Shown: in pieces, positions 1 through 64,000 of the stretch | How positions within the stretch are numbered: position 1 is the first letter of the stretch | Layout of the letters: each line of letters opens with the position of its first letter | Assembly: GCA_965649765.1 (NCBI GenBank) | Contig: OZ287749.1 | Span: 51,522,001 to 51,586,000 of the forward strand | Source of the DNA: Bispira polyomma | Lineage: Eukaryota | Direction: 5' to 3' | Length of the DNA stretch: 64,000 nucleotides | The notes under the pieces: model-generated | The model's database searches: none | What the model was told of the DNA's origin: nothing | Seen by the model: only the letters and a program-made list of their open reading frames with translations | Translations under genes and position numbers: made by a program

Positions 1-111
1 TGTTTGGGTTAGTCTGTTAGTGAAGGTATAGGAAGCCATGGGTTTTTCAGGCAAATTACCTACTTATTATATTCAATATACTTCTAGTTTCTGTGGCCAA
101 TCGACAGAGCT

Positions 112-370
112 GTCTGTGGCCCAGCGTTTAGAATGTCTAACTTTGGATTTGAGGGTCTAGGTTAGAGCCTCGCTGTAGGCCAGGGCCTGAATTCACAAAG
201 AGACTTAGTGAAGTCTTGGGTTTAAATCAGTATACTTTTGTGTTAGATTTAAGCCTAAGACTTGGCTAAGTCCCTTTATGAATATTGGCCCTGGAGATTG
301 TACCATTGGACAAGGTACTTCACACAAAGTTGGCCCTCTTCACCCAGGTCTATACATGGGTATCTGGCTG
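112..370 (+). mobile_element. Degenerate tRNA-derived SINE (CORE-like) interrupted by a MITE
   Basis: Decayed A-box-like head TGTGGCCCAGCGTTTAG; after the MITE, CORE-like TTGGACAAGGTACTT...CACCCAGGTCTATACATGGGTA. Confidence 0.45.
181..293. mobile_element. Palindromic Harbinger/Tourist-like MITE
   Basis: CAGGGCCTGAATTCACAAAGAGACTTAG...CTAAGTCCCTTTATGAATATTGGCCCTG, inverted over almost its full length; related ends at 17100-17283, 18819-19039, 26564-26768, 59548-59620. Confidence 0.65.
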
Positions 371-728
371 CTAATGTAATAATAATAGAAGCATTTTTAA
401 AGCTCAAAATTGATAGTCGGTGTCAGTTTGTGTGCCGCATGTGGCAGCATGGCTAGTATTCTCCCTTAGGGAACTGAGAGTGAACAATTGGTTGACATTT
501 GGAAGAACCCAGGCTGTAAACTGCATCAATTTTTTTTTCCATTTATGGGTGTGACACATTGCCAATAGTTTATAGCAGTAACAGGCAAATAGATTTATGT
601 TTATGTTACAACATGTTTTTGATTCCTTGCCAAAAAAAGTGAGGTATCACATGCTAAAGGATTTTAAAGTAGTATTTATAGTATTTTATAACATTTAAAG
701 ATTCATTCCAGATTAAACTTTGTGACAG

Positions 729-3700
729 ATGTCAGAAGCTGGAGAAGTTGAAAACGGCTAGCAAGGAGTTGCGTCCAATTGTCACAGAGGAGCCCTGGCA
801 GGTTTGCTGTCCAAAATTTATTCTTACTTATTTTTGACATTAAGGTTTATTGATCTTTCAATATTTTCACTATATTTATTTAATAATAAGTTAGTATGTT
901 TTATTAGCCAGCAGTTATGCTACTTGTATAGCTGGACAAAATATCCATAGTTTTATCCATGGACAAAGTCAGGGATACAGTAGTTTAATCTCATTGCGCC
1001 GATGGGCAAGGACAGGAAGCCTATGCATTTTTTACCTTGAGCTTCCATTTCAAGGTCAATGATAACCATTTTGCCATTTGTAGGTTTTTTGCGCACATTT
1101 TGGCCCTATTCTCCCATATGATAGTTGGATGTTCTTATGAATAATATTTTGAATACATATAAATGTCCTTTATAAATTGACAGAAATTTGACCTTGAAGC
1201 TCTTCTTTAAAGGTCAGCCATGGAATCATCCATAGAGTGTTACTTTAAGTCTAAAAGTAATTTATGGTAGACATTTAAAAAAAATTCCAATGATGATTTC
1301 CTAAGAATATTTTTCGTATCCCAAACTTGTAGGACTGAGTGAGATTTCATGCAAATTCAGGTGTTATTTGTACACCGAAAAGTCACATTTGGAACCATAA
1401 GGAGGGCTATGAACTAACCATGATATAAATGTTCAAGGTAAGTGGCCAGCAATCCAATGTGAGTTAGTCATTCACAGTTAATCTGAATGACCTTCAACAA
1501 TCCAGGTTTAAGTCGTTTAACCATTCACATTATGCAAAATATCTTATAATTTATAAGTACTAATCATAAATCATTTGTGGTTTTTCTTGAAGATCATTGG
1601 AATTGATCTCACAGGGCCACTCTCCGAAACAGAAGACGGCAACAAACACATTTTCACAGCAACAGACCTTTTTAGCAAGTTTGTCTGGGCAACGCCCGTA
1701 AAGACAAAAACTGCTCAGGAGGTATCCATGGTAATTGAGGACCTCCTGTGTACTTTTGGCCCTCCAAAGAAGATCATAACTGATAATGGAAAAGAATTTG
1801 TTAACAAGGTATTTTATGCCACACCTATTAATGGCAGTTGGGATTCTCTTAGTCCTTTGTGAATGATGCAATGGATATTCTTGTTAGTGTTAGTAGGTAG
1901 GTGGTATCACTGGAATTTTTGCAAAGAAACATCTAAATTGTTTTTTTTTAAACAAAACAATCTCAGTGGTCAGCATACCTGCAAGCCAATGTGATTTACT
2001 TCTCCACAGCTAATCTGAGTGGCCTAATCTGAATGCTGTTATTATTATAGTTAGCTACAAACACATTTTCTCTTCCCTCCCAATACTGTAAGTGTCTAAG
2101 CTTTAAGATGATGTAACACTCTCTATGGTGGTTTAATTTATATTACAAATTAATGTAACAATACAGAGCTATTTCAGATTAGTGAAGACATGCACAAAAA
2201 AATGGGGTGTTAAGCACTCAGTGATTGCGCCTTACTTTCCAGAAGGAAATGGGCAAGATGAACGAACAAATGGGAATATAAAGACGATTCTCACCAAGTA
2301 TGTCAATGAGTAAGTGGATTTTGTCAATGAGCAAAGTGATTTGATAAAGCAAGACAGTGGTGGAAATAGGATCTCAAAGTTTTAATTGGTCAATCGAAAC
2401 ATTTTTAAACCGATTAATTAAATCGATTCAGTTTCTCTGAAAAATGCATTTTCCAGCGAATTATTCCATTGTCATGTACAAGTAAGGATATGGTACAAGT
2501 TATTGTAGTTGTACAAATCATGACATGTACGATCCTTTTATTTAGGAATGCTTATTTAATTAATCTCATTTTTAACAGATAATTTAAAATATTAATTATA
2601 TTTTTTTTTATGAAATTGACTTGTTTCCTGTGGCACTTTTTGATGGAAGTGTTATGTTAACAGTTTTATTTTAAAAAGAGAGGCATTATACTATTAGAAC
2701 AAATTAGGTCCCTTTATAATGTATTTTAGATTTAAAACTGTCTTATATCTAATAAAAACAATCTTATTACAGCCATCAAACAGATTGGGACAAATATGTC
2801 AAGAGGGTCGTCTATGGAATTAATACGTCATACCAAGAAACCATCAAGAGGACTCGTTTCTCGGTGTGCCATATATTTCTATAATTAATTGAGATTTTTA
2901 CTGGTGATATCAAAAGCATCCACTTACGCACTAATGTGCAATGAGAGGGATTTGTTCCTATCTTGTTTCAATTGTTGGGATGGGTAGTTACGCGGACAAT
3001 TAGTGAAAAGTTAAAGTTATAAAGTGTTTGTTGTGGTTGTTGCAAGCACCACAATAATTTCTCAGCTAACTGCACTGAAAATTAATTTTATGGTTATAGT
3101 GGAGTATAAATTTATAATTTAGATTAGCCCTTAATCATTTAGTTGAAGTTTAAAATGTGAACAGAAATTATTTATCTTTTTCAATGAAAGCTTACTTTTA
3201 GTTTTACATTGGGACATATGTTTAAAAACAAACATTAAATATATAAGGTATTGAACTTAAAATAAAAGCTTTAGCTGTATATATATATATATTTATATAA
3301 TTTTAATATTGTTTATAAATTTTTAGTGTTTTACTTCTTTTAGGTAATGTTCCAAAGGGATATTTTACCGCCGATGTATATGAACATCTTAAATGATATA
3401 GAGTTTCAGGAAACAATTCAGAATCTGGAAGAGGTATACTTTCAGTTTATGATCATAGTGGAAGATCTCTATAATAATATGCAATGGTGTTTAACAGTTA
3501 CGGGCGTCATAGCACATTGTATTTGGTATTTGTGAAAAGCTAGGGCTCTAGAAACAACTATTCTGATGATAATTTTTTCTCACTTCAGGTTTTATATTAA
3601 TTTTGTGGACCATTTAAAAATTTGGACCCTTTACTGCACCCAGTGTTGTTGTAGTGAACTACCGTTATTCTAAAATCTATTATTTTATTAAATTCTATCT

Positions 3701-6700
3701 TTTAAAAGTAGGTCATACCTATGTGTTGTGGTATGGTTGCAAATATATGTTTTTGGTTTTTTTTATTTCAGTTCAGGTAATGTTTTTCCAGTCACTCCAT
3801 GCCACATAAAATTGATACTGTTATGCCGCCATTTCCCTTTTCCACTTCTACTACAATGGCACGTTACAGCAATGTCATAAAGACGTGGATTTTGCAGCTA
3901 CATCACAGCTTACGTCAGCAAATACCAGTTCCCATATAAGATATTAAACTTCAAGTCCACAAAATCAAAAAATAATATCAATATCTTAGCTATTTTGATG
4001 CAACATATTTTTTGTGAGAGTCAATATCTCCCTAACACAAAAGACTAGTTAACAATATTGTAATTTGACTGTAAAGATAAAGATTATTCTACAAGTATAA
4101 ATTGTATATTTGGACATTTCAGCAGGAGGAAAACTGCACACAGATGTTCACTAATGGTCCAGCCAACAGAGAAGTGAGTCACAATGTAGACATTTGATTA
4201 CTAATGGGAAAACTATTGTAAAGTATGAGCAGGGAATCTTTTGATGTGTTCAGATTTGATCTTGGGCCTCTCCTTCAAGGTCAAACAGGGATGGCCAAAC
4301 TTAAAACTGCCTATATCTCACTTATTAGTGGTCTTACAGGTTTGGGGTGTCAAACCAGCCTGTTATAATATCTTGGGCTGGTAATCTTTTGCTGTGGTCA
4401 GATTTAACCTTTGATCCCTCTTGCAAGGTCAAACGGGTAGGTAAAACTTGAAACTGCCTATCTCACACTTATTATTGGTCCCAAGGTGAACCCAATTGTG
4501 CCATCTAAGGCTTTAGCATAAATGCCCTATAGGAAATCATAGGCTTCTAGCTTGGGTGCTAGCTAGGGTGCTTGCTATCTAGGGTGCTTTGTCTTTCTGG
4601 TGGATACTAATATGCATTGGTTCTCCGATGCGCTAGGTCTAGTTATAGTTTGGAATAGATTAGGAGAGTAGAATAAACTCTGGTTTAGGAGTATATAATA
4701 AGCTGGTGTGTACAGACTTCCCCTGTTGGGGGGGGGGGGGGGGGAATATTGTATAAAAATGTTACCATTTATAACTGACAAATGTATTACAATTTCAGAA
4801 TCAATTGCAGGATCACACCTATAGCAAGGGCTCTGAAATTTCGACAGATAACCAGCCCAAAAATGATACGGTGGACCCTTTGTACAAGGAGGTGAATAAG
4901 AGGCAATTTTAAAACAGTTTATCCCCAGTTTAATTCATTAGTATCACTAAAATATGGTAAAAACTTTCATAGTTTTCATAATTGTAAATAAATAATTTTC
5001 ATTATTGTAAAAAAATAGTTAATTTTCACAATTTAAAATAAATAGAAATATTTCACTATTTGAGGTTACTGAGAGCTCTTTGTGGCCTAACATTCGTCAT
5101 AAAAAATCAGAAATCACTGCCATCATCGTGGCAGTCGTTTAAATTACTGCAATTCTCGGAGGTGGGCGAACACAAAGTAATTAACTTGCCCTGTTTTAAC
5201 TGCTATTATAGGTACGGGAATGTATAGCTAAAGCACAGCTAAAGCAGAAGTCAACCTATGATCGAAATTCTGCAAGCAACTGTGCTGTGTTTGACTTCGA
5301 AATGGGACAAGAAGTTCTTAAAAGAAATTTAAAAAAAATAGGAAGAAAAGGTAAAAATGTAAATATATGAATAAAAGATATCTATAAGTGTTAAAAATAC
5401 ATTTAATATTTATTGAGCCTGAACTCATCCCCTTTCACTAGATTTACTTTCTAATGATTTTTGTGAGGATGGCTTTCTCCATGGGTAGTTCAACAATCTG
5501 TTCTATCCTCGGTCAATTACAACATTCAGTATATGTTAGATACAGGTTAAATAAACTTCTTTTTCCTTCTCAAACTAAATTTCTGACTTTGCTTTCTACT
5601 AGTGGGTAAATCATTTATCGATATCAGCAATATTTATTGTTTGGGCTTTTGGTTGCCGATATTGATGTATCTATAATACCAACACATTGATATCATAAAT
5701 GACACATATTTCACCATGGAATAACATTTTTACAATAATACCTTTTAAACAATGCATAAGAAACATTTTATGTCCATTTTTATTTGTTTATTGCTTATCG
5801 ATATATATTTGAAGTTTGCCCAATCATATTCCTGTAAAATATGTGAAAATACAACCTTCATTGTTGTTAGGGTTATATAAAATGCATTTACAAAAATATA
5901 GTTTCTATTTATATACAGCTGCCGCAGATTTTGAGTAGTGGGCGTTGACCGCTACCTAGTGACTGGGTCACTATTGCAGTAACTTGCTTTATCGCAGATT
6001 TGAGGAATTTGTATTGTTGCCCACTGAAGACGGGCCCTATAGCGACCGTGTTGTCAGTATTGGTTGACTCGCAAATTTCGGGATATTGTAGGCGCATGCG
6101 CAGTCTTTACAAATGGAGTCGCCAGATTCTCATCTTGTTCTTAAATATTATTTGAAATATTGTTGTGAACGAAATTATAATAGATTTTGAAAACAATTAC
6201 TTATATCTATGAAGTTTGTCGACTAATATGCAGTAAAATATTCTTTATTATTAGGATTCTAGGAAATGGCATTTGCAAATTTAGTGTTTAAGGTAATATA
6301 TTATACAGCTGTAAGCGAAATGTCATTTTACCACACTGTAACTACGCTTTGGGTACTTGTATCAGATACTGCTAGCTATCAATTTGGCCCCCTGGTGACT
6401 GTGACTGTAACTAGCAACTGTACACTGTTTTCGTTTTTGATTTAAAGTAGACGAACGATATTTCTATTTTTTACTAATAAAAATTGCCATTTTAGATATT
6501 TAAAAAAAATTGTTTAGGATGCTCCTGGATACCCCATGCATTGCCTATACTTGCATATCTAGAAAGGCAGTGTGATTTTCATGCATATCCATATACATGC
6601 AATCGAAGATATCGTGACTGACTGCTTCTTTATCAGACATTTTGCCCATGAGTTGTATGTGCATTTTGATAGAAAGCTCTGATATGCGGCCACTGAGGCG

Positions 6701-9477
6701 CTTTTTTTTATTTCTTTAATTTAGGTGGCAAATTAGAATTTGACTGGTTGGGACCCAATGTCATTGGTGACATATTAAAGAATGGCCATGGTGGCAAAAA
6801 ATGGGGTGCCACTGAAATCCAAAGTAAACTCAAAACATCTAAAACCATACAGAAGGTATAACACATCATGTTTTACACCTTATTAGCAGTAAAAAATAAT
6901 TATTGTACCACAGGGTGTCTCAAAGATGTTAAAAGGTAACATCAGATTATTAGTATTTTTTGTAACGTTATTGCTGTGAGTGTATATATCTAAATCATAA
7001 AGAAGTTGGTTTATATAAGTAAATAGAAACTACAATACACCTGTATATTGTCACAGATTTTGTCCTGACAAGATAGTGCAGTAATAGTTCTCATTCTTCC
7101 AAAGAGCACAGTAACATTAATGGTTTGTTGCATATAACAGTATTAAAGTAATTAACAATTGATGGGATGCTGTGATTGTTCTAAGTGACTTTACCTAAAA
7201 TGGATTTGATCTAGAAAAGAATCTGAAGTAGAAGTAGAAGTCACAAAAATTGAAATGCCGCCCCACAGAAAATCGCCCAAGCCTTGTGCTGTGCCAAAGG
7301 GGACTACTGGACATGAGCACTTTTTGATACCATTGCTAATGGTAAAATATATATTTAAGCAATGATTCATACAATTTTTCAGAAAAAATATTAATTTTCA
7401 TCATGACTGCCAACAATACCCTCCTCATTGAAAAAATGTTCATTTATACACTGGTGTCTTACTTTACTCTATTGCATATGACCTTTGAAGAGTATACAGT
7501 ATTAATTTTGCCCATAATTGATTGAACCATCAATGATTCTAGAAAATTTTTTAAATTAAGCTATGTTATAGTTTTATGTATTGGATGTTTCGCTGTACAT
7601 GTATTTCTTTTATCAAATTGATATGTTCTATTAAATCTTTCGGTTTGAGTTTTCCCCAACCATTTTTTTTACTTATCAAAGTAATTGTTACTGTGAGGTT
7701 TTCTGCGAAGCCTTATATGATCTATATTTTATGATAAGGCAATAACTTTTCCAGGTAGGTACTTCATGGTAAGTCACGCAAAATATTAGATTGGCCACCA
7801 ATTAGCTGGCCAGTCAAACAAATTTAGTCAGCATTGTTGCTACCAAAGATTCTCAAGTATATTAAATACAATTTCGCTACCAGCAACTCCACAAATGATT
7901 ACAGACCTCATTCAATTGTTTTAATTGTTAACAATGTTTTAATTCTTGATGGAATATATATTTTGTCGAACCACCACACATTTGTTTTGATAAGAATTTT
8001 TTCTGGGAATATATTTCAGTTGCCATGAAGTACAAGCCTGTTTTGCAGATAATAGGAGATTCTTCTGTACTTTCCCCTTTATAGGTGAATGGCTGCAAGA
8101 TGTACACATTGACTTTGCCCTGACACTGTTATCAAAACAGTTCCCAGAGATGGAAATGCAGCCAACTACGGTAGTGGCCGCTGGATCATCGGGGCTTTAG
8201 TTGGCACTCCCGAGGGACCCTTTGTCCAACCTATTTTGATCAGCCGCAATCACTGGGTGTGCCTGGCCAACAATGGTGCATCCGGAGTAAAATTATATGA
8301 TTCACTTACTCCATCTGCTGTGGGTAAGAGTTATCTTGAGTCTTTAAGTAAATAATAGCTAATGGTTAAAATATGTTCCATACAGTGAATCTGTGACATT
8401 AGTCTAAAAATTTGGTCCTGGCATTACATGAAAATTTATGAAGTAGAACGAAAGATTGAAGGCCCGTGTGCCTTACAAACTGGCCTATACTATTCTTTTA
8501 TTTTGTCAAAATTCTTGCACATTATCGATTTTGTTGCACTAGGCGGAGCTTAGCTGATCAGCTTCATTTTAAAGTTTTATTGCCATGGGTCTGCATCTGT
8601 GTCAAAATCTTCTTCGAAAGTACAAGTGCTACAGAATTCCTGATTTTGCACTGGTCAGATTTGACCTGATTTTGGAATTATAAAGGTAAATTTCCAGTAT
8701 TTTGTGTCACATGTCAAGAAGTATTACTTGTATGTAATGCCATTCAACTGGCTTGGGTATTTCTTTATCGCCCAATAATCTTAGTGCTAATGCTTTAGGT
8801 CAAACTTGGTTCATAAAGGTTATCAATGAGAAGGAAGCTGCCAATATGCCCGTTCAGGTATTCAGATCTTGTTTTTAGTTTGGAGTATTTTTATTTGATC
8901 AAGTTAAACCTTAAGGTTAGTATATGTACTAACAAGAAGATAAGTAAAATTACACATTTCATTTTCCTCCCTTACAAACTTGACTTATAGTGTTATAGTA
9001 TTTGTATATGTCTAGTATGCGACTGCTTTTGCACTTTTAGATGATGACCTGAAACAGATGATTTCATGGTTGGTCTTGGCTAAGCCGCCAAAGATTACCA
9101 TCGAGTGGCCAGCCATGATGAGACAAAGAGGAGGCAATGACTGTGGCCTCTTTTGCATTGCAGTGGCAACAAGTCTGTGCTTTGGAGAAAATCCTTCTTC
9201 CAAAGAATATCACCAGCAGGCATTGAGGCCCCACCTGATTGACTGTTTCCTTAAGAAGGTGATGGCGCCCTTTCCATCAAGTCAAAAATCAATAGTTCCC
9301 ACCAAACCAAGCATGGAGGTTTCATTTCACGTCTATTGTGTTTGCAGACAGCCACTTCTACCAAATGTGATTATGATAACTTGTGAATTGTGTGGTGAAA
9401 AGTATCACCCCGAGTGCATGTCTGTTCCTCCTGTGGAGGGCTACATATGTGCGTTTTGCAGTCCTTACCCTCTCTAG
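729..9477 (+). pseudogene. Ginger-like (Gypsy-integrase-related) transposase with C-terminal Ulp1/C48 protease and PHD finger; 5' part lies outside the window; frameshifted
   Basis: Hand-spliced GT-AG exons: 729-801 (CQKLEKLK..LRPI..EPWQ), 1593-1808 (IGIDLTGP..IITDNGKEF), 2178-2309 (APYFPEGNGQDERTN; D-35-E spacing after removing one A from the A7 run at 2196-2202), 2773-2863 (DWDKY..GINTS), 3344-3433 (VMFQR), 4123-4173, 4799-4891, 5212-5350 (KAQLKQKSTYD..FEMGQEVL..RKG), 6725-6855 (GKLEFDWLGPN..VNSKHLKPY; frameshift), 7215-7341 (frameshift), 8085-8323 (WLQDVHID..QFP..NHWVCL..LYDSL; frameshift), 9041-9477 (QRGGNDCGLF; PHD YCVC..CELC..YHPEC..CAFC). No gag, RT, RNaseH or LTR seen. Confidence 0.85.
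4226..4642 (+). mobile_element. 5'-truncated Helentron-type non-autonomous element (HINE) in a transposase intron
   Basis: Reverse-complement match to the 62390-62940 element; subTIR GGTGGATAC (4599-4607), hairpin GCATTGG-ttct-CCGATGC, terminal CTAG followed by TT. Confidence 0.75.
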
Positions 9478-12011
9478 TTCTCTTTCTGTTTTTACCCCAC
9501 AGCCTATAAAGGCCACTTCAAGATATGTCACAGCTAACTAGCTAGAGATTCCTGAACGTTTTGCGGTCACTGCACACTTGAATTGAATTATTATTGGTCC
9601 TAGAGAGGTTTTTTATGTGAAATCCACTTGTAGGACAGTGTGGGCTGGTAACGGGTCATATTTGACCGTTCACCTGACCTTTTACCTCGTCATCTTAAAA
9701 AGAAAATGGCCGCTGTTGATGTTATTGTGAAAAATATTTCTGCTAATTTAAAGGAAAAGCATTGCAGTTATCTGCAGCAAATTTAATTGTTATACTTGAA
9801 TGTTACTGTTAAAGTTTTTTTCCATTGAATGAAAATTATAGTGAATTAAGTGAGTTCTTTTATCTGAAAAAGTAATATTATGCCTGTGCATGTATCTAAA
9901 TTAACCTCCTTTAGGATATTCCAGTTGTGGTTAGTCCTATTGATTGGAAAATAAAATTGGTTGTGGGCTTTTACATGAAAGTTAGTTTAGCAGTGTTTCA
10001 CCTTGATTTAATTTTACTGTTGTTAACACGGTTACTGTACATATGACAGGCAATGTATATTTATAAGTATTTTTAATAAGTAAGCTGCTTATGTCCAAAA
10101 GATGGGTTAATATACTTTGGTTTACAAAATACCATTTTGTAGATTTGTACAGGTTTTTGTTAAATCTTGGTTTGTATCTGTTATGATTTTGATGTATAAA
10201 AATATATTTTTTGAAACTGACTATTTTTTTTATTGTAAAAAGTTATTTTTATTCTAAACACTTGTCCTTTATTATCTTTTGTAATCAATATATATTTAAA
10301 TTGTGGTTATTGTTTGCACATGTAAAAATGTAGTGCCTAGTAATTATCAACACAAACTTTGGGGCCAGTATATTTGATCTTGATACCATTATCCCAATGT
10401 ATGACTGGCCTGATCCAATTCTAAAATAAGTAGATTCACATCTATTTTCTGTTCAGTCCAAGATTTGAAAATTATTTCAGATTTCTACAATAATAGAACA
10501 CTCTTAAAAATACTTTTACTGTTTTCACCACAAATTCCACACAAATCAGAATTTGATATTTTTAATTTGTGCATATATTAAGTTCTTGGTTCCATTTTGA
10601 CTGGTTGTTTCTATTGTACGTTCCAGATTGACATAATTTAAGATATACATTTTGTCACCTTTTGTGAAACTGATTATTATTGATTTGTGGAATGGAATAT
10701 ATGTCATAACCACATTCCAATTCACCCCTTTTTGTTACCATTTACATATAAAGTAATGAGTTGTTTTACTGTTTTGTAATTCAGAAAGTTAATGTTTAAC
10801 TTATTATTAAGTTTTTGAATCTTCTAAACTTATTATTTTACCATTTCAATCTAAAATATTCCCTATTGTGTTAATGCCTTTATAGACAAATTTGAAGTAT
10901 AAAGTTTGTTGCTGGAGATGTTTTGTTAAAGCAGATAAATATACAGATGTTTTTCTTGACTGTACATGTTCTATAGATTGATAGTTTAGTGGTTGGTTTT
11001 TAAATCCAAAAAGGCGATATAAATTTGGTTAACATGTGTTTGTAAATAAGCATCCTTTATACTTGCATCATTGCAGTTTTCCAAAGTGATTAAAACTAAA
11101 ATCTTCGGGGTTTTTAATCTACTATAATGGGGTGGGTCTTCTTTTTTTTAATTATTAAGCATAACAGTAATGTTATGTCTGTTTATGTAAATACATGAGG
11201 TTCAAGCTTTATTATATTATTATGCTGTTTATTGTTTAACCTATCTCTGTAAATAAATACCATTTCACTCTCTGTACCATTTAAGTAATCTATTGAAATT
11301 GTACCATTTCATTAACTTATGGAAATAGTTTAAATATTATTTCAATATTTGCCTTAATATAACCAAAAAAGTGATTTGCAACTCATTGTTGTCAATATTT
11401 TGATTGTAATTTTTTGTGTGATTTGCTTATTAGAAATAATATTATAATACCACCTTGTATAATACATTTAAGGTTTTGCATTATATGTAGTGGTGGCAGT
11501 GGCTTTTTTCTAGTTGTTTATCAATATAGCCACATTGAATTATTATTTTTTTAATGCAATACATACTCATGTTTCCTGCCATTAATGGATAATAAAAATG
11601 AATATATGTACAGTCTTTACTTTTTAATTATATTCAGTGGTAAGGCTTAAGCCTATCCAAATGAGGTATGACTTATGACAACAGAAATTTCATATTGCTA
11701 TGTACCTGACTAAATCTTGGCATTTGGTGGATACTTAGTACTATTGTTGACACTTTACTAACTTCTTGGTAGAACTTGTCACAGTTAATATATTGTTAGT
11801 GAGCTACGAAAACCCCCCATAAAACTACATAATAGCCTCTTAAAATACTGCAATGCAAATAATAGCCAAATTGCACACATGTAATTATGTGTCAGCCATT
11901 TTACTGATTTCCAGTTTTGCGGTTAGGTATAGAGGGTAACAATATCTTGTTTGTTACTCTCCTTCCCTATAATAAATGAAAGAATTATCAGCCTTGACTG
12001 TGATAGCAAAG

Positions 12012-14742
12012 TAGGGCTAGATATGACTGAGATATTAAGTAATTCTTTGTGTGGTCTCTAGAACAAGCCAATTTTAATGAATTTCTAGCTAGGCTTATGG
12101 GGAAGTACACAATATCTTACTTAAAAACCCTCATACTTATAGATGTTCACAACTATCGCAAAATATGATGCATTAGCTTTTCAAATAATAATGTACCAGC
12201 CAGATAGGCCTAGATATGACTGAGACATCAAGTAATTCTGTATGTGTTTTTTCTAGAACAGACAATGTTTACTGAATTCAGAGCTAGGCCTATGGGGTGG
12301 TACACAATTATATCTGACTTAAAAACCCTCATATTTATAGACGTTCACAACTATCGCAAAATATGATGCATAAGCTTTTCAAATAATAATGTACTAGCTA
12401 GATAGGGCTAGATATGACTTGAGACATCAAACAATTCTGTATATGTACTCTCTGGAACAGACGATTCTTACTAAATTCAGAGCTAGGCCTATGGGGTGGT
12501 ACACAATTATATCTGACTTAAAAACCCTCATATTTATAGATGTTAAGAAGTATCGCAAACTATGATGGATTAGCTTTAAAATGGCAATGTACCAGCCAGA
12601 TAGGCCTAGATATGACTGAGACATCAAGTAATTCTGTATGTGTTTTTTCTAGAACAGACAATTTTTACTGAATTCAGAGCTAGGCCTATGGGGTGGTACA
12701 CAATTATATCTGACTTAAAAACCCTCATATTTATAGATGTTCACAACTATCGCAAAATATGATGCATAAGCTTTTCAAATAATAATGTACTAGCTAGATA
12801 GGGCTAGATATGACTGAGACATCAAATAATTCTGTATATGTGCTCTTTCTAGAACAGACGATTTTTACTGAATTCAGAGCTAGGCCTATGGGGTGGTACA
12901 CAATTATATCTGACTTAAAAACCCTCATATTTATAGATGTTAAGAAGTATTGCAAACTATGATGGATTAGCTTTAAAATGGCAATGTACCAGCCAGATAG
13001 GCCTAGATATGACTGAGACATCAAGTAATTCTGTATATGTGTTCTTTCTAGAACAGACAATTTTTACTGAATTTAGAGCTAGGCCTATGGGGTGGTACAC
13101 AATTATATCTGACTTAAAAACCCTCATATTTATAGATGTTAAGAAGTATTGCAAACTATGATGCATTAGCTTTAAAATGGCAATGTACCCGCCAGATAGG
13201 CCTAGATATGACTGAGATATCAAGTAATTCTTTATGTGTGGTCTCTAGAACAAGCCATTTTTAATGAATTTTGAGCTAGGCCTATGGGGTGGTACACAAT
13301 TATATCTGACTTAAAAACCCTCATATTTATAGATGTTAAGAAGTATTGCAAACTATGATGGATTAGCTTTAAAATGGCAATGTACCAGCCAGATAGGCCT
13401 AGATATGACTGAGACATCAAGTAATTCTGTATATGTGTTCTTTCTAGAACAGACAATTTTTACTGAATTTAGAGCTAGGCCTATGGGGTGGTACACAATT
13501 ATATCTGACTTAAAAACCCTCATATTTATAGATGTTAAGAAGTATTGCAAACTATGATGCATTAGCTTTAAAATGGCAATGTACCCGCCAGATAGGCCTA
13601 GATATGACTGAGATATCAAGTAATTCTTTATGTGTGGTCTCTAGAACAAGCCATTTTTAATGAATTTTGAGCTAGGCCTATGGGGTGGTACACAATTATA
13701 TCTGACTTAAAAACCCTCATATTTATAGATGTTAAGAAGTATTGCAAACTATGATGGATTAGCTTTAAAATGGCAATGTACCAGCCAGATAGGCCTAGAT
13801 ATGACTGAGACATCAAGTAATTCTGTATATGTGTTCTTTCTAGAACAGACAATTTTTACTGAATTTAGAGCTAGGCCTATGGGGTGGTACACAATTATAT
13901 CTGACTTAAAAACCCTCATATTTATAGATGTTAAGAAGTATTGCAAACTATGATGCATTAGCTTTAAAATGGCAATGTACCCGCCAGATAGGCCTAGATA
14001 TGACTGAGATATCAAGTAATTCTTTATGTGTGGTCTCTAGAACAAGCCATTTTTAATGAATTTTGAGCTAGGCCTATGGGGTGGTACACAATATCTTACT
14101 TAAAAACCCTCATATTTATAGATGTTCACAACTATCGCAAAATATGATGCATTAGCTTTTCAAATAATAATGTACCAGCCAGATAGGACTAGATATGACT
14201 GAGACATCAAATATTTCTGTATATGTACTCTTTCTAGAACAATTTTTACTAAATTTAGAGCTAGCTAGGCCTATGGGGTGGTATACAATTATATCTGACC
14301 TAATAACCCTCATATTTCAATATGGTAAGAACTATCGCAAACTATGATGCATTAGCTTTAAAATTGAATTGAATTGGTATATTTAACATCCACTCTAGTA
14401 CCTGTTTAGGTTATATTGGGACGGGTAGTTGGAAACGCTGGAGGAAACACTGCATACAGTTGATCAAGGTTCTGCACTTAAACCAGCGTCCCACAGTAAG
14501 GAAATACCACCTTTCTCACATAGGCATCGACGGGATTCGAACTCACGCGGCCCAGAGGTGAAAGACCAGTGGGTGTGAAACGCAATGCTTGCTAACCACT
14601 AGGCCACCGCGGCCCCATCTTTAATATGATAATGTACCAGCCAGATAGGGCTAGATATGAATGAGACATCAAATAATTCTGTATATGTGCTCTTTCTAGA
14701 ACAGACGATTTTTACTGAATTGAGAGCTAGGCCTATGGGGTA
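12012..14742. repeat. ~198-bp satellite, ~12.5 monomers, with a 396-bp dimeric higher-order repeat
   Basis: Anchor TAGATATGACTGAGA recurs every ~198 bp; identical ORF translations recur at exactly 396-bp spacing (12937/13333/13729; 12957/13353/13749). Confidence 0.97.
14365..14616 (-). mobile_element. tRNA-derived SINE family A, full length, inserted in a satellite monomer
   Basis: Minus strand: GGGGCCGCGG-TGGCCTAGTGG (A box)...GTTCGAATCC (B box)...(TTCAA)n tail; diverged 11-bp TSD AGCTTTAAAAT/ATCTTTAATAT. Confidence 0.9.
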
Positions 14743-17623
14743 GTAAATATGTATCAAAAATAATAATCACAAATAATATTGTAATTATATCCTACTGGCA
14801 TTATTCCTGTAAAATGATAACAAAATAAAAGATATGCACATATTGCCAAATTGTCAGTGTCCTAGAAATCCACATTTCATTCTAGAAATTAAATTCTGTA
14901 CACCAGAAATGCTGTTGCGTTCCTAAATAAATTCATATAATCCTAAGTGCAAAGAGCACCAAATCATTAAGGTGTATTAAATTGAATTAATTATATCAAT
15001 GTTCCTTAAAAAATTAGTGTGCAAATATTCAAAGAAGGAATAGTATATTAAATGTGTAAATGTATAAAATAATCAATTTCAATGTTGAATCTTTAATATA
15101 TCTGGTATCTTATCAAAGTCGTCACGTGTGTGTGTGTAGTGTTTGTAAACACGGGTATTTTTCTGTTTTGCTTATTAAATTCCCTTTTAATTTTTTTTTT
15201 TTTTTTTTTTTTTTGCTTATCTAATTTCACACTACCAATTGCACCAATCATGTTTAATACCTTTTAAAGTGACTTACAAGACTAATAAAGGGGCAGGGTA
15301 TTTTTCCCATATGTTTTTTTTTATTGTAACCTCACTATAATTAAATAAATGAAATTAATCATCTCCAATAAAAACGTACATTTATGATTATACATGGAAC
15401 AAAATTATTGCTATTTTTAAAATTATTCTTGTTTCTCAATATGTTTAATATGATACCAATATTGAATCTGTATACGCAGCCGCATAGCTTTGGCCGTGCA
15501 TGCGCATTTAGGTACATTTAGAGGAAGTAAGAAAACAGTTACAACGAATCCATTTACGGGACACCGGGTCAAAATTTAAAAACGACGATAATCACGTTTA
15601 CATTAAAACAAAAATGACACAAACCTAGGTTTTCTAATCTGATTAAATAGGATTTTAAAATGTATAACAATTAAATATTTAAATTTATTTTATTCTTTTC
15701 GTCGATATAATAATAATATATCAGACTTGTTTACGTTTATTTTCGTTGTAACAAATTCTAAGGCACAAAAACACCACAGCCAGGGCTAAAAATCATTGGT
15801 GATAGACATAAGCAAGTAATTATCAATGTGTCCACCAGGAACAGGAAAGAGACTATGGAGGGAATGCAATATTGAACAGATAGGTCTTTAAACTGTGCCG
15901 GAAGCAATACAGGGATGGAGCTGTCCTAATGTGTTGAGGAAAACTATTCCATAGGGTAGGAGCATCATTTGCAAAATTCAGAACAACTGACCAGACATGC
16001 CAATGAATTCTGAATGCATTGCAAAAATGCTTAGGTCCTTTTTGGTCAAACTACAAACCAGTAAGTTGCAGTAGTCCAGTCAGCTACCAACCAGAGTATT
16101 TGCTGCAGTTATTGCATCCGATTTTGGAAGGTACCTCCTGATTCTCCTAAGGTCTCCTCACTTTATCAGTTGGGGATGACAGTATCCTAAGAATGTTTAC
16201 TGGAAAAGAATTTGACATTTAAGCACGTTGAATATAACAATACAATATATGCCCAAGTAAAGATTAAGAAAATGATAGACAATTTATTATAGGCAATACA
16301 ACAAATAGTACTTCAATACACTTTTGTTTCTTCCCTTATAATATTCATTAAAAGGCTACAGATAGTTGTATAAAGGGGGAAATGATCTGTTAAAGTTAAA
16401 ATTTTTGCCTTTAATATTTTGGCATTAGAGCTTGGTCTCACTAGTATGTTTAGCAGGAGCCTCATCTCAACCAGAATGTACATTTTTGTGGAGACAAACA
16501 CCAATGTGGCCTCAGTGCAGCTCCCTATCTAATGTGTTTGACCTTGAAGCAAACTAGCCAGAGCATAATTTGACCTTGTAACACAAGTATAGCTGCATTG
16601 AGGTATATTAGTTTATGCCATGTTAATCTAAAATATATGTGTACACACTCAAGATATATGTTTAAGGCCACCTTACCGAGTCGAGTCTTAACTTAGGTAA
16701 GATATTACAATACCATTAATTTAAAGGTTAACTTAAGTATGCCATTCAGTTACAACAAACGTAAACTAAGTAAATATATTAAGTTAAGATGGTTTTTACG
16801 GGAGCCTCATCTCTACTAGAACATACTTTTTGTGGATGCAAATCAATGTGACTTTATTACACACATCAATGTCCTTGTTTGCACATACTGTTGATCAGTA
16901 GAACAAACTGGACATTGAGCCAGTCACCAGTTTATCGTTTTTAGCTTTTTATCTCTAGGGATCCATCTTAACTGTCTCAGGTTGGTGTCAATGGGTGACC
17001 TTCATTAGGGATATCACCTTTTTCCTTAGAATTTGGACTTTTATACTTTAGTGGCATTAAAGAGATAACTTTTCGTCCACGAATTTTAAATTAGTTCACA
17101 CTTCAATGTCTTTGTTTACTGTTAGTCTTAGTGTTATAAGCAAAGTCAACACTAATCAGAAATTATTTCTTACTGTCCCCAGGACTAAAAGCAAAATGTT
17201 CACCTTTTTGGCCAAAAATTAAATACCAAAATCTTAAGCTTAAGTCTAAAGTTAAGACTAAGACCTTTTGTGAATATCGCCGCATGCTTCACATTTTTTG
17301 GCTTGTCTACCCTGACTGGTTTCTGTTGAACTGTTGTACACCCAGATAAAGGGTTCCAGTATTGCCAAGCCAATATATGACCATCAAAACATTTGGTTAA
17401 ATTTCAAATGAATATATGTTTCACTAGGCTTGCTTACAAGTCTTTGTATTTTATCCTTATCCACTATGCATGAAGTCATTATGATTTCACTATGTGAATT
17501 GGGCCAGTATCTCTGTGGAAATACAAGTTTTGTCAGAGCCAGTATCTATTTAAAAAGCCATACTAACCTCATATAATGCTTGAGACAAAAGAATTGGAAG
17601 AAAGTCTAGTGTTTCACAATAAT

Positions 17624-17811
17624 GGCGGCGTGAGTTCGAATCCCATCGCTGCCTATGTGGGAAAGGTGGTAGTTCCTTACTGTTGGCCGCTGGTTTCTCT
17701 GCAGAACCTTGACCGACTGTATGCAGTGTTTCCTCCAGCGTTTCCAACTACCCGTCCCAATATAACCTACTAAAAGGTACTAGAGTGGACGTTAAATATT
17801 CAAATTCAAAT
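17624..17811 (+). mobile_element. SINE family A, 5'-truncated copy
   Basis: Starts just before the B box GTTCGAATCC; body near-identical to 14365-14616; TTCAAA tail; flanking CACAATA direct repeat. Confidence 0.88.
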
Positions 17812-18500
17812 CCCACAATACTTACAAATTTTAAACTAAGATAAGACTTCCCACAAAATATTGAATGGTGTGCCAAAATCTTTTCCAAACATAGACTTGC
17901 CATAAGTATTGTTTTTTTATATATAAATGCATAAGCGGTGTTTACTTAATTCCGACAGGTTAATCATATGTGTACATTTGACTTAATTAAACACACACAC
18001 ATTTCGTATTTCCTATTTTTCAAATGACACTTTTTAAAGCAGCTGAGCCTTACGTGAGGCTACTTGACAGAATATGTGAACAAAACAAATTTGAAATTTA
18101 AGCAGAAGCTCAACATGTTTGAACAAAAACTGGGTTAAACATGAAAAAAAGTCACAGACTAGACACTTGAATTGCTGTAATCAGGCTAAGTTGTTAGTCG
18201 TGTAGTCTACGGGAGTTATGGTCTACTTAAACTCTACAATGCAAACACTCTACAGTCCTTTTCCATCTAGTTTTTTTACCACAAATGAGTATTCTCCTAC
18301 CAATTAAGTTTCAATGCTTCTTTTATACATGTGATTTTCGACCATGTTGGAGTATCAAACTCTTTTTTATGAGATACTTGATTGGTTAACAGAGCAACCT
18401 TATCTAGAATTGTTGATATTGTTCATGAAAAAAACACGCCAACTTTAATGTGAAATAATACATATTCTACATATTACATTCTGCATCGGCGTCATAAATC

Positions 18501-18531
<31 letters not shown>

Positions 18532-18818
18532 GTGGTGTAGGTGTAGACAGACCACTTAACAACTGCAATATTTAAAAAAGTAGCCTTCTCCAAACTCAAA
18601 TTGACATTCTTTCATCTTCGCGTATACAAGGTAGAATTAGCCTCACTGACAGTCAAGGTATTTTCACCAGTCCAGGTATTATCACCATGGGCTATATATT
18701 TTATACTTTCCTGTTGTTTTGTTCATTTCTGTATCCAGTTTGTTTTTCAACTCTTTTGTATTGGATTTATTTTTCATAGTCCACGAAATACTGAACATTT
18801 TTGGGTAATAAGACTCTT

Positions 18819-19039
18819 GGGCGGTATTCACAAAAGGGATTAACCATAAGCTCAACATTTATGTGTCAAATATTTAATACTGCCTGGTGTTAGTCTTAGT
18901 GTTCAGAGCAAAGTTAACACTAAGCAAAGATCTCTTCTTGCTGTCACTGGAACAAAGACCCAAATCTTGACCTTTATGGTCAAAATCAAAGACCCAAATC
19001 TTTAAGCTTAAGACTAAGTCCTTTTGTGAATGCGGCCCC
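18819..19039. mobile_element. Harbinger/Tourist-like MITE
   Basis: TIR GGGCGGTATTCACAAAAGGGA / TCCTTTTGTGAATGCGGCCCC; internal similarity to 17100-17283 and (inverted) 26564-26768. Confidence 0.7.
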
Positions 19040-19224
19040 TGGACTGAATCAGTGTGTATACCTTTTGTGAATGCGGCCCCTGGGCTGAATCAGCGTGTAT
19101 ACCTTTTGTGAATGCGGCCCCTGGGCTGAATCAGCGTTTATACTTTTTGTGAATGCGGCCCTAGTGCTGAATCAGTGTGTATACCTTTTGTGAATGCGGC
19201 CCCTGGGCTAAATCAGTGTTTATA
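19020..19224. repeat. 41-bp minisatellite x5 made of MITE right TIR plus flank
   Basis: Unit CCTTTTGTGAATGCGGCCCCTGGGCTGAATCAGYGTGTATA at 19020, 19061, 19102, 19143, 19184. Confidence 0.95.
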
Positions 19225-20256
19225 CCTCATTGTATATTGTGTATATCTTATCATAATGTTAAATATCATAAATATAAATAAAATACAATTATGTGAAAAA
19301 TATGACTTTATTGTTCTATGTATGGTAATATCACATCATCTGCGCTAAGTGAAACCAACCCACCAATAAAACATTAGTTAGGAAAATTAGTTCGAAAAAG
19401 CCTTAAAATTGGGTAAAATTAGACCATCGCCTTGCAAACCTACACCCCCTAAGGAATCTTTGTACCAAATATGAACTTCCTCATTCTGATCGTTTCTAAT
19501 AACTAGCCGTGATAATCTTTGGCAGTCACCACCTGCCCAGGTGCCCATCTGGACAACCTAGGTGAAAAATAACCCATGGCCTACTTATAGGCTGTGGCAT
19601 ATAAAAGGAAAATAAATGTAAAATATGAGGGAAATGTTGCCTAATTTAAATGTAACAGGATCTTATGAAGATATTTTAAATCAGCGAATACTTTGTAAGT
19701 TGAACTTTGTACTAAATCATTTTTAGCCATTTTCAAGAATGAGCTTTAATTGTAAAAATTTAATTTCTATGGCAAATTAAAACTTTTGCTAATCTCTTAA
19801 GTAAAAATTATTTCTCAGTGAAGTTAATTTCCAGTGGGTCTTTTGAACCTTTGCAAGGCTACTGTGGCTGTCGTGTACTCTTTTTGTTTAACACAGTAAA
19901 CATATATACAACCATCTTGTATTATCATACCCACACCAGGTTGTGATATTACCACTTGGTATATCTTATCAGCCACAACCCATGCACAGTACACATTACA
20001 ACAACCAACCAATAACCAACAGTTATCTTGACCTTTTTGAACAGGCCAAATATATACATGTGCTTTTCAAGGTGCCACAAACTATAATTCTGTTTTTTCA
20101 ACGTGAAAGGTGTGTTTACAATATTCACCCCAGTATAATTTTTGGCCTCTGCCACAATATTATAGTTCGTCAATATATAAAGGAAACAAACAGCTAATGA
20201 AACACAGCCAGTGTTAGACCAGTGCATATGTTTCTGCAATACAAACAAGTATCAAT

Positions 20257-23200
20257 ATGAAAGCTTTGGGAGTGGACTGGGTACCTTTGGCTGTACCTTT
20301 ACAAAGACGAATGCAAACTGCAGCCGTGATGTTCTACTGTTCCATCTTTTTTGTACTCCCCTTTTGTTCCTTTCTGGCTGTTATCGTCTGCTTATTTACA
20401 CCATTCTTCTTTGTGTCAATCCTTTATGTCCTCTGGATATATTTTGACGCCTGCATCAGGCACACTTCCAGCAAAGGTGGCAACAGATGGAACTGGTTCA
20501 GGGCTCACACTTTCTGGACATACTTCAGGGATTACTTCCCAGTGACCCTGGAGAAAACGTGTGAGCTGAATCCGGATAGAAATTATATCTTTGGATATCA
20601 CCCTCATGGAGTCCTGTCATTTGGAGCATTCTGTAACTTTTCCACTGAAGCGACAGGCTTTTCAAAGACATTTCCAGGGCTCAAATCCCACGTGCTTACT
20701 CTGAAAGACAACTTTAAATTGCCTGTGGCAAGGGATGTCATACTCTGGCTAGGTATGTATACAGTGTCTATGCCATTTTTTGGTTTTGAATGTTGCCTGG
20801 AATGTGTTTATACGACTTGTATGCTTTCTGGCGGAGCTGAGACTGAACAATTGGTTGACAAGTGGAAGAACCCAAATTGGGGTAATAGTGTCAAAGCGCA
20901 TTAGATAACAGTTTAACAGGTAACAGGTAATGTTTATACCTGCGCCATATCAAATTAATTATTATTATTATAATATTTTGGAGTTAAATGCTAAATTATA
21001 TGATAGTCTCATAGATTATTTTTGTTTGATGGTGACTTACATTTATCTATCCTTAATAAACAACCATGATTTGAATTAAATAATAAAATTTGTCATTGAA
21101 AAATGGGGTTTTCCATATTTTTGGTTATGACAATAATTGCACACTACATATTGTGGGCACAACATATATGCAATCCACAATTAGTGTCTGATTTTGTAAA
21201 TAGTTAACATTTATTTCATTTACTGCCAATACAATATATTAAGCCATTCATTACTTATCACTTTCTGCCAAAATAGGAATGTTTATGTTGAACCAACTTT
21301 TAGAGTGCCCTTAACCCATATTGCATAGTGTAAAAATACTGCAGGTCACACTCTGTTGTGCACTTTTACAGCAAACAGTGCATCAGTCGCAAAAAATTAA
21401 CTGTGATATTTGTAGTACTAGATACATGTATATGCCACTGTTATACTATTGTTATAAAATATACTAGAACGGGTCTTAGCAGAGTCAATACTGGTCCTCT
21501 GTAAAGGCCCACCACTGTGACAAAAAGTATTAAAAATGCCTGGATTTGCCCTTATACCTGGATGTCTTCCAAATATCAAGTCAAATGTTATAGATGTTTC
21601 CCTGTTGTAACTTTGCTCTGACCAGAGTAATAAGAACTCACATTTTGAGTGGCGTGTAACTTGTAGCTGGATTCTGATCCCAAATGACATATTAAAGAAC
21701 CTTTGGAATGTGGATAAATGGTCATCCTTGAGCATTCCTATCTAGAGTAATCAAATTGACTTTGAATTCCAGCAGGCACGAAGAAGGCACTGTGCTGAGT
21801 ATAAAAGAGTGTAAATTTGAAGATTAAAAGATTCTATATAAAAGTACATTTTTAGCATAAAATATACAACACAGAGGACATGGATTGGATCCGTGTCAGG
21901 AATTTCCAGGTGCAGACAGGTGACCACTTAAAGGGTTGGATCTGTGTCATTGGGTCCTATTCCACACTGGCTAAAGAACCTTCAGGACGTTGATAAATGG
22001 TCTTCCTAAATACACTCTCTTCAGTTAAGTTAGGGGATTGACAGTTACAGTTTACAGTTGCTGCTTGCCTTGTACATTCATTTTTAAATCCCACAAAGCA
22101 AGAAAATACTAATCTGAGTTAAATGAGTATCAATTTGAATACTAATATAAATTTACATTGATTTATTTTTTTCTAGGAGCCTGTGATGTCAGCAAAGAGA
22201 GCATTCAGTGGATTCTCACCAAACAAGGTAAAGGGAATGTTGTCACCATTGTGGTGGGTGGAGCTCAGGAATCCCTTGTGTCAAAACCTGGAGTTTACAT
22301 GGTCAATCTGAAGAACAGAAAGGGCTTTATAAAGCAAGCCATTCTGTCTGGGTAAGTCTACTGTAAACGATTGCAGTAATAACTATCCAGACTCATGGTA
22401 ATTTTACCATGATAGTACATATAGTTTAAAACTTTAAATCCTATTGGTTTATATAAAGCAAGCTATTCTGTCTGCGTAAGAGTGTTACATAAATATATTG
22501 CAGTAATAAAGACACAAACTTTCATAATCAATATACACCCTGCAAGAACAGTGAATCAAACTGGTTCCTTCCTGTGAGTTTTTTTTTTTTTTTTGAATTA
22601 TGATATTTAACGTCCACTCTAGTACCTGTTCAGGTTATATTGGGACGGTAGTTGGAAACGCTGGAGGAAACACTGCATACAGTTGATCAAGGTTTTGCAC
22701 TAAAACCAGCGGCCCACAGTAAGGAACTACCACCTTTCCCACATAGGCTTTGACGGGATTCGAACTCACGCCGCCCAGAGGTGAGAGACCAGTGATTGTG
22801 AAGCGCAATGCTTGCTAACCACTAGGCCACCGAGGCCCCTCCTTTCTGTGAGGAAAGATGATTTAGTATCTGGCTTAGATCTAATGGTTATAGTAGAAAT
22901 ACCTGGAACACATGGAGAAAGAAAAGCTAAAGCTGTTGCATAATCAATCTCGCAAATCTTAGTAACATTATCATTATCTGTAGTTTTGATAGAACACAAA
23001 ATTGATGTATTTTCCCTAAGTAAACATTCTAGCATTATCTGAAGTTCCACCAGGAACTTTCTGATTACCTCCTCAACTCCATGACCACTAGACCACATGG
23101 AAACGCAATCATACATATGATTTAATATTATGGAATGTGATCTAATCTAATGTAATATAATATGTATGATCTAATAGTTATATATTTACAGGGCATCTCT

Positions 23201-24062
23201 TGTTCCAGTCTTTTCCTTTGGAGAAAATGACTTATTCAATCAGCCAGAAAATCCCCCAGGCTCCAGATTAAGGATGTTTCAGGATAAATTCAAGAAGCTC
23301 TTTCATTTTGCACCAATTGTGTTTTATGGGAGGGGAATATTTAACTACAGTTTTGGATTTATGCCCTACAGACAGCCCATTTTCACAGTCGGTAGGTATA
23401 CAAGGACCATTAACATCATAAAAAAATGTAGTATTAAATGTAGTATCAACCTCAAACTTTAATTTAATGGTTTTGGGACAGTGGTATGCATCAAAAACCG
23501 AAAAAAATGCCATGCAGCGAGTTACATATGTTCCAACATCTCTTCTATTTTTTAAGGCTGTCAACAATATATTTGTACCAACACATAATGTAACTTATTT
23601 ATAACTACATTACAATTATAATATAATTTTTCACAATAAGTCCTTCTAAAATATGAAATTGGTGTTAATCTTTAAAGTTAAACTTGCCAACATGTAACTT
23701 AACTCCCATAGACAATAGTGAAGTCATGCCATTTTAATGCCATTTCGTATTTGCAGTACATGATAGTACAATGGACGTAGATATTACAGGAAACAGATCA
23801 ACTATTTACAAAAAATAATTAAGTAATATATTCACCACCTTTAGATATTTATTCATACATGTATATATTGTACATTAACAATAACATACAACATTCCATT
23901 TTGATAGTGGGCAGACCCATAGCTGTGAAGCAGTGTACTGAACCAGACCAGGACATCATTGATAAATACCACCAACTGTATGTGGAGGGACTCATTGATC
24001 TCTTTAACAACAATAAAACGAAGTATGGAGTACTTAAAGATGAAAACTTAACTATTGTGTGA
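20257..24062 (+). CDS. DGAT2/MOGAT family acylglycerol O-acyltransferase, copy 1 (4 exons, 341 aa)
   Basis: Exons 20257-20752, 22177-22351, 23192-23391, 23908-24062 splice in frame (1026 nt). Motifs: DYFP, FGYHPHG, F-x-TEAT-GF, VVGGAQE, RKGFIK, LVPVFSFGEND, VGRPI. Confidence 0.95.
22579..22839 (-). mobile_element. SINE family A, full length, poly(A)-tailed, in intron 2 of acyltransferase copy 1
   Basis: A and B boxes on the minus strand; T16 run; 13-bp TSD TCCTTCCTGTGAG (22566-22578) / TCCTTTCTGTGAG (22840-22852). Confidence 0.92.
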
Positions 24063-27000
24063 TGATTGTATGAATTATACGTGGATTATAGTTTGTAGGA
24101 CACCAATTATACATTTAGAAAGAGAAAGTATTCAAATTAACATGGGCATTTATTCATGTGTATTTGTTTTGTATTGTATTTAGATTTATACTCGCATGTA
24201 TATCTTGAGGCTTGAGTGAAACCATTTATTCAGGTGTTCTAGCCTGCTACTTAGGGTCAGGACCCAATAACAGAGGACCTATATTTCAAGTGGTCATCAA
24301 ACCCAATAGATATGTGCTCTGTACCATGCATGTCGCTTTAGTCATGGATCAAAGCCAGGTCCTCCGCATATGTCACCAACTGGGCCACAGTTGCAGATAA
24401 AGTAAAGGGCTACATATATTATACAAAATAACCTCAGTCTGTTTTACAGACTTTGCTAATGTTGGAGGTGTTTTTTCTTTCTGGTTATCCTGGTGATTGC
24501 ATTCTAAATGTGAACTCAATTAATATCCAAGCCACATAGACACTAAATGAAAGCCCATTGGTCTGGCAGCATATGCTATTGTGTAGTGGAGTATTTAATG
24601 TTGAAATTTAAATATATGAAGTGACATTTTATAGATATAGATTTGCTGTAAATAGAGTTATGAAGACAGTTTTGAGTATGTGTGTAACTTGTAGCTTGGG
24701 CATAGATGATATCAATACAGGGCATAGCCGCTAAAAATAGAATATATAAAAGCAATTCATGTACTAATAAAGATAATCAAAAAAAATGTATGTGTGTTTC
24801 TATACAATCTTCAAAAACAAAGATACACATGAAATTTAACCACAGTTAAAACCTTGGAGATGAATGTATTGATTACCATACATTAAATTTTGTAACTTGA
24901 CAATTGTCCAAGGGCAATTTCAGCTGGCTGTTGTTGGCCTAGGTCACACCTATATAAAACATGCAAAATCAAAGCCTCAATGATTGAATATGGTATTTGA
25001 AAAAATAACCAAAGCGTGGTAAATTGTGGTTAAAAACTTACGATGTCGAAAATAATGTCATATTCCCACACAAGAAGGTGGGGAACCATATTGCCTTCTT
25101 TATTAAAAAAAAATTAAATCCTGAAGCATTTTTTAGCTAGGAGACGCTATGAGGCACTTTGGTTGTAATCTGAAATAAATCGATCAAAATGTTGTTTCAT
25201 AATCATCCTCAGGCTTGGTCATAAACACGGTTCTTCATGCCATAAACATTGCATAGTCGTTTAAGGCAAGTTCCTTATTGTATCAACTAAGGCAGTACTT
25301 TGTTACATTCATGCACGTTTGGTAAAATGATTATAGACAGATGCATCGGTTTGTGAGAAAACATATCATGTTTCAGCTTTTGCCATGGATGTTTGGCGGC
25401 ATTTGTCTCCCCTGTGGAAACATGTCTAGAGTTGAACTGCAAACTTACAAGTTGAGACGTACACAGAATCCATTCGGACTACTTCCTACAATTTGAAACG
25501 AGACATAAATATGTGACCTTGGCGTAACATCTATTCCTTTGAAATTGAGTCTTATTTTCAACCTTTCAACACTTGATCAATGGCAGATTATTTGTGTAAC
25601 TTGTCCAAACATCTAGCGTGCTATTCAAAAGAAATACTTCTAAAACAAAAGTAAAAAAAAAAAAAACATAAAAAAAACTGTTAAATAGATTATTAACTTT
25701 GTATCTTATTTACCTTAACAGTTACAAATGAGATGCCATATCTTTTGCATGTGTATTAAATTTAGATGCATTTTAATAATGCACATTTAGTTCTGTCTGA
25801 GTAGAGTGCTTTTATTTTGAATAATAAAATGTTTCAGATGTGTGGTACTTTTATTTACACTATGGCGAGACCGTCAAAATCTGGCCATTGTTCAAGGTCA
25901 TTATTAATAGATATTATACATGCACATGTTTGAGGGGGGGGGGCGGGGGGGGGGGGTATCTTCCGTCTACAAAATCCCTTATTCTCTCACAAACCTAAAG
26001 CTCCACCGTTTTTTTTAAACCAGGGTGGAGAAACTGCATAGACCTTATGCAAGGTCCTTCATTGAGGGCATTATGAGTTTTTAACTATAATATATAACTC
26101 TGTGTGGATTTACATTTGGACATGAAGAAGCTAGCAGTTATAAAAAGACCAGTGCTGACACCTTTGGAATACCATATTTCAAATGGTTGTTTAATAATAT
26201 CTATATATAAGTCCTCCTGGTCACTAAGGTGTTCTATGTCAGCAGATCTATACATCAGCTGATTCCTGTTACCTTGGGTGTTATAGCTTGTTTTTTGTTT
26301 TTTTTTTGTCTTATCATTTCTGTCGGCAACAACAAGCACTCTAGGTAACAGTTAACCTATCAACTTAGGGCTTTAAGTTCCAACTACAATATTGGGATTG
26401 ATAATATCTTAACACGAGACTTAACATGAGGAGGTCAATATGGTACTTTTCTCTAATGTGGTTAGATAGATATATCAGACTTGACATGAGGTCAATGGTA
26501 CTTTACGTTATTTCGTACCAGATGGACAAATACTTATACAGAGTGGGTCACACATTATAAATCTGGGGCCCCGCATTTACAATCAGGTCTTAGGCTTAAG
26601 ATTTTGGTCTTTCATTTTGTCAAAAAGGGTTAGGATTTTGATATTATAGCCCCAGTGACAGAAAGAAAATGCATTTGCATGGTTAGTGGTAACTTTGCAA
26701 TTTACAATACGATAAACTATGTTAAGACTAAATTAGGACTATATAATACCTTTTTGAATACGGCTCCTTACTTTCGGTAGCAATGACACAAAAGAAAAAT
26801 TAAACCAATACTATAAAATCTTTAAACAGTAAAAAATGCCGTCGTTTGTGTATTTATTTATTTCATACAATTAGTACAATTAACATACACGCATGGGGTG
26901 GGGAAGAAAAAAAGAAAGTAGTAGGATATATACACAATGTGCACACATCTGTGCTCATGTTACAATCATGACTTTAACTTTACGGAAAAATAATCTAACA

Positions 27001-27586
27001 TGAAGTTGTAGTCATTCTCATTAAACATTGTACTGCTTTTGCCCCTATACATAGAATAAGTGTGCTTGAGAAAGCTAACACATAATCATGATAATATACA
27101 TAAATAGATAATTATAACCTTTACCTTTGGATCCCACCTAATTTGATCACCTCCAACAAAAACTGGCCCTATCTTGTTTGCAAATAGAGACACGTACTGA
27201 TCCTTGACCGATTTTTCTGTCTGTCTTATGATAGTGTCGGACATTTCTTTTTCATTCACAAAAAAACATAACCTGTTTGACGGTTATGTTTGAAATTTGC
27301 TATTTATTGGACAACAAAGCGGTTAATTCTTTACTTATTTGGACCAGATCCAAATAATTTACAGGTTTCTTTTCATGGAAATGATTGTTGTGTTTTTATG
27401 GTCAAATTGCTAAACACGGAAAGATGCATAGATAAGTGGATTCATAAATAACGAAGTTGACTGAGTCTGGATGAAGATAGATGCTTAGCTTTTTACGTTT
27501 ACTTCTATGGTTTTGAAAATAGTAGTAACTAAATTCAAAGCCCGGATGCAAAAGGGGATGTATAGATTTGTGTAGTAGAAGCTGTC

Positions 27587-27587
<1 letters not shown>

Positions 27588-27668
<81 letters not shown>
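27588..27668. repeat. (TA)~40 microsatellite
   Basis: Perfect TA run ending ~330 bp upstream of the copy-2 ATG. Confidence 0.98.
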
Positions 27669-27671
<3 letters not shown>

Positions 27672-27998
27672 AATACCTTGTTATTGTCTGCATGTATATG
27701 TTACATATGGACTATTTAATAGTTTAATAGAGCTTGAGTGTTTGATCAACACATACTGGCCTGGATCGGACTGCTTCGGATTAAAATTACACCTGGTACC
27801 CTACTGTATAGAAAGAAATTGTCCAGTAAATACACGTCATTAAAAGAACCATAAAAGAAGTGGTTTGTAAGAACAGAAAACAGTTACAAAACAGTGTAGG
27901 ATAACTTTCCTCTAAAAGCATATACTACTTGGTACTAGACGTAAAACAGGGCCTTTTGATATTCTTGTGTTTTCAAGGCCCACCAGAAAATCAATACT

Positions 27999-30900
27999 AT
28001 GACCAAGTACTTTGGAGTAGACTGGGCCCCTGTGTGGGTCCCCTTCGAGAGACGTCTGCAGACTGCAGTAGTGGCACTCTACTGTGCCACTTTCCTGATC
28101 TTCCCAATCGTGTGTCTGGTAACCTGTGTGCTTCTCTTGTTCACACCACTATTTTTTGTCAGTGCTGCCTACATTGGGTGGATGCTGTATGACGTGGGAT
28201 TCCGACACACCTCCAGTAGGGGTGGAAGGAGGTGGCCCTGGTTCCGAAAACTCTTTGTTTGGAAATATTTCAAGTAAGATTTTTTGTTTTTTGACCCAGC
28301 AGCCATATAATTATAATATTGATGGCTTTTAAATTTGTATTGTATTTAAATCTGACATTCTGTACTATCTTTATCTCCTATTAAAAGGTGCTATAATTAA
28401 TAAAACCTTTTCTTGACTGCCAGAGCATACAGTCAACTGTAATGTTCTCTTATGAATAACTTCAGATAAACTCTGATTGATTTAGATCTAACCAAGACAT
28501 TTAACTACACATTAAAGTGCTTTAAATAAGCTGCTTTATTTCCCAGAATTCTCAGACAATAACCCTTACCATAATGCACACATATATACCAAATACTGTA
28601 TGTTGACATAATAACACTACATCAACTAGCACCTGCAACTGTCATTCCTCTTCCTAAAGAGAGGCTTGGGGGATGTAGTCCATAAGTAGTCCACCAGCAG
28701 TCCATCAGCACCACTAAAACTGTCATATTATTAAATGAAGAGAGAGGCTTGAGGATGAACATTTATCAAGATCCTTAAAGCAGATAGGCAATTATTTTCA
28801 CCAAATGCATGAAACCTATAATATTTAAACTGGTTTGTGTACTTATACACATTTCTCAACTCTTTCTTGTGAAAACACACACACCACAGCAGATAGTTGT
28901 CTTTTTATTTCCACTGTAGAGAAATTGGTTTGTTTTTCTCCTGGAAAGCTCTCTCAGCTGTGTGACATCATTATAGTCAGGGGGATTTTATATACAGATT
29001 CTGTGTATGCAGTACTCAGGTATGCTGTATAATATTGTAGATTTATGGAGGTAATTTTTAATATATTTTGTACTTGTATACTAATGTTATAAAGTGTTTT
29101 TTTATCAATTTTGCCATAACACATAACATAAGAATAAAAGTGCAACTGGCTCACTTTCCCATCAATTTTTGTTCTGATGAGGAATTTAGTGAAAAAGCTT
29201 TCAGGGAGTTTTAAAATCTTATTGTTTTGAACCCCCCAAATCAAATCCATTACATCAGGACTCTTGTAGTGAAACAACTTCAGAAAGCGGTGAAAATGAT
29301 CAGATTCCAGCTTAATAAATCTAAGACAAAACAGTCTAAAAATACTGAATGCTCCTTGTCGATGAGGTTATTGAAAATGGTTCATTTAAATATCATCTGT
29401 GTTGTGAGTGGAAATCTTGCAATATTTAATTTGTCATGCAGTGTAACAATGTGAGTGCCTGATAGAATGAAAGTTATAGAAAGTAATAAAAAAGTAATAG
29501 ATAAAATCTATTACCTTGCAATCGATTACTATTACTATTACATTTCAAATTTTGAAATCTATTACTATTACTTTGAAATTTCAGCAAATCTATTACTTTT
29601 CTATTACTTCTCTTACATCGGCCCCTACCCTGGTACACACTAAGGTTATAGTAATAAACAGCCATATTATCACAAAGCTTTTATTCTTAGAATAGTTTGG
29701 GTTATGTCTGATGCAGTATTTTAAACACTGGTGATATTAAATGTTTTTACATTGTATAAATATATAAAAATGCTAATAATGTATCAAAATATATGTGACT
29801 ATGTGTATATACAAGGTAATCAGCTTCTCAACGATAACTTTTATGAGTTATTCACTATCATGATTTTTTAACAAACAACATTTTCAAAAATAATAAAATA
29901 GTTGCTATTTATGTTATTTTAATATTTAAATACCTCAAATAGCTTTAATTATAGTATTAAAAATGTAACAATTCAGTATTTTTAACTCATAGCTTTCTGT
30001 TCAAACTGTGCGAGACACGTTTTCATATTTGTAATTATTTCACTATGTCAATTGTTATCAAAAACTAAATTTAAGACCATTACAGTCATTTTTACAGTTA
30101 CATATATAAATAATTATGTCATCTTTTCAGAAATCTTGTGGTAAACTTTGATAAAAGGATTGACAGTTTTCCAATATCTTTAAAAAAACCTTGTTATTGA
30201 GCAACATTTGTAATCCTTTATGAGCCCTAGAGCCATTCACTATCCAGTCTTTGTCACTGAGTGGGCCATGAACACAGATTTTTCAGATCTAGAATCATTT
30301 TTACAGTCATGGACAAAGCAGTATATAATTTTAATTTGTTTTTATATTATATTAACTCCAATAGGGTGGAACAAGTAACAACCCAGTATATATTCTGTAT
30401 ATCTAGTACATGTAATATGTAGATAGAGATGTGTGTATAAATATATACCTCAATGTTGAGTAATAATCCATTAAAATATTAATATTTATACAAGAAACTT
30501 TACAGAAAACTAGCAGTGAACTGTTTTGGTATATAACAGCATATGTATCCATAAATTTAGAGAGATAAATAAAAGAGAGAGAGGGGAAGGAATTAAATTA
30601 CACTATATATCAGTGCATGTACAGTGTACTGGTGGCTATACTGATGTCATATCAAAACATTGCCTGTTTGAGCGGGAGAGATGGATCATTTGTAAGATTT
30701 GAGATAAAAAGCTCTAGTTCTACACATACTAGAGGGAGTGGGAATGTGTGTTGTATTGTAATCACCATCATTTATTTTCTATTTTAAAATATGCTAAAAT
30801 AGTTTTTCTTGCCTATCTGCTTTAAGTTTTTTTTTAGCCTGCCACTGTTGATAGAACCTTAATTATGACAGAGGGTCACAATTTTAAGCGCTAATCCGAG

Positions 30901-33900
30901 CCACTATGTATTTACCTATATTTGGTCGCCCCAGACTGGGATAAAAACCCAGGTCCTGTGTGTTTCTGATGAATAAGTGTGTTACCCACTAGACTATACA
31001 GTGGCAGGATATTGCCTGGCTATGTCTGTCTGGGAGATGATACATGGCCATGTCATGAACTACTTCTCAGAGGATGTCAGGGGTCTTGGTTATTCGGTTG
31101 GTCACATACTAACCTCCCACCTCTGCTGTCATGGATTTGAATCTTAGTCCTGGCGTGTATGTGGGTGAGTCGGCAGGAGATTTGCTAAAGGCCGGTGGTT
31201 TGCAGAGCAGAAAACCTTGGTCAACTACCCCTGCTCTAATTTTTCCTCTCCTAGTGAAGTGTCTGTCGTGATAGGACATAAAACTATGCTTTATCTATGC
31301 TCGTGAAAACTCTTGTAAGTTATAAATACAACTACATGTACCTCTAACCATTGCTTACAGAGACTACTTTCCTGTGGAGTTGGTGAAAACTACCGAGCTG
31401 AGTGCTGACAAAAATTATATCTTTGGTTACCACCCACATGGAATCCTCAGCTGTGGGGCTCTGTGTAACTTTGGTACAGAAGCCACTGGGTTTTCACACA
31501 TCTTCCCTGGCTTGACACCACACCTCATGACACTAAAAGACAACTTTAAACTGCCTTTTATCAGAGGGCCACTCCTCTGGCAAGGTAAAGTATACCACAG
31601 ATATTACAAGTTAGTGTGTATGATAAACAGAAAAATAAATAATTGGTGTGTGGTCTTGTAAGACACAGTGGTTAGGGAGTTTCTCTAGGAACTGGCGTGT
31701 CCTTGTTTTACTAAACTGGATATGCCTAGTCTTTCTGGTTTATCACTGCATGTATGTCTCATTTCAAATAGTAGGAAAGAGTCTTGGAGTTTTAACTCAT
31801 CTCATCTCGTGAGTCTCCGGTTTATCTCCAGACACTTTGCCACAGATGCAATAAATATGTCAAACTGTTCACAAAATCCGTGGTCATAGCTAAAACGTAG
31901 CATGGTTTCTCCCAAATGGATGCGCAAAAAAAATTAGGAACCTCCATGAAATGATTAAGCAAACTTATGAAACAAAGAGCCCCATTTGAAATGAAATGAA
32001 AATGCAATAGGAACTTTGTTAAAGCGCACTTATACAACACAGGGCCGTTTCAAATGCGCTTCCTTATTGGCAACAACTATAGGCACCGAGGCTTGCTTGA
32101 GGATGACCATTTATCAATTTCCCCAAGGATCTTTAATCTGCCACTGGAGATATTACTCAGTGACAGAGGACCACCATTTTAAGTGGTCATCTGAGCCACT
32201 AGGCAAACTTGTGCTCACATCTTACCCAAGGATGTAATCCCACCAAATGAAACTAGCGGCTGGTACCGGGAATGGAACCGAGGACCTTCTGAGCATCAGA
32301 CCAACAGCCTAACCACTAGACTACGATGCCGCCACCTAGGCGAATAATTATGAAACAATGTGCAACGTTTTAATCTGTCTATTTCTGATTACAGTCAAAG
32401 TGTCTTATAGAACCTTGTAGAAGCATGATGCCATCAAAAGCTTACATGTGTCTGGACAGATGTTTTCTTTAAAATTTAATGAATTCCATTTACTTTAATC
32501 AATTCCATTCGCTAGTTATTTAATTCTGCCACAAATCAATCGAACCAGACGAATACTTGCCAGTGATTATGATAATAATATAAACACAGAACTTTTGGTT
32601 AAAGTTATTATAAATACAAGTGCCTTTCAACCCCAAGAAAAACCTATCGTCAGGAACTGAAGGAAATTTTAAGGTAATAGGTTACAGATAGCTGAAGTCA
32701 CTAAAACACACACCACAGACCACTTCTGGCATTCAATAATGGGCTTATGTATCATTTTTTAAACAAAGAAGTCTGCTGTAGTAACAATTTCCTATGGCGA
32801 AGAACTGACAAAAAAAAAATAATATATTTTTGGGGTGTCGACTGCTTGCCAACAGACTTAGGTTCTTGGAGTATTAAATGCCATTGAATGCTTTCCAACA
32901 ACACAGGGGTCCATAGGGTTAAAAGCATGAACTAAAACTGATTAATATATTATCTTTTAATATGTACTTACTTTATTTACTCTATTGCCTCTATTAGGGG
33001 TCTGTGATGTCAGCAGAGAAAGTATCCAGTGGATTTTAACCAAGAAAGGTACAGGGAATGCGGCCGTCATAGTAGTGGGTGGTGCTGAGGAGTCACTGCA
33101 GGCTAAACCCGGCATCTATACATTGACATTGTTAAAAAGGAAAGGATTTGTGAAACAGGCCATCAGAGCAGGGTATGGACACCTTATATTACCATTAAAG
33201 TGGAGTCTCTATTATCTAAACAATGAAATTTAGTTAGAGTAATAGAAAGTGGTTTATAAAATAGAAGATGCAGTATATTAGTACAATATACAGCCAAAAA
33301 AATGAGAATTGTCACGTCATATATTGGTACCAGTAAAGTAAAACCTACCCACCTCCTGTAATCAAGCAATACATGTCACTACATTTATGTACTTTCTTAT
33401 AATTTCTGCAATTGGACATGTTATTTTCACACATTTATACCACTCAAAAATGTGTCCATTTTTGTCAAACAAATGTCCACCATCTTGGAAACTATATGCT
33501 AATAACAAATGCAGTAATGGGTACTGGTAAAAGTAAAATTGCTCTTTAAAGATACATCCCGCAAACCTAAAGTTAAAACTTTCGAAAGTGATATATTACT
33601 GCTAACTTTTCTGCATACTTACAGTGCATCGTTAGTCCCCATCTTTTCGTTTGGAGAAAACGACTTGTTCCAGCAAGCAGAAAACCCAGCCGGATCCAGG
33701 CTCAGGAAGTTCCAGGAGAAGTTCAAGGAGATGGTGGGTGTGGCTCCACCTGTATTCTACGGACGCGGGGTGTTTAACTACACTTTTGGACTCTTACCAT
33801 ATAGGCTACCAGTACATACAGTGGGTAAGGACTTTTGTAAGGCCATAGTGATGGCAGACTGATTAACAGCTATATGTACCAATCAGTGCCCCACTTTGTG

Positions 33901-34693
33901 AGTAATTTCAAATACAGCTTTAAATAATGAACTGAACAATAGTAATTACCAAAAATGTATAGAAATAGATATTCCTATATGGAGATGATACCCATTGTAT
34001 TAATCTGGTTGGCTGCCAATTGATACACAGGTGTTAACTGGTTAACAACACTTAAAAAATAAAACCAGTGTTTCTAAATACGGGTAGGCAGGTATCACCT
34101 TGTGAGTTTGTATCTTGACTCACGACAGTAAATCTAAATTCACAATACACATTGTAGGAACTGTTAGGAATGTAGTAGGAATGTATTGTTAAGTTGAGCA
34201 TGATTTAGATTTACTTTTAGAAAGCTCATACCAATAAGAACACTGGCTTGTTTAATAGAACTTACCTTTTAACTGTCTCTTAAAATATATAAATACACAG
34301 TAGAGCCTCTGTTTCTGACCTTTTATTCATCATAACATTCAATTTGATGAAAGTCGAAGTTACCCTCCGAAATCTATGTTTTCCTATTGTTTTAACCTAA
34401 AGTGTGTTTTTCTATTTTACAGCCTTTTTTATTATCGGAAACAAAATCGTACTCACCTAACATGTTCAGATGATAGAGGTTCTACTCAAAGTATTTAAAG
34501 AATTAAAGTATGAAATGTTTTTCTATTTGTGTTTTCAGTTGGAAAACCAATAGATGTTGAAAAGTGCAAGGATCCAACTGAGGAAATGATAGACAAATAC
34601 CACAATATATACATGAACGACTTAAAGACATTGTTTGATGAATATAAAGTAAAATACGGTATAAGTGAAAGCAAACACCTTAAGTTTGTATGA
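27999..34693 (+). CDS. DGAT2/MOGAT family acylglycerol O-acyltransferase, copy 2 (5 exons, 342 aa)
   Basis: Exons 27999-28273, 31361-31584, 32998-33172, 33625-33824, 34539-34693 splice in frame (1029 nt). Motifs FGYHPHG, VVGGAEE, RKGFVK, FGEND, VGKPI. The last three exons have the same sizes as in copy 1 (175/200/155). Confidence 0.95.
32062..32335 (-). mobile_element. tRNA-derived SINE family C (possible Deu/Nin-like core)
   Basis: Minus-strand head GGCGGCATCGTAGTCTAGTGGTTAGG...GGTTCCATTCCC; core GGATGACCATTTATCAA..GGATCTTTAA.CTGCCACTGG recurs at 54878-54965 and inverted at ~21915-22010 and ~59967-60042. Domain assignment is from recall only. Confidence 0.6.
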
Positions 34694-34763
34694 TTCTGCT
34701 ATAGATTATGCTTTGTGTAATTGTTTACTAAACATCTGCCAGTATAAATATGTCTGTGCTTAG

Positions 34764-34980
34764 TTTTACCCCCACCAAGGAGGTTATGTTTTTTCTGTGC
34801 CCAGTTGTGTTGGTTGGTTTATTTGTTTGTTTGCCACCCGGATTCCACACACAACATCTCTGAACATGTCTACATAAATTTTGGTTGAGGGTTGAGGGCA
34901 TGAGATAAGAAAGAATGGATTTAGGTCAAAACTTGGATCTAGGAAATATTTTATTCACTTCTTGGCATTGTGGCATCATG
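34764..34980 (+). mobile_element. DINE/HINE-like fragment
   Basis: TTTTACCCCCACCAAGGAGGTTATGTTTT followed by (GTTT/GTTG)n; related inverted end at ~46549-46576. Confidence 0.5.
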
Positions 34981-36812
34981 TTAGAAATATGTGTTGTGTT
35001 AAATGGCTTCTGTAGTTTTTGGCAGTGTATGATATTACTGTAAATACATTCTCCAAATTAAACTGAGCATAAAGACTCATCTCAGATAAAAATGTAAATT
35101 TCAACCCAAAACAGATTATTATTTTGCTCAGACAAAATATAAAATTGACATCACAGAATAAATGGAATTGTATGTACCTTATTGTATGTACCTTATTGTA
35201 TGTACCTTAATGTATGCACAGCTTGTATTTTACTTAGGAACCCAAAGCGAACTAGTAATGGTTTCATTGGGTCAGTATTTAATCAGTTGGCAATCTGTTT
35301 TCCTCTATAGCCTTTACTGTAAACAAAACTTAAATGGTCTAATTCAAAATTGAATTGTACAGGTAAAGTTACCTCTTTTTTTCTATATATACTAACTGTC
35401 CTGTTGTAAATAGTTTTGTCTGTTTTATTGTCTGGTTGTCATACATGTATTGACTATGTACTATGAGTATGAAATAAACTTTTATTGTCACTACTCTCAT
35501 TTTATTTAAAATTGTCCTATAACTGCTTTAAAATTTGTTTCTTTACAATACCTTATAAAATAGCAGCCATCCATGCACTGTCTATGCACTGCCTCGGACA
35601 ATTATGATGATGGTAAAATTAAAAGACAAAAAATACATGCATTACTTTGGATTATTAGTAGAAGTAATAGTAAAGTAGAAGTGAAGCAGGGATTTAGAAT
35701 GCCCATCGACACAATTGCAACTAAAATTGATAATTTTTTCAATCTTCATAATTCTGTGCAGTTGACATTTGGGTTTTAGGTCACTTTTAGCATCTTCGGT
35801 CATATTGTGATGGCTAAATTTATTGGTGCAAAACTAGTACTATTTCTACCTGGAAATCACTGACCTACGGCTAATACTTTTCCCATATAAAGAATGCATT
35901 GCGAGTCGAACCCGTGTCCTTGGAGGCGAGAGGCTTATAACTAGGCCACTGCACCCCTTGTAATTCTGTGACTACTATAATATGTATATCTCAAAAAACA
36001 TAAACTGAAATGCTACAAAAAAATTTGATGCTTGGCAACCCTTCTGGTAAGGTTTTTAAACGTACCGATCTGACCAAGGTGACTTTTTTGGCCCAAAATG
36101 GGTCAATTTTCATGTTTTAGCTTTATATCTTGTTAGTTGATGGGTTTAGAGTCTTGGAATGTATTGTAAACCTATCGGAAACCAGCGTCAGGCAATCTAA
36201 TACACTGATCGTATTTGACCTACAGCCTTGGGTTCAAAGTCAAACTGGGGTTGTGAAGGTCACAATGAGAAGGAAACTGATGATATGCCCTTTCGGGCAT
36301 TTAGATTTTGTTTTAAACTTCGACTGATCGTGATGTTTTAGTGGGTAGATTGAAGGTTCATGATTTAATCCTATTGATGTTACTATGCAGGCAACTAAAT
36401 TACCAAGTAAACTAACATTTAGCCAATTACAAGAAGAAATTGTTCCCCTGTCCCCTATAATTTAGCTATATTTCGAGGACTGTATTATACACTCTATTTA
36501 TCAAATACTTTCATAGGGAAAAACACATTACAACTTATAGTGGTCTAATGGACAAATTTAATTTGACACAATAAGCCTGAAAGCCACCAGTACCACATTT
36601 ATTATATAGTGACGATCATAAATGTGTAGGCATCAAAATTTGCCTTGTAGTGTATGACTTGTCGCATGGAATTTAAGTCATTAAGTCCAAAAATACTGCA
36701 TTGTATTTAGCTTTTGGTCAATTTTGGAACTTGTGGATTTTCTGGGTAAAATTTATTTCAGGTTTTTTTTTTTTGATTTGTAAGATTATCTTTACCAAAA
36801 TTAATTTTAAAA

Positions 36813-39800
36813 ATGGCACCTGGTGTTACTAGATGTGTACAGATTGTCTACATACTTTGCTTTTGTATTGGAACAGTTTTGGGGAAATCAATTCTCGGAA
36901 ATCATCCAGAAGATGTCAAGTCTAATCAGTTGAAAAGAAAAGCAGACAAACTTAGCAAAAAGGAAAACTTTGTTGATTATTTACAGAAGCGAGGAAAAGG
37001 TAAGTTAATGTTACCTTTTTAAAAATATTTAAGTATTATTTACAATTTTTAAAAGTTAAAAACATTTTTTGGTGACAGCAACTAAGTATACTCTTTCCAT
37101 ATTACAAAAGATTCAAGTCTACATATATCAATGTGGAATAGAAAGTATTTATTGCTAAGTAAGTAAGAATTCATTAATTATGCTTGGGGAAACCATGTTA
37201 CAGTATAATCTCCATATGGTGAATGCTCATGGAACCCAGCCCAAATGTTCACTGTAAAGAGGTGTTGAGTATTTGGAGGTTATGTATAATTCACTGGCGG
37301 AAAAACTGAACCAATTACGAGGTTCACTATATACATATATATATGGAGGTGTGCACTACTCAGAAGTTTTCACTAATGGAGGTTTTACTGTATGAAATCA
37401 TATAATACCGCTCTTTGCAGTGTATTTAGTGAGAGAATAACTATTAGTTTAATTTGGTAGGTCTGATTTATATGTATTGATGCAGATAGTGATTTCAAGC
37501 TATGGCCATTTCAAAATGACACTACAGTCAGGAAATGGTTAGTTAATGTGTCCATACACACTTACAAGAAAGCTAGGTTCATGTATGTCAATACATTATG
37601 GCCTGGTCACACCTAGACGTGTTAATGTCCCCCAACGTACCTAAGCAATATACACTGAAAAAGGTGGTAGTGTCAAAATGACGTCATTTCCATAAAGGGG
37701 TAGTCAATTGTTTTGTGACGTTTCGAGGCAATGTTGGTTCTTGTGCACACAGAGCGGGGGCAAAAATCGAACACTTTACTGGTAGGATATCACTACCTTC
37801 TACTACATAGATCTACTTTACTGCTACTTACTGGTTCATTCTGTTGCCTTCTACTACTGAGTGAAACATTTTTGACTAACAGAGACGAGTGGAGATGATC
37901 TCACTACTTACTGTGACTTCCTCGCTACCTACTACTATGCAGAGCTACTTACTGATATGTCTATGCTACTTTCGGAAATGTTCTGGGACAAACAGAGAAA
38001 CGTGGAGAAACGGGAGCTGTTACACAATTGTTTGAAACAATTTTAAACAAACGTCGCAGCAGACGAAATGGAGACGTTTTGGGAACGATATCATCTGTTA
38101 ACCAACGTCACGGAACGAATGCACCAGGGATCCTCACTTTTGCATTACCTTCTACTACGTTTATACTAGGTTTCACCTACACGTAGCTCCAGCATGTGTA
38201 GGTGTGACCAGGCTTTTCACAAGGATATGGCCATGTGCCACTGTCTAACAGGTTCAATGAAAGGTGAAAGCTGTTGTGACGAGATGATGTATTATTGAAT
38301 TATTTACTCTTTTGTAACCTTACATCTCCTGCACGGAAAACACTGGTTTATCATTTCATAATATTTTATATGGGGATATATAGACAAGTTGGACAAATTA
38401 TACACACAATTCTTATTTAACAATGAAACACAAGTACTGTAAACTATGAGCCTAATGAATAAAGATTTAGCCATCATATTATACAGTTGGTATGTTTAAG
38501 GCTCTCTAAAAGGATTTCCATAACCAAATTGATCAGATTCTTAAAGTCAAGGTACCCTACCTACATTGGTGGGGTAAATTGTATTTTAAACAACATAAAC
38601 TGATTAATTAAGATACTGTACTACCTTTAGAGAATGAGTTAGTATATTCTGGGGGATAGTTAAAGACATCAAATGCATCAATCAAGCAGGCACTGAGTAT
38701 ATAGAGGTCATATCAATATGTTAGTGTATTTCTCACTTGGCGCTTGTATCTTTTCTTTTAAAATACGTCTTTTGCTTCATGTGCATTACTAAGCCCCTAT
38801 AACATTAACATATAATTGTTTTGCAAAAAATGTGTACTTCTCTGTTAGGTAAAGTCAGCTGGAAGGAATGTGACGTGGATGATGATGTCAGACTGGACTG
38901 TGGTTTCTATGGTGGCACAGAAGAAGAGTGTTACAAACGGGAGTGTTGCTGGGGTCAAACCAGTACACCTGGAGTACCCTGGTGTTATTATTCCAAACGT
39001 GAGTTCACCTGATTATAAGAACAAATGTGACTTGACATGGTTTTAAATGGCAGTTGACGGTTTTTGAACAATCGTGGAATGATGTGCATTTTGTTAAATG
39101 TTAGTTGACAAGCTTTTTAACCTTGGTGTAAATTTTAATGCAAAAACGTGAGTGACATGTACAGTGTTTTTTAAAAAAAATAACAGGTTTAAATTGACAT
39201 ACATGTATTTTTTTTAAAAAGTAAGTTAACAGGATATTAATGGAGCGGAATTTTTAGACAATACAATTAAAAAATGCCTATACCAAAAATAAAGGTATAG
39301 TTTTTGTAATATACTACAAACGATTTGTGTGGTTTAATATTTTTGTAAACTTGCTATTTTGTGTTATTCACTTCATGTACTAAACCCAAATAATATGTAC
39401 CTGAGATAGGCGGGTAGAGGGGGACACAATTAAGCAATCTTCGATTCTCTTGTTATTAATTAAAAAATTATTATAGTATTGTAATAGTGTTTTATGCTCA
39501 TGCAGCGGTTGTAAATGTGTGTTTTTAGCCACAGTAACTCAGGAATGTGCCATGCATTCCAAAGAAAGAGTTGACTGCGGAACTTATGGGATCAGGAAAT
39601 CTCAGTGTCTGTACCTTGGTTGTTGCTGGCAACCTATCAATGAAAATGGCATCCCTTGGTGTTTCCATGAGAAAAGTGGGTTTGTTTACATTACAACTAC
39701 TTAAAACAAAACTTAACTGTCATGAGATATATACTCTATTCTAACATAACATGGCTGTGTCCGCGATTCTGATTGGCAGACAGCTTCGGTAAATATAACC

Positions 39801-42800
39801 GTATACCCATAAACGGAAATAGAGTAATTTTGTCTGTAACATACTGGATGCCTAGTAAATATAGTTCCTTCAATAACGTAATTATGCAGTAAAAAAAAAA
39901 GTTGGAATCAGGTAATAATTTTAATTTGTCATATTACTATAGGAATAACTCATGACAAAGCTCAGTATACAGTAATTTTTACCACTGTTTGAGTGTAGAG
40001 ACACTCAATCTTTGCCTTTGTGTTACTACGCCTCCAATTGTGGTAAAAATTAACGTATACCGAGCTCGAGTTTTGTCATGGGTTATTCCTATATGACAGT
40101 ATAGAGTAGCTGACTGAATGTCTGAAAAAAAATTGATTCATATATAGTGTATTCTTGTAGCGATTATGTAATTATTAAGATGTATATGATGTAAGGCTTG
40201 TCACTTCTTTCTGAAGTATCTTGTTCTACATCATAAAACCATGATCATACAAAGAATTTCTTTGGTATTATTATACATGCTTTGTGCTAGAAAGTTAGAA
40301 CTAAATAATATATATTTGGAGAAAATCCAATTTGTTTGTTTATAAATGGTAGGGATAAAGTTTCTGCCATTTCATATGATCTTGTTCTTATTTACCTACA
40401 CATTAAAAGAAGAAAAAGCATACTAACGGAAAGTTGACTATGTAATATACACTTTCAATATTTATAAAGTTAACATCATTATATCAGTTACAGCAATTTA
40501 TTCAAAAAGCACAAATCCATTGAACAGCGTTGATGTACAGAAGGGCAGATTCAGGCATTCCCCCCCCCCCCCCCCCGCCCCCGTTTTCTGGGACTGTGGC
40601 ACTTTTGTGACAGGTATGCACTCCACAGAGTGCCCGTCATAACTGTTAGGTTTAAGTGTTGAGATTTGTGGCCATATTCCCTGAGAACATTCTTAAGCTC
40701 AACTCAGACTCAAGCTCAGACGTAAGACTGCATATTTGAATTCAGCCCTAAAAGCTCTGTTAAAATAAATGGTCACAAGTACAAGTTATTTCCACTATAT
40801 AGAATGTAGTAAGCAGTAGCCTGCTATTTGTACATACTTTCAGAGGAACCAGTACAGAGTGGAGAGTGTGGAAACCCTGCCATCAGTCCCAGTGTGGCTG
40901 GGAGGATTGTGGGGGGCAACAGGGCCAGACCTCACAGCTGGCCTTGGCAGGTAAGTTTCTCATAGATATGGGGAGGAATTTGGTACAAACCTTACAAAAG
41001 ACAGATGTAATTTTCCAAATGGACAACTAAATGACTGAAGATGACCATTTAAATATCCCTATTTAAGGATATACTAATCTAATCCTAGACTAGTACTAGG
41101 CGCTATATCGTCCCTATAAGAAAACTCAAAGCTCCATAGCATCCTAACCAAAGACAAATTTCATAATGAAGAGGACATGCATAGTCAAAGTGTGTATGGA
41201 AAACTGGACTTTGGGATAATTTCAGGGACATTTAGAAAATTATGATCAGGCTTATTCATATGAGTCACTCTAATGTCTAATTTCTTTGAGGAAAACTGGT
41301 TGGCCAGAATAGTACAGAATTGGGGTTCTGAAAATATATCTTTAAGACTACAGATACAATTGAAACGTTGTTATTTTCTCCACTAAAACAAATGGTCTTT
41401 AACTTTTAAAAAATATGTATAGTTATATTTATACATGTATTGTCTTATAATGCCCCACACAATTATGTCATTGCACATGTACTATTGTTTACAGGTGAGT
41501 CTTCAGTCTGGTTCTGGTCACTTCTGTGGTGGAAGTATCATCGACCCACAATGGATTGTATCTGCAGCCCACTGTGAACCAGGGTATGTATTTTAAAAAT
41601 TACTTCAGTGGAACCCCTTTAAGTAAAACTCTGTTAAGACATTTTTCCTGTTATGTGGAGACAAATTTGAAGTCCCATGAAGGCATTTTCCTTTCAAATC
41701 TACCCTGTTAAGTGGAAATCTTGTTTAAGTAGAGGTATTTCTCCTGCTCCTTTGAGTTTTGACTTGAATGGGTTCAACTGTAGATGTACATTGTATAGAT
41801 AATATATACATACAAAGTCAAAGTTTAGGGTTTTACATCCCGCTCAACAGCCAGGGTCATATTGGGACAGGCCCACAGCATTTGTCACTTATGGGAGGCG
41901 AACCCACACAGAGGTGACAGCCTGTGATTAGATGCCAAACTTCCTAACCACTCGGCCACTGAGGACCTCTATATATACATACATATACTACTACTTATTT
42001 GTGTTGGAAATGAGAGTAAAACATAACCACTGGGCCAGCTCCCTGTCTACAAGCATGAAATACATTTAACCAGTTAATGGCAATTACTGTACTTCATTTT
42101 GTACAAACACATACAAAAAACACACAAGACAGGGTTCCCCACAGATACTTTGAAAGGTACATATAATAATCAAATTTAGCTTATAAATTGAATTCTAATG
42201 TAAATCATATATTGCTAACATTAAGAAAAATATGTACATTTTGTTGAATTTGTCATACAGTTGTAGAATGTAATATGGGAAAAATTACAGATTTTGATTA
42301 GATTTTTGAAAGTTCCATGACTTTTCCATGACTTTTTAAATTCCGTGACTTTTCCAACTACCACTTTGGTTTTCCAGGCTTTTGGTAACTCTTTCAAATG
42401 TCACCATTCATTTGAATAGAGCTTTTGACAAGGAATCCCTAATATGTGCCGTCTGATTTAAGATAATTGCCATATACAAATAGATAAACTTTATAAAACT
42501 TTTTCAAAACTAAATAATTTATTATTTGTGATTCTATTTCTCAGCTTTGAGTGGTATGGTGGAGAAAAGTTTATAGTTGCCGGTGTACACAATTTAAAAG
42601 AAGAAACCAGTGTGTATCAGAAAATTGAAGTCGAAGAACTTCTAGTGCACGAAAACTATGATGAATATGAATACGATGAAGACATCATGTTACTGAAATT
42701 AAAGAATCCAATCCAGTTCTCGGATGAAGTGTCCCCCATCTGTTTACCAAACTCAGGAGAGGACTTTGAACCTGGATTGAAATGTTACACCACTGGATGG

Positions 42801-45800
42801 GGAGATTTGGAAGGTAATAATACAGAAGAACCTCTATTATCCAAACTTTTATGTCTAAATAGTGGATTTTACCCTCCTAAATTTAAGTTTTCCTATTGCT
42901 TTACACAGAAATGGGTCTTCTATTATATGAACTTATCCAAATAAAATCTTGCACTCAGAGCATGTTCAGATAATAGAGGTCTTTACTATATACCCTGGCT
43001 GTGTCCTGAGTTAGAGGAGTTCTCACAAAAAATGTCAATATATGACGATGCATATTGTGAATACAATAATGCAATACAATTTTTAAGTGGCGTTCACACT
43101 GTCCGCGTTCTCGGTCCCGGTCTTCCCCCGTACTGACAATGTGTGAAAACTTGTACAAACGTTGGACAACTGGGCATAAATGGGGGTGGAACTTGGGCGA
43201 ATATGGGCGAACGGCAAGAACGGGAGCTGCAGCCGGAAATTTTGAACATGTTCAAAACTTCTGTGGGAGGACCGCTTTGAAAACCCATCTTGAGAGAACT
43301 TGGGAAAACTGCAGGAACAGGGCATAAACGGGAGTTGCACTGCTCAGAACTAGTGTAAATGGGGCTTAAACTGCTCAGACCTGGCCAGAACTGGAGAGAG
43401 CTTGAGAAAACATAACATAACCCGGGCATAAACGGGGCTAAAACGGGTCACAAACGGGGGATGCAAATATATGCAAATAAACATTTTCCCACCTTTTCTC
43501 TCCCGATCAGCCAAGTACATTCTTCAGGTCTTGAGTAAACGGCTAGCCGGGGCTATGCCAGGGCGTGAACTTGGAAAATGTGAACGCCCCTTTAGACACA
43601 GTACGGATCAATATGATGTTTTAGGTTTAACATTGCTTTCAACACATCTTGTAATATATCATGATGTTCAGTTCACTGTTAATGAAAATGAGAGCAGGGT
43701 ATTTTGTGCTCTGTAAACTACTGCTATTGAGCAAGTCTGTTGCCAACCTTTCTCACATACATGTCATGGTTAAGATTCTAACCTATGATTGCAGAGGCGG
43801 GTGTATACTACCACTACCTCACAAAAGCCCCCCCCACCCCCTCCTCCTCCCTATTATTGTATAGCAGTTTTTCTTTTCTCCAAACGTGGTTCCAGTTTTA
43901 TAGAACTTTGTATTTCTCCATTTCAATCTCATTTTATTTCTGACTCTATTCTAATTTTCGTCATTTTTACAGTTTGTTTACTTTCATGCAAGATCACTGC
44001 TTCCAATGTTTACTGCACAATGGACAGAAACTCACTTGATATTGAAATTTGCATTTTTTTTCCAAATGTACATTTAATGCAATTATGATTTTTAGACACA
44101 GTACTACCGACTACAATAACTTGGTTCAGTTTGGGTTAAATGTCGTTTTCAACACATTTTTTATCATATCGTGATGTTCAGTTTACTGTTAAAGAAAATC
44201 AGAGCAGGGTATTTAGTCAAGGTATTTTTCCCCACAAACCATCATCTTTTAGCAAGTCTACTGCCAAATTTATCACATACACGCCAGCACCAAGATTTCA
44301 ACTGACAATGGCAGAGCTGAAAATCGAATGTGTTACACCACTGAGGCCCCTGTGACCCCTTTGACAGTTTTATAATAATGGTACTAGTGTATACAGTACC
44401 AGAAATATACTTGCCATAGGTCAGTGGTTTGCACTGGTTTACAGTGCTTGAGCACCAGTTTCTTGTACAATTAAATCTGGCAGCTGGTGAAAGCGAGGTA
44501 AAACCTAACTAAAATTCAAATACAGTATAGTGGAACCCTGGTAAGTCGAATCTGAAGGGATCATAAAATATTGTTCCACTTAATAGGCATTCTACTTAAC
44601 AGTGTCAAGAGTCATCAGAAAAATAGTAATGGGATCTTAAAGTTAACAGGTAAGTCTACTTATCAGAGTTCTACTTAAACAGGGTTTGACTGTACATTCT
44701 TTTTTTTTTTGTTATGTTTTAGAGGGAGGTGTGAGTCCAGACATCTTACAACAGGTAATGATTCCCCTGATAGAGACTAAACACTGCAACAGTAAGGAAT
44801 GGTATGACGGCCAACTCACCGACAATATGGTCTGTGCAGGGTATGAAGAGGGAGGCAGAGATTCGTGTCAGGTAGGCTCAGATATGTATTCTCAACTTAA
44901 ATCTAGGGTGGGACAAAGTAAATGTGTAGGTGTACAGTCTATACATCACCCCTTATGAGGTCTCATCTTCACAATTGACACTTTATGGTGGAATACACCC
45001 TAGTCTGGGTTCTTCCACTTTATCAAGCAAATATTCACGGAACATACTAGCCATGCTGGCACATATGATACAAAGACAAACACCCATTAGCAGCCAGATA
45101 CCTGTTTATACACCTGTATCGTAAGGGAAAACTTTGGGTGAAGAGTCTTATCTTAAGGGTACAATCTCTAGATTATGGGCCAAATACTCTTAACCAGTAG
45201 GCCACAGAGACCAATATAAAGCCTTAGTTATCTGAACAGCAATATAGTTGACAGAGCAAGTTTTTTAGACAATAAGAATTTCAACTGTATTTATCACAGG
45301 TGAAAGCTGTGGAGGAATGGAATGACATTAGTGTCATGTACAAGGAATTTAATATGGTATTCCCACAGTTTGCATAAGACTGGTTTTGAGTTTGTGTCGG
45401 ATTTGATCGATTTTGAACCGTTTTAACTTTTTTAATGCATGTTTTTATGCAGAAAAAAGGTCAAAAGTGTTCAGGTTCCAAGTGTATACAATTGTTATAC
45501 TCTAACTGAACAATAACTATAGTGACTAAGATGTTTTCCACAAAAAGTTGTGTAGAATATATATAATCTACATTTCTGCCTGATATGTTGTTGTTTGAAT
45601 AACCACATGACAATATACATCGTACTTTATAGGGGGACAGTGGTGGCCCAATGGTTTGCTACCATGACGAGAAGTGGAAGTTAGTGGGCGTTGTTAGCTG
45701 GGGAGATGGGTGTGCTGGCGAGAGAAAGCCAGGAATTTACACCAAGACAAGCAGATACGTACAGTGGATAGATGACAAGATGTCTCAGTACTCTCAAAAA

Positions 45801-45821
45801 CAGAAAAAGTTTATAGCCTAA
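36813..45821 (+). CDS. Secreted trypsin-like (S1A) serine protease zymogen with two N-terminal trefoil (P-type) domains (8 exons, 428 aa)
   Basis: Exons 36813-36999 (signal peptide and pro-region), 38849-38998 (trefoil 1), 39529-39675 (trefoil 2), 40844-40950 (CG..R|IVGG..SWPWQ), 41495-41583 (HFCGGS..SAAHC), 42545-42813 (DIMLLKL..PICLP..TGWG), 44723-44871 (MVCAG..RDSCQ), 45633-45821 (GDSGGP..VSWG.GC..PGIYT). All phases are compatible, 1287 nt. AATAAA at 45936. Confidence 0.9.
37600..38214. mobile_element. Harbinger-like non-autonomous element in protease intron 1
   Basis: TIR GCCTGGTCACACCTA(G)AC / GTGTAGGTGTGACCAGGC; left flank TTA; interior rich in CTAC/GACG motifs. Confidence 0.75.
39938..40093. 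repeat. Long imperfect inverted repeat (hairpin), probable end of a non-autonomous DNA element
   Basis: TATAGGAATAACTCATGACAAAGCTCAGTATAC..TTTTTACCAC / GTGGTAAAAA..GTATACCGAGCT..TTTGTCATGGGTTATTCCTATA. Confidence 0.75.
41815..41970 (-). mobile_element. Short tRNA-derived SINE family B (156 bp)
   Basis: Minus strand A box TGGCCGAGTGG, B box GTTCGCCTCC, CTTTGA-type tail; perfect 13-bp TSD ATATATACATACA (41802-41814 / 41971-41983). Confidence 0.9.
43086..43591. mobile_element. PIF/Harbinger MITE with TTA TSD
   Basis: TIR AGTGGCGTTCACA / TGTGAACGCCCCT; TTA on both sides; GC-rich interior; empty paralogous site at ~44077-44105. Confidence 0.88.
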
Positions 45822-46648
45822 GACACTATATAGTACAGACGTGTATAGAATTTTAGTAGATAAGATAATATACTTAGGTTAGAATTTAGAAAGCAAAATC
45901 ATAGGAGACTATATTACATAAATCAATGTTGATTAAATAAAGATTCACTTGTAACAACAATTGTCTAAAATTACATTTTGCTGTATTCATATGCAGCATC
46001 TGTATTAATATTGTGATTGTTACACTTTATTGTATAATATCATGTGGTTCTATAAAACAGCGACATATTTAATTTGTAACTAATATTCTATTAGTGTGGG
46101 GTTTAAATCAATGCAGGTTTTAGGTGTAGTGTTGTATTCTTTCTGTGTGAGTGGTACTACGAATACAATAAAATGATTTGCATTAATTGTAACCTTTTAT
46201 TTACGTTCACTGCCATTTATTCAATATTGTACACACATATGATATTTGTTCATCTAGATCTCCTATGTTCTTATTGTCAGTAGCACTTCTGCTATAATTA
46301 AGTCACAAGGGAAAAGAAAAATAATTTATTTTGGTATTGTTTTACCACAAACCCCAATCTATTTTAAGAATATCTTTCTGCCATAGCGATTAGATAATAA
46401 AGCTTCTAATTGTGCTAAAAGTTAAACCAAGACAAATCAGTGGGCAATTTTGTTGTTTCGTTCTCTTAACAATCATTGGCCATTCACCAATGAGGGTTAA
46501 AATCCCAGCCGTTTGTATCTTCATGTGGGAAATTTTGTGAGGCACAAAAATATAACCTCTTTGCTGGAGGTAAAAATATGTAATCCTCATCTGCTCAGTT
46601 TTTTGTTTGTAAAATTGAATTCAACTACATGCAAAACATAATTTTTCT

Positions 46649-48052
46649 TCAACACATCTTTTTAATTGTCCCTAAAACCACACTGTATGGAAAACCAAAC
46701 ATCATTCTGCCATCACACCACTCTGATCTTTTGTTAAAGTTATGAAGGGAAAACACAGGTTTCCTATACACTGTAGAGTCCCGCACACAAACCTCTTTCC
46801 GAGACATTTGCCTTTTCCTGAAGGCATTCTGGTACTCCACTGTAGGAATCTGCATTTTCACACAATCTTCAAAGCTCCAGTTGAATCTAGAGTTCCACTT
46901 AGATGGCTTTACAGTCATCACTTGTGGCATTAACTGTGTTATACAGTCTTCACTTAGTCTACTGTAATTCTTGTGGTCAAAGTTACATGTTTCTACTCTA
47001 TCACAAAGCATTTGACAGTATTGTGCCACACGATCGTTAACATACTTAAAGTGAGAAATTTCCCCTTGAATGTTATCTACATTGCTACTCAATATGTCCC
47101 TCAATTTTGAGTAAAAATGCTGATAAATATTGTAATCAACAGCAGAGAACTTGGCCAAAATGTTCCTCAAGTGTACATCATTCTCAGAACTAGGTATCAT
47201 TGTTTTATTAAAGTGTCTATCATTTCTCACATATAAACTGTGAAATACTAAATCTTTTAAACTCCAGTGTAGTCTCCTTTTCAGGATGACCAATGACTCT
47301 TCAAATAGTTCAGTAATCAATACAAAATCAATACTATCCTCCAGGTTAATCAGAAACTGCTGAATGCTACTCCTGCTATTGTCACTGATATTTCTATATC
47401 CATAATGAAATGCCTGTGGATTCCTGACCTTAGAGAAGAGTCTCCCACTAACTCTCTGATATATCTCCGGATTATTTTGTAAAAAGTACTCGATAGCCTG
47501 GTGTTTCTTTTTGATCCGGAATTGTTTATGTAATTCCCAGAATGCAAAAGTGGATCTCAACTGAGAGAGAGGTTCCCTCAAAATACCAATGGTTACGTAT
47601 CCATCCTGCAAGTAACTTCTGACCGCTCCTTGGTCATAAACACTGTGGTCACATATCATATTGTATGATTGAATATGGTTTTTATTATCCTGCTTTTCAA
47701 ACAGATATTTGTAGTGTGGCTTATACGGATAAGTCATTCCCCATGGGGTATTGTACGTGGCTACTCTCAGGTTATTATTCATAGCATAACGAAAGAAGAT
47801 GTTTTGAGCAGTTGAACTGCCCGTTTTATGAACTTTGATAAAGTATATGTCACTAACTGCACCAGTAGTTTGTGTGGGATCATCTGTGAAAGACTTGTTG
47901 TTTTGTGATGTACTCTTAAGCTCCCTTTTGTGAATTACCAATTTAACACTAACTTCCAAAGCCTCAAATATCAGAATTTTATTTCTCAAAACCAAAAATC
48001 CCCCAAGAACAACTAAAAATAGGAAGATATATTTAATCCCTTTATAATCCAT
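46649..48052 (-). CDS. Galactose-3-O-sulfotransferase (GAL3ST / cerebroside sulfotransferase family), single coding exon, 467 aa from the ATG at 48052
   Basis: Type II membrane anchor YIFLFLVVLGGFLVL; 5'-PSB FIKVHKTGSST; 3'-PB ILREPLSQLRSTF; VLITELFEESLVILKRRLHW; D-x-x-IY-x-HF. Confidence 0.92.
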   Translation of the reverse strand: MDYKGIKYIFLFLVVLGGFLVLRNKILIFEALEVSVKLVIHKRELKSTSQNNKSFTDDPTQTTGAVSDIYFIKVHKTGSSTAQNIFFRYAMNNNLRVATYNTPWGMTYPYKPHYKYLFEKQDNKNHIQSYNMICDHSVYDQGAVRSYLQDGYVTIGILREPLSQLRSTFAFWELHKQFRIKKKHQAIEYFLQNNPEIYQRVSGRLFSKVRNPQAFHYGYRNISDNSRSSIQQFLINLEDSIDFVLITELFEESLVILKRRLHWSLKDLVFHSLYVRNDRHFNKTMIPSSENDVHLRNILAKFSAVDYNIYQHFYSKLRDILSSNVDNIQGEISHFKYVNDRVAQYCQMLCDRVETCNFDHKNYSRLSEDCITQLMPQVMTVKPSKWNSRFNWSFEDCVKMQIPTVEYQNAFRKRQMSRKEVCVRDSTVYRKPVFSLHNFNKRSEWCDGRMMFGFPYSVVLGTIKKMC

Positions 48053-50573
48053 AGCAAAGAACACTAATATTTGAAATAAGACTTTAATAACTTCAAAAAA
48101 TAATTTTGAATGATTGTCAAATATGTTCTATTATTGCCCCGGCAATAGGAAGTGATTATTTAAAAAAATTTGCAAACTTTAATGCTTGTATGTACAAACT
48201 TTACATGCAATACACAGCACAGTCTGTGTTCTGTACATAGAATTAAACTGTAATGCAGGTTGTTCTATGCCTAAGGGCAATACATCAACAACAATGACTT
48301 GTTTTGTACAAGAACTCCCCCAGTGGTCAGTTGTATAGTGACTCAATTAAAGTGCTCATGAATAATTTAACTGAGATCGAGTATCTTTAGGTCAAATTCT
48401 TTTGGCATTAAAGTTATAAGTTATGCTATTAACTTCTCAGAATACCTTTTTGCTGACATAAACGCCTTGGAGGTATAGGTTATTATTTTCATTTTTTTAC
48501 AAAAAGGCGGCTATTCACTAGTGTAAACAGTGTTATTGGGGTGTACCTTAAATTAGGTCTACTTTTAAGCTGTACACAAAACTGGGTGTATTTTTCAGGA
48601 CAAGTTTCTGTAAATACAAAGGGCACAACACAAGTAATATGGCAGCTTAAATACAGTGGTTAAATCCATGTTTGTTTACATTCTCAGCACGGCAAACATA
48701 TATAACATTGTTGTATTCAAGTTTGCTCAGAGAATACTAAAGATATGAATTTCACTGGTGGTATTTTGTCAAGTTAATGTGAGACACTGGGTCAGATCAT
48801 CTATTTTATCCCAAAAATGGTGTAATATTAAGTATCATATTTTTAACATGGATATATGGCAGGAATAAAAGGCATTGCAAAATTTACTGAATTAAAGTAG
48901 GATTGTACATTTTGCAAAAATGTCTATATTGTGTCTTTGTCATTAACCTGCATTGCTCTATAGTTTGTTTGTTTTTAAAATGCACCTCATAAGATCAATT
49001 ATGTGGTGTAATTTATATTGAATGAAAGAAGTACTGCTGGATTGTGACTAGGTATTTAACTACAGTATCTGCTGAAATATTACCATTCAGTGATCTAAAA
49101 TCTCTTTAGAAGAATGAGCGAATATAATTAAAAGGTAGGGGGCTTAAATACAGGGAATACAGTATATTCTATACAAGTAAAAATGGATTTGATTCTCAAA
49201 TTAAACATTTTGCCTTTTTCAAAACTTATAAATTTAAATGGACTTATACCAGTACACATGGAGTACAATGTAAGACTATTAAAATATTTTACACAAGATA
49301 TTTTTGTAAAATTAGTTTGTGACATATTTGACTGATCTTTGCTACCTGAATTTATGTTTATATTATCTCACACAACTGCTAGCCTGAGTGCAGTCTAGTC
49401 TTGCCCACCTTATGAAAGCTAAAAATAGAACAGCATAAGATTCCTATCATAGCATTTAATGTCAAATGAAATTAAGAAACTCCTCTTGAAAATCAAGACT
49501 TCCAGATAAATCAAAACAGACATTAAAGATCTAAGTTATTTGAGTCCACAATAATCAATATAAAAATTGATCTAATAAAAAGATTGTTTGATAATTTTAT
49601 ATTACCACGGTCTTATTAAAAGTATGTGTACCAATTCAAGTTAGAGTGACAAGAGAAAAAAATCAGGCAATATTCTTTTAGTTGCGCGGACAAAATAACG
49701 GTGGACAAAATACCGGTCAAATTTAACAAAATGCCAGCCGAGTTTCTTTGGAGTTCTTTGGTACACTTTTTTTGTATTTTCTCTGGTGGTTGTCTGTGGG
49801 TTGCTTAAAGTAAAATAGTAGTGACCAGTGTTAAGAAGGCCAAACCATTAAGCATGCCACAAAAGTGTCTGAAGTCTTTATCTTTTTTAGAGATCTTTTA
49901 GTCCAAGCCCTTGACCTTTGCGCCATGTAGTTTTAAAGTAAAGGAATTTGTGTAAAATGGTAAAAGCATAAAATTGTTTATAGTATTGTATCACAACATA
50001 TTTTTTTTGCAAATATAATATGATGACATTGTTAATAGTACTGTTTTATCAAAACATTAGTTGTAAATATAATGTCTTTGAAATGTTTTAATGTTTTGAC
50101 TACTGGCATTTTGTCAACCCACCCAAAAAATCGGCCGGCTTTCTTTCGAGTTCATATTAAGTATCTATTGCTTTGTAACTGAACACAAAAACAACAACTG
50201 ATACTTGCTTACTTTATAAAAATACTATATTTTTCAGTAAAATATTTTATTCTTGAGACATATTTAGACAGCTTTTTTTTACAAATGCCATATGCTTCTT
50301 CACAAATAATTTCAGCGTTAATAATTCATGCCACAATATCTACATCTAGTTACATATTTTTAGAATAATAAATTTTATCTTTATCTTTTATATACAACAA
50401 TACACTAATTAAACATCTCTATTTTAACACAAATGACTTAATATAAGAAATCTTATATGCTATTTTAAAAATCAAATGCTAACAAGAAATAGAATTATTC
50501 AAAATCTCTCTACATATAGTATATAACTTCATTACAGATTGTCCTTGATTTATTCACTTTACTTCTGCCAAAG

Positions 50574-53500
50574 TTACTGACAGTTTCTATTTTTAGAAAC
50601 TCCCTCTGTGTTGGGATCAAACTCTGCCTGGCTGATGTAGTGACTGTAGAGGTAACAGTTACATCCGTACCAGCGCTCGCGGACACTGTAGGCCATACAG
50701 TAGCCCCAGGGATGGTCTTTGAGGCACAGAGATTCACACCTGTCAATAAATGCACATCTTAGTCAATACAAATTAAAGATTGGCTGGTACTTGGTTTAAT
50801 TCAGTGTTTTGGTGGTCATACCATCATCTAGCAGTCAGGGAAATGGTCTTTTAATCAAAAGGTCTTTGGACCGACTCCCAGTAAATTGATGTTTCTTTGT
50901 CAGTTTTTAACAAATACAGTGATCATTAGAGGATAACATACTCGGGCAAGATATGAAGAAATGAATTAACTTCCAAAGAGAAGCAACACATTGTAATAAT
51001 AGGATTGTTACTTGTTGGTAAACAAGTACTTTAAATTAACCATTGTTAATAAGTAAGTATTCATAAATCATCAGATTTCTGTGACTGACCCTTTCAGTTC
51101 TATTTGAGATATGTCAGAAACAAATCTCAAATATAAGAAGGGATAAAACAGTACAAGGCCACTGATATTCTTCACTACAAAAGCAAATGAAGACATTAAC
51201 AAATTAGGTAACATTACTGTTTATTTGTGACTTATATTTTCGTTTGTGGGACGCACTAAAACTTCAAACTTCTGTCAAATATTCTACTTTATCAACTTTA
51301 AAAAATTCATGTGTTTCCATATTTTTTAACCAATTCAGTTTTGTTTTAGTTAGTAGCCCTCTATTATGCGAGTAGGATGTTCTTGCTCCAATTGATTATG
51401 ATAACAGTGGTCTTACTGCGATTTTAGTTCTTTAATTTTCTATATGTTAATGGCACCTCGCTTTAATTCAGCTTTAATTTGAATGATACTACTTCCGAGT
51501 ATGAAAATACGTGTTTCTAATAGAGGGGGCCAGCAGTCTCATATTCTTTAAAATTAAAAGTAAAATTGAATCACAGACAAAAGTCTGCATGCCATAAACA
51601 ATCATTATGGGCTAACAAATGTTAAACCTTTGAGAATTATAAATTTTATGTTAACAAAGCACAATCAATAAAAAATACTTGTAGATTACACTTACTTGGT
51701 TTCACACCCGATCACGAACCACTCCTTATCACGATAATCTTCATGTACGGCCTGCTTTCCGACCATATGAAACGTTTCATCCACTGCGCAGGGAGTATTT
51801 GCTGGTAAAAAAGGCGGTGAGATATTGTTACATGTCAAGTAGTGGGTAAAAATATACACATGCTAGAACAAAGTTATTTTCTGTGTGATTATTATATATT
51901 TAGGGGCGAATAGACCTGGCCGATTTTGCTTCCAAATCTGTCATGCGATTAAAGTAATTTTAAAGTAGTAAGATTATTTCAATGACTTTACTCCTTCCTG
52001 CGTCCTAGTGGATATGGAGTTGGTCTGGTGATAAGAAAGTCCCTGGTTTTACCCCCCGGTTAGGCGAGCTGGTCTGGTGATTGGAAGATCCGGATTGGAA
52101 GGTCCTGTTTGGCTCACCTTCGACTCCCGCTAATGCTGATTGGTGGGATAACATTCTTAGCCAATGTGTGACCACACCATATTGCCTATTGGTGATGATT
52201 CAGGCTTTGTCGTAGGACTATCCCTTTAGAGAAAGAACTCCTTAGAGGATGATATGCTGTATAAATGCTTCAGTAATAACTAGCATATTTTCTTGTTAAA
52301 AAAAATATTTTAAATTCCAATACTGACAATAACATAATTATGCATATTGTTGATGTAATTCCGAAGTTAGATGCTGAAATTGTGTCATAATAGTATTTCA
52401 GATTCAGTTTATTCGACAACATTTATTTCTTCAACCATTTAAAATAACTTAGATAAGCTTATGCAGACACTAATGAACATCTATTGTGCTTTTTAAATGG
52501 CATTGGTCATCATCAAAAACAAAATTGTGCTCAAAAAACTATACTTTCCCCCGAATGTAGTGTAACTTACTACCGTGCTACTCATTTTTCCTTCAGTAAC
52601 CTTAAGAGAGGAAAGAGAGTCTCAGTTTCCTCTGTGGGATCAACCAAGAGGGCTGGATCTAGAGTTTTCTCAAATGCTGCCCCTATATTATGGAATAGTC
52701 TCCCAGTTGAGCTTAGATCACTAGAAACACTATCTGGGTTTAGGAGAAAACATAAAACCTATATTTTCAACCTCCCTTATCCCCTTTAATTCCCTCCCTG
52801 TAGACCACAACATCCTTCCTTATGACATGGCTATGTTTAGGGACTTCTTCTTATATGAAGATTGAGAGGAGTAACATAGCTCCACTGAGGACTATTTTAT
52901 TTTTATTGGGAAGTGCGATATTAAACTATAAATCCATACTCCCTCAGCCACTTTTTTTTTACATTAAACCTATGTTAAGAGAAAATGTTTTATAAAGACT
53001 ACTATTTATGCTTGCACACTTCACTCCTCCTGGTCTTTATAGACGAGTTTAATTACCTTTACTATCCAAACATGTCAGCAAAGCAAGATTTTATTTAGTT
53101 AACAGAAGGTTTGTAAAACAGTAGAGGCATTTCAGTATTAAACAAGAGGATATTAAACATTTGTGAGAGTAAAAATTAGTTCCAAAAATCAACTGTTCCA
53201 ATAATACATTTGTAGAAGTTTGGACAACAGAGGTTATACTGTAATAATCTAATAGGGGTACTTACACTTCCCGCAGGCTACCAGACAAGTGTGTTCACTT
53301 GGGAACTTGTTGTCATTTCCTTCACAGCCTCCATAGGTGAACTGTTCACAGCGTCTTGTGGCAGGATTGTAGTACCACAGACGGATGTTAGCCATACAAC
53401 TACCAGTTACTGGGCTCAGAGAACAGATGTCTTCTGTGGATTTATAGCAAATTTTGCATTAAGAAATGTAAACAAATACAGTAGAACCTCTATTATCCAA

Positions 53501-56500
53501 ACATGTTGCTAGAGCAAGATTTTGTTGAGATAATAGAAGGATTAAGGTTTTTAAAAGAGAATAGGCATTTTAATATAAAACTATAGAAGAAAATATTTGG
53601 AAGACTGAAAATGAGTTCATAAAAATAGAATATTCAGGTAACAAAAGTTTAGATAATAGAGGTTCTACTATATTGAATCAGTCAGGACATCGTATTTAGT
53701 TGTATTCGTTTAGCGAGATTGCCAACAGTATCATGATGAACCTCTTCATCATTCACAGGTAATGCAAATTAATGGTCATCATCTTCTAAGATACAGAAAT
53801 ACAAGAGAGTGAAACCCCTTTAACTGTGTTAATTGTACTTCTGTGTTCTGTGGAGGAAAAGATAGAGCTCAACCAGAGCATTGTCTTTTAAAATGTACCC
53901 TCTTAAGTTTAGAAGTCCTACTTAAATGGAGGCATTTCTTCTGAGGTGATATTTATTTAAACTTTCAAAAATCTCAAAAACCTTTTGAATATGTCCCATT
54001 ATATCTTTGTGTACAAGAAAAATATCTAAAATCTGACTGCATTTTAAAGTTCCTCGCTGAGAGCTCGATCAAAATGTCTTGTTTAAATTTGCAACTTTTG
54101 ATAAATGCCAACTCTGGTCCTGTCAGATCTGTGAGATTCAACCAAAAAGGGTTCAACTGGATCGAAACGAATCACTGGATTTGGCAAACGTCTACATAAC
54201 GCTGAACCATAAGAACAACACTTGAACCCTAAGGCTGTGACAGTAGGGAGAATCACTTTCAACATGGCCGTGCCCTGTCCAGTGAATTGTAGAATTTACC
54301 CTTCAACTGTGTGATTGTTTTACCTGATGAACATGTACGAATACATTCATGCTCTGTAGAGAACCTGTTCCTGCTTCCTTTACATCCCCCATATATAAAT
54401 CGCTCACAAGTACCAGTTGTATCATTGAAATACCACTGTGGTATTTTAGCCCTACATCTGCCAGTGGCTGGAGGTTGTTTGCACACATCTGAAGAGACAC
54501 ATGGTTTCCAGTTTAAATACAGAAATACATAATTAAGACATTAATTTTAATCATTCTCAAAAAGTTACTGCTTGTGAAAACCATTTTACGAAAAGTTTGT
54601 TGCTACAGATATTTTTGTATTGTGGATTTTTAAGACTTACATCAGATTTGATAAACCAATAATTACCATTGTAATACATAACCAAATGGTCATCATCAGT
54701 AGACATCACTGTCCACCACGATCTTTATGGTGTTACTATGAGTTGAAGTGGGGAACCTTCTGATCATAAGACTATTCAGTACTTCCACTATTAACTATTC
54801 AGTTAGCTTGTGGACATTCAAAGTGCTAATCAACCTCTTCTTGACTGTCCGAGTATAACCAACAAGCACCAGAGAAAAGCATTTATCAACATCCCCAAGG
54901 TTCTTTAACCTGCCACTGGGGTATTAAAATCCAATAACTAGGGACTGCAATTTTAAATGGTCATGCAGGTCACTACGTATTTGTCTGTATGTGGTTGCCC
55001 GAGACTGTGCATGAACCTATGTCCTCTGCATTCTTAAGCGAGTGTATACTACCCAAATTGCCACAGTGGCAATGCACTGGAGGAATGTAAAACATGATAA
55101 TTGGTTCATCAACTGCTCATCGACAGACACAGTTCACTGGACTAGAAACTTCTATCAGCTGTTAGTTGACAAACAGAATAAAGACGAGGGCAACAGGAAG
55201 TAAAGTAGAACCTCTATGATCCAATCAAGTTTGGAGAGCAAGATTCATCAAATAAAAGAGGCCTTTTAAGATTAAAATATAGATAAATATAAATTTGGGA
55301 GAGTATAATTATGTGGTTAATTGAAATTCAGATGACAGAGGTTCTACTGTAAATTTCAGTGGATGTTCTTTCACCTAAACATGTGTCCAAACATCCCTCT
55401 TGTGTGGGGAATCTATTCCTGCTTCCTTTACATCCACCGTATATAAACTGCTCACAAGTACTAGTCGTATCATTGTAATACCACTGTGGTATCCTGGCCC
55501 TGCAGCTGCCAGTAGCTGGAGGTTGTTTGCAGATTTCTTCAAAACAATAATGATGTATCATTATGTGGTGGTGGTGATTTTACAAATTATTAAGAAGTCC
55601 ATCTCTATTTAGATCACTTATGTTATGTTACAATTACCAGTACTCTTAAAAACAGAAATTTGGACCTGAAAATGACTTTTGAAATGGATTTGCTCATATC
55701 AATGACATTTTCTTATACATGTACATTACATGTCATGTGGTTTGTTTAAATTTTATACATGTAATAATTTATACCAATTAATTAAATAGATTATTACAAC
55801 AAATGTGTACATGTTGGTAATAGTAAGTTCATTTTAATATTTATTTTAACAGGATAAACTAGAGTGGCATCCACTGTTGCATTTTAGCTTAGATTTATAA
55901 AACTTGCACCTATTGTTTTCGCTCTGACCAGATGTTTCATGTCTTGAATCATTTGAAAATATTCAACTTTTGGAATAATTTTTTACTTAGTTTGCTGACA
56001 TTTAGTGTATCAATCTTTCTTGAATCTATCTTCAACTGAACCAGCATTTTTTAGTATAAATTTGAAATAATTGATAGCAGGCAAGCTCTTTATTTATAGG
56101 CAGCCGTCTGTGATAATTCAAAATAACAGTTATCTTCAAATTCAATAGGTAATTTTTTTGACTGTTCTTCATCTGGTCCAATAGAATCGTTAAACTGAGG
56201 AACCACATCTTACCTCTAATTGTATTTAAAAGACCAGCATCCAATATAGGCTATTCTGAGTCATTGATGAGATTTACCTTCCACAGAAGCCACAGTTCAC
56301 AATTTTTTAATCGAAAGAAGAGTTTAGAAAGGGTACTATAGTTATGATACTACCTTCAAAAGTAGTGTGGCCTGTACAGACATGTAATTGAGTCTTTGAT
56401 GATACAGTAGAACCTCTTATTATCTGTTTTACGGACCTTCTATTATCCAGACAAATTTTCACTCTCCCAATATGGTCGGATAATAGAGGTTCTATTGTAT

Positions 56501-57705
56501 TTGGATGTTGTAAAACCCACAGTTAACTGTTCACAATAATATCAAAGAAACGTTTTACAAAAAGTAGCTTATTAATTTAAGTCTTGATTTAATTACATAG
56601 TAATTTAAAATAATTTTTTATCATTTTTTAAATAATTTACTTTTAAATTAAAAAGAAATGAGCGGTTTTTTTTTACTATAGGGAAACCAAAAGTTTGACT
56701 ACACTTGTGAAAATAGGCAAACATGTACATATAGATTACATGTGATGTGACTGATGCATAAGAGAACGACTGATGAAAACATTGATAGTTATCAGACAAG
56801 TGATAAATGAAACACTTGAATAAAATGTTCACATTACACATGTTTACTGAAATCACCACCAGTAAACTTGAGAAATAATAGAGGCCAAAAACCAGTAAAT
56901 ATGCGTATTTACTGAAATTTTTAGGGATTACGATTATTTACTGACTAAACCAAATTTTCAGTAAGTACTTGTATTTACTGATTTCGCATATTTACTGTGA
57001 CATATACAAAGTTATATAATCCTGTGAAGTCGAACCCAATAAACAACTAAATCTACTTTAACAGGATTTCATAAAAAGAGAGAATTCTAGTTATCAGAGT
57101 TTTACTTACTAGGGACTTGGCTGTAATAATTGAGTGGGACTTCTCAAAACTATTCAATTGTACAAACTCATTCTGCTTTCCCATAGTAATATTGTATTCC
57201 TATTGTTTTATCTCCAGTGCCTTTTCTATTCTATGTGCCTTCTATATTATTCAGCCTATATATCTTACACCCCTCCCTAACATGTTCAGATAATAGAGGT
57301 CTGACACCATCACTAATATAAATGGGACAACTAACTTTTCTCCACCAGTTATTTACTTATGCAATAGTTAAACTCCTGGTTAATTTGTTTTCAAAATTAA
57401 CAGTATTACTTATAATGGCCACTTAAGATGTATCGAAAAAATGCCTATACTTATGATAATTAATTGAGGTATATTTTTAAGGTATATATATTCTTCTGGT
57501 AGTAACCATTGCTATTAACTGCTATGATTGAGCATAGGATTAACACTAACATACAACATGTAGTTTATATACAGAAAACATATTACATGTGTTGTGTTAT
57601 ATTAAACTGTAAATAATTACCCAAGGCATCCTGGTCTTGTGATGCTTGCACACACAAACTGCTCCCTACTAATATGATGACCATTTTCATGAACACCCCT
57701 GCCAT
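50574..57705 (-). CDS. Secreted protease inhibitor: signal peptide, 3 Kunitz domains and a C-terminal PAN/Apple-like domain (6 coding exons, 283 aa)
   Basis: Minus-strand exons 57705-57621 (MAGVFMKMVIILVGSSLCVQA..), 55536-55375 (Kunitz 1, GSCRAR), 54488-54324 (Kunitz 2, GRCRAK), 53433-53266 (Kunitz 3, GSCMAN..YGGCEGNDNKF; absent from the ORF track), 51801-51696 and 50739-50574 (PC..GCETKCESLC..YCMAYS..GCNCYLY..NCQ*). Phases 1,1,1,1,2 are all compatible, 852 nt. Confidence 0.85.
52590..52937 (+). mobile_element. 3' fragment of an L2/CR1-group LINE, antisense in an inhibitor intron
   Basis: GSRVFSNAAPILWNSLPVELRSLETLSGFRRKHKTYIF matches the ORF2 C-terminal pattern G-x-R-x-FS-x-AAP-x-LWN-x-LP...FK-x-x-LKT-x-LF; followed by a 3'UTR-like end. 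Confidence 0.8.
53478..53671. mobile_element. Tc1/pogo-type MITE (representative of a locally abundant family)
   Basis: TA|CAGTAGAACCTCTATTATC...GATAATAGAGGTTCTACTA|TA; relatives at ~34297-34487, 37199-37393, 41606-41783, 42821-42991, 44528-44694, 53055-53243, 55203-55351, 56403-56499, and partial copies near 57300, 58310, 59465, 61280. Confidence 0.8.
56403..56499. mobile_element. Tc1/pogo-type MITE, short copy
   Basis: TACAGTAGAACCTC...GAGGTTCTATTGTA. Confidence 0.75.
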
Positions 57706-58463
57706 TGTAGCCTATATGTATCCTGGAAATTGTGAAACAACCTCATACACCTAAAGAGATTGTTTATAGTCTTCAGGGTTACAACCATAAATATATATGT
57801 TTTCTCCCCCAAAATAGTGAGTTTTTAATCACTAAAGATGACTTTTAGATATACTTTGGGCTTAAATGTCACTTACAACAACCGTGTATGAAATTACAAT
57901 ATTCAATTTATTGGTGGAGGAAAGCAAAACATGGGTATAGTTGTATGGTCAAGATTTCTGAACTATAAACCAGCAAGTCTAGTGCCAACTTTCCAATATA
58001 CATAACATGGCTTTAGAGTTTAAACACACTACTGTAGAGTTAGAAGGCTACTGTAGATTAATTTTGGCTAAAATAAAGTTTCTTTAAAGTGAATCACGGT
58101 AGAACGTACCCTCTACTATAACATCTACTGTATTAATTGTCAATATTATAGACTCATAGTCACTCTGAATTTCTTACTTTCCGATTATGTTGTACTAAAT
58201 AACATAAGTAATAATTTTATTGTATGGACTTTTCGCATTATGTTGTACTAAATAAAATAAGTAATAATTTAGCTCCTCCAAGGTCTCCAGATAAACAGGG
58301 TTCCACTGTATTGCACCCATTTTACTTGAGTTTTACCATTCCATGTTTATAATGTGCTTAATAATACCTTTAATTTAAATTTTTTCTTTATTTCAGAATT
58401 TATTTTAACTGTTATTAATCAGTTCAAAAAGTTTAACTTTAATTCAAGATTTTAAACATAGGA

Positions 58464-58565
58464 CTCAAACTCCATATTTTTTAACTCAAACTCCATATTT
58501 TTTAACAAACTCCATATTTTTTAACTCAAACTCCATATTTTTTAACTCAAAACTCCATATTTTTG
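58464..58565. repeat. ~21-bp minisatellite x5
   Basis: CTCAAACTCCATATTTTTTAA units. Confidence 0.9.
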
Positions 58566-61387
58566 GGCATGATTGGCATACCGAATTGAGTATCCTAGTA
58601 ATATCTTTATTTTCTAAATCACAATATACTATATGTGCTGCTTTAAATTAATCACTATACCCATCACGTAAGTGACAACAGTACATGGAATGTGAAGATG
58701 AATATGCAGTGATTAAGAATGTATCCAACTACATCTAGTTACATCATTTAATCACAAATTAGAGACTTTTTAAAATGTAACACCTCAAGAAAAATGCTGT
58801 TTACAAGTTTCTTTTAAATTACATAGTATGTACATCTTATGTTACAGCTAAATAAACAAGTTGCAATTAAGAATAGAAAAACTTGGTTACCTTGTATAGT
58901 GATATTTCCTTCCAACAAATACGTAAATAAACAATGGACAGTAAATTCATTTGTTTACAAAAAGTCACGAGTCACTCGCACTCAGTTTGTTAAATTAGTA
59001 CTGCAATTTCCTGACTTCAAATCCCACATAGACACAAATTGCTATAAAGTTTAGTAGCCCCCCCCCCCTCCTCCCCTCTTATGCCCCTATTGTCAAGAAC
59101 AATTCTCAGAATTATCTTGATGTGGCAAAATCATATGGTGATGGTTCAGTATACTGGTATTATATTTTAACCACACAAAAATGTATTTTGTCCTGAAAAA
59201 GACAAAACATTTAGGTGAACATATTTGTAAGATATGTAATCTAAAAAAATAGCTTACTTTCATTTCTTTATTAAATTTGCCATTTGTATATTGAAGATGT
59301 ATACTATTCTTACTTCCATTATTCAACTTTATAAACTCATTCACTCTTCCTAAAGTATGTTTTCCTATTGTTTTAGTCTCAAATGCCTTTTTTGTTTCAT
59401 GAAGCTTCTTTATCTAAGCAAAATGTTGCTCTCCCAAAATGTTTGGATAATAGAGTACTACTGTACCATGTTGAAAATGTGAATGGGAACCTGGACTTAT
59501 CAATATTACTCATCACATTTTATTTGCCACTCAACTAGCCATGCAGAGGCCCTGGGTGAGATTTAAGCCTAAGACTTCGCCAAGTCCCTTCGTGAATACG
59601 GGCCTAGGCTTAAATCCAAGCTGGGGAGACAAGGTACACCCAATTGATTTAGTTATTTCTCCTACAGTGGCTCAGTGGATAAGGGAGAGGGATTATTCTG
59701 GTTCTTTAAGAACTCTTTAATTTAGCAATTTCCCTAAGATAACTACTCAGACGTACCTGTTTAACTGTTTGATACTATAATCACAATTTATATGTATTTT
59801 AGTCTAATAAACCATGAAACAAAAAATGTGGCAAAATCTATAGACCCCTGTGGCAAAATCTATAGACCCCTGTGGCAAAATCTTAGCCCTTAGAAAACTG
59901 TGGCGAAATCAATGCGTGTCAAAATCATGTGTGGCAAAATCAACGTACACCCAAATGAATATATAGCGGTCATGCATGATTGGGTCTTATCGCCCAGTGG
60001 CAGGCTGGAGAACCCTATGAACATTGATAAATGGTCATCCCCAACCACTTCCTTCAGTTAAGGAAATGACAGTTTCTGGCAGTGGTTGGCTATGCTTCGG
60101 CATTCAAGAAAAAGCTAATTAGCACTTTCTCCACCAGATAAAGGTAGATAAATATTCTAAGTATAAATTTTTAATACAATACAACGCGACAAATATCAAT
60201 GGATAAAGTTTTCTAAAATACATAGAAATTGTTTACATTGTGACAAAAGACAACCTGAAAATGTACACCGAAAACTTGCCCAAAAAATAGCCAGCAAATA
60301 CGAAACTTTGAACCATGACATAGTATTTAATTTCTGTAATGGGAGTAAATAGTTCCAAGTGTACTGTATATTTTTATTTGAATATCAGTCATTTGTAACT
60401 TGTTTATTCTGGCAGAATTTGATAAATTTAATAGTATCATATGTATTTCAACTTGGTCCACAATTGTCATCATTTACAATGACATTAAAGCAGATTTCAT
60501 TGACTTTTCAGAAATATAATTCAACCAGTTTACCGTCCACCTTCATCCCAATATAACCTTCGGACATCCACTTGGTGAACCATTTAATCATAATAGTAAA
60601 TAAGCAGTGCCACATTGGGAAGCTATAGGACTATCTATTGTGGGAGTTTTTATACAATAAATAATGTGTGTGTGGGTCTACATTATGATTGATGAAATGT
60701 TCAGGATGTGTACAGACATTTATATAAAATTAACAACAGACTGAAACTATTTAAAGTCATGAGCATCAGCAATGGTTTCCCCATAAGCCAATAATAAACT
60801 AATTTAGCAAACCTGTTTAAAACAGGGACTATTTCGGTGTTTAAAGTAAATTAAGTGATAAATAATCCCTCAAAATTATCCCCTTTATGCAGACAATATG
60901 GTCAGGAGATTCATTAATTCATTTTGTTGATGCTAAAATCCACCTTGTGTACAAAATCAAACAGACTCCAGCAATTTTTTTATTTGTTCAAATTATTATC
61001 TATACAGAAACTTGCATACTTAATATGCAGTATTTAACCTGTTTTTGTTGATTTTCATCACCTTGCATCCTACCCCCAATCTTATTAAGAGGTACAATGT
61101 CTATGTCATGACCTCACATCATTGTTATATATACCGGCACAATAAAACTTCTAATCTTCAAACTTCTTTTAGCCAACTATTTGATTTTTTAATGCTAAAG
61201 TTCCTGGCTATTTTATAAAGTAAATTTATCCAAACAAAATATTGCTCTCCGATGGTGGTCAGATAATAGAGCTTCCACTATTCTTTCCCATTGTACTGTA
61301 TATTTACATTGATCTAGTACTGGCGAATTATGAGATTTATGCTAATACACACATGGCAGTTATAAAACTCTGAAAGTTTTTTTGTGG

Positions 61388-62089
61388 TGTGTGTTTACTG
61401 GTCCCAGGTATCTGGAACCCATAACCGAGGAATTTCCTTCAGGAGTGTTTTACTGACCCTACCTATGTAGAATCAATACCTAGGAATTTTATAGGATCAA
61501 TCTGGTGTGTTTTACGGACCTCAGTTATCTGGAACCATTACCCCTGAATTTCCTTCAGTACAAAGGAACAATGTAGTGGGTTTTAGACCAGATATCTGAA
61601 AGCATTACCCAGGAATTTCCGTTAGTTCAGAGGAATACTATTGTGCATATTTTACTGACCCTACCTATCTGAAACCATTACCGAGGAATTTCATTCAGTA
61701 TACAAAAGAATACTGTGTTAAGCGTTTTACTGACCCTATCTGACACTATTATTCCTAAATTTCCTTCAGTACACTGTAATAATGTGATGTGTGTTTTAGT
61801 GACCGTATCTATCTGAAAACAATTACCCTCAATTTGCTACAGTATAAAGGAATACTGGTGTGGGTTTTACAGACCATACCCATCCGAAAACCATTACCCT
61901 AAATTTCCTTCAGTACAAAGGAATACTGGCATGGGTTTTACAGACCATACCCATCCGAAAACCATTACCCTAAATTTCCCACAGTACACAGGAATAATGT
62001 GGCGTGTGTTTTACTTACCCCAGCTATTTCAAACCATAACCTTGAAACTTCCCTGAATGCTCAGGCATACTGTGGGGTTTGTTTTACTG
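61388..62089. repeat. Diverged ~70-bp tandem repeat, ~10 units
   Basis: GTTTTACTGACCC..TATCTGAAACCATTACCC..AATTTCCTTCAGTACAAAGGAATACTG; units at 61864 and 61935 are nearly identical. Confidence 0.9.
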
Positions 62090-62188
62090 TTTATACACAT
62101 AAAACAAATACTGTTCTTTCAGTAGTGAAATAATTAAAACAAGCACGCATTCTGCAAATTGGAATGAGGGTAGAAAAACATAAATTAA

Positions 62189-63946
62189 CTAGACCTAGCG
62201 CATCAGAAAACTGATGCATATTTGTATCCACCAGAAAGACGGCACCCTAGGTAGGAAACACCTAAGCTATGACTACCCTCGTCTGACCTTGAAGGAGGGG
62301 CCCAAGGTCAAACCCGACCACATCAGAAGATTCTCAGTCCATGATTACCTATAAGTTGGTTTCACATTGGAAACCTGTAGGACCAATAACTAGACCTTGT
62401 GCATCGGACAACCGATGCATATTTGCATCCACCAGAAAGACAAAGCACCCTAGGTAGCAAGCACCCTAGCTAGCACCCCAGCTAGGAGCCTATGATTTCC
62501 TATAGGGCATTTATGCTAAAGCCTTAAATCGCACAAGTGGGTTTCACATTGCAAACATGTGGGATAGGCACTTTAAAGTTTGGCCTACCTGTTTGACCTT
62601 GCACAAGGGATCCAAGGTCAAATCTGACCACAGCAAAAGATTCGCAGACCTTGATTTCATACAGGTTGGTTTCACATTTGAAACCTGTGGGACCAATAAT
62701 AGGCGAGATAAAGGCACTTTTAAGTTTGACCATCGGCATTTGACCTTGAACGAGGGGCCCAAGATCAAATCTAAGTATATGAAAAGATTCCCAGCCCATG
62801 ATTTTCTATAGATTGGTTTGGCACTCCAAACCAATAATAAGCGAGATAGAGGCAGTTTTAGGTTTGGCCATCCCTGTTTGACCTTGAAGGAGAGGGCCAA
62901 GGTCAAATGTGAGCACTTCAAAAGATTCCCTGCTTATGATTTCCTATAGGTTGGTTTCAGATCCCAAACCTGTAGGACCAATATAAGGCGAGATATAGGC
63001 ACTAGGGAAAATTTGGTGAAAATCGGTCACTTGGGGTACTTTGGCAGTAGTTTTCCCAGGAGAGCGTAACGGTAAAATCTCTGCACACATTGACGCGTCG
63101 GCGGCGGAATGATGACTAATCCATAGTATCGACCGGAGTTACTGCTTCGGTGGATACAATAAGCGAGTCATAAGCACTTTCAAGTTTGGCTATTGTCATT
63201 TGACCTTGGAGGAGGGGCCCAAGGTCAAACCTGACCACATCAGAAGACTCCCAGCCCATTATTTCCTATAGGCTGGTTTTACATCTCAAAACTGTAGGCC
63301 CAATAATAATAGAGTTATAAGCACTTTTAAGTTTAATTACCCTCGTCTGACCTTGATGGAGGGGCCCAAGGTCAAACCTGACCACATCAGAAGACTCCCA
63401 GCACATTATTTCCTATAGGCTGGTTTTACATCTCAAAACTGTTGGCCCAATAATAATAGAGTTATAAGCACTTTTAAGTTTAACTACCCTCGTCTGAGCT
63501 TGATGGAGGGGTCCAAGGTCAAACCTGACCACATCAAAAGATTTCTAGCCCATGATTTTCCATCAGTAGGCTTAACATGCCCAACCTCTAGGACCAATAA
63601 TAAGGGAGATATAGGCACTTTTAAAGTTTGCTATGTGGGGTACTTTGGCATTCCGTGGATGACCTTGAATGAAGAGCTTTAAGGTCCTATGTCTGCATGC
63701 TTGCAGAGGACATATATATCTGTATACATATCATCTATGAATAGATTTAACCTTCTAGTTACGAGAACCAGCCAGTAGAAAAAGGTGGATAATTTTCAAA
63801 GAAATGCCAATCCTAATTTTAGTCGCAGAGAAGCTTACCTCCCAATGAAGATATCCTGCAAATTTCGTGAAGCAAGCTGGTCTAGTTTTTGCTTAGTCTC
63901 TCGGCAGCGTACACTAAACCAAAGTATCCACCGGATCGGTGGATAC
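62189..63946 (-). mobile_element. Helentron-type non-autonomous element (outer copy) with ~147-bp internal tandem repeats
   Basis: Element 5' hairpin/subTIR GTATCCACCG-gat-CGGTGGATAC (63924-63946); 3' subTIR at 62224-62232; hairpin GCATCAG-aaaa-CTGATGC; terminal CTAG; TT-type flanks; repeats carry TGACCTTG...CAAGGTCA palindromes. Confidence 0.8.
62390..63157 (-). mobile_element. Helentron-type non-autonomous element (inner copy nested in the outer copy)
   Basis: Own CTAG end, hairpin TGCATCGG-acaa-CCGATGCA, subTIRs GCATCCACC / GGTGGATAC; splits an outer repeat unit ACCAATAA|AATAAGCGAG. Confidence 0.85.
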
Positions 63947-64000
63947 AATTATGATGCTTTATTGATATTGGAATAATCAACAGAGTTAACATAAGGAATT

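Follow-up and report, generated by a model that had tools for sequence, protein, structure and literature searches.

A Ginger1 DNA transposon of Bispira polyomma forms natural, amplified composite units with a block of chromosomal DNA

The Ginger1 transposons described by Bao, Kapitonov, and Jurka in 2010 encode proteins of 500-800 aa, and one of them, Ginger1-9_HM, combines YPYY, HHCC, DD35E, GPY/F, Ulp1, and PHD domains in one protein (PMC2836005). For 2022, 23 autonomous Ginger1 entries are given for Repbase (PMC10045372). The element we investigated, here called G, has the same domain set as Ginger1-9_HM and resembles the described elements in its CCGG or CCGT/ACGG duplications, TGT ends, and GT-AG introns (PMC2836005). 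It differs from them in size (21 kb, and 27 kb in the sister family G2, against 2.6-7 kb), in its 13 introns against 0-4, and in its imperfect terminal inverted repeats, which are 14 bp long with 12 matching positions in G and about 19 bp long in G2, against a published range of 40-270 bp that is descriptive of 16 families (PMC2836005). The parts of PMC2836005 available to us describe no composites or cargo for Ginger1. Among the papers listed in our literature searches, neither a composite Ginger1 nor one with 13 introns appeared; supplements and Repbase entries may bear on the comparison of size and introns.

Two complete elements enclosing a passenger are familiar from bacterial composite transposons and IS26 pseudo-compound units, which, like the arrays reported here, show a duplication at the outer ends, solo arms, and tandem amplification (PMC9587614, PMC6431247). 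Unlike the bacterial composites, the present ones reside in an animal genome, have non-autonomous arms that are 21-kb spliced genes, form units of 73-197 kb, and carry a cargo for which selection is merely suggested. KolobokP of molluscs and other animals likewise occurs in monomer, solo, and multimer forms within target duplications; unequal crossover was proposed for its multimers, its arms are non-coding repeats of 450-660 bp, and its interior encodes a transposase and a nuclease (PMC9587614). In our case, unlike in KolobokP, each arm is an entire transposon, and between the arms lies chromosomal DNA whose donor can be traced.

The TE of Ising in Drosophila was followed as a single event in genetic stocks. 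In this foldback-flanked TE and in the maize Ac/Ds macrotransposons two elements move the intervening host DNA, 10-28 kb in maize and hundreds of kb in TE; TE uses FB ends, and the maize cases are single events in genetic stocks with hAT ends (PMC6431247, PMC9910405). Here, in contrast, one unit was naturally amplified to 17 loci, amounting to about 1.6 Mb, and the enzyme is of the integrase type. Pack-TIR, Pack-MULE, and GingerRoot elements are also DNA transposons with captured host sequence and introns, but they capture within one element, whereas here 37-41 kb lie between two; GingerRoot fragments measure 84-1,654 bp and never comprise whole genes (PMC8277862, PMC6839031).

The window, which is the whole 64,000-nucleotide stretch that was analysed, holds a copy of G at 1..15563 (+) whose upstream part reaches C2:51,512,260 (window position -9741). 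This copy is 25.3 kb long, including a LINE in intron 1 and, close to the left end, a pogo-like insertion; G at full length has 14 exons. At least 12 exons had been proposed for the window, and we predict 12 coding exons there, separated by GT-AG introns of 320-1,374 nt (Table 1); the start of the first had been placed at 729 and lies at 712. An intron does interrupt the DD35E core, between the second Asp and the Glu. Two further exons upstream of the window carry YPYY and the His half of HHCC. The two short linker exons 8 and 9, supported mainly by their splice sites, have lengths divisible by three. Phase and homology spoke against a candidate exon at 8799-8857 and an acceptor at 8020, which were left out of the model.

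Table 1. Predicted exons and other features of the G copy, in window positions.
Feature	Position	Strand	Remark
Exon 3: CxxC half of HHCC zinc finger	712..801	+	boundaries identical in sister family G2
Exon 4: integrase core, catalytic Asp 1605-07 and 1782-84	1593..1808	+	Pfam rve E=5.4e-12
Exon 5: catalytic Glu 2260-62	2178..2309	+	A-run one base above most copies, giving a frameshift
Exon 6: end of integrase core	2773..2863	+	54% to G2
Exon 7	3344..3433	+	
Exon 8: linker, least certain	4123..4173	+	basis: splice sites and frame only
Exon 9: linker, less certain	4799..4891	+	splice sites and frame; partly within P0045/P0049 alignments
Exon 10: helix before GPY/F region	5212..5350	+	
Exon 11: GPY/F region, out of frame	6725..6855	+	131 nt, GPN
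Exon 12: linker and start of Ulp1	7215..7341	+	one base short, likewise in partner arm
Exon 13: Ulp1 NHW (His) 8248-56, YDS (Asp) 8296-304	8085..8323	+	
Exon 14: Ulp1 Gln and Cys, C4HC3 PHD	9041..9477	+	stop 9475-77
Tandem repeat array, unit ~198 bp	12012..14364		in 3' part of G; copy number varies
Right terminal inverted repeat	15550..15563	-	14 bp, 12/14 match left end; ends ACA
CCGG target-site duplication	15564..15567		abuts right end of window copy

The gene that had been proposed is real in its exon structure, but it had been overlooked that the window copy is out of frame. Judging from its sequence, this is a dead Ginger1 copy. Reading of the spliced copy stops after 20 aa; 1-nt shifts occur in exon 1, exon 5, exon 12, and exon 13 (the last one base short in the partner arm as well), and beyond these four shifts exon 11 has an 8-nt loss that is a family-wide lesion. 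In four other copies this exon has 139 nt and encodes GPY, which is kept in G2 too, whereas the window copy and 11 majority copies are frameshifted and read GPN. The runs X1-X3, which behave as DNA because introns are covered and splice joints are absent, agree with most of the 1-nt differences of the window copy; an indel in exon 11 is absent from them. A copy at C9:46.36-46.38 Mb is open for 722 codons through all 14 exons, and its only shift lies inside the PHD; the Ulp1-PHD exons therefore belong to the transposase gene, as originally assumed, and not to a separate transcript.

With the architecture YPYY-HHCC-DD35E-GPY/F-Ulp1-PHD, the predicted protein is a Ginger1 DNA transposase. Its integrase core is of the D-35-E type (Asp201 and Glu237 in the spliced natural copy from C9), and YPYY and HHCC were seen by eye in exons 1-3 (Y..FP...; H-x4-H...CxxC), as they were in G2. 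The Ulp1 catalytic residues are retained as claimed, including QRGGNDCG at 9124-47, and the His, Asp, Gln, and Cys align with homologues, 9/20 of which reached the Peptidase_C48 cut-off when scanned; a predicted half-domain matches Ulp1/SENP structures weakly (Z 3.0-3.4). All C4HC3 ligands of the PHD (at about 9334-9459) are present, again in agreement with the original prediction, and the PHD fold is supported for G, with a Pfam score (E=3e-4) below the Pfam cut-off. Homologues of exon 14 were recovered by HMMER search; a word-based search returned no longer proteins with this exon.

The check for further copies with inverted termini and target duplications, suggested alongside the original prediction, yielded about 50 dispersed copies of G with 93-100% aa identity and private lesions, none of them fully intact among 15 examined. 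Exact end patterns number 45 on the left and 48 on the right, with 0 in controls; the left end, TGTCA, conforms to TGTNR, and the right end, TGTCC, deviates at the fifth base. CCGG or CCGT/ACGG flank the element at 31/36 outer or solo flanks, and the 4-bp duplication is exact in 4/6 solo copies. The assignment to Ginger1 is supported, and the intron number is indeed high, as had been suspected. The only reverse transcriptase upstream belongs to the LINE in intron 1, which is of the APE-RT type, is missing from G2, and occurs elsewhere alone. A Gypsy LTR retrotransposon was rejected on the inverted termini and 4-bp duplications, on the left end about 300 bp before exon 1, and on the lack of a gag/RT-RNaseH/LTR set there; a domesticated GIN1/GIN2/Imagin gene was rejected on the 50 or so copies with termini and duplications. 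Helitron, Polinton, and viral identities were set aside as well: inspection by eye of the ORFs of >=100 aa in one unit (12 of them Pfam-scanned) brought up nothing resembling Rep/helicase, PolB, or a capsid protein.

The original prediction holds in part for the transposase gene; the main feature of the locus, a composite structure, lies outside the coordinates it considered and could not be seen from them. An 80.3-kb G-cargo-G unit begins at C2:51,457,220, and its right arm is the window copy. The CCGG at the right end of this copy recurs 80 kb away, directly before the upstream arm begins, whereas the 4-mer before the left end of this copy is ACGG. One matching duplication is weak evidence, since the target 4-mers are few; however, in the one assembly that provides the composite data, the outer 4-mers are equal in 8/9 G-ended arrays for which both ends could be read (the exception has CCAT/CCGT), against a chance of 0.28 (P=2.7e-4). 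G occurs with the cargo gene at 17 loci and alone at 20. The start and end bases of the cargo are constant across units, and the arms of every simple array are in direct orientation. For two C9 arrays, the fetched stretches did not reveal an outer left end, and the arrays on C12 and at C13:21 Mb have undergone rearrangement.

Empty sites were recognised for two composites: the joined flanks match an intact repeat across the junction on C14 (299 bp, 96%) and at C5:59.9 Mb (107 bp, 95-98%). For 5/7 composites tried, including that of the window, the fetched DNA contained no repeat spanning the rejoined flanks. The segment C8:16,806,667-16,847,567 lacks G, aligns colinearly over the entire cargo (about 94-97%), and carries a Ginger target 4-mer at both junctions. 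Since two more G-free paralogues lie on C11 and C2, the actual donor may be another locus, with C8 as its sister. The passenger DNA is present elsewhere without G, and a single target duplication surrounds the whole unit at unrelated sites, two properties of a composite transposon. G-cargo-G is a natural, amplified composite Ginger1 transposon, in which paired G copies bracket the same 37-kb chromosomal block at many sites and have likely moved it as one piece, much as resistance genes are carried by composite transposons in bacteria.

We consider it well supported, though short of certain, that the window copy is a frameshifted Ginger1 forming the right arm of such a composite, and that the units were moved whole by transposase acting on the outermost ends. 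An allele or paralogue of the C8 segment would first have received two equally oriented G copies, one at a CCGT and one at an ACGG site, with 41 kb between them; a local hop probably accounts for this. Transposase would then have brought together the two outer ends, left and right, of the 73-84 kb unit and inserted it at further CCGG/CCGT/ACGG sites, during the burst that also spread the solo copies. Because the 8-nt loss is present in every composite arm examined, a copy whose exon 11 was intact is the likely source of the enzyme, which would have acted in trans. The arrays of three and four arms (128-197 kb) would have come from unequal crossing-over between 21-kb arms, a process that would also have partly homogenised the arms and possibly left solo copies behind. 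Some units within a non-coding G2-ended element may later have been remobilised on G2 ends, giving units of 51-102 kb; these have the rarer duplications CCGC (102 kb), and AGGG and TCGG (51 and 55 kb). The C8 donor differs from the cargo copies by 1.8-2.5%, and in the C3 triplet the middle arm is a mosaic, equal to arm 3 on the left and to arm 1 on the right. The tree of the exon-11 loci, in which five rows are misaligned at their ends, was used for the majority clade only, and divergence figures for these loci are masked distances.

One could assume that only solo G transposed, and that the cargo spread later by recombination, via a circle or ectopic conversion, into solo copies. This accounts for the matching outer duplications just as well, a circle re-entry of this sort was proposed for KolobokP (PMC9587614), and the arms within arrays have lesions and private alleles in common (53 near exon 11, vs 5 across arrays). 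However, cargo and arms have diverged equally between arrays (0.90-0.98% and 0.72-1.07%), the arms of the window's array are 0.98% apart, as between arrays, and the 51- and 55-kb G2-ended units on C8 and C13 have one deletion junction in common and no second arm. Recombination would, moreover, demand ectopic events of 35-60 kb at up to 17 loci, and we regard it as improbable. The direct orientation of the arms in all simple arrays, and the lack of any site, among 17,159 in three arrays, with a fixed difference between left and right arms, would also be expected if a G-cargo circle had transposed replicatively, through a cointegrate as in IS26, producing identical arms and a fresh outer duplication. 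Retroviral-type integrases are not known to cut the second strand, which counts in favour of this route. The excision route of Ginger1 is described as unknown in PMC2836005. Yet the C14 arms, about 0% apart in the centre and 0.4-1.7% at the ends, fit later conversion better than identity at birth, and a circle was never seen, making this route quite improbable. It would still be transposase that moved the cargo, and the replicative route therefore differs from transposition on the outermost ends in route alone.

It appears highly improbable that ordinary segmental duplication or misassembly produced the units and that the gene is a GIN-like one domesticated by the host. The intron number and the 21-kb span are host-gene-like, G-free paralogues of the cargo segment exist, and some neighbouring units are merely 0-0.1% apart, as false duplications would be. 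But precise TGT...ACA ends with 4-bp duplications in solo copies and arrays largely refute this explanation; furthermore, the dispersed copies have private lesions, the catalytic DDE is kept, and the units are about 1% apart with different flanks.

The cargo includes a gene for a basic, repeat-containing protein of 575 aa that is open in 30/30 young copies, with 106 substitutions and zero frameshifts or stops, whereas the transposase exons of the arms have 15 frameshifts and the cargo actin has decayed. As dN/dS differs little between this gene (0.43) and the G exons (0.53), only the absence of frameshifts and stops speaks for constraint; restricted to frameshifts >1 nt, the contrast gives P=0.045, and the DNA upstream of the gene is excessively repetitive and unusable as a control. 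The protein matches no Pfam family at the cut-off and has no Atlas match; its predicted model is helical at low confidence (pLDDT 52). Selection on the passenger may tentatively be considered to maintain this animal composite, in the manner of bacterial ones, though we lean against it. If so, a dead Ginger1 pair would be a vehicle amplifying the dosage of a lineage-specific host gene, with about 28 extra copies, and unequal crossover between arms could tune that dosage further.

These units tie an integrase-type DNA transposon to mobile units of 50-100 kb, through which a defined chromosome block with its genes was copied to 17 places. They represent a route by which large duplications may arise and gene families may grow in animals, and one that can be traced: donor, junctions, and subsequent recombination are all readable. 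In three families with common intron positions, the size and intron number of Ginger1 now reach threefold the published values, which bears on the origin of introns in GIN-type host genes, and the copies are material for the question of Ginger1 excision and for the role of the transposon-borne Ulp1-PHD.

That role had been suggested to be that of a chromatin-reading de-SUMOylase which could counter silencing or steer target choice. The Ulp1-PHD fusion stands, and as such was already known from Ginger1-9_HM (PMC2836005), but it is out of frame in the window copy and, through the 8-nt loss, in 44/50 copies. In its ancestral form the enzyme would have joined an integrase to an Ulp1-type protease and a PHD finger and, by analogy, would likely have taken SUMO off chromatin or repair factors, at either the donor or the target site. 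In PHD fingers that read H3K4me3, such as those of BPTF, PHF2, and DIDO, a cage Trp lies two residues before the zinc His. G has Lys at this position, whereas Trp is present in G2 and in 60/68 homologues. Given the PHD without Trp and the prevalence of the 8-nt loss, an anti-silencing function of the fusion would be ancestral and not current. The same Ulp1-PHD cassette is found on SWIM-bearing and pogo-type proteins.

The copy of G, a Ginger1 element of ~21 kb, that lies in the window has ACGG before its own left end and CCGG after its right end, and this mismatch indicates that the copy did not insert on its own. Another G copy in the same orientation lies 55 kb upstream and is preceded by CCGG; the resulting unit, two G arms with chromosomal cargo between them, occupies 80 kb inside one CCGG duplication. 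G with the same cargo, with identical start and end bases, is found at 17 loci (37 arms, ~1.56 Mb), and G alone at 20. The arrays have two, three or four arms, and the largest measures 197 kb. The outer 4-mers were compared at nine of the 17 loci, the other eight being bounded by the ends of the sister family G2, rearranged, or with an end not found; they are identical in eight (chance rate 0.28, P=2.7e-4), and the ninth has CCAT and CCGT. For the composites on C14 and at C5:59.9 Mb (C1 to C14 are the large contigs) the rejoined flanks align over the junction to uninterrupted repeats, and in the DNA compared no junction-spanning match was found for five other composites, the window's included. 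The arrays at C12:38.94-39.07 Mb and C13:21.00-21.11 Mb contain inverted cargo and arm segments, which suggests that transposition used alternative ends or that fold-back rearrangement took place. Two different arrays, at C2:44.809 Mb and C9:37.139 Mb, have outer right flanks that share their first ~18 bases, reflecting either one repeat family struck twice or shared descent.

A G-free segment on C8 is colinear with the whole cargo (~94-97% match), carries CCGT and ACGG precisely where the cargo junctions fall, and may be the sister of the true donor allele. Two partial G-free cargo paralogues, on C11 and C2, indicate that the segment captured was a duplicated one of low copy number. The cargo differs by 0.90-0.98% between arrays, compared to 0.72-1.07% for the arms, and by 1.8-2.5% from the donor; the equal divergence of cargo and arms indicates that they spread together. 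Three units have G2 ends and contain G and cargo (51, 55 and 102 kb; duplications AGGG, TCGG and CCGC, respectively). Both of these G2 ends also bound a non-coding family of 14-18 kb (44 exact matches per end), which has no Ginger coding match and repeatedly received G at one site; a CCGT hot spot ~110 bp from one of its ends took G and another copy of the family itself.

We consider it most probable that two G copies inserted 41 kb apart, that transposase supplied in trans acted on the outer ends and moved the whole unit within one burst, and that recombination between arms would then have lengthened, shortened and homogenised the arrays. A second reading, that cargo entered solo G copies by recombination, would also account for the matching duplications; however, it leaves unexplained both the equal ages of cargo and arms and those G2-ended units that lack a second arm, and is unlikely. 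A replicative cointegrate route has to be considered because the accessible text of PMC2836005 gives the Ginger1 excision route as unknown, but we regard it as quite improbable, and domestication or an artefact as extremely so. Eukaryotic precedents for composite behaviour, as far as the accessible portions of these papers describe them, are the foldback-flanked element TE of Drosophila (PMC6431247), the maize Ac macrotransposons (PMC9910405) and KolobokP (PMC9587614). No Ginger1 composite appeared among the papers listed by the literature searches.

Arms and cargo are closer within an array than between arrays. In the C3 triplet the left part of the middle arm matches arm 3 and the right part arm 1, which is the expected product of unequal crossover. 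The C14 arms are ~0% apart in the centre and 0.4-1.7% apart at the ends, and the window's two arms differ by 0.98% over their full length. In three arrays, none of 17,159 positions distinguishes every left arm from every right arm. This pattern is consistent with founder arms that were identical at first and later underwent patchy conversion.

About 50 G copies (93-100% amino-acid identity) occur on the 14 large contigs. G runs from TGT to ACA, and its inverted termini, 14 bp long, are imperfect. Searches with exact patterns for the two ends found 45 and 48 matches, against none for the controls, and 31 of 36 outer or solo flanks are CCGT, CCGG or ACGG. By motif set and target sites G fits Ginger1 as defined in PMC2836005, and by motif, target-site and terminus tests the predicted protein is a Ginger1 transposase. 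According to the accessible text of that paper, Ginger1 elements measure 2.6-7 kb with 0-4 introns, whereas G has ~21 kb and 14 exons, and its inverted repeats are shorter than the published ones; Ulp1 and PHD domains are already present in Ginger1-9_HM. The original prediction of an intron-rich integrase joined to an Ulp1 fold and a PHD is borne out by the Pfam, homologue and model evidence, except that the first exon starts at 712 and not 729. A YPYY-motif exon lies ~300 bp inside the left end of G, upstream of the window, and an intron separates the second Asp from the Glu of the integrase core (spacing 35 residues). With the last exon as query, a HMMER search returned 3,902 matches (E<=0.001); 9 of 20 homologues scanned reached the Peptidase_C48 cut-off, and the Ulp1-PHD cassette also occurs in SWIM-bearing and pogo-type proteins. 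The AlphaFold model of this exon (pLDDT 92.5) matched PHD fingers, including those of BPTF and PHF2, and its half-domain weakly matched Ulp1/SENP proteases.

G2 (26.8 kb, ~8 copies, ~51% identity to G) has the intron positions of G at the junctions read, plus one extra; these positions are also shared with a third family, which makes the high intron number an old feature of this lineage. In the C7 copy of G2 all located exons, a set without the linker exons, are open, and all motifs, catalytic ones included, and the PHD Trp are present. A LINE occupies intron 1 in all six further G copies checked and is absent from G2.

The window copy is unable to make the protein: its spliced frame ends in a stop after 20 residues, and it has four 1-nt shifts on top of a family-wide lesion in exon 11. 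Of 50 copies, 44 have this exon at 131 nt and out of frame, and four have it at 139 nt with the GPY motif intact (two unresolved); the majority type has a predicted stop at about residue 454, ahead of Ulp1-PHD. The minority copy at C9:46.36 Mb is in frame over 14 exons (722 codons), with a shift inside the PHD; the Ulp1-PHD exons thus belong to the transposase gene, and the fusion is ancestral. No wholly intact copy was found among the 15 examined. G has Lys at a PHD position that is Trp in 60 of 68 homologues; the conserved Trp is part of the methyl-lysine cage.

The cargo contains a DIRS-like retroelement, LINE fragments, an acidic ORF, an actin gene (broken in all three cargo copies read, with a stop in the donor copy) and a 575-aa Lys/Arg-rich gene made of 108-aa repeats, without a match in Pfam or Atlas. 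This gene has ~17 older paralogues in the genome, which have in common a conserved sequence 2-7 kb upstream and a 3' flank at ~80% and look like a dispersed host gene family; four relatives elsewhere are at 48-51%. The reading frame of the 575-aa gene is open in all 30 young copies. Its 28 G-associated copies hold 106 distinct substitutions and no stops or frameshifts, whereas the G exons took 15 frameshifts for 157 substitutions (Fisher test, P=7e-4, or P=0.045 when only shifts longer than 1 nt are counted). In these counts copies within an array are not independent, and some 1-nt G shifts may be homopolymer errors. Four mostly non-coding sets have 60 non-triplet indels per 364 substitutions. 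Given also that the dN/dS of the 575-aa gene (0.43) lies near that of the G exons (0.53), selection on this passenger gene is no more than suggested.

Coordinates of features in and around the window, which spans C2:51,522,001-51,586,000 (bare positions are window coordinates; negative ones lie upstream)
Feature	Location	Strand; remarks
12 coding exons of integrase gene	712-9477	exon model from DNA; GT-AG introns of 320-1,374 nt
HHCC His-pair exon	-215 to -31	
Integrase core exon	1593-1808	Pfam rve, E=5e-12
Exon 11	6725-6855	
Ulp1-PHD exons	8085-8323, 9041-9477	protease His, Asp, Gln, Cys; C4HC3 PHD
Interspersed repeat in a G intron	4210-4646	very high copy; ~147-bp subunits; also at 62186-63619, there inverted, near the window's end
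Pogo/Tigger-like transposase	C2:51,512,923-51,514,791	623 aa, open; HTH_psq, DDE_1, C-terminal PHD-like finger; sits at a TA within the window's G copy, very near its left end
G2 copies, 26-27 kb	C7:56,962,057-56,988,851; C11:14,819,685-14,845,443	sister family
Third intron-rich Ginger1 family	C5:22.94 Mb (-); C5:13.27 Mb (+)	33-56% to G; exon boundaries matching
G2-ended non-coding family, examples	C1:11,398,762-11,412,922; C2:28,287,318-28,303,281	
Donor segment	C8:16,806,667-16,847,567	
Older paralogues of 575-aa gene	C5:37.56, C9:30.91, C6:56.99, C2:30.64 Mb and ~13 other loci	4-5 repeats
Two tandem DGAT2/MOGAT-type acyltransferase genes	20218-23462, 27960-33862	+; intron-containing; Pfam DAGAT; host DNA past the insertion
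Trypsin-like protease gene	42462-44958	+
Galactose-3-O-sulfotransferase ORF	46649-48127	-; single exon, 492 aa
Kunitz-domain exons	54259-55538	-; at least two
Short tandem arrays	18981-19268; 58445-58566; 61448-62088	41 bp; ~21 bp; ~71 bp

Follow-up and report, generated by a model that had tools for sequence, protein, structure and literature searches.

Does a single gene of Bispira polyomma encode two trefoil domains and a serine protease in one polypeptide, as the original prediction held, and what would the trefoils do for such an enzyme? We analyzed a 64,000-nucleotide stretch of the genome (the window), from which N is absent. The candidate gene spans positions 36813 to 45821 on the plus strand and comprises eight exons, with every intron bounded by GT-AG and intron phases of 1,1,1,0,2,1,0. 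Spliced together, the exons form a single 428-aa frame with its sole stop at the end, and poly(A)-type signals lie 3′ of exon 8 at 45932 and 46167. Exon 1 (36813 to 36999) encodes a predicted signal peptide (approximately aa 1 to 24, assigned from hydropathy and the phase 1 donor) and a basic pro-segment that terminates in a KR site directly before trefoil 1. Exon 2 (38849 to 38998) and exon 3 (39529 to 39675) each carry one trefoil as a phase 1-1 module. Exon 4 (40844 to 40950) encodes a chymotrypsinogen/plasminogen-type linker with C170 (Cys1) and the activation site R182↓IVGG; the original prediction had placed the exon 3-exon 4 junction at 39675/40844, exactly where our model has it. The remaining plus-strand exons are exon 5 (41495 to 41583; C208-C224 loop and catalytic His223), exon 6 (42545 to 42813; catalytic Asp273, C293, which corresponds to Cys122, the interchain partner, and C307), exon 7 (44723 to 44871; C338, C354, the S1 residue Asp363, equivalent to Asp189, and C365), and exon 8 (45633 to 45821; catalytic Ser369, G390 and G400, at positions 216 and 226, and the stop).

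The trefoil cysteines, at 70/80/90/95/96/108 and 119/129/139/144/145/157, follow the proposed spacing C-x9-C-x9-C-x4-CC-x11-C exactly in both copies. Pfam Trefoil (PF00088) matched the two domains with E values of 9e-15 and 6.6e-15 (54.7 and 55.1 bits; cut-off, 21), and these two exons outranked all others among the 33 trefoil matches in the genome. Pfam Trypsin (PF00089) covers exons 5 to 8. As had been claimed, the trefoils are spliced in frame between a signal peptide and an intact S1A domain: the triad H223/D273/S369 lies in AAHC, DIML, and GDSGG motifs, and the hydrophobic stretch at aa 1 to 29 and R182↓IVGG supply the signal peptide and activation site of an S1A zymogen. The S1 pocket residues D363/G390/G400 correspond to chymotrypsin 189/216/226, a trypsin-type set that includes the S1 Asp named in the original prediction. 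The protease has complete catalytic machinery and is predicted to have Arg/Lys specificity.

All 22 cysteines of the mature protein can be paired by chymotrypsinogen numbering, into six putative trefoil pairs, four catalytic-domain pairs, and C170-C293. Exon 4 resembles the linkers of plasminogen and chymotrypsinogen C, and in alignments C170 falls at Cys1 in chymotrypsinogen C and C293 at the cysteine of VCLP in chymotrypsinogen B; a linker Cys and a Cys122-type partner are present in every full-length family member. The original prediction had joined these cysteines, those of its ECGNP and PICLP motifs. Their positions and the pairing of all 22 cysteines agree with that proposal, and the C170-C293 interchain bond itself we infer.

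Database searches with the window gene were run exon by exon, and the joined protein was compared locally with the loci and proteins retrieved. For full-length candidates, ten trefoil exons were aligned to a natural 270-aa frame of the same genome that contains trefoils, and the natural full-length match was then used as the query. Among the matches listed, ten database proteins (P0159, P0172, P0175, P0180 to P0185, and P0297) contain Trefoil and Trypsin in one unbroken frame, none of them named; the check for trefoil presence left out P0034, P0044, P0088, P0089, P0127, and P0148. Eight of the ten lie on contigs of 1.0 to 2.5 kb, which from their size we take to be transcripts, and the remaining two, a tandem pair lacking coding introns, sit on a genomic contig of 22.6 kb. 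Among the 120 matches listed, no NCBI or UniRef protein had both domains. A HMMER search with exon 6 returned mostly multi-protease proteins, with close relatives appearing only as genomic exon fragments, and a word search with one trefoil matched the source sequence alone. In the Atlas, single-exon feature searches led to generic clusters, and a shape search gave no cluster combining both Pfam families.

Orthologues with identical exon order, phases, and 22 cysteines were found in two other assemblies (L057 and L058). The L057 gene is 83% identical to the window gene in the catalytic domain, 74% and 90% in the trefoils, and 58% in exon 1, with dN far below dS; for the trefoil 2 exon, at 90% identity, dN is 0.07 versus a dS of 1.2. 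The L058 gene is 64% identical in the catalytic domain and 62% and 65% in the trefoils. Both trefoils are evidently under purifying selection. In Capitella teleta, a laboratory model (L059; KB309179.1), the NCBI annotation has a partial 99-aa trefoil model that runs to 10297 and a trypsin model that starts at 10299. Rejoined from CAPTEDRAFT_87401 and the model next to it, the gene has an intact 399-aa frame with 22 cysteines and 53% identity to the window protein over 372 aa. Phase 1 introns flank each trefoil as in the window gene, the intron after WQ is missing, and the trefoil-protease intron (equivalent to intron 3) is only 52 nt. Capitella and several homologues have a KR/KK/RK-like basic site ahead of trefoil 1, and the phase 1-1 junction is common to six genes.

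That the window holds a TFF2-like peptide gene and a distinct trypsin gene, merged only by the earlier reader's model, is scarcely credible: the NCBI Capitella models are split, and poly(A)-type hexamers in intron 3 at 40402 and 40764 would allow a short trefoil-only isoform, but the ten fusion proteins are unbroken, the Capitella models abut and rejoin across the 52-nt intron, the phase 1-1 junction is kept in six genes, and no exon that could encode a signal peptide and splice through a usable donor occurs in intron 3. Separate genes were rejected on the unbroken fusion proteins and the rejoined Capitella frame, and a protease start inside intron 3 was rejected on the lack of such an exon there. 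Had the trefoil exons ended in a separate mRNA, the proposed architecture would have failed; the homologues instead carry both domains in a single frame. The fusion, as these genes and contigs attest, is real and old, conserved at least from a sabellid to Capitella, two sedentarian lineages. The original prediction, which knew of no characterized trefoil-trypsin, also stands on this point, with no description in the literature or databases searched; we found no account of the fusion in a literature search whose coverage excluded most subscription papers. We attribute the oversight of the family by databases to the fact that the sole annotated copy found, that of Capitella, is split in two. What had been missed was that this is a family, with paralogues of other specificity and a Capitella orthologue, and that a Kunitz gene is a conserved neighbor.

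By every feature examined, the predicted protein belongs to the peptidase S1A and trefoil domain families. With two-chain S1A zymogens (chymotrypsinogen A/C, plasminogen, and TMPRSS/hepsin/enteropeptidase) it shares the CG-x-P...R↓IVGG...HSWPWQ linker, the five-disulfide pattern, the triad, and the fold; those enzymes, however, have kringle, CUB, LDLa, SRCR, or ShK domains, whereas the window protein has two trefoils and no transmembrane anchor. A type II transmembrane serine protease was rejected, as the hydrophobic stretch is extreme N-terminal and no SEA, LDLa, SRCR, or CUB stem domain was found in the protein. Among TFF1 to TFF3, TFF2 in particular has tandem P-type domains like those of the window protein; these peptides are its best PDB match in sequence and structure, and the ligand Asp and Trp are kept. 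TFF2 differs in having a closing seventh disulfide, which is absent from the enzyme-fused window protein with its 12 trefoil-region cysteines, and in a CG(F/Y)-P-G motif where the window trefoils have CGx-Y-G. A TFF2 orthologue or TFF peptide was rejected, since there are only the 12 trefoil cysteines and the chain runs on into the protease. Structure was predicted for the natural homologue P0180 rather than for the window protein. The AlphaFold model (pLDDT of 83) has trypsin and trefoil folds; the trefoil fold gave TM scores of 0.71 to 0.75, normalized by target, against TFF1/TFF3, while the predicted trefoil pair packs unlike that of TFF2 (root mean square deviation of 11 to 12 Å).

Two further groups offer partial parallels. 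GH31 glucosidases (sucrase-isomaltase, maltase-glucoamylase, and GAA) likewise place a trefoil ahead of a digestive hydrolase domain, but they are glycosidases in which each catalytic unit has a single trefoil, a presumed (iso)maltose binder, whereas the window gene encodes a protease. Cnidarian ShK-trypsins and amphioxus CUB-chymotrypsinogens likewise join a lineage-specific small disulfide module to a chymotrypsinogen-like domain; the module is a different one, and they occupy another branch of the protease tree than the trefoil-trypsins. The trefoil-trypsin seems to be an undescribed architecture within a known enzyme class, peptidase S1A. Because S1A enzymes swap accessory domains routinely, we regard it as a variation on a familiar kind rather than a category of its own, one that adds the trefoil to the S1A repertoire of accessory domains.

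The same genome contains two tandem double-trefoil proteases on contig C10 (3,340,258 to 3,348,582 and 3,354,967 to 3,365,414). Their frames are intact, with 22 cysteines, matching phases, and one additional intron, and their first exons are candidates only. Position 189 is Ser or Gly in these paralogues and position 226 is Ser. A third, related C10 gene, at 3,283,737, has no trefoil within 20 kb upstream; this trefoil-less protease (G000:C10:3276391-3290184) has Ser189 and Thr226, and its candidate first exon is separated from its linker exon by a stretch that includes a reverse-transcriptase fragment near 3,280,900. The two tandem intronless copies on the 22.6-kb contig (L060, 3261 to 4454 and 10465 to 11712) are 92% identical, have Gly189, degenerate lectin residues, and a long branch, and are probably retrocopies. 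In a catalytic-domain tree, 15 trefoil-trypsins and three trefoil-less sequences grouped together with an SH-aLRT value of 94 (the tool's mark is 95), apart from the sampled vertebrate, amphioxus, cnidarian, and arthropod proteases; the tree was made by a quick method with a midpoint root and thin outgroup sampling, and it left out P0159 and five outgroup rows. Its simplest reading would be a single fusion followed by losses. Two members of the clade, P0193 and P0194, have an acidic Pro-rich segment in place of the trefoils, and their nearest relative is the trefoil-bearing P0185.

A three-Kunitz gene lies 4.8 kb downstream of the protease, at 50574 to 55540 on the minus strand, with Kunitz domains at 55379 to 55537, 54319 to 54489, and 53273 to 53431 and a last exon at 50577 to 50741; its first exon lies further upstream, beyond this span. 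That last, C-terminal Cys exon lacks a Pfam match, occurs once in the genome, and shares 55% identity with its Capitella counterpart. The Capitella orthologue has two Kunitz domains and is the next gene, 1.5 kb downstream of the trefoil-trypsin; in L057 a Kunitz gene is likewise adjacent. The P1 residues are R, R, and M in the window and R and K in Capitella, and a P1 Arg or Lys would suit an Asp189 enzyme. The relative orientation of protease and Kunitz gene differs between the window and Capitella. Other neighbors of the Capitella gene are not adjacent here: the counterpart of its receptor gene maps to the same chromosome at a distance of 5.7 Mb, and C4 carries the sole Myb-domain match. The flanks of L058 and L060, which are of limited length, and the surroundings of the C10 paralogues showed no Kunitz gene. 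We hypothesize that the Kunitz protein is the partner inhibitor of the trefoil-trypsin; the linkage itself may be a leftover ancestral adjacency. In the window, a single-exon galactose-3-O-sulfotransferase gene (471 aa, 46649 to 48064, minus strand) lies between the two; it is placed alike in L057 and is missing from the Capitella locus. Enzymes of the galactose-3-O-sulfotransferase type can sulfate mucin glycans.

A linked Kunitz inhibitor would fit a regulated enzyme. The protease might accordingly be nondigestive, whether as a lysin of sperm or egg coat, as a member of an immune cascade that senses microbial glycans, or as a processor of tube and mucus proteins. Two chains and recognition domains are typical of cascade proteases, trefoils are known in ZP1/ZP4, and the top structural matches of the P0180 model include enteropeptidase, matriptase, and prostasin. 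We nevertheless consider such a nondigestive regulatory role quite improbable. The diversified S1 pockets of the paralogues look like a digestive set, and several members are transcript-sized contigs from bulk or environmental samples, which suggests abundant expression. Syllid transcripts with the names "trefoil factor 2" and "serine protease 27," possibly members of this family, are upregulated anteriorly and in the proventricle (PMC6350857).

In TFF3, Asp20 and Trp47 are the sole side chains that touch the sugar, and their mutants lose mucin binding (PMC7221086). Alignment with TFF1 to TFF3 places D79/W107 of trefoil 1 and D128/W156 of trefoil 2 at these positions. The window gene, L057, and L058 retain both residues in all six of their trefoils, and eight of the nine Asp189 members do so in trefoil 1, whereas only 3 of the 20 other scorable trefoils of the genome have both. 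Elsewhere in the family, Glu often replaces Asp in trefoil 2, and the trefoil 1 Trp is lost in the C10 paralogues and the intronless copies; lectin activity would thus be dispensable in part of the family. Sugar binding by the window trefoils is likely on the strength of these residues, whatever the ligand. To our knowledge, GlcNAc-alpha-1,4-Gal, the TFF ligand, has not been described from annelid mucus, and trefoils elsewhere bind other sugars, such as isomaltose in GAA. A separate locus on C7 (L003, G000:C7:48595410-48598535, minus strand) has a long Thr/Ser/Pro-rich repeat exon with a terminal trefoil, with further trefoil exons within 30 kb; it is a candidate trefoil mucin gene of an annelid, recalling the integumentary mucins of frogs.

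The loss of lectin residues in several members, and the acidic segment that stands in for the trefoils in some of the clade, would be expected if the enzyme were a soluble digestive trypsin. Its trefoils would then be a protease-resistant stabilizing pro-domain or a binder of glycosylated food, with no tether to the animal's own mucus, in the way that the trefoils of GH31 glucosidases probably bind substrate sugar and not mucin. Against this, Asp and Trp survive at a much higher rate than in the genome's other trefoils, and the mucosal TFFs are the nearest solved relatives by sequence. We judge a soluble trypsin to be rather unlikely, if a serious contender.

On balance we lean toward a secreted two-chain zymogen whose trefoil chain, held by a disulfide, would tether the activated enzyme to gut or food-string mucin glycans. 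This mucus-tethered zymogen draws on the TFF-type Asp and Trp, kept far above other trefoils of the genome, on gut glucosidases that also have a trefoil ahead of the catalytic domain, and on the paralogue S1 switch and the Kunitz linkage; the host, a sabellid fan worm, is a mucus-using suspension feeder. Counted against tethering are the absent closing disulfide of TFF2, the different trefoil packing, and the three clade members without trefoils. The signal peptide would be removed, and the basic pro-segment probably too, at the KR site. A trypsin-like enzyme, possibly the trefoil-trypsin itself, would cut R182↓I183 and so activate the protease, and the two chains, trefoil and catalytic, would remain joined by the C170-C293 bond, much as the chains of chymotrypsin and plasmin are. 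The trefoils may act as lectins, using a TFF-type Asp/Trp cleft to grip mucin glycans of the gut lining or mucus food string, so that the mucus-held enzyme would digest food protein and escape wash-out. Non-trypsin specificities would come from the C10 paralogues, whose S1 residues are small, and the adjacent Kunitz protein may restrain premature activity.

If the trefoils bind mucin, this would explain how mucus- and deposit-feeding worms retain digestive enzymes, and it would allow one to ask whether the TFF lectin site is older than vertebrates. A broader proposal is possible but doubtful: an ancient annelid family of lectin-armed digestive proteases, both trypsin-like and non-trypsin-like, self-anchored in mucus by TFF-type sites and accompanied by a dedicated Kunitz gene since the sabellid-capitellid split. 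Were such a mucus-anchored family real, TFF-type mucin recognition would occur outside vertebrates, immobilizing an enzyme in feeding or gut mucus.

Upstream of the protease, the window contains two tandem DGAT2/MOGAT-type acyltransferase genes on the plus strand (approximately 20200 to 23500 and 27900 to 33900), the first with a Pfam DAGAT match. A tandem repeat with a period of approximately 396 bp occupies approximately 12800 to 14040, and one reading frame recurs in it at 12960, 13356, and 13752. A short interspersed repeat occurs at 41814 to 41970 (intron 5) and at 22776 to 22838 and is 88 to 91% identical to nonorthologous sites in L057. An Rfam scan of the window gave no match. The mitogenome in the host assembly (G000:C75; L048 and L049) is 15,503 bp, with 38.7% GC and the invertebrate code. 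One strand carries cox1, cox2, cox3, nad3, and a probable atp8, the opposite strand carries the remaining eight protein genes, and ARAGORN reported more than one tRNA-Met. The published mitogenome of Bispira sp. 2 is likewise 15,503 bp, with 38.8% GC and a two-strand split like that of C75 (PMC13602327).

Follow-up and report, generated by a model that had tools for sequence, protein, structure and literature searches.

A predicted three-Kunitz inhibitor of Bispira polyomma ends in a putative PAN-fold domain overlooked by standard annotation

Introduction

Within a 64,000-nucleotide stretch of the Bispira polyomma genome (GenBank assembly GCA_965649765.1, contig OZ287749.1, positions 51,522,001 to 51,586,000; hereafter ‘the window’) lies a gene predicted to encode a secreted inhibitor in which three Kunitz domains are followed by an eight-cysteine terminal domain that very probably has a PAN fold. 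This end domain had been overlooked by standard annotation and is now identified in a small family of relatives, one of them a Capitella protein in which it is likewise joined to Kunitz domains. With it, the fusion of Kunitz domains to a PAN-type module of four disulfides is now seen twice, probably by independent origin. Should the module serve as an anchor, the protein would illustrate how protease control can be confined to a surface in an invertebrate, and the Capitella gene opens that hypothesis to testing in a laboratory animal. No general principle is altered, as both modules and the Kunitz-PAN pairing were already known.

A six-exon gene for a secreted protein

The predicted gene runs on the minus strand from 57705 to 50574 (Table 1), and its six exons join in frame across five introns, all GT-AG, with phases 1, 1, 1, 1 and 2 in the gene model. 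The joined coding sequence of 852 nucleotides is one open frame of 283 residues with a single terminal stop. An earlier note, made from the letters of the window, had proposed this span and the junctions 53266/51801 and 51696/50739, all of which proved exact; it had also remarked that Kunitz 3 and the last exons were missed by the track of open reading frames (ORFs), which fits ORF lengths of 48, 55 and 40 residues for Kunitz 3, exon 5 and exon 6 as against 77 and 75 for Kunitz 1 and 2. We hold the architecture of signal peptide, three Kunitz domains and end domain over six exons to be very likely, and the exons are presumably spliced as modelled; the three read runs pass unbroken through the introns, as reads of DNA would. 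The gene is present in one copy, the exon 6 locus being the sole strong match in the genome and read depth over the last exons being that of single-copy sequence.

An in-frame stop stands two codons upstream of the start codon of exon 1, and candidate acceptor sites on its 5' side raise the possibility of an additional first exon without coding sequence. The signal peptide is likely cleaved after Ala21. In 15-residue windows, hydrophobicity peaks at 2.16 over residues 4-19 and stays at or below 1.14 everywhere after residue 30; because the sole strongly hydrophobic stretch is N-terminal, the mature protein is predicted to be secreted without a membrane anchor. Beyond the candidate polyadenylation signal listed in Table 1, a second AATAAA occurs at 50251.

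Table 1. Features of the predicted inhibitor gene (positions within the window)
Feature	Position	Strand	Evidence
Exon 1: start codon, predicted signal peptide, short acidic spacer	57621..57705	-	
Exon 2: Kunitz 1, P1 Arg, N-glycosylation sequon at Asn50	55375..55536	-	PF00014, E 1.2e-20; six Cys, canonical spacing
Exon 3: Kunitz 2, P1 Arg, sequon at Asn104, exon 2 duplicate	54324..54488	-	PF00014, E 1e-20
Exon 4: Kunitz 3, P1 Met	53266..53433	-	PF00014, E 1.2e-20
Exon 5: putative PAN-fold domain, part 1 (Cys198, Cys226)	51696..51801	-	Alignment with P0001, P0002, P0003
Exon 6: remainder of putative PAN-fold domain (Cys230, 234, 243, 255, 257, 282), stop codon	50574..50739	-	Four relatives; fold from relatives
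Candidate polyadenylation signal AATAAA	50549..50554	-	20 nt past stop codon

Three Kunitz domains

The three Kunitz exons named in the earlier note each encode one Kunitz_BPTI domain (PF00014), at about 74 bits against a Pfam cut-off of 21 and E values near 1e-20, with six cysteines at the canonical offsets 0, 9, 25, 33, 46 and 50 and with short linkers, of 3 and 5 residues, between domains. The P1 residue determines the protease specificity of a Kunitz domain, Arg directing it to trypsin-like and Met to chymotrypsin- or elastase-like enzymes; read from the loop sequence, the P1 residues of Kunitz 1, 2 and 3 are Arg, Arg and Met. Judged from its sequence, the protein quite probably inhibits proteases. 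Exons 2 and 3 are identical at 40 of 51 residues and 130 of 162 nucleotides, with a dN/dS of about 0.24 (a rough count over 53 codons), and the introns that flank them retain no mutual likeness; by this comparison the extra, third Kunitz copy is a product of exon duplication within the Kunitz 1/2 pair. Kunitz 3 matches the second Kunitz domain of the Capitella protein, which has Lys at P1, at 28 of 51 residues.

Joining of the end domain to the Kunitz exons

Evidence that exons 5 and 6 belong to this gene comes from Capitella teleta CAPTEDRAFT_227921 (ELT95275.1; UniRef R7TWC0; P0003 below), in which a signal peptide and a pair of Kunitz domains precede the same eight-cysteine terminal domain. 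The spliced model is identical to it at 105 of 200 positions with a single one-residue gap, placed between Kunitz domains, and residues 137-283, spanning both junctions 53266/51801 and 51696/50739, align without any gap. As a fused and colinear protein, the Capitella relative supports the joining of exons 5 and 6 to the Kunitz exons that the earlier note had proposed, in the sense of agreement between two genomes, as the Capitella protein is itself a predicted gene model. It is likely an orthologue, its sequence suggests, although it carries two Kunitz domains (P1 Arg and Lys) rather than three (Arg, Arg, Met); its first Kunitz domain has a sequon at the equivalent place, and its database names cite the Kunitz domain only, the protein being uncharacterised.

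That exons 5 and 6 might remain unspliced to the Kunitz exons in B. polyomma, so that the product ends after Kunitz 3, has some points in its favour, as read-through past exon 4 meets a stop within five codons, intron 4 contains five AATAAA hexamers that would make a short isoform possible, and stand-alone forms of the end domain are known elsewhere. Against it, the phases match at the exon 4/5 boundary, the donor is of consensus type, the acceptor of exon 5 has the highest pyrimidine content among all AG sites of the gene, and the Capitella counterpart is fused and colinear; we regard such a truncated product as highly improbable. The end domain may have been joined by exon shuffling at a phase-1 intron. 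By eye, none of the PAN_1 or PAN_4 matches listed for the genome lies within about 0.2 Mb of its Kunitz matches, of which there are at least 118.

A PAN-type fold outside the known profiles

The end domain comprises 90 residues with eight cysteines (198, 226, 230, 234, 243, 255, 257 and 282). No Pfam family is recognised in exons 5 and 6, the locus is missing from the genome-wide match lists for PAN_1 and PAN_4, and relatives P0001-P0004 match no PAN family at the Pfam cut-offs for PAN_1 or PAN_4. Six cysteines are invariant in the family alignment, save that the truncated P0002 is without the first, and the four central invariant ones align with PAN C2-C5 in the pattern C1 ... C-x3-C ... C ... 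C ... C6.

The fold itself was read from AlphaFold models of two relatives, P0001 (identical to the end domain at 50 of 89 residues) and P0003 (46 of 89), built on alignments of only eight sequences. The P0001 model has a pLDDT of 85-95 over the domain and runs strand, strand, helix, hairpin, strand. Compared by VIA with 48,161 PDB representatives, it finds PAN/apple chains at all of ranks 1-12, the first being 4a5t, a plasminogen structure and the sole match to reach a Z of 8 (Z 8.1, rmsd 2.7, 76 residues aligned). The HGF N domain (Z 7.9, rmsd 2.8, 77 aligned), SML-2 (Z 7.0, rmsd 2.9, 72 aligned), factor XI/prekallikrein (Z 7.0) and LAPP (Z 6.4, rmsd 3.5, 77 aligned) are also matched; lower rows hold WSC (Z 6.0), MANEC (Z 5.3) and saratin (Z 4.0), and the first clearly unrelated row has a Z of 4.4. 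The Capitella model retrieves the same PAN/apple set at lower scores (best Z 7.3); its Kunitz half is misfolded (pLDDT below 50), and the helical matches were disregarded. For each relative the remaining four models scored much lower.

Other comparisons were weaker. Foldseek returned no match at E<=0.001 for either model (best 1.0 and 0.07), and the top rows for the better model were all PAN proteins. Comparing profiles with 30 PAN loci of the same genome gave a probability of 7.6 and a score of 17.9, where the highest of 60 shuffles reached 16.1, and the Atlas gave no more than leads of 0.85-0.87 for exon 6 and nothing usable for the Capitella domain. The PAN fold proposed in the earlier note is supported by the models of the two relatives, although no Pfam family detects it. 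On the strength of these models we consider it very likely that the end domain has a PAN fold, as the earlier note had suggested from its eight cysteines.

A small family and an extra pair of cysteines

Queried with exon 6, a collection of 1.84 billion cluster representatives yields four relatives, at E values from 3.9e-18 to 5.9e-5. Exon 5 is identical to P0001 at 16 of 33 residues, to P0002 at 13 of 27 and to P0003 at 17 of 32 (in the genome, P0002 matches exon 5 at E 0.2), and the exon 5/6 junction is free of gaps in all four relatives aligned. Because exon 6 alone retrieves four relatives and the two exons align without a gap at their junction, the end domain is more than a chance pattern. 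In P0001, which comes from a 16-kb contig, the entire domain lies in one open frame and the similarity begins at the start position of exon 5; this protein hints that its organism shares the intron before the domain and has none inside it.

Three relatives from short contigs, P0004-P0006, are stand-alone proteins of 149 residues, without Kunitz domains, in which a predicted signal peptide and an acidic pro-like segment, with a dibasic site close to its end, precede a six-cysteine form of the domain; they are possibly an undescribed family of small secreted proteins. They keep Tyr216, Pro239-Trp240-Gly241, Trp252 and neighbouring aromatic positions. As the domain, with its conserved residues, also exists without Kunitz domains, a Kunitz partner is seemingly unneeded for its role.

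Word-index searches added nothing new: exon 6 found no relevant protein in its one longer candidate, proteins of 297-2000 residues gave none among 4314 candidates, and proteins of 29-296 residues gave 3 of 409, all already known, with the Capitella protein missed; such searches are lossy and set no bound on family size. Three metagenome loci, out of 121 pattern matches, were short chance matches without the cysteine pattern, and the family profile found nothing relevant among PDB sequences beyond one chance row. Titles and abstract openings in the openly accessible literature describe no invertebrate Kunitz-PAN protein, nor does the accessible part of PMC13425148. The family is real, small in the collections covered and apparently undescribed.

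Cys226 and Cys255 are both present in this protein and in P0001, P0002 and P0003, and both missing in P0004-P0006. Their joint absence suggests that the two pair with each other, as the earlier note's ‘extra’ cysteine pair implied, and counts as one event, P0004-P0006 forming one cluster. The residue equivalent to Cys226 sits, in the model of P0001, one helix turn before that of Cys230 and the equivalent of Cys255 two strand residues before that of Cys257, a geometry that would be expected for a second helix-to-strand bridge. The disulfides would be 198-282, 230-257 and 234-243, with 226-255 as the extra one. Among the best 30 of 34 PAN_4 matches in the same genome, none has the extra Cys226/Cys255 pattern. 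The mature chain holds 26 cysteines, an even number, all of which can pair within it.

Comparison with known inhibitors

The earlier note had called an inhibitor with a PAN module unusual, which overstates the case: HAI-1 (SPINT1) combines two Kunitz domains with an eight-cysteine, four-disulfide MANEC domain of the PAN subclass that tunes inhibition (PMC12940448). The two proteins differ in layout, HAI-1 having its MANEC domain at the N terminus, followed by PKD-like, LDLRA and membrane segments, whereas the PAN-type domain here is C-terminal. In MANEC the extra disulfides connect helix 2 with the N terminus and strands 2 and 4 with each other, rather than helix with strand as we infer here, and MANEC fits the P0001 model less well than does the plasminogen/HGF type (Z about 8). 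The MANEC family PF07502 matches none of the relatives, and its sole match in the genome lies 19 Mb away. Since domain order, extra disulfides and the other domains all differ and MANEC profiles are unmatched, the pairing probably arose independently in the two lineages of protein. HAI-1 was rejected as an identity for the protein, given its C-terminal domain, the missing PF07502 match, the lack of room for PKD-like and LDLRA segments in 283 residues and the absence of a membrane anchor.

TFPI, with which the earlier note had compared the protein, turned out to be a weak parallel. It too is secreted and has three tandem Kunitz domains, followed by a basic C-terminal tail; the protein here has no such tail, its terminal 90 residues forming a predicted folded domain with 9 Lys and Arg against 13 Asp and Glu. 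Its Kunitz domains are also set closer together, by linkers of just 3 and 5 residues, and the third of them has Met at P1; TFPI was ruled out as an identity. The best match among PDB sequences is instead SmCI (4bd9), a tri-Kunitz protein of the annelid Sabellastarte magnifica, whose domain 1 is closest to Kunitz 1 (57.5 bits) and domain 2 to Kunitz 3 (51.7 bits). The likeness is one of sequence, and the 165-residue chain of SmCI ends in its third Kunitz domain, without a PAN domain. According to the accessible text of PMC6365037 SmCI inhibits trypsin and elastase, and according to that of PMC6365037 and PMC9966942 carboxypeptidase A as well.

Leech LAPP and saratin are secreted annelid proteins with a PAN fold and without Kunitz domains, and the single-domain layout of LAPP is similar to that of the stand-alone P0004-P0006. 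The family profile matches neither in sequence at E<=10; LAPP was set aside as an identity for the protein.

What the end domain may do

In the mechanism that we propose, trypsin-like enzymes would be the targets of Kunitz 1 and 2, with their Arg at P1, and chymotrypsin- or elastase-like enzymes those of Kunitz 3, with its Met, while the terminal predicted PAN domain would tether the secreted inhibitor to a glycan or matrix protein at a tissue surface. By analogy with other PAN proteins, we judge such anchoring to have an even chance of being right, bearing in mind that a PAN fold by itself demonstrates no function. The matched PAN structures were, by their entry titles, solved with heparin, galactose, lacto-N-biose or kininogen, and the accessible part of PMC7191736 reports that LAPP binds collagens I, III and IV. 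An outside ligand is favoured over packing on the Kunitz domains because the stand-alone P0004-P0006 keep the same aromatic positions. The net charge of the end domain ranges from -5 to +4 across relatives, so a basic patch of heparin type is not conserved, and a neutral glycan or a protein is a likelier ligand than heparin.

Alternatively, the end domain could tune inhibition itself, by folding back on Kunitz 3 or by binding a protease exosite as MANEC does in HAI-1, whose N-terminal domain slows association of KD1 and whose MANEC glycan helps to mask a loop (PMC12940448). The short link from the last Kunitz to the PAN-type domain, equal in length in Capitella, and the extra cysteine pair of Kunitz-fused forms, missing from stand-alone ones, would suit such tuning. 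It sits less well with stand-alone relatives that retain the conserved residues although they contain no Kunitz domain that these could influence, and with an adjacent Kunitz domain whose P1 differs (Met here, Lys in Capitella) beside a PAN-type domain that is 46/89 identical, and we think it rather unlikely. Were the end domain instead to form dimers or oligomers and so raise avidity, the conserved aromatics could serve as the interface, and some PAN domains do dimerise (factor XI apple 4, HGF NK1); with every cysteine of the mature chain able to pair internally, we rate this as very unlikely. Slightly less probable again is a role in defence or as a venom-type secretion, with the Kunitz domains directed at the proteases or ion channels of other animals: the accessible literature discusses annelid Kunitz transcripts as toxin homologues, and leech saliva contains PAN proteins according to the available part of PMC7191736, but the gene is single-copy and conserved in Capitella, its inhibitory loops are canonical, and the low dN/dS between its duplicated exons speaks against such a role.

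Returning to surface anchoring, a bolder version, which we put forward as speculative and on balance doubtful, would make the end domain a new PAN subfamily, invisible to Pfam, whose ligand is exposed collagen or a cuticle glycan, much as for LAPP, yielding a wound- or surface-homing annelid inhibitor of broad range, built from the same pair of modules as vertebrate HAI-1 but independently of it, and given an added helix-to-strand disulfide when fused.

Genomic neighbourhood and minor observations

On the opposite strand, ending about 4.8 kb downstream of the inhibitor gene, a predicted secreted protease gene (36777-45818, plus) encodes two trefoil domains on separate exons (E ~2e-14) after a signal-like exon, together with a trypsin domain that has the catalytic motifs; the residue preceding the region of the GDSGG motif points to specificity of the trypsin type. 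The product of this gene is a possible target of the inhibitor, on grounds of adjacency only. Between the two genes lies a single open frame of 492 residues (46652-48127, minus) with a galactose-3-O-sulfotransferase match at E 4e-38, and at ~20200-34700 (plus) there are at least two tandem acyltransferase genes of DGAT2/MOGAT type, with a Pfam match on one exon. An integrase-like fragment seen by eye (1557-1859, plus) and a frame that weakly matches the PHD finger (9016-9474, plus) are probably transposon remains, and tandem repeats with translated-frame periods of about 396 and 147 bases occupy 12960-14036 and ~62200-63700, respectively.

About 0.2 Mb from the gene, a PAN_1 exon (L004:5260-5793, minus) and a weak MANEC-like exon (L005:3217-3708, minus) flank a LINE-like reverse transcriptase frame; they are unrelated in sequence to the end domain, which does not match these PAN-type exons. 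Immediately past the end of the window lies a Translin-family exon (L006:3022-3561, minus). Elsewhere in the genome, the erythrocruorin linker family has three matches over its cut-off, as would suit an annelid without proving one, and a single strand carries upward of 15 Kunitz exons at C2:17.08-17.12 Mb, probably parts of one large multi-Kunitz gene.
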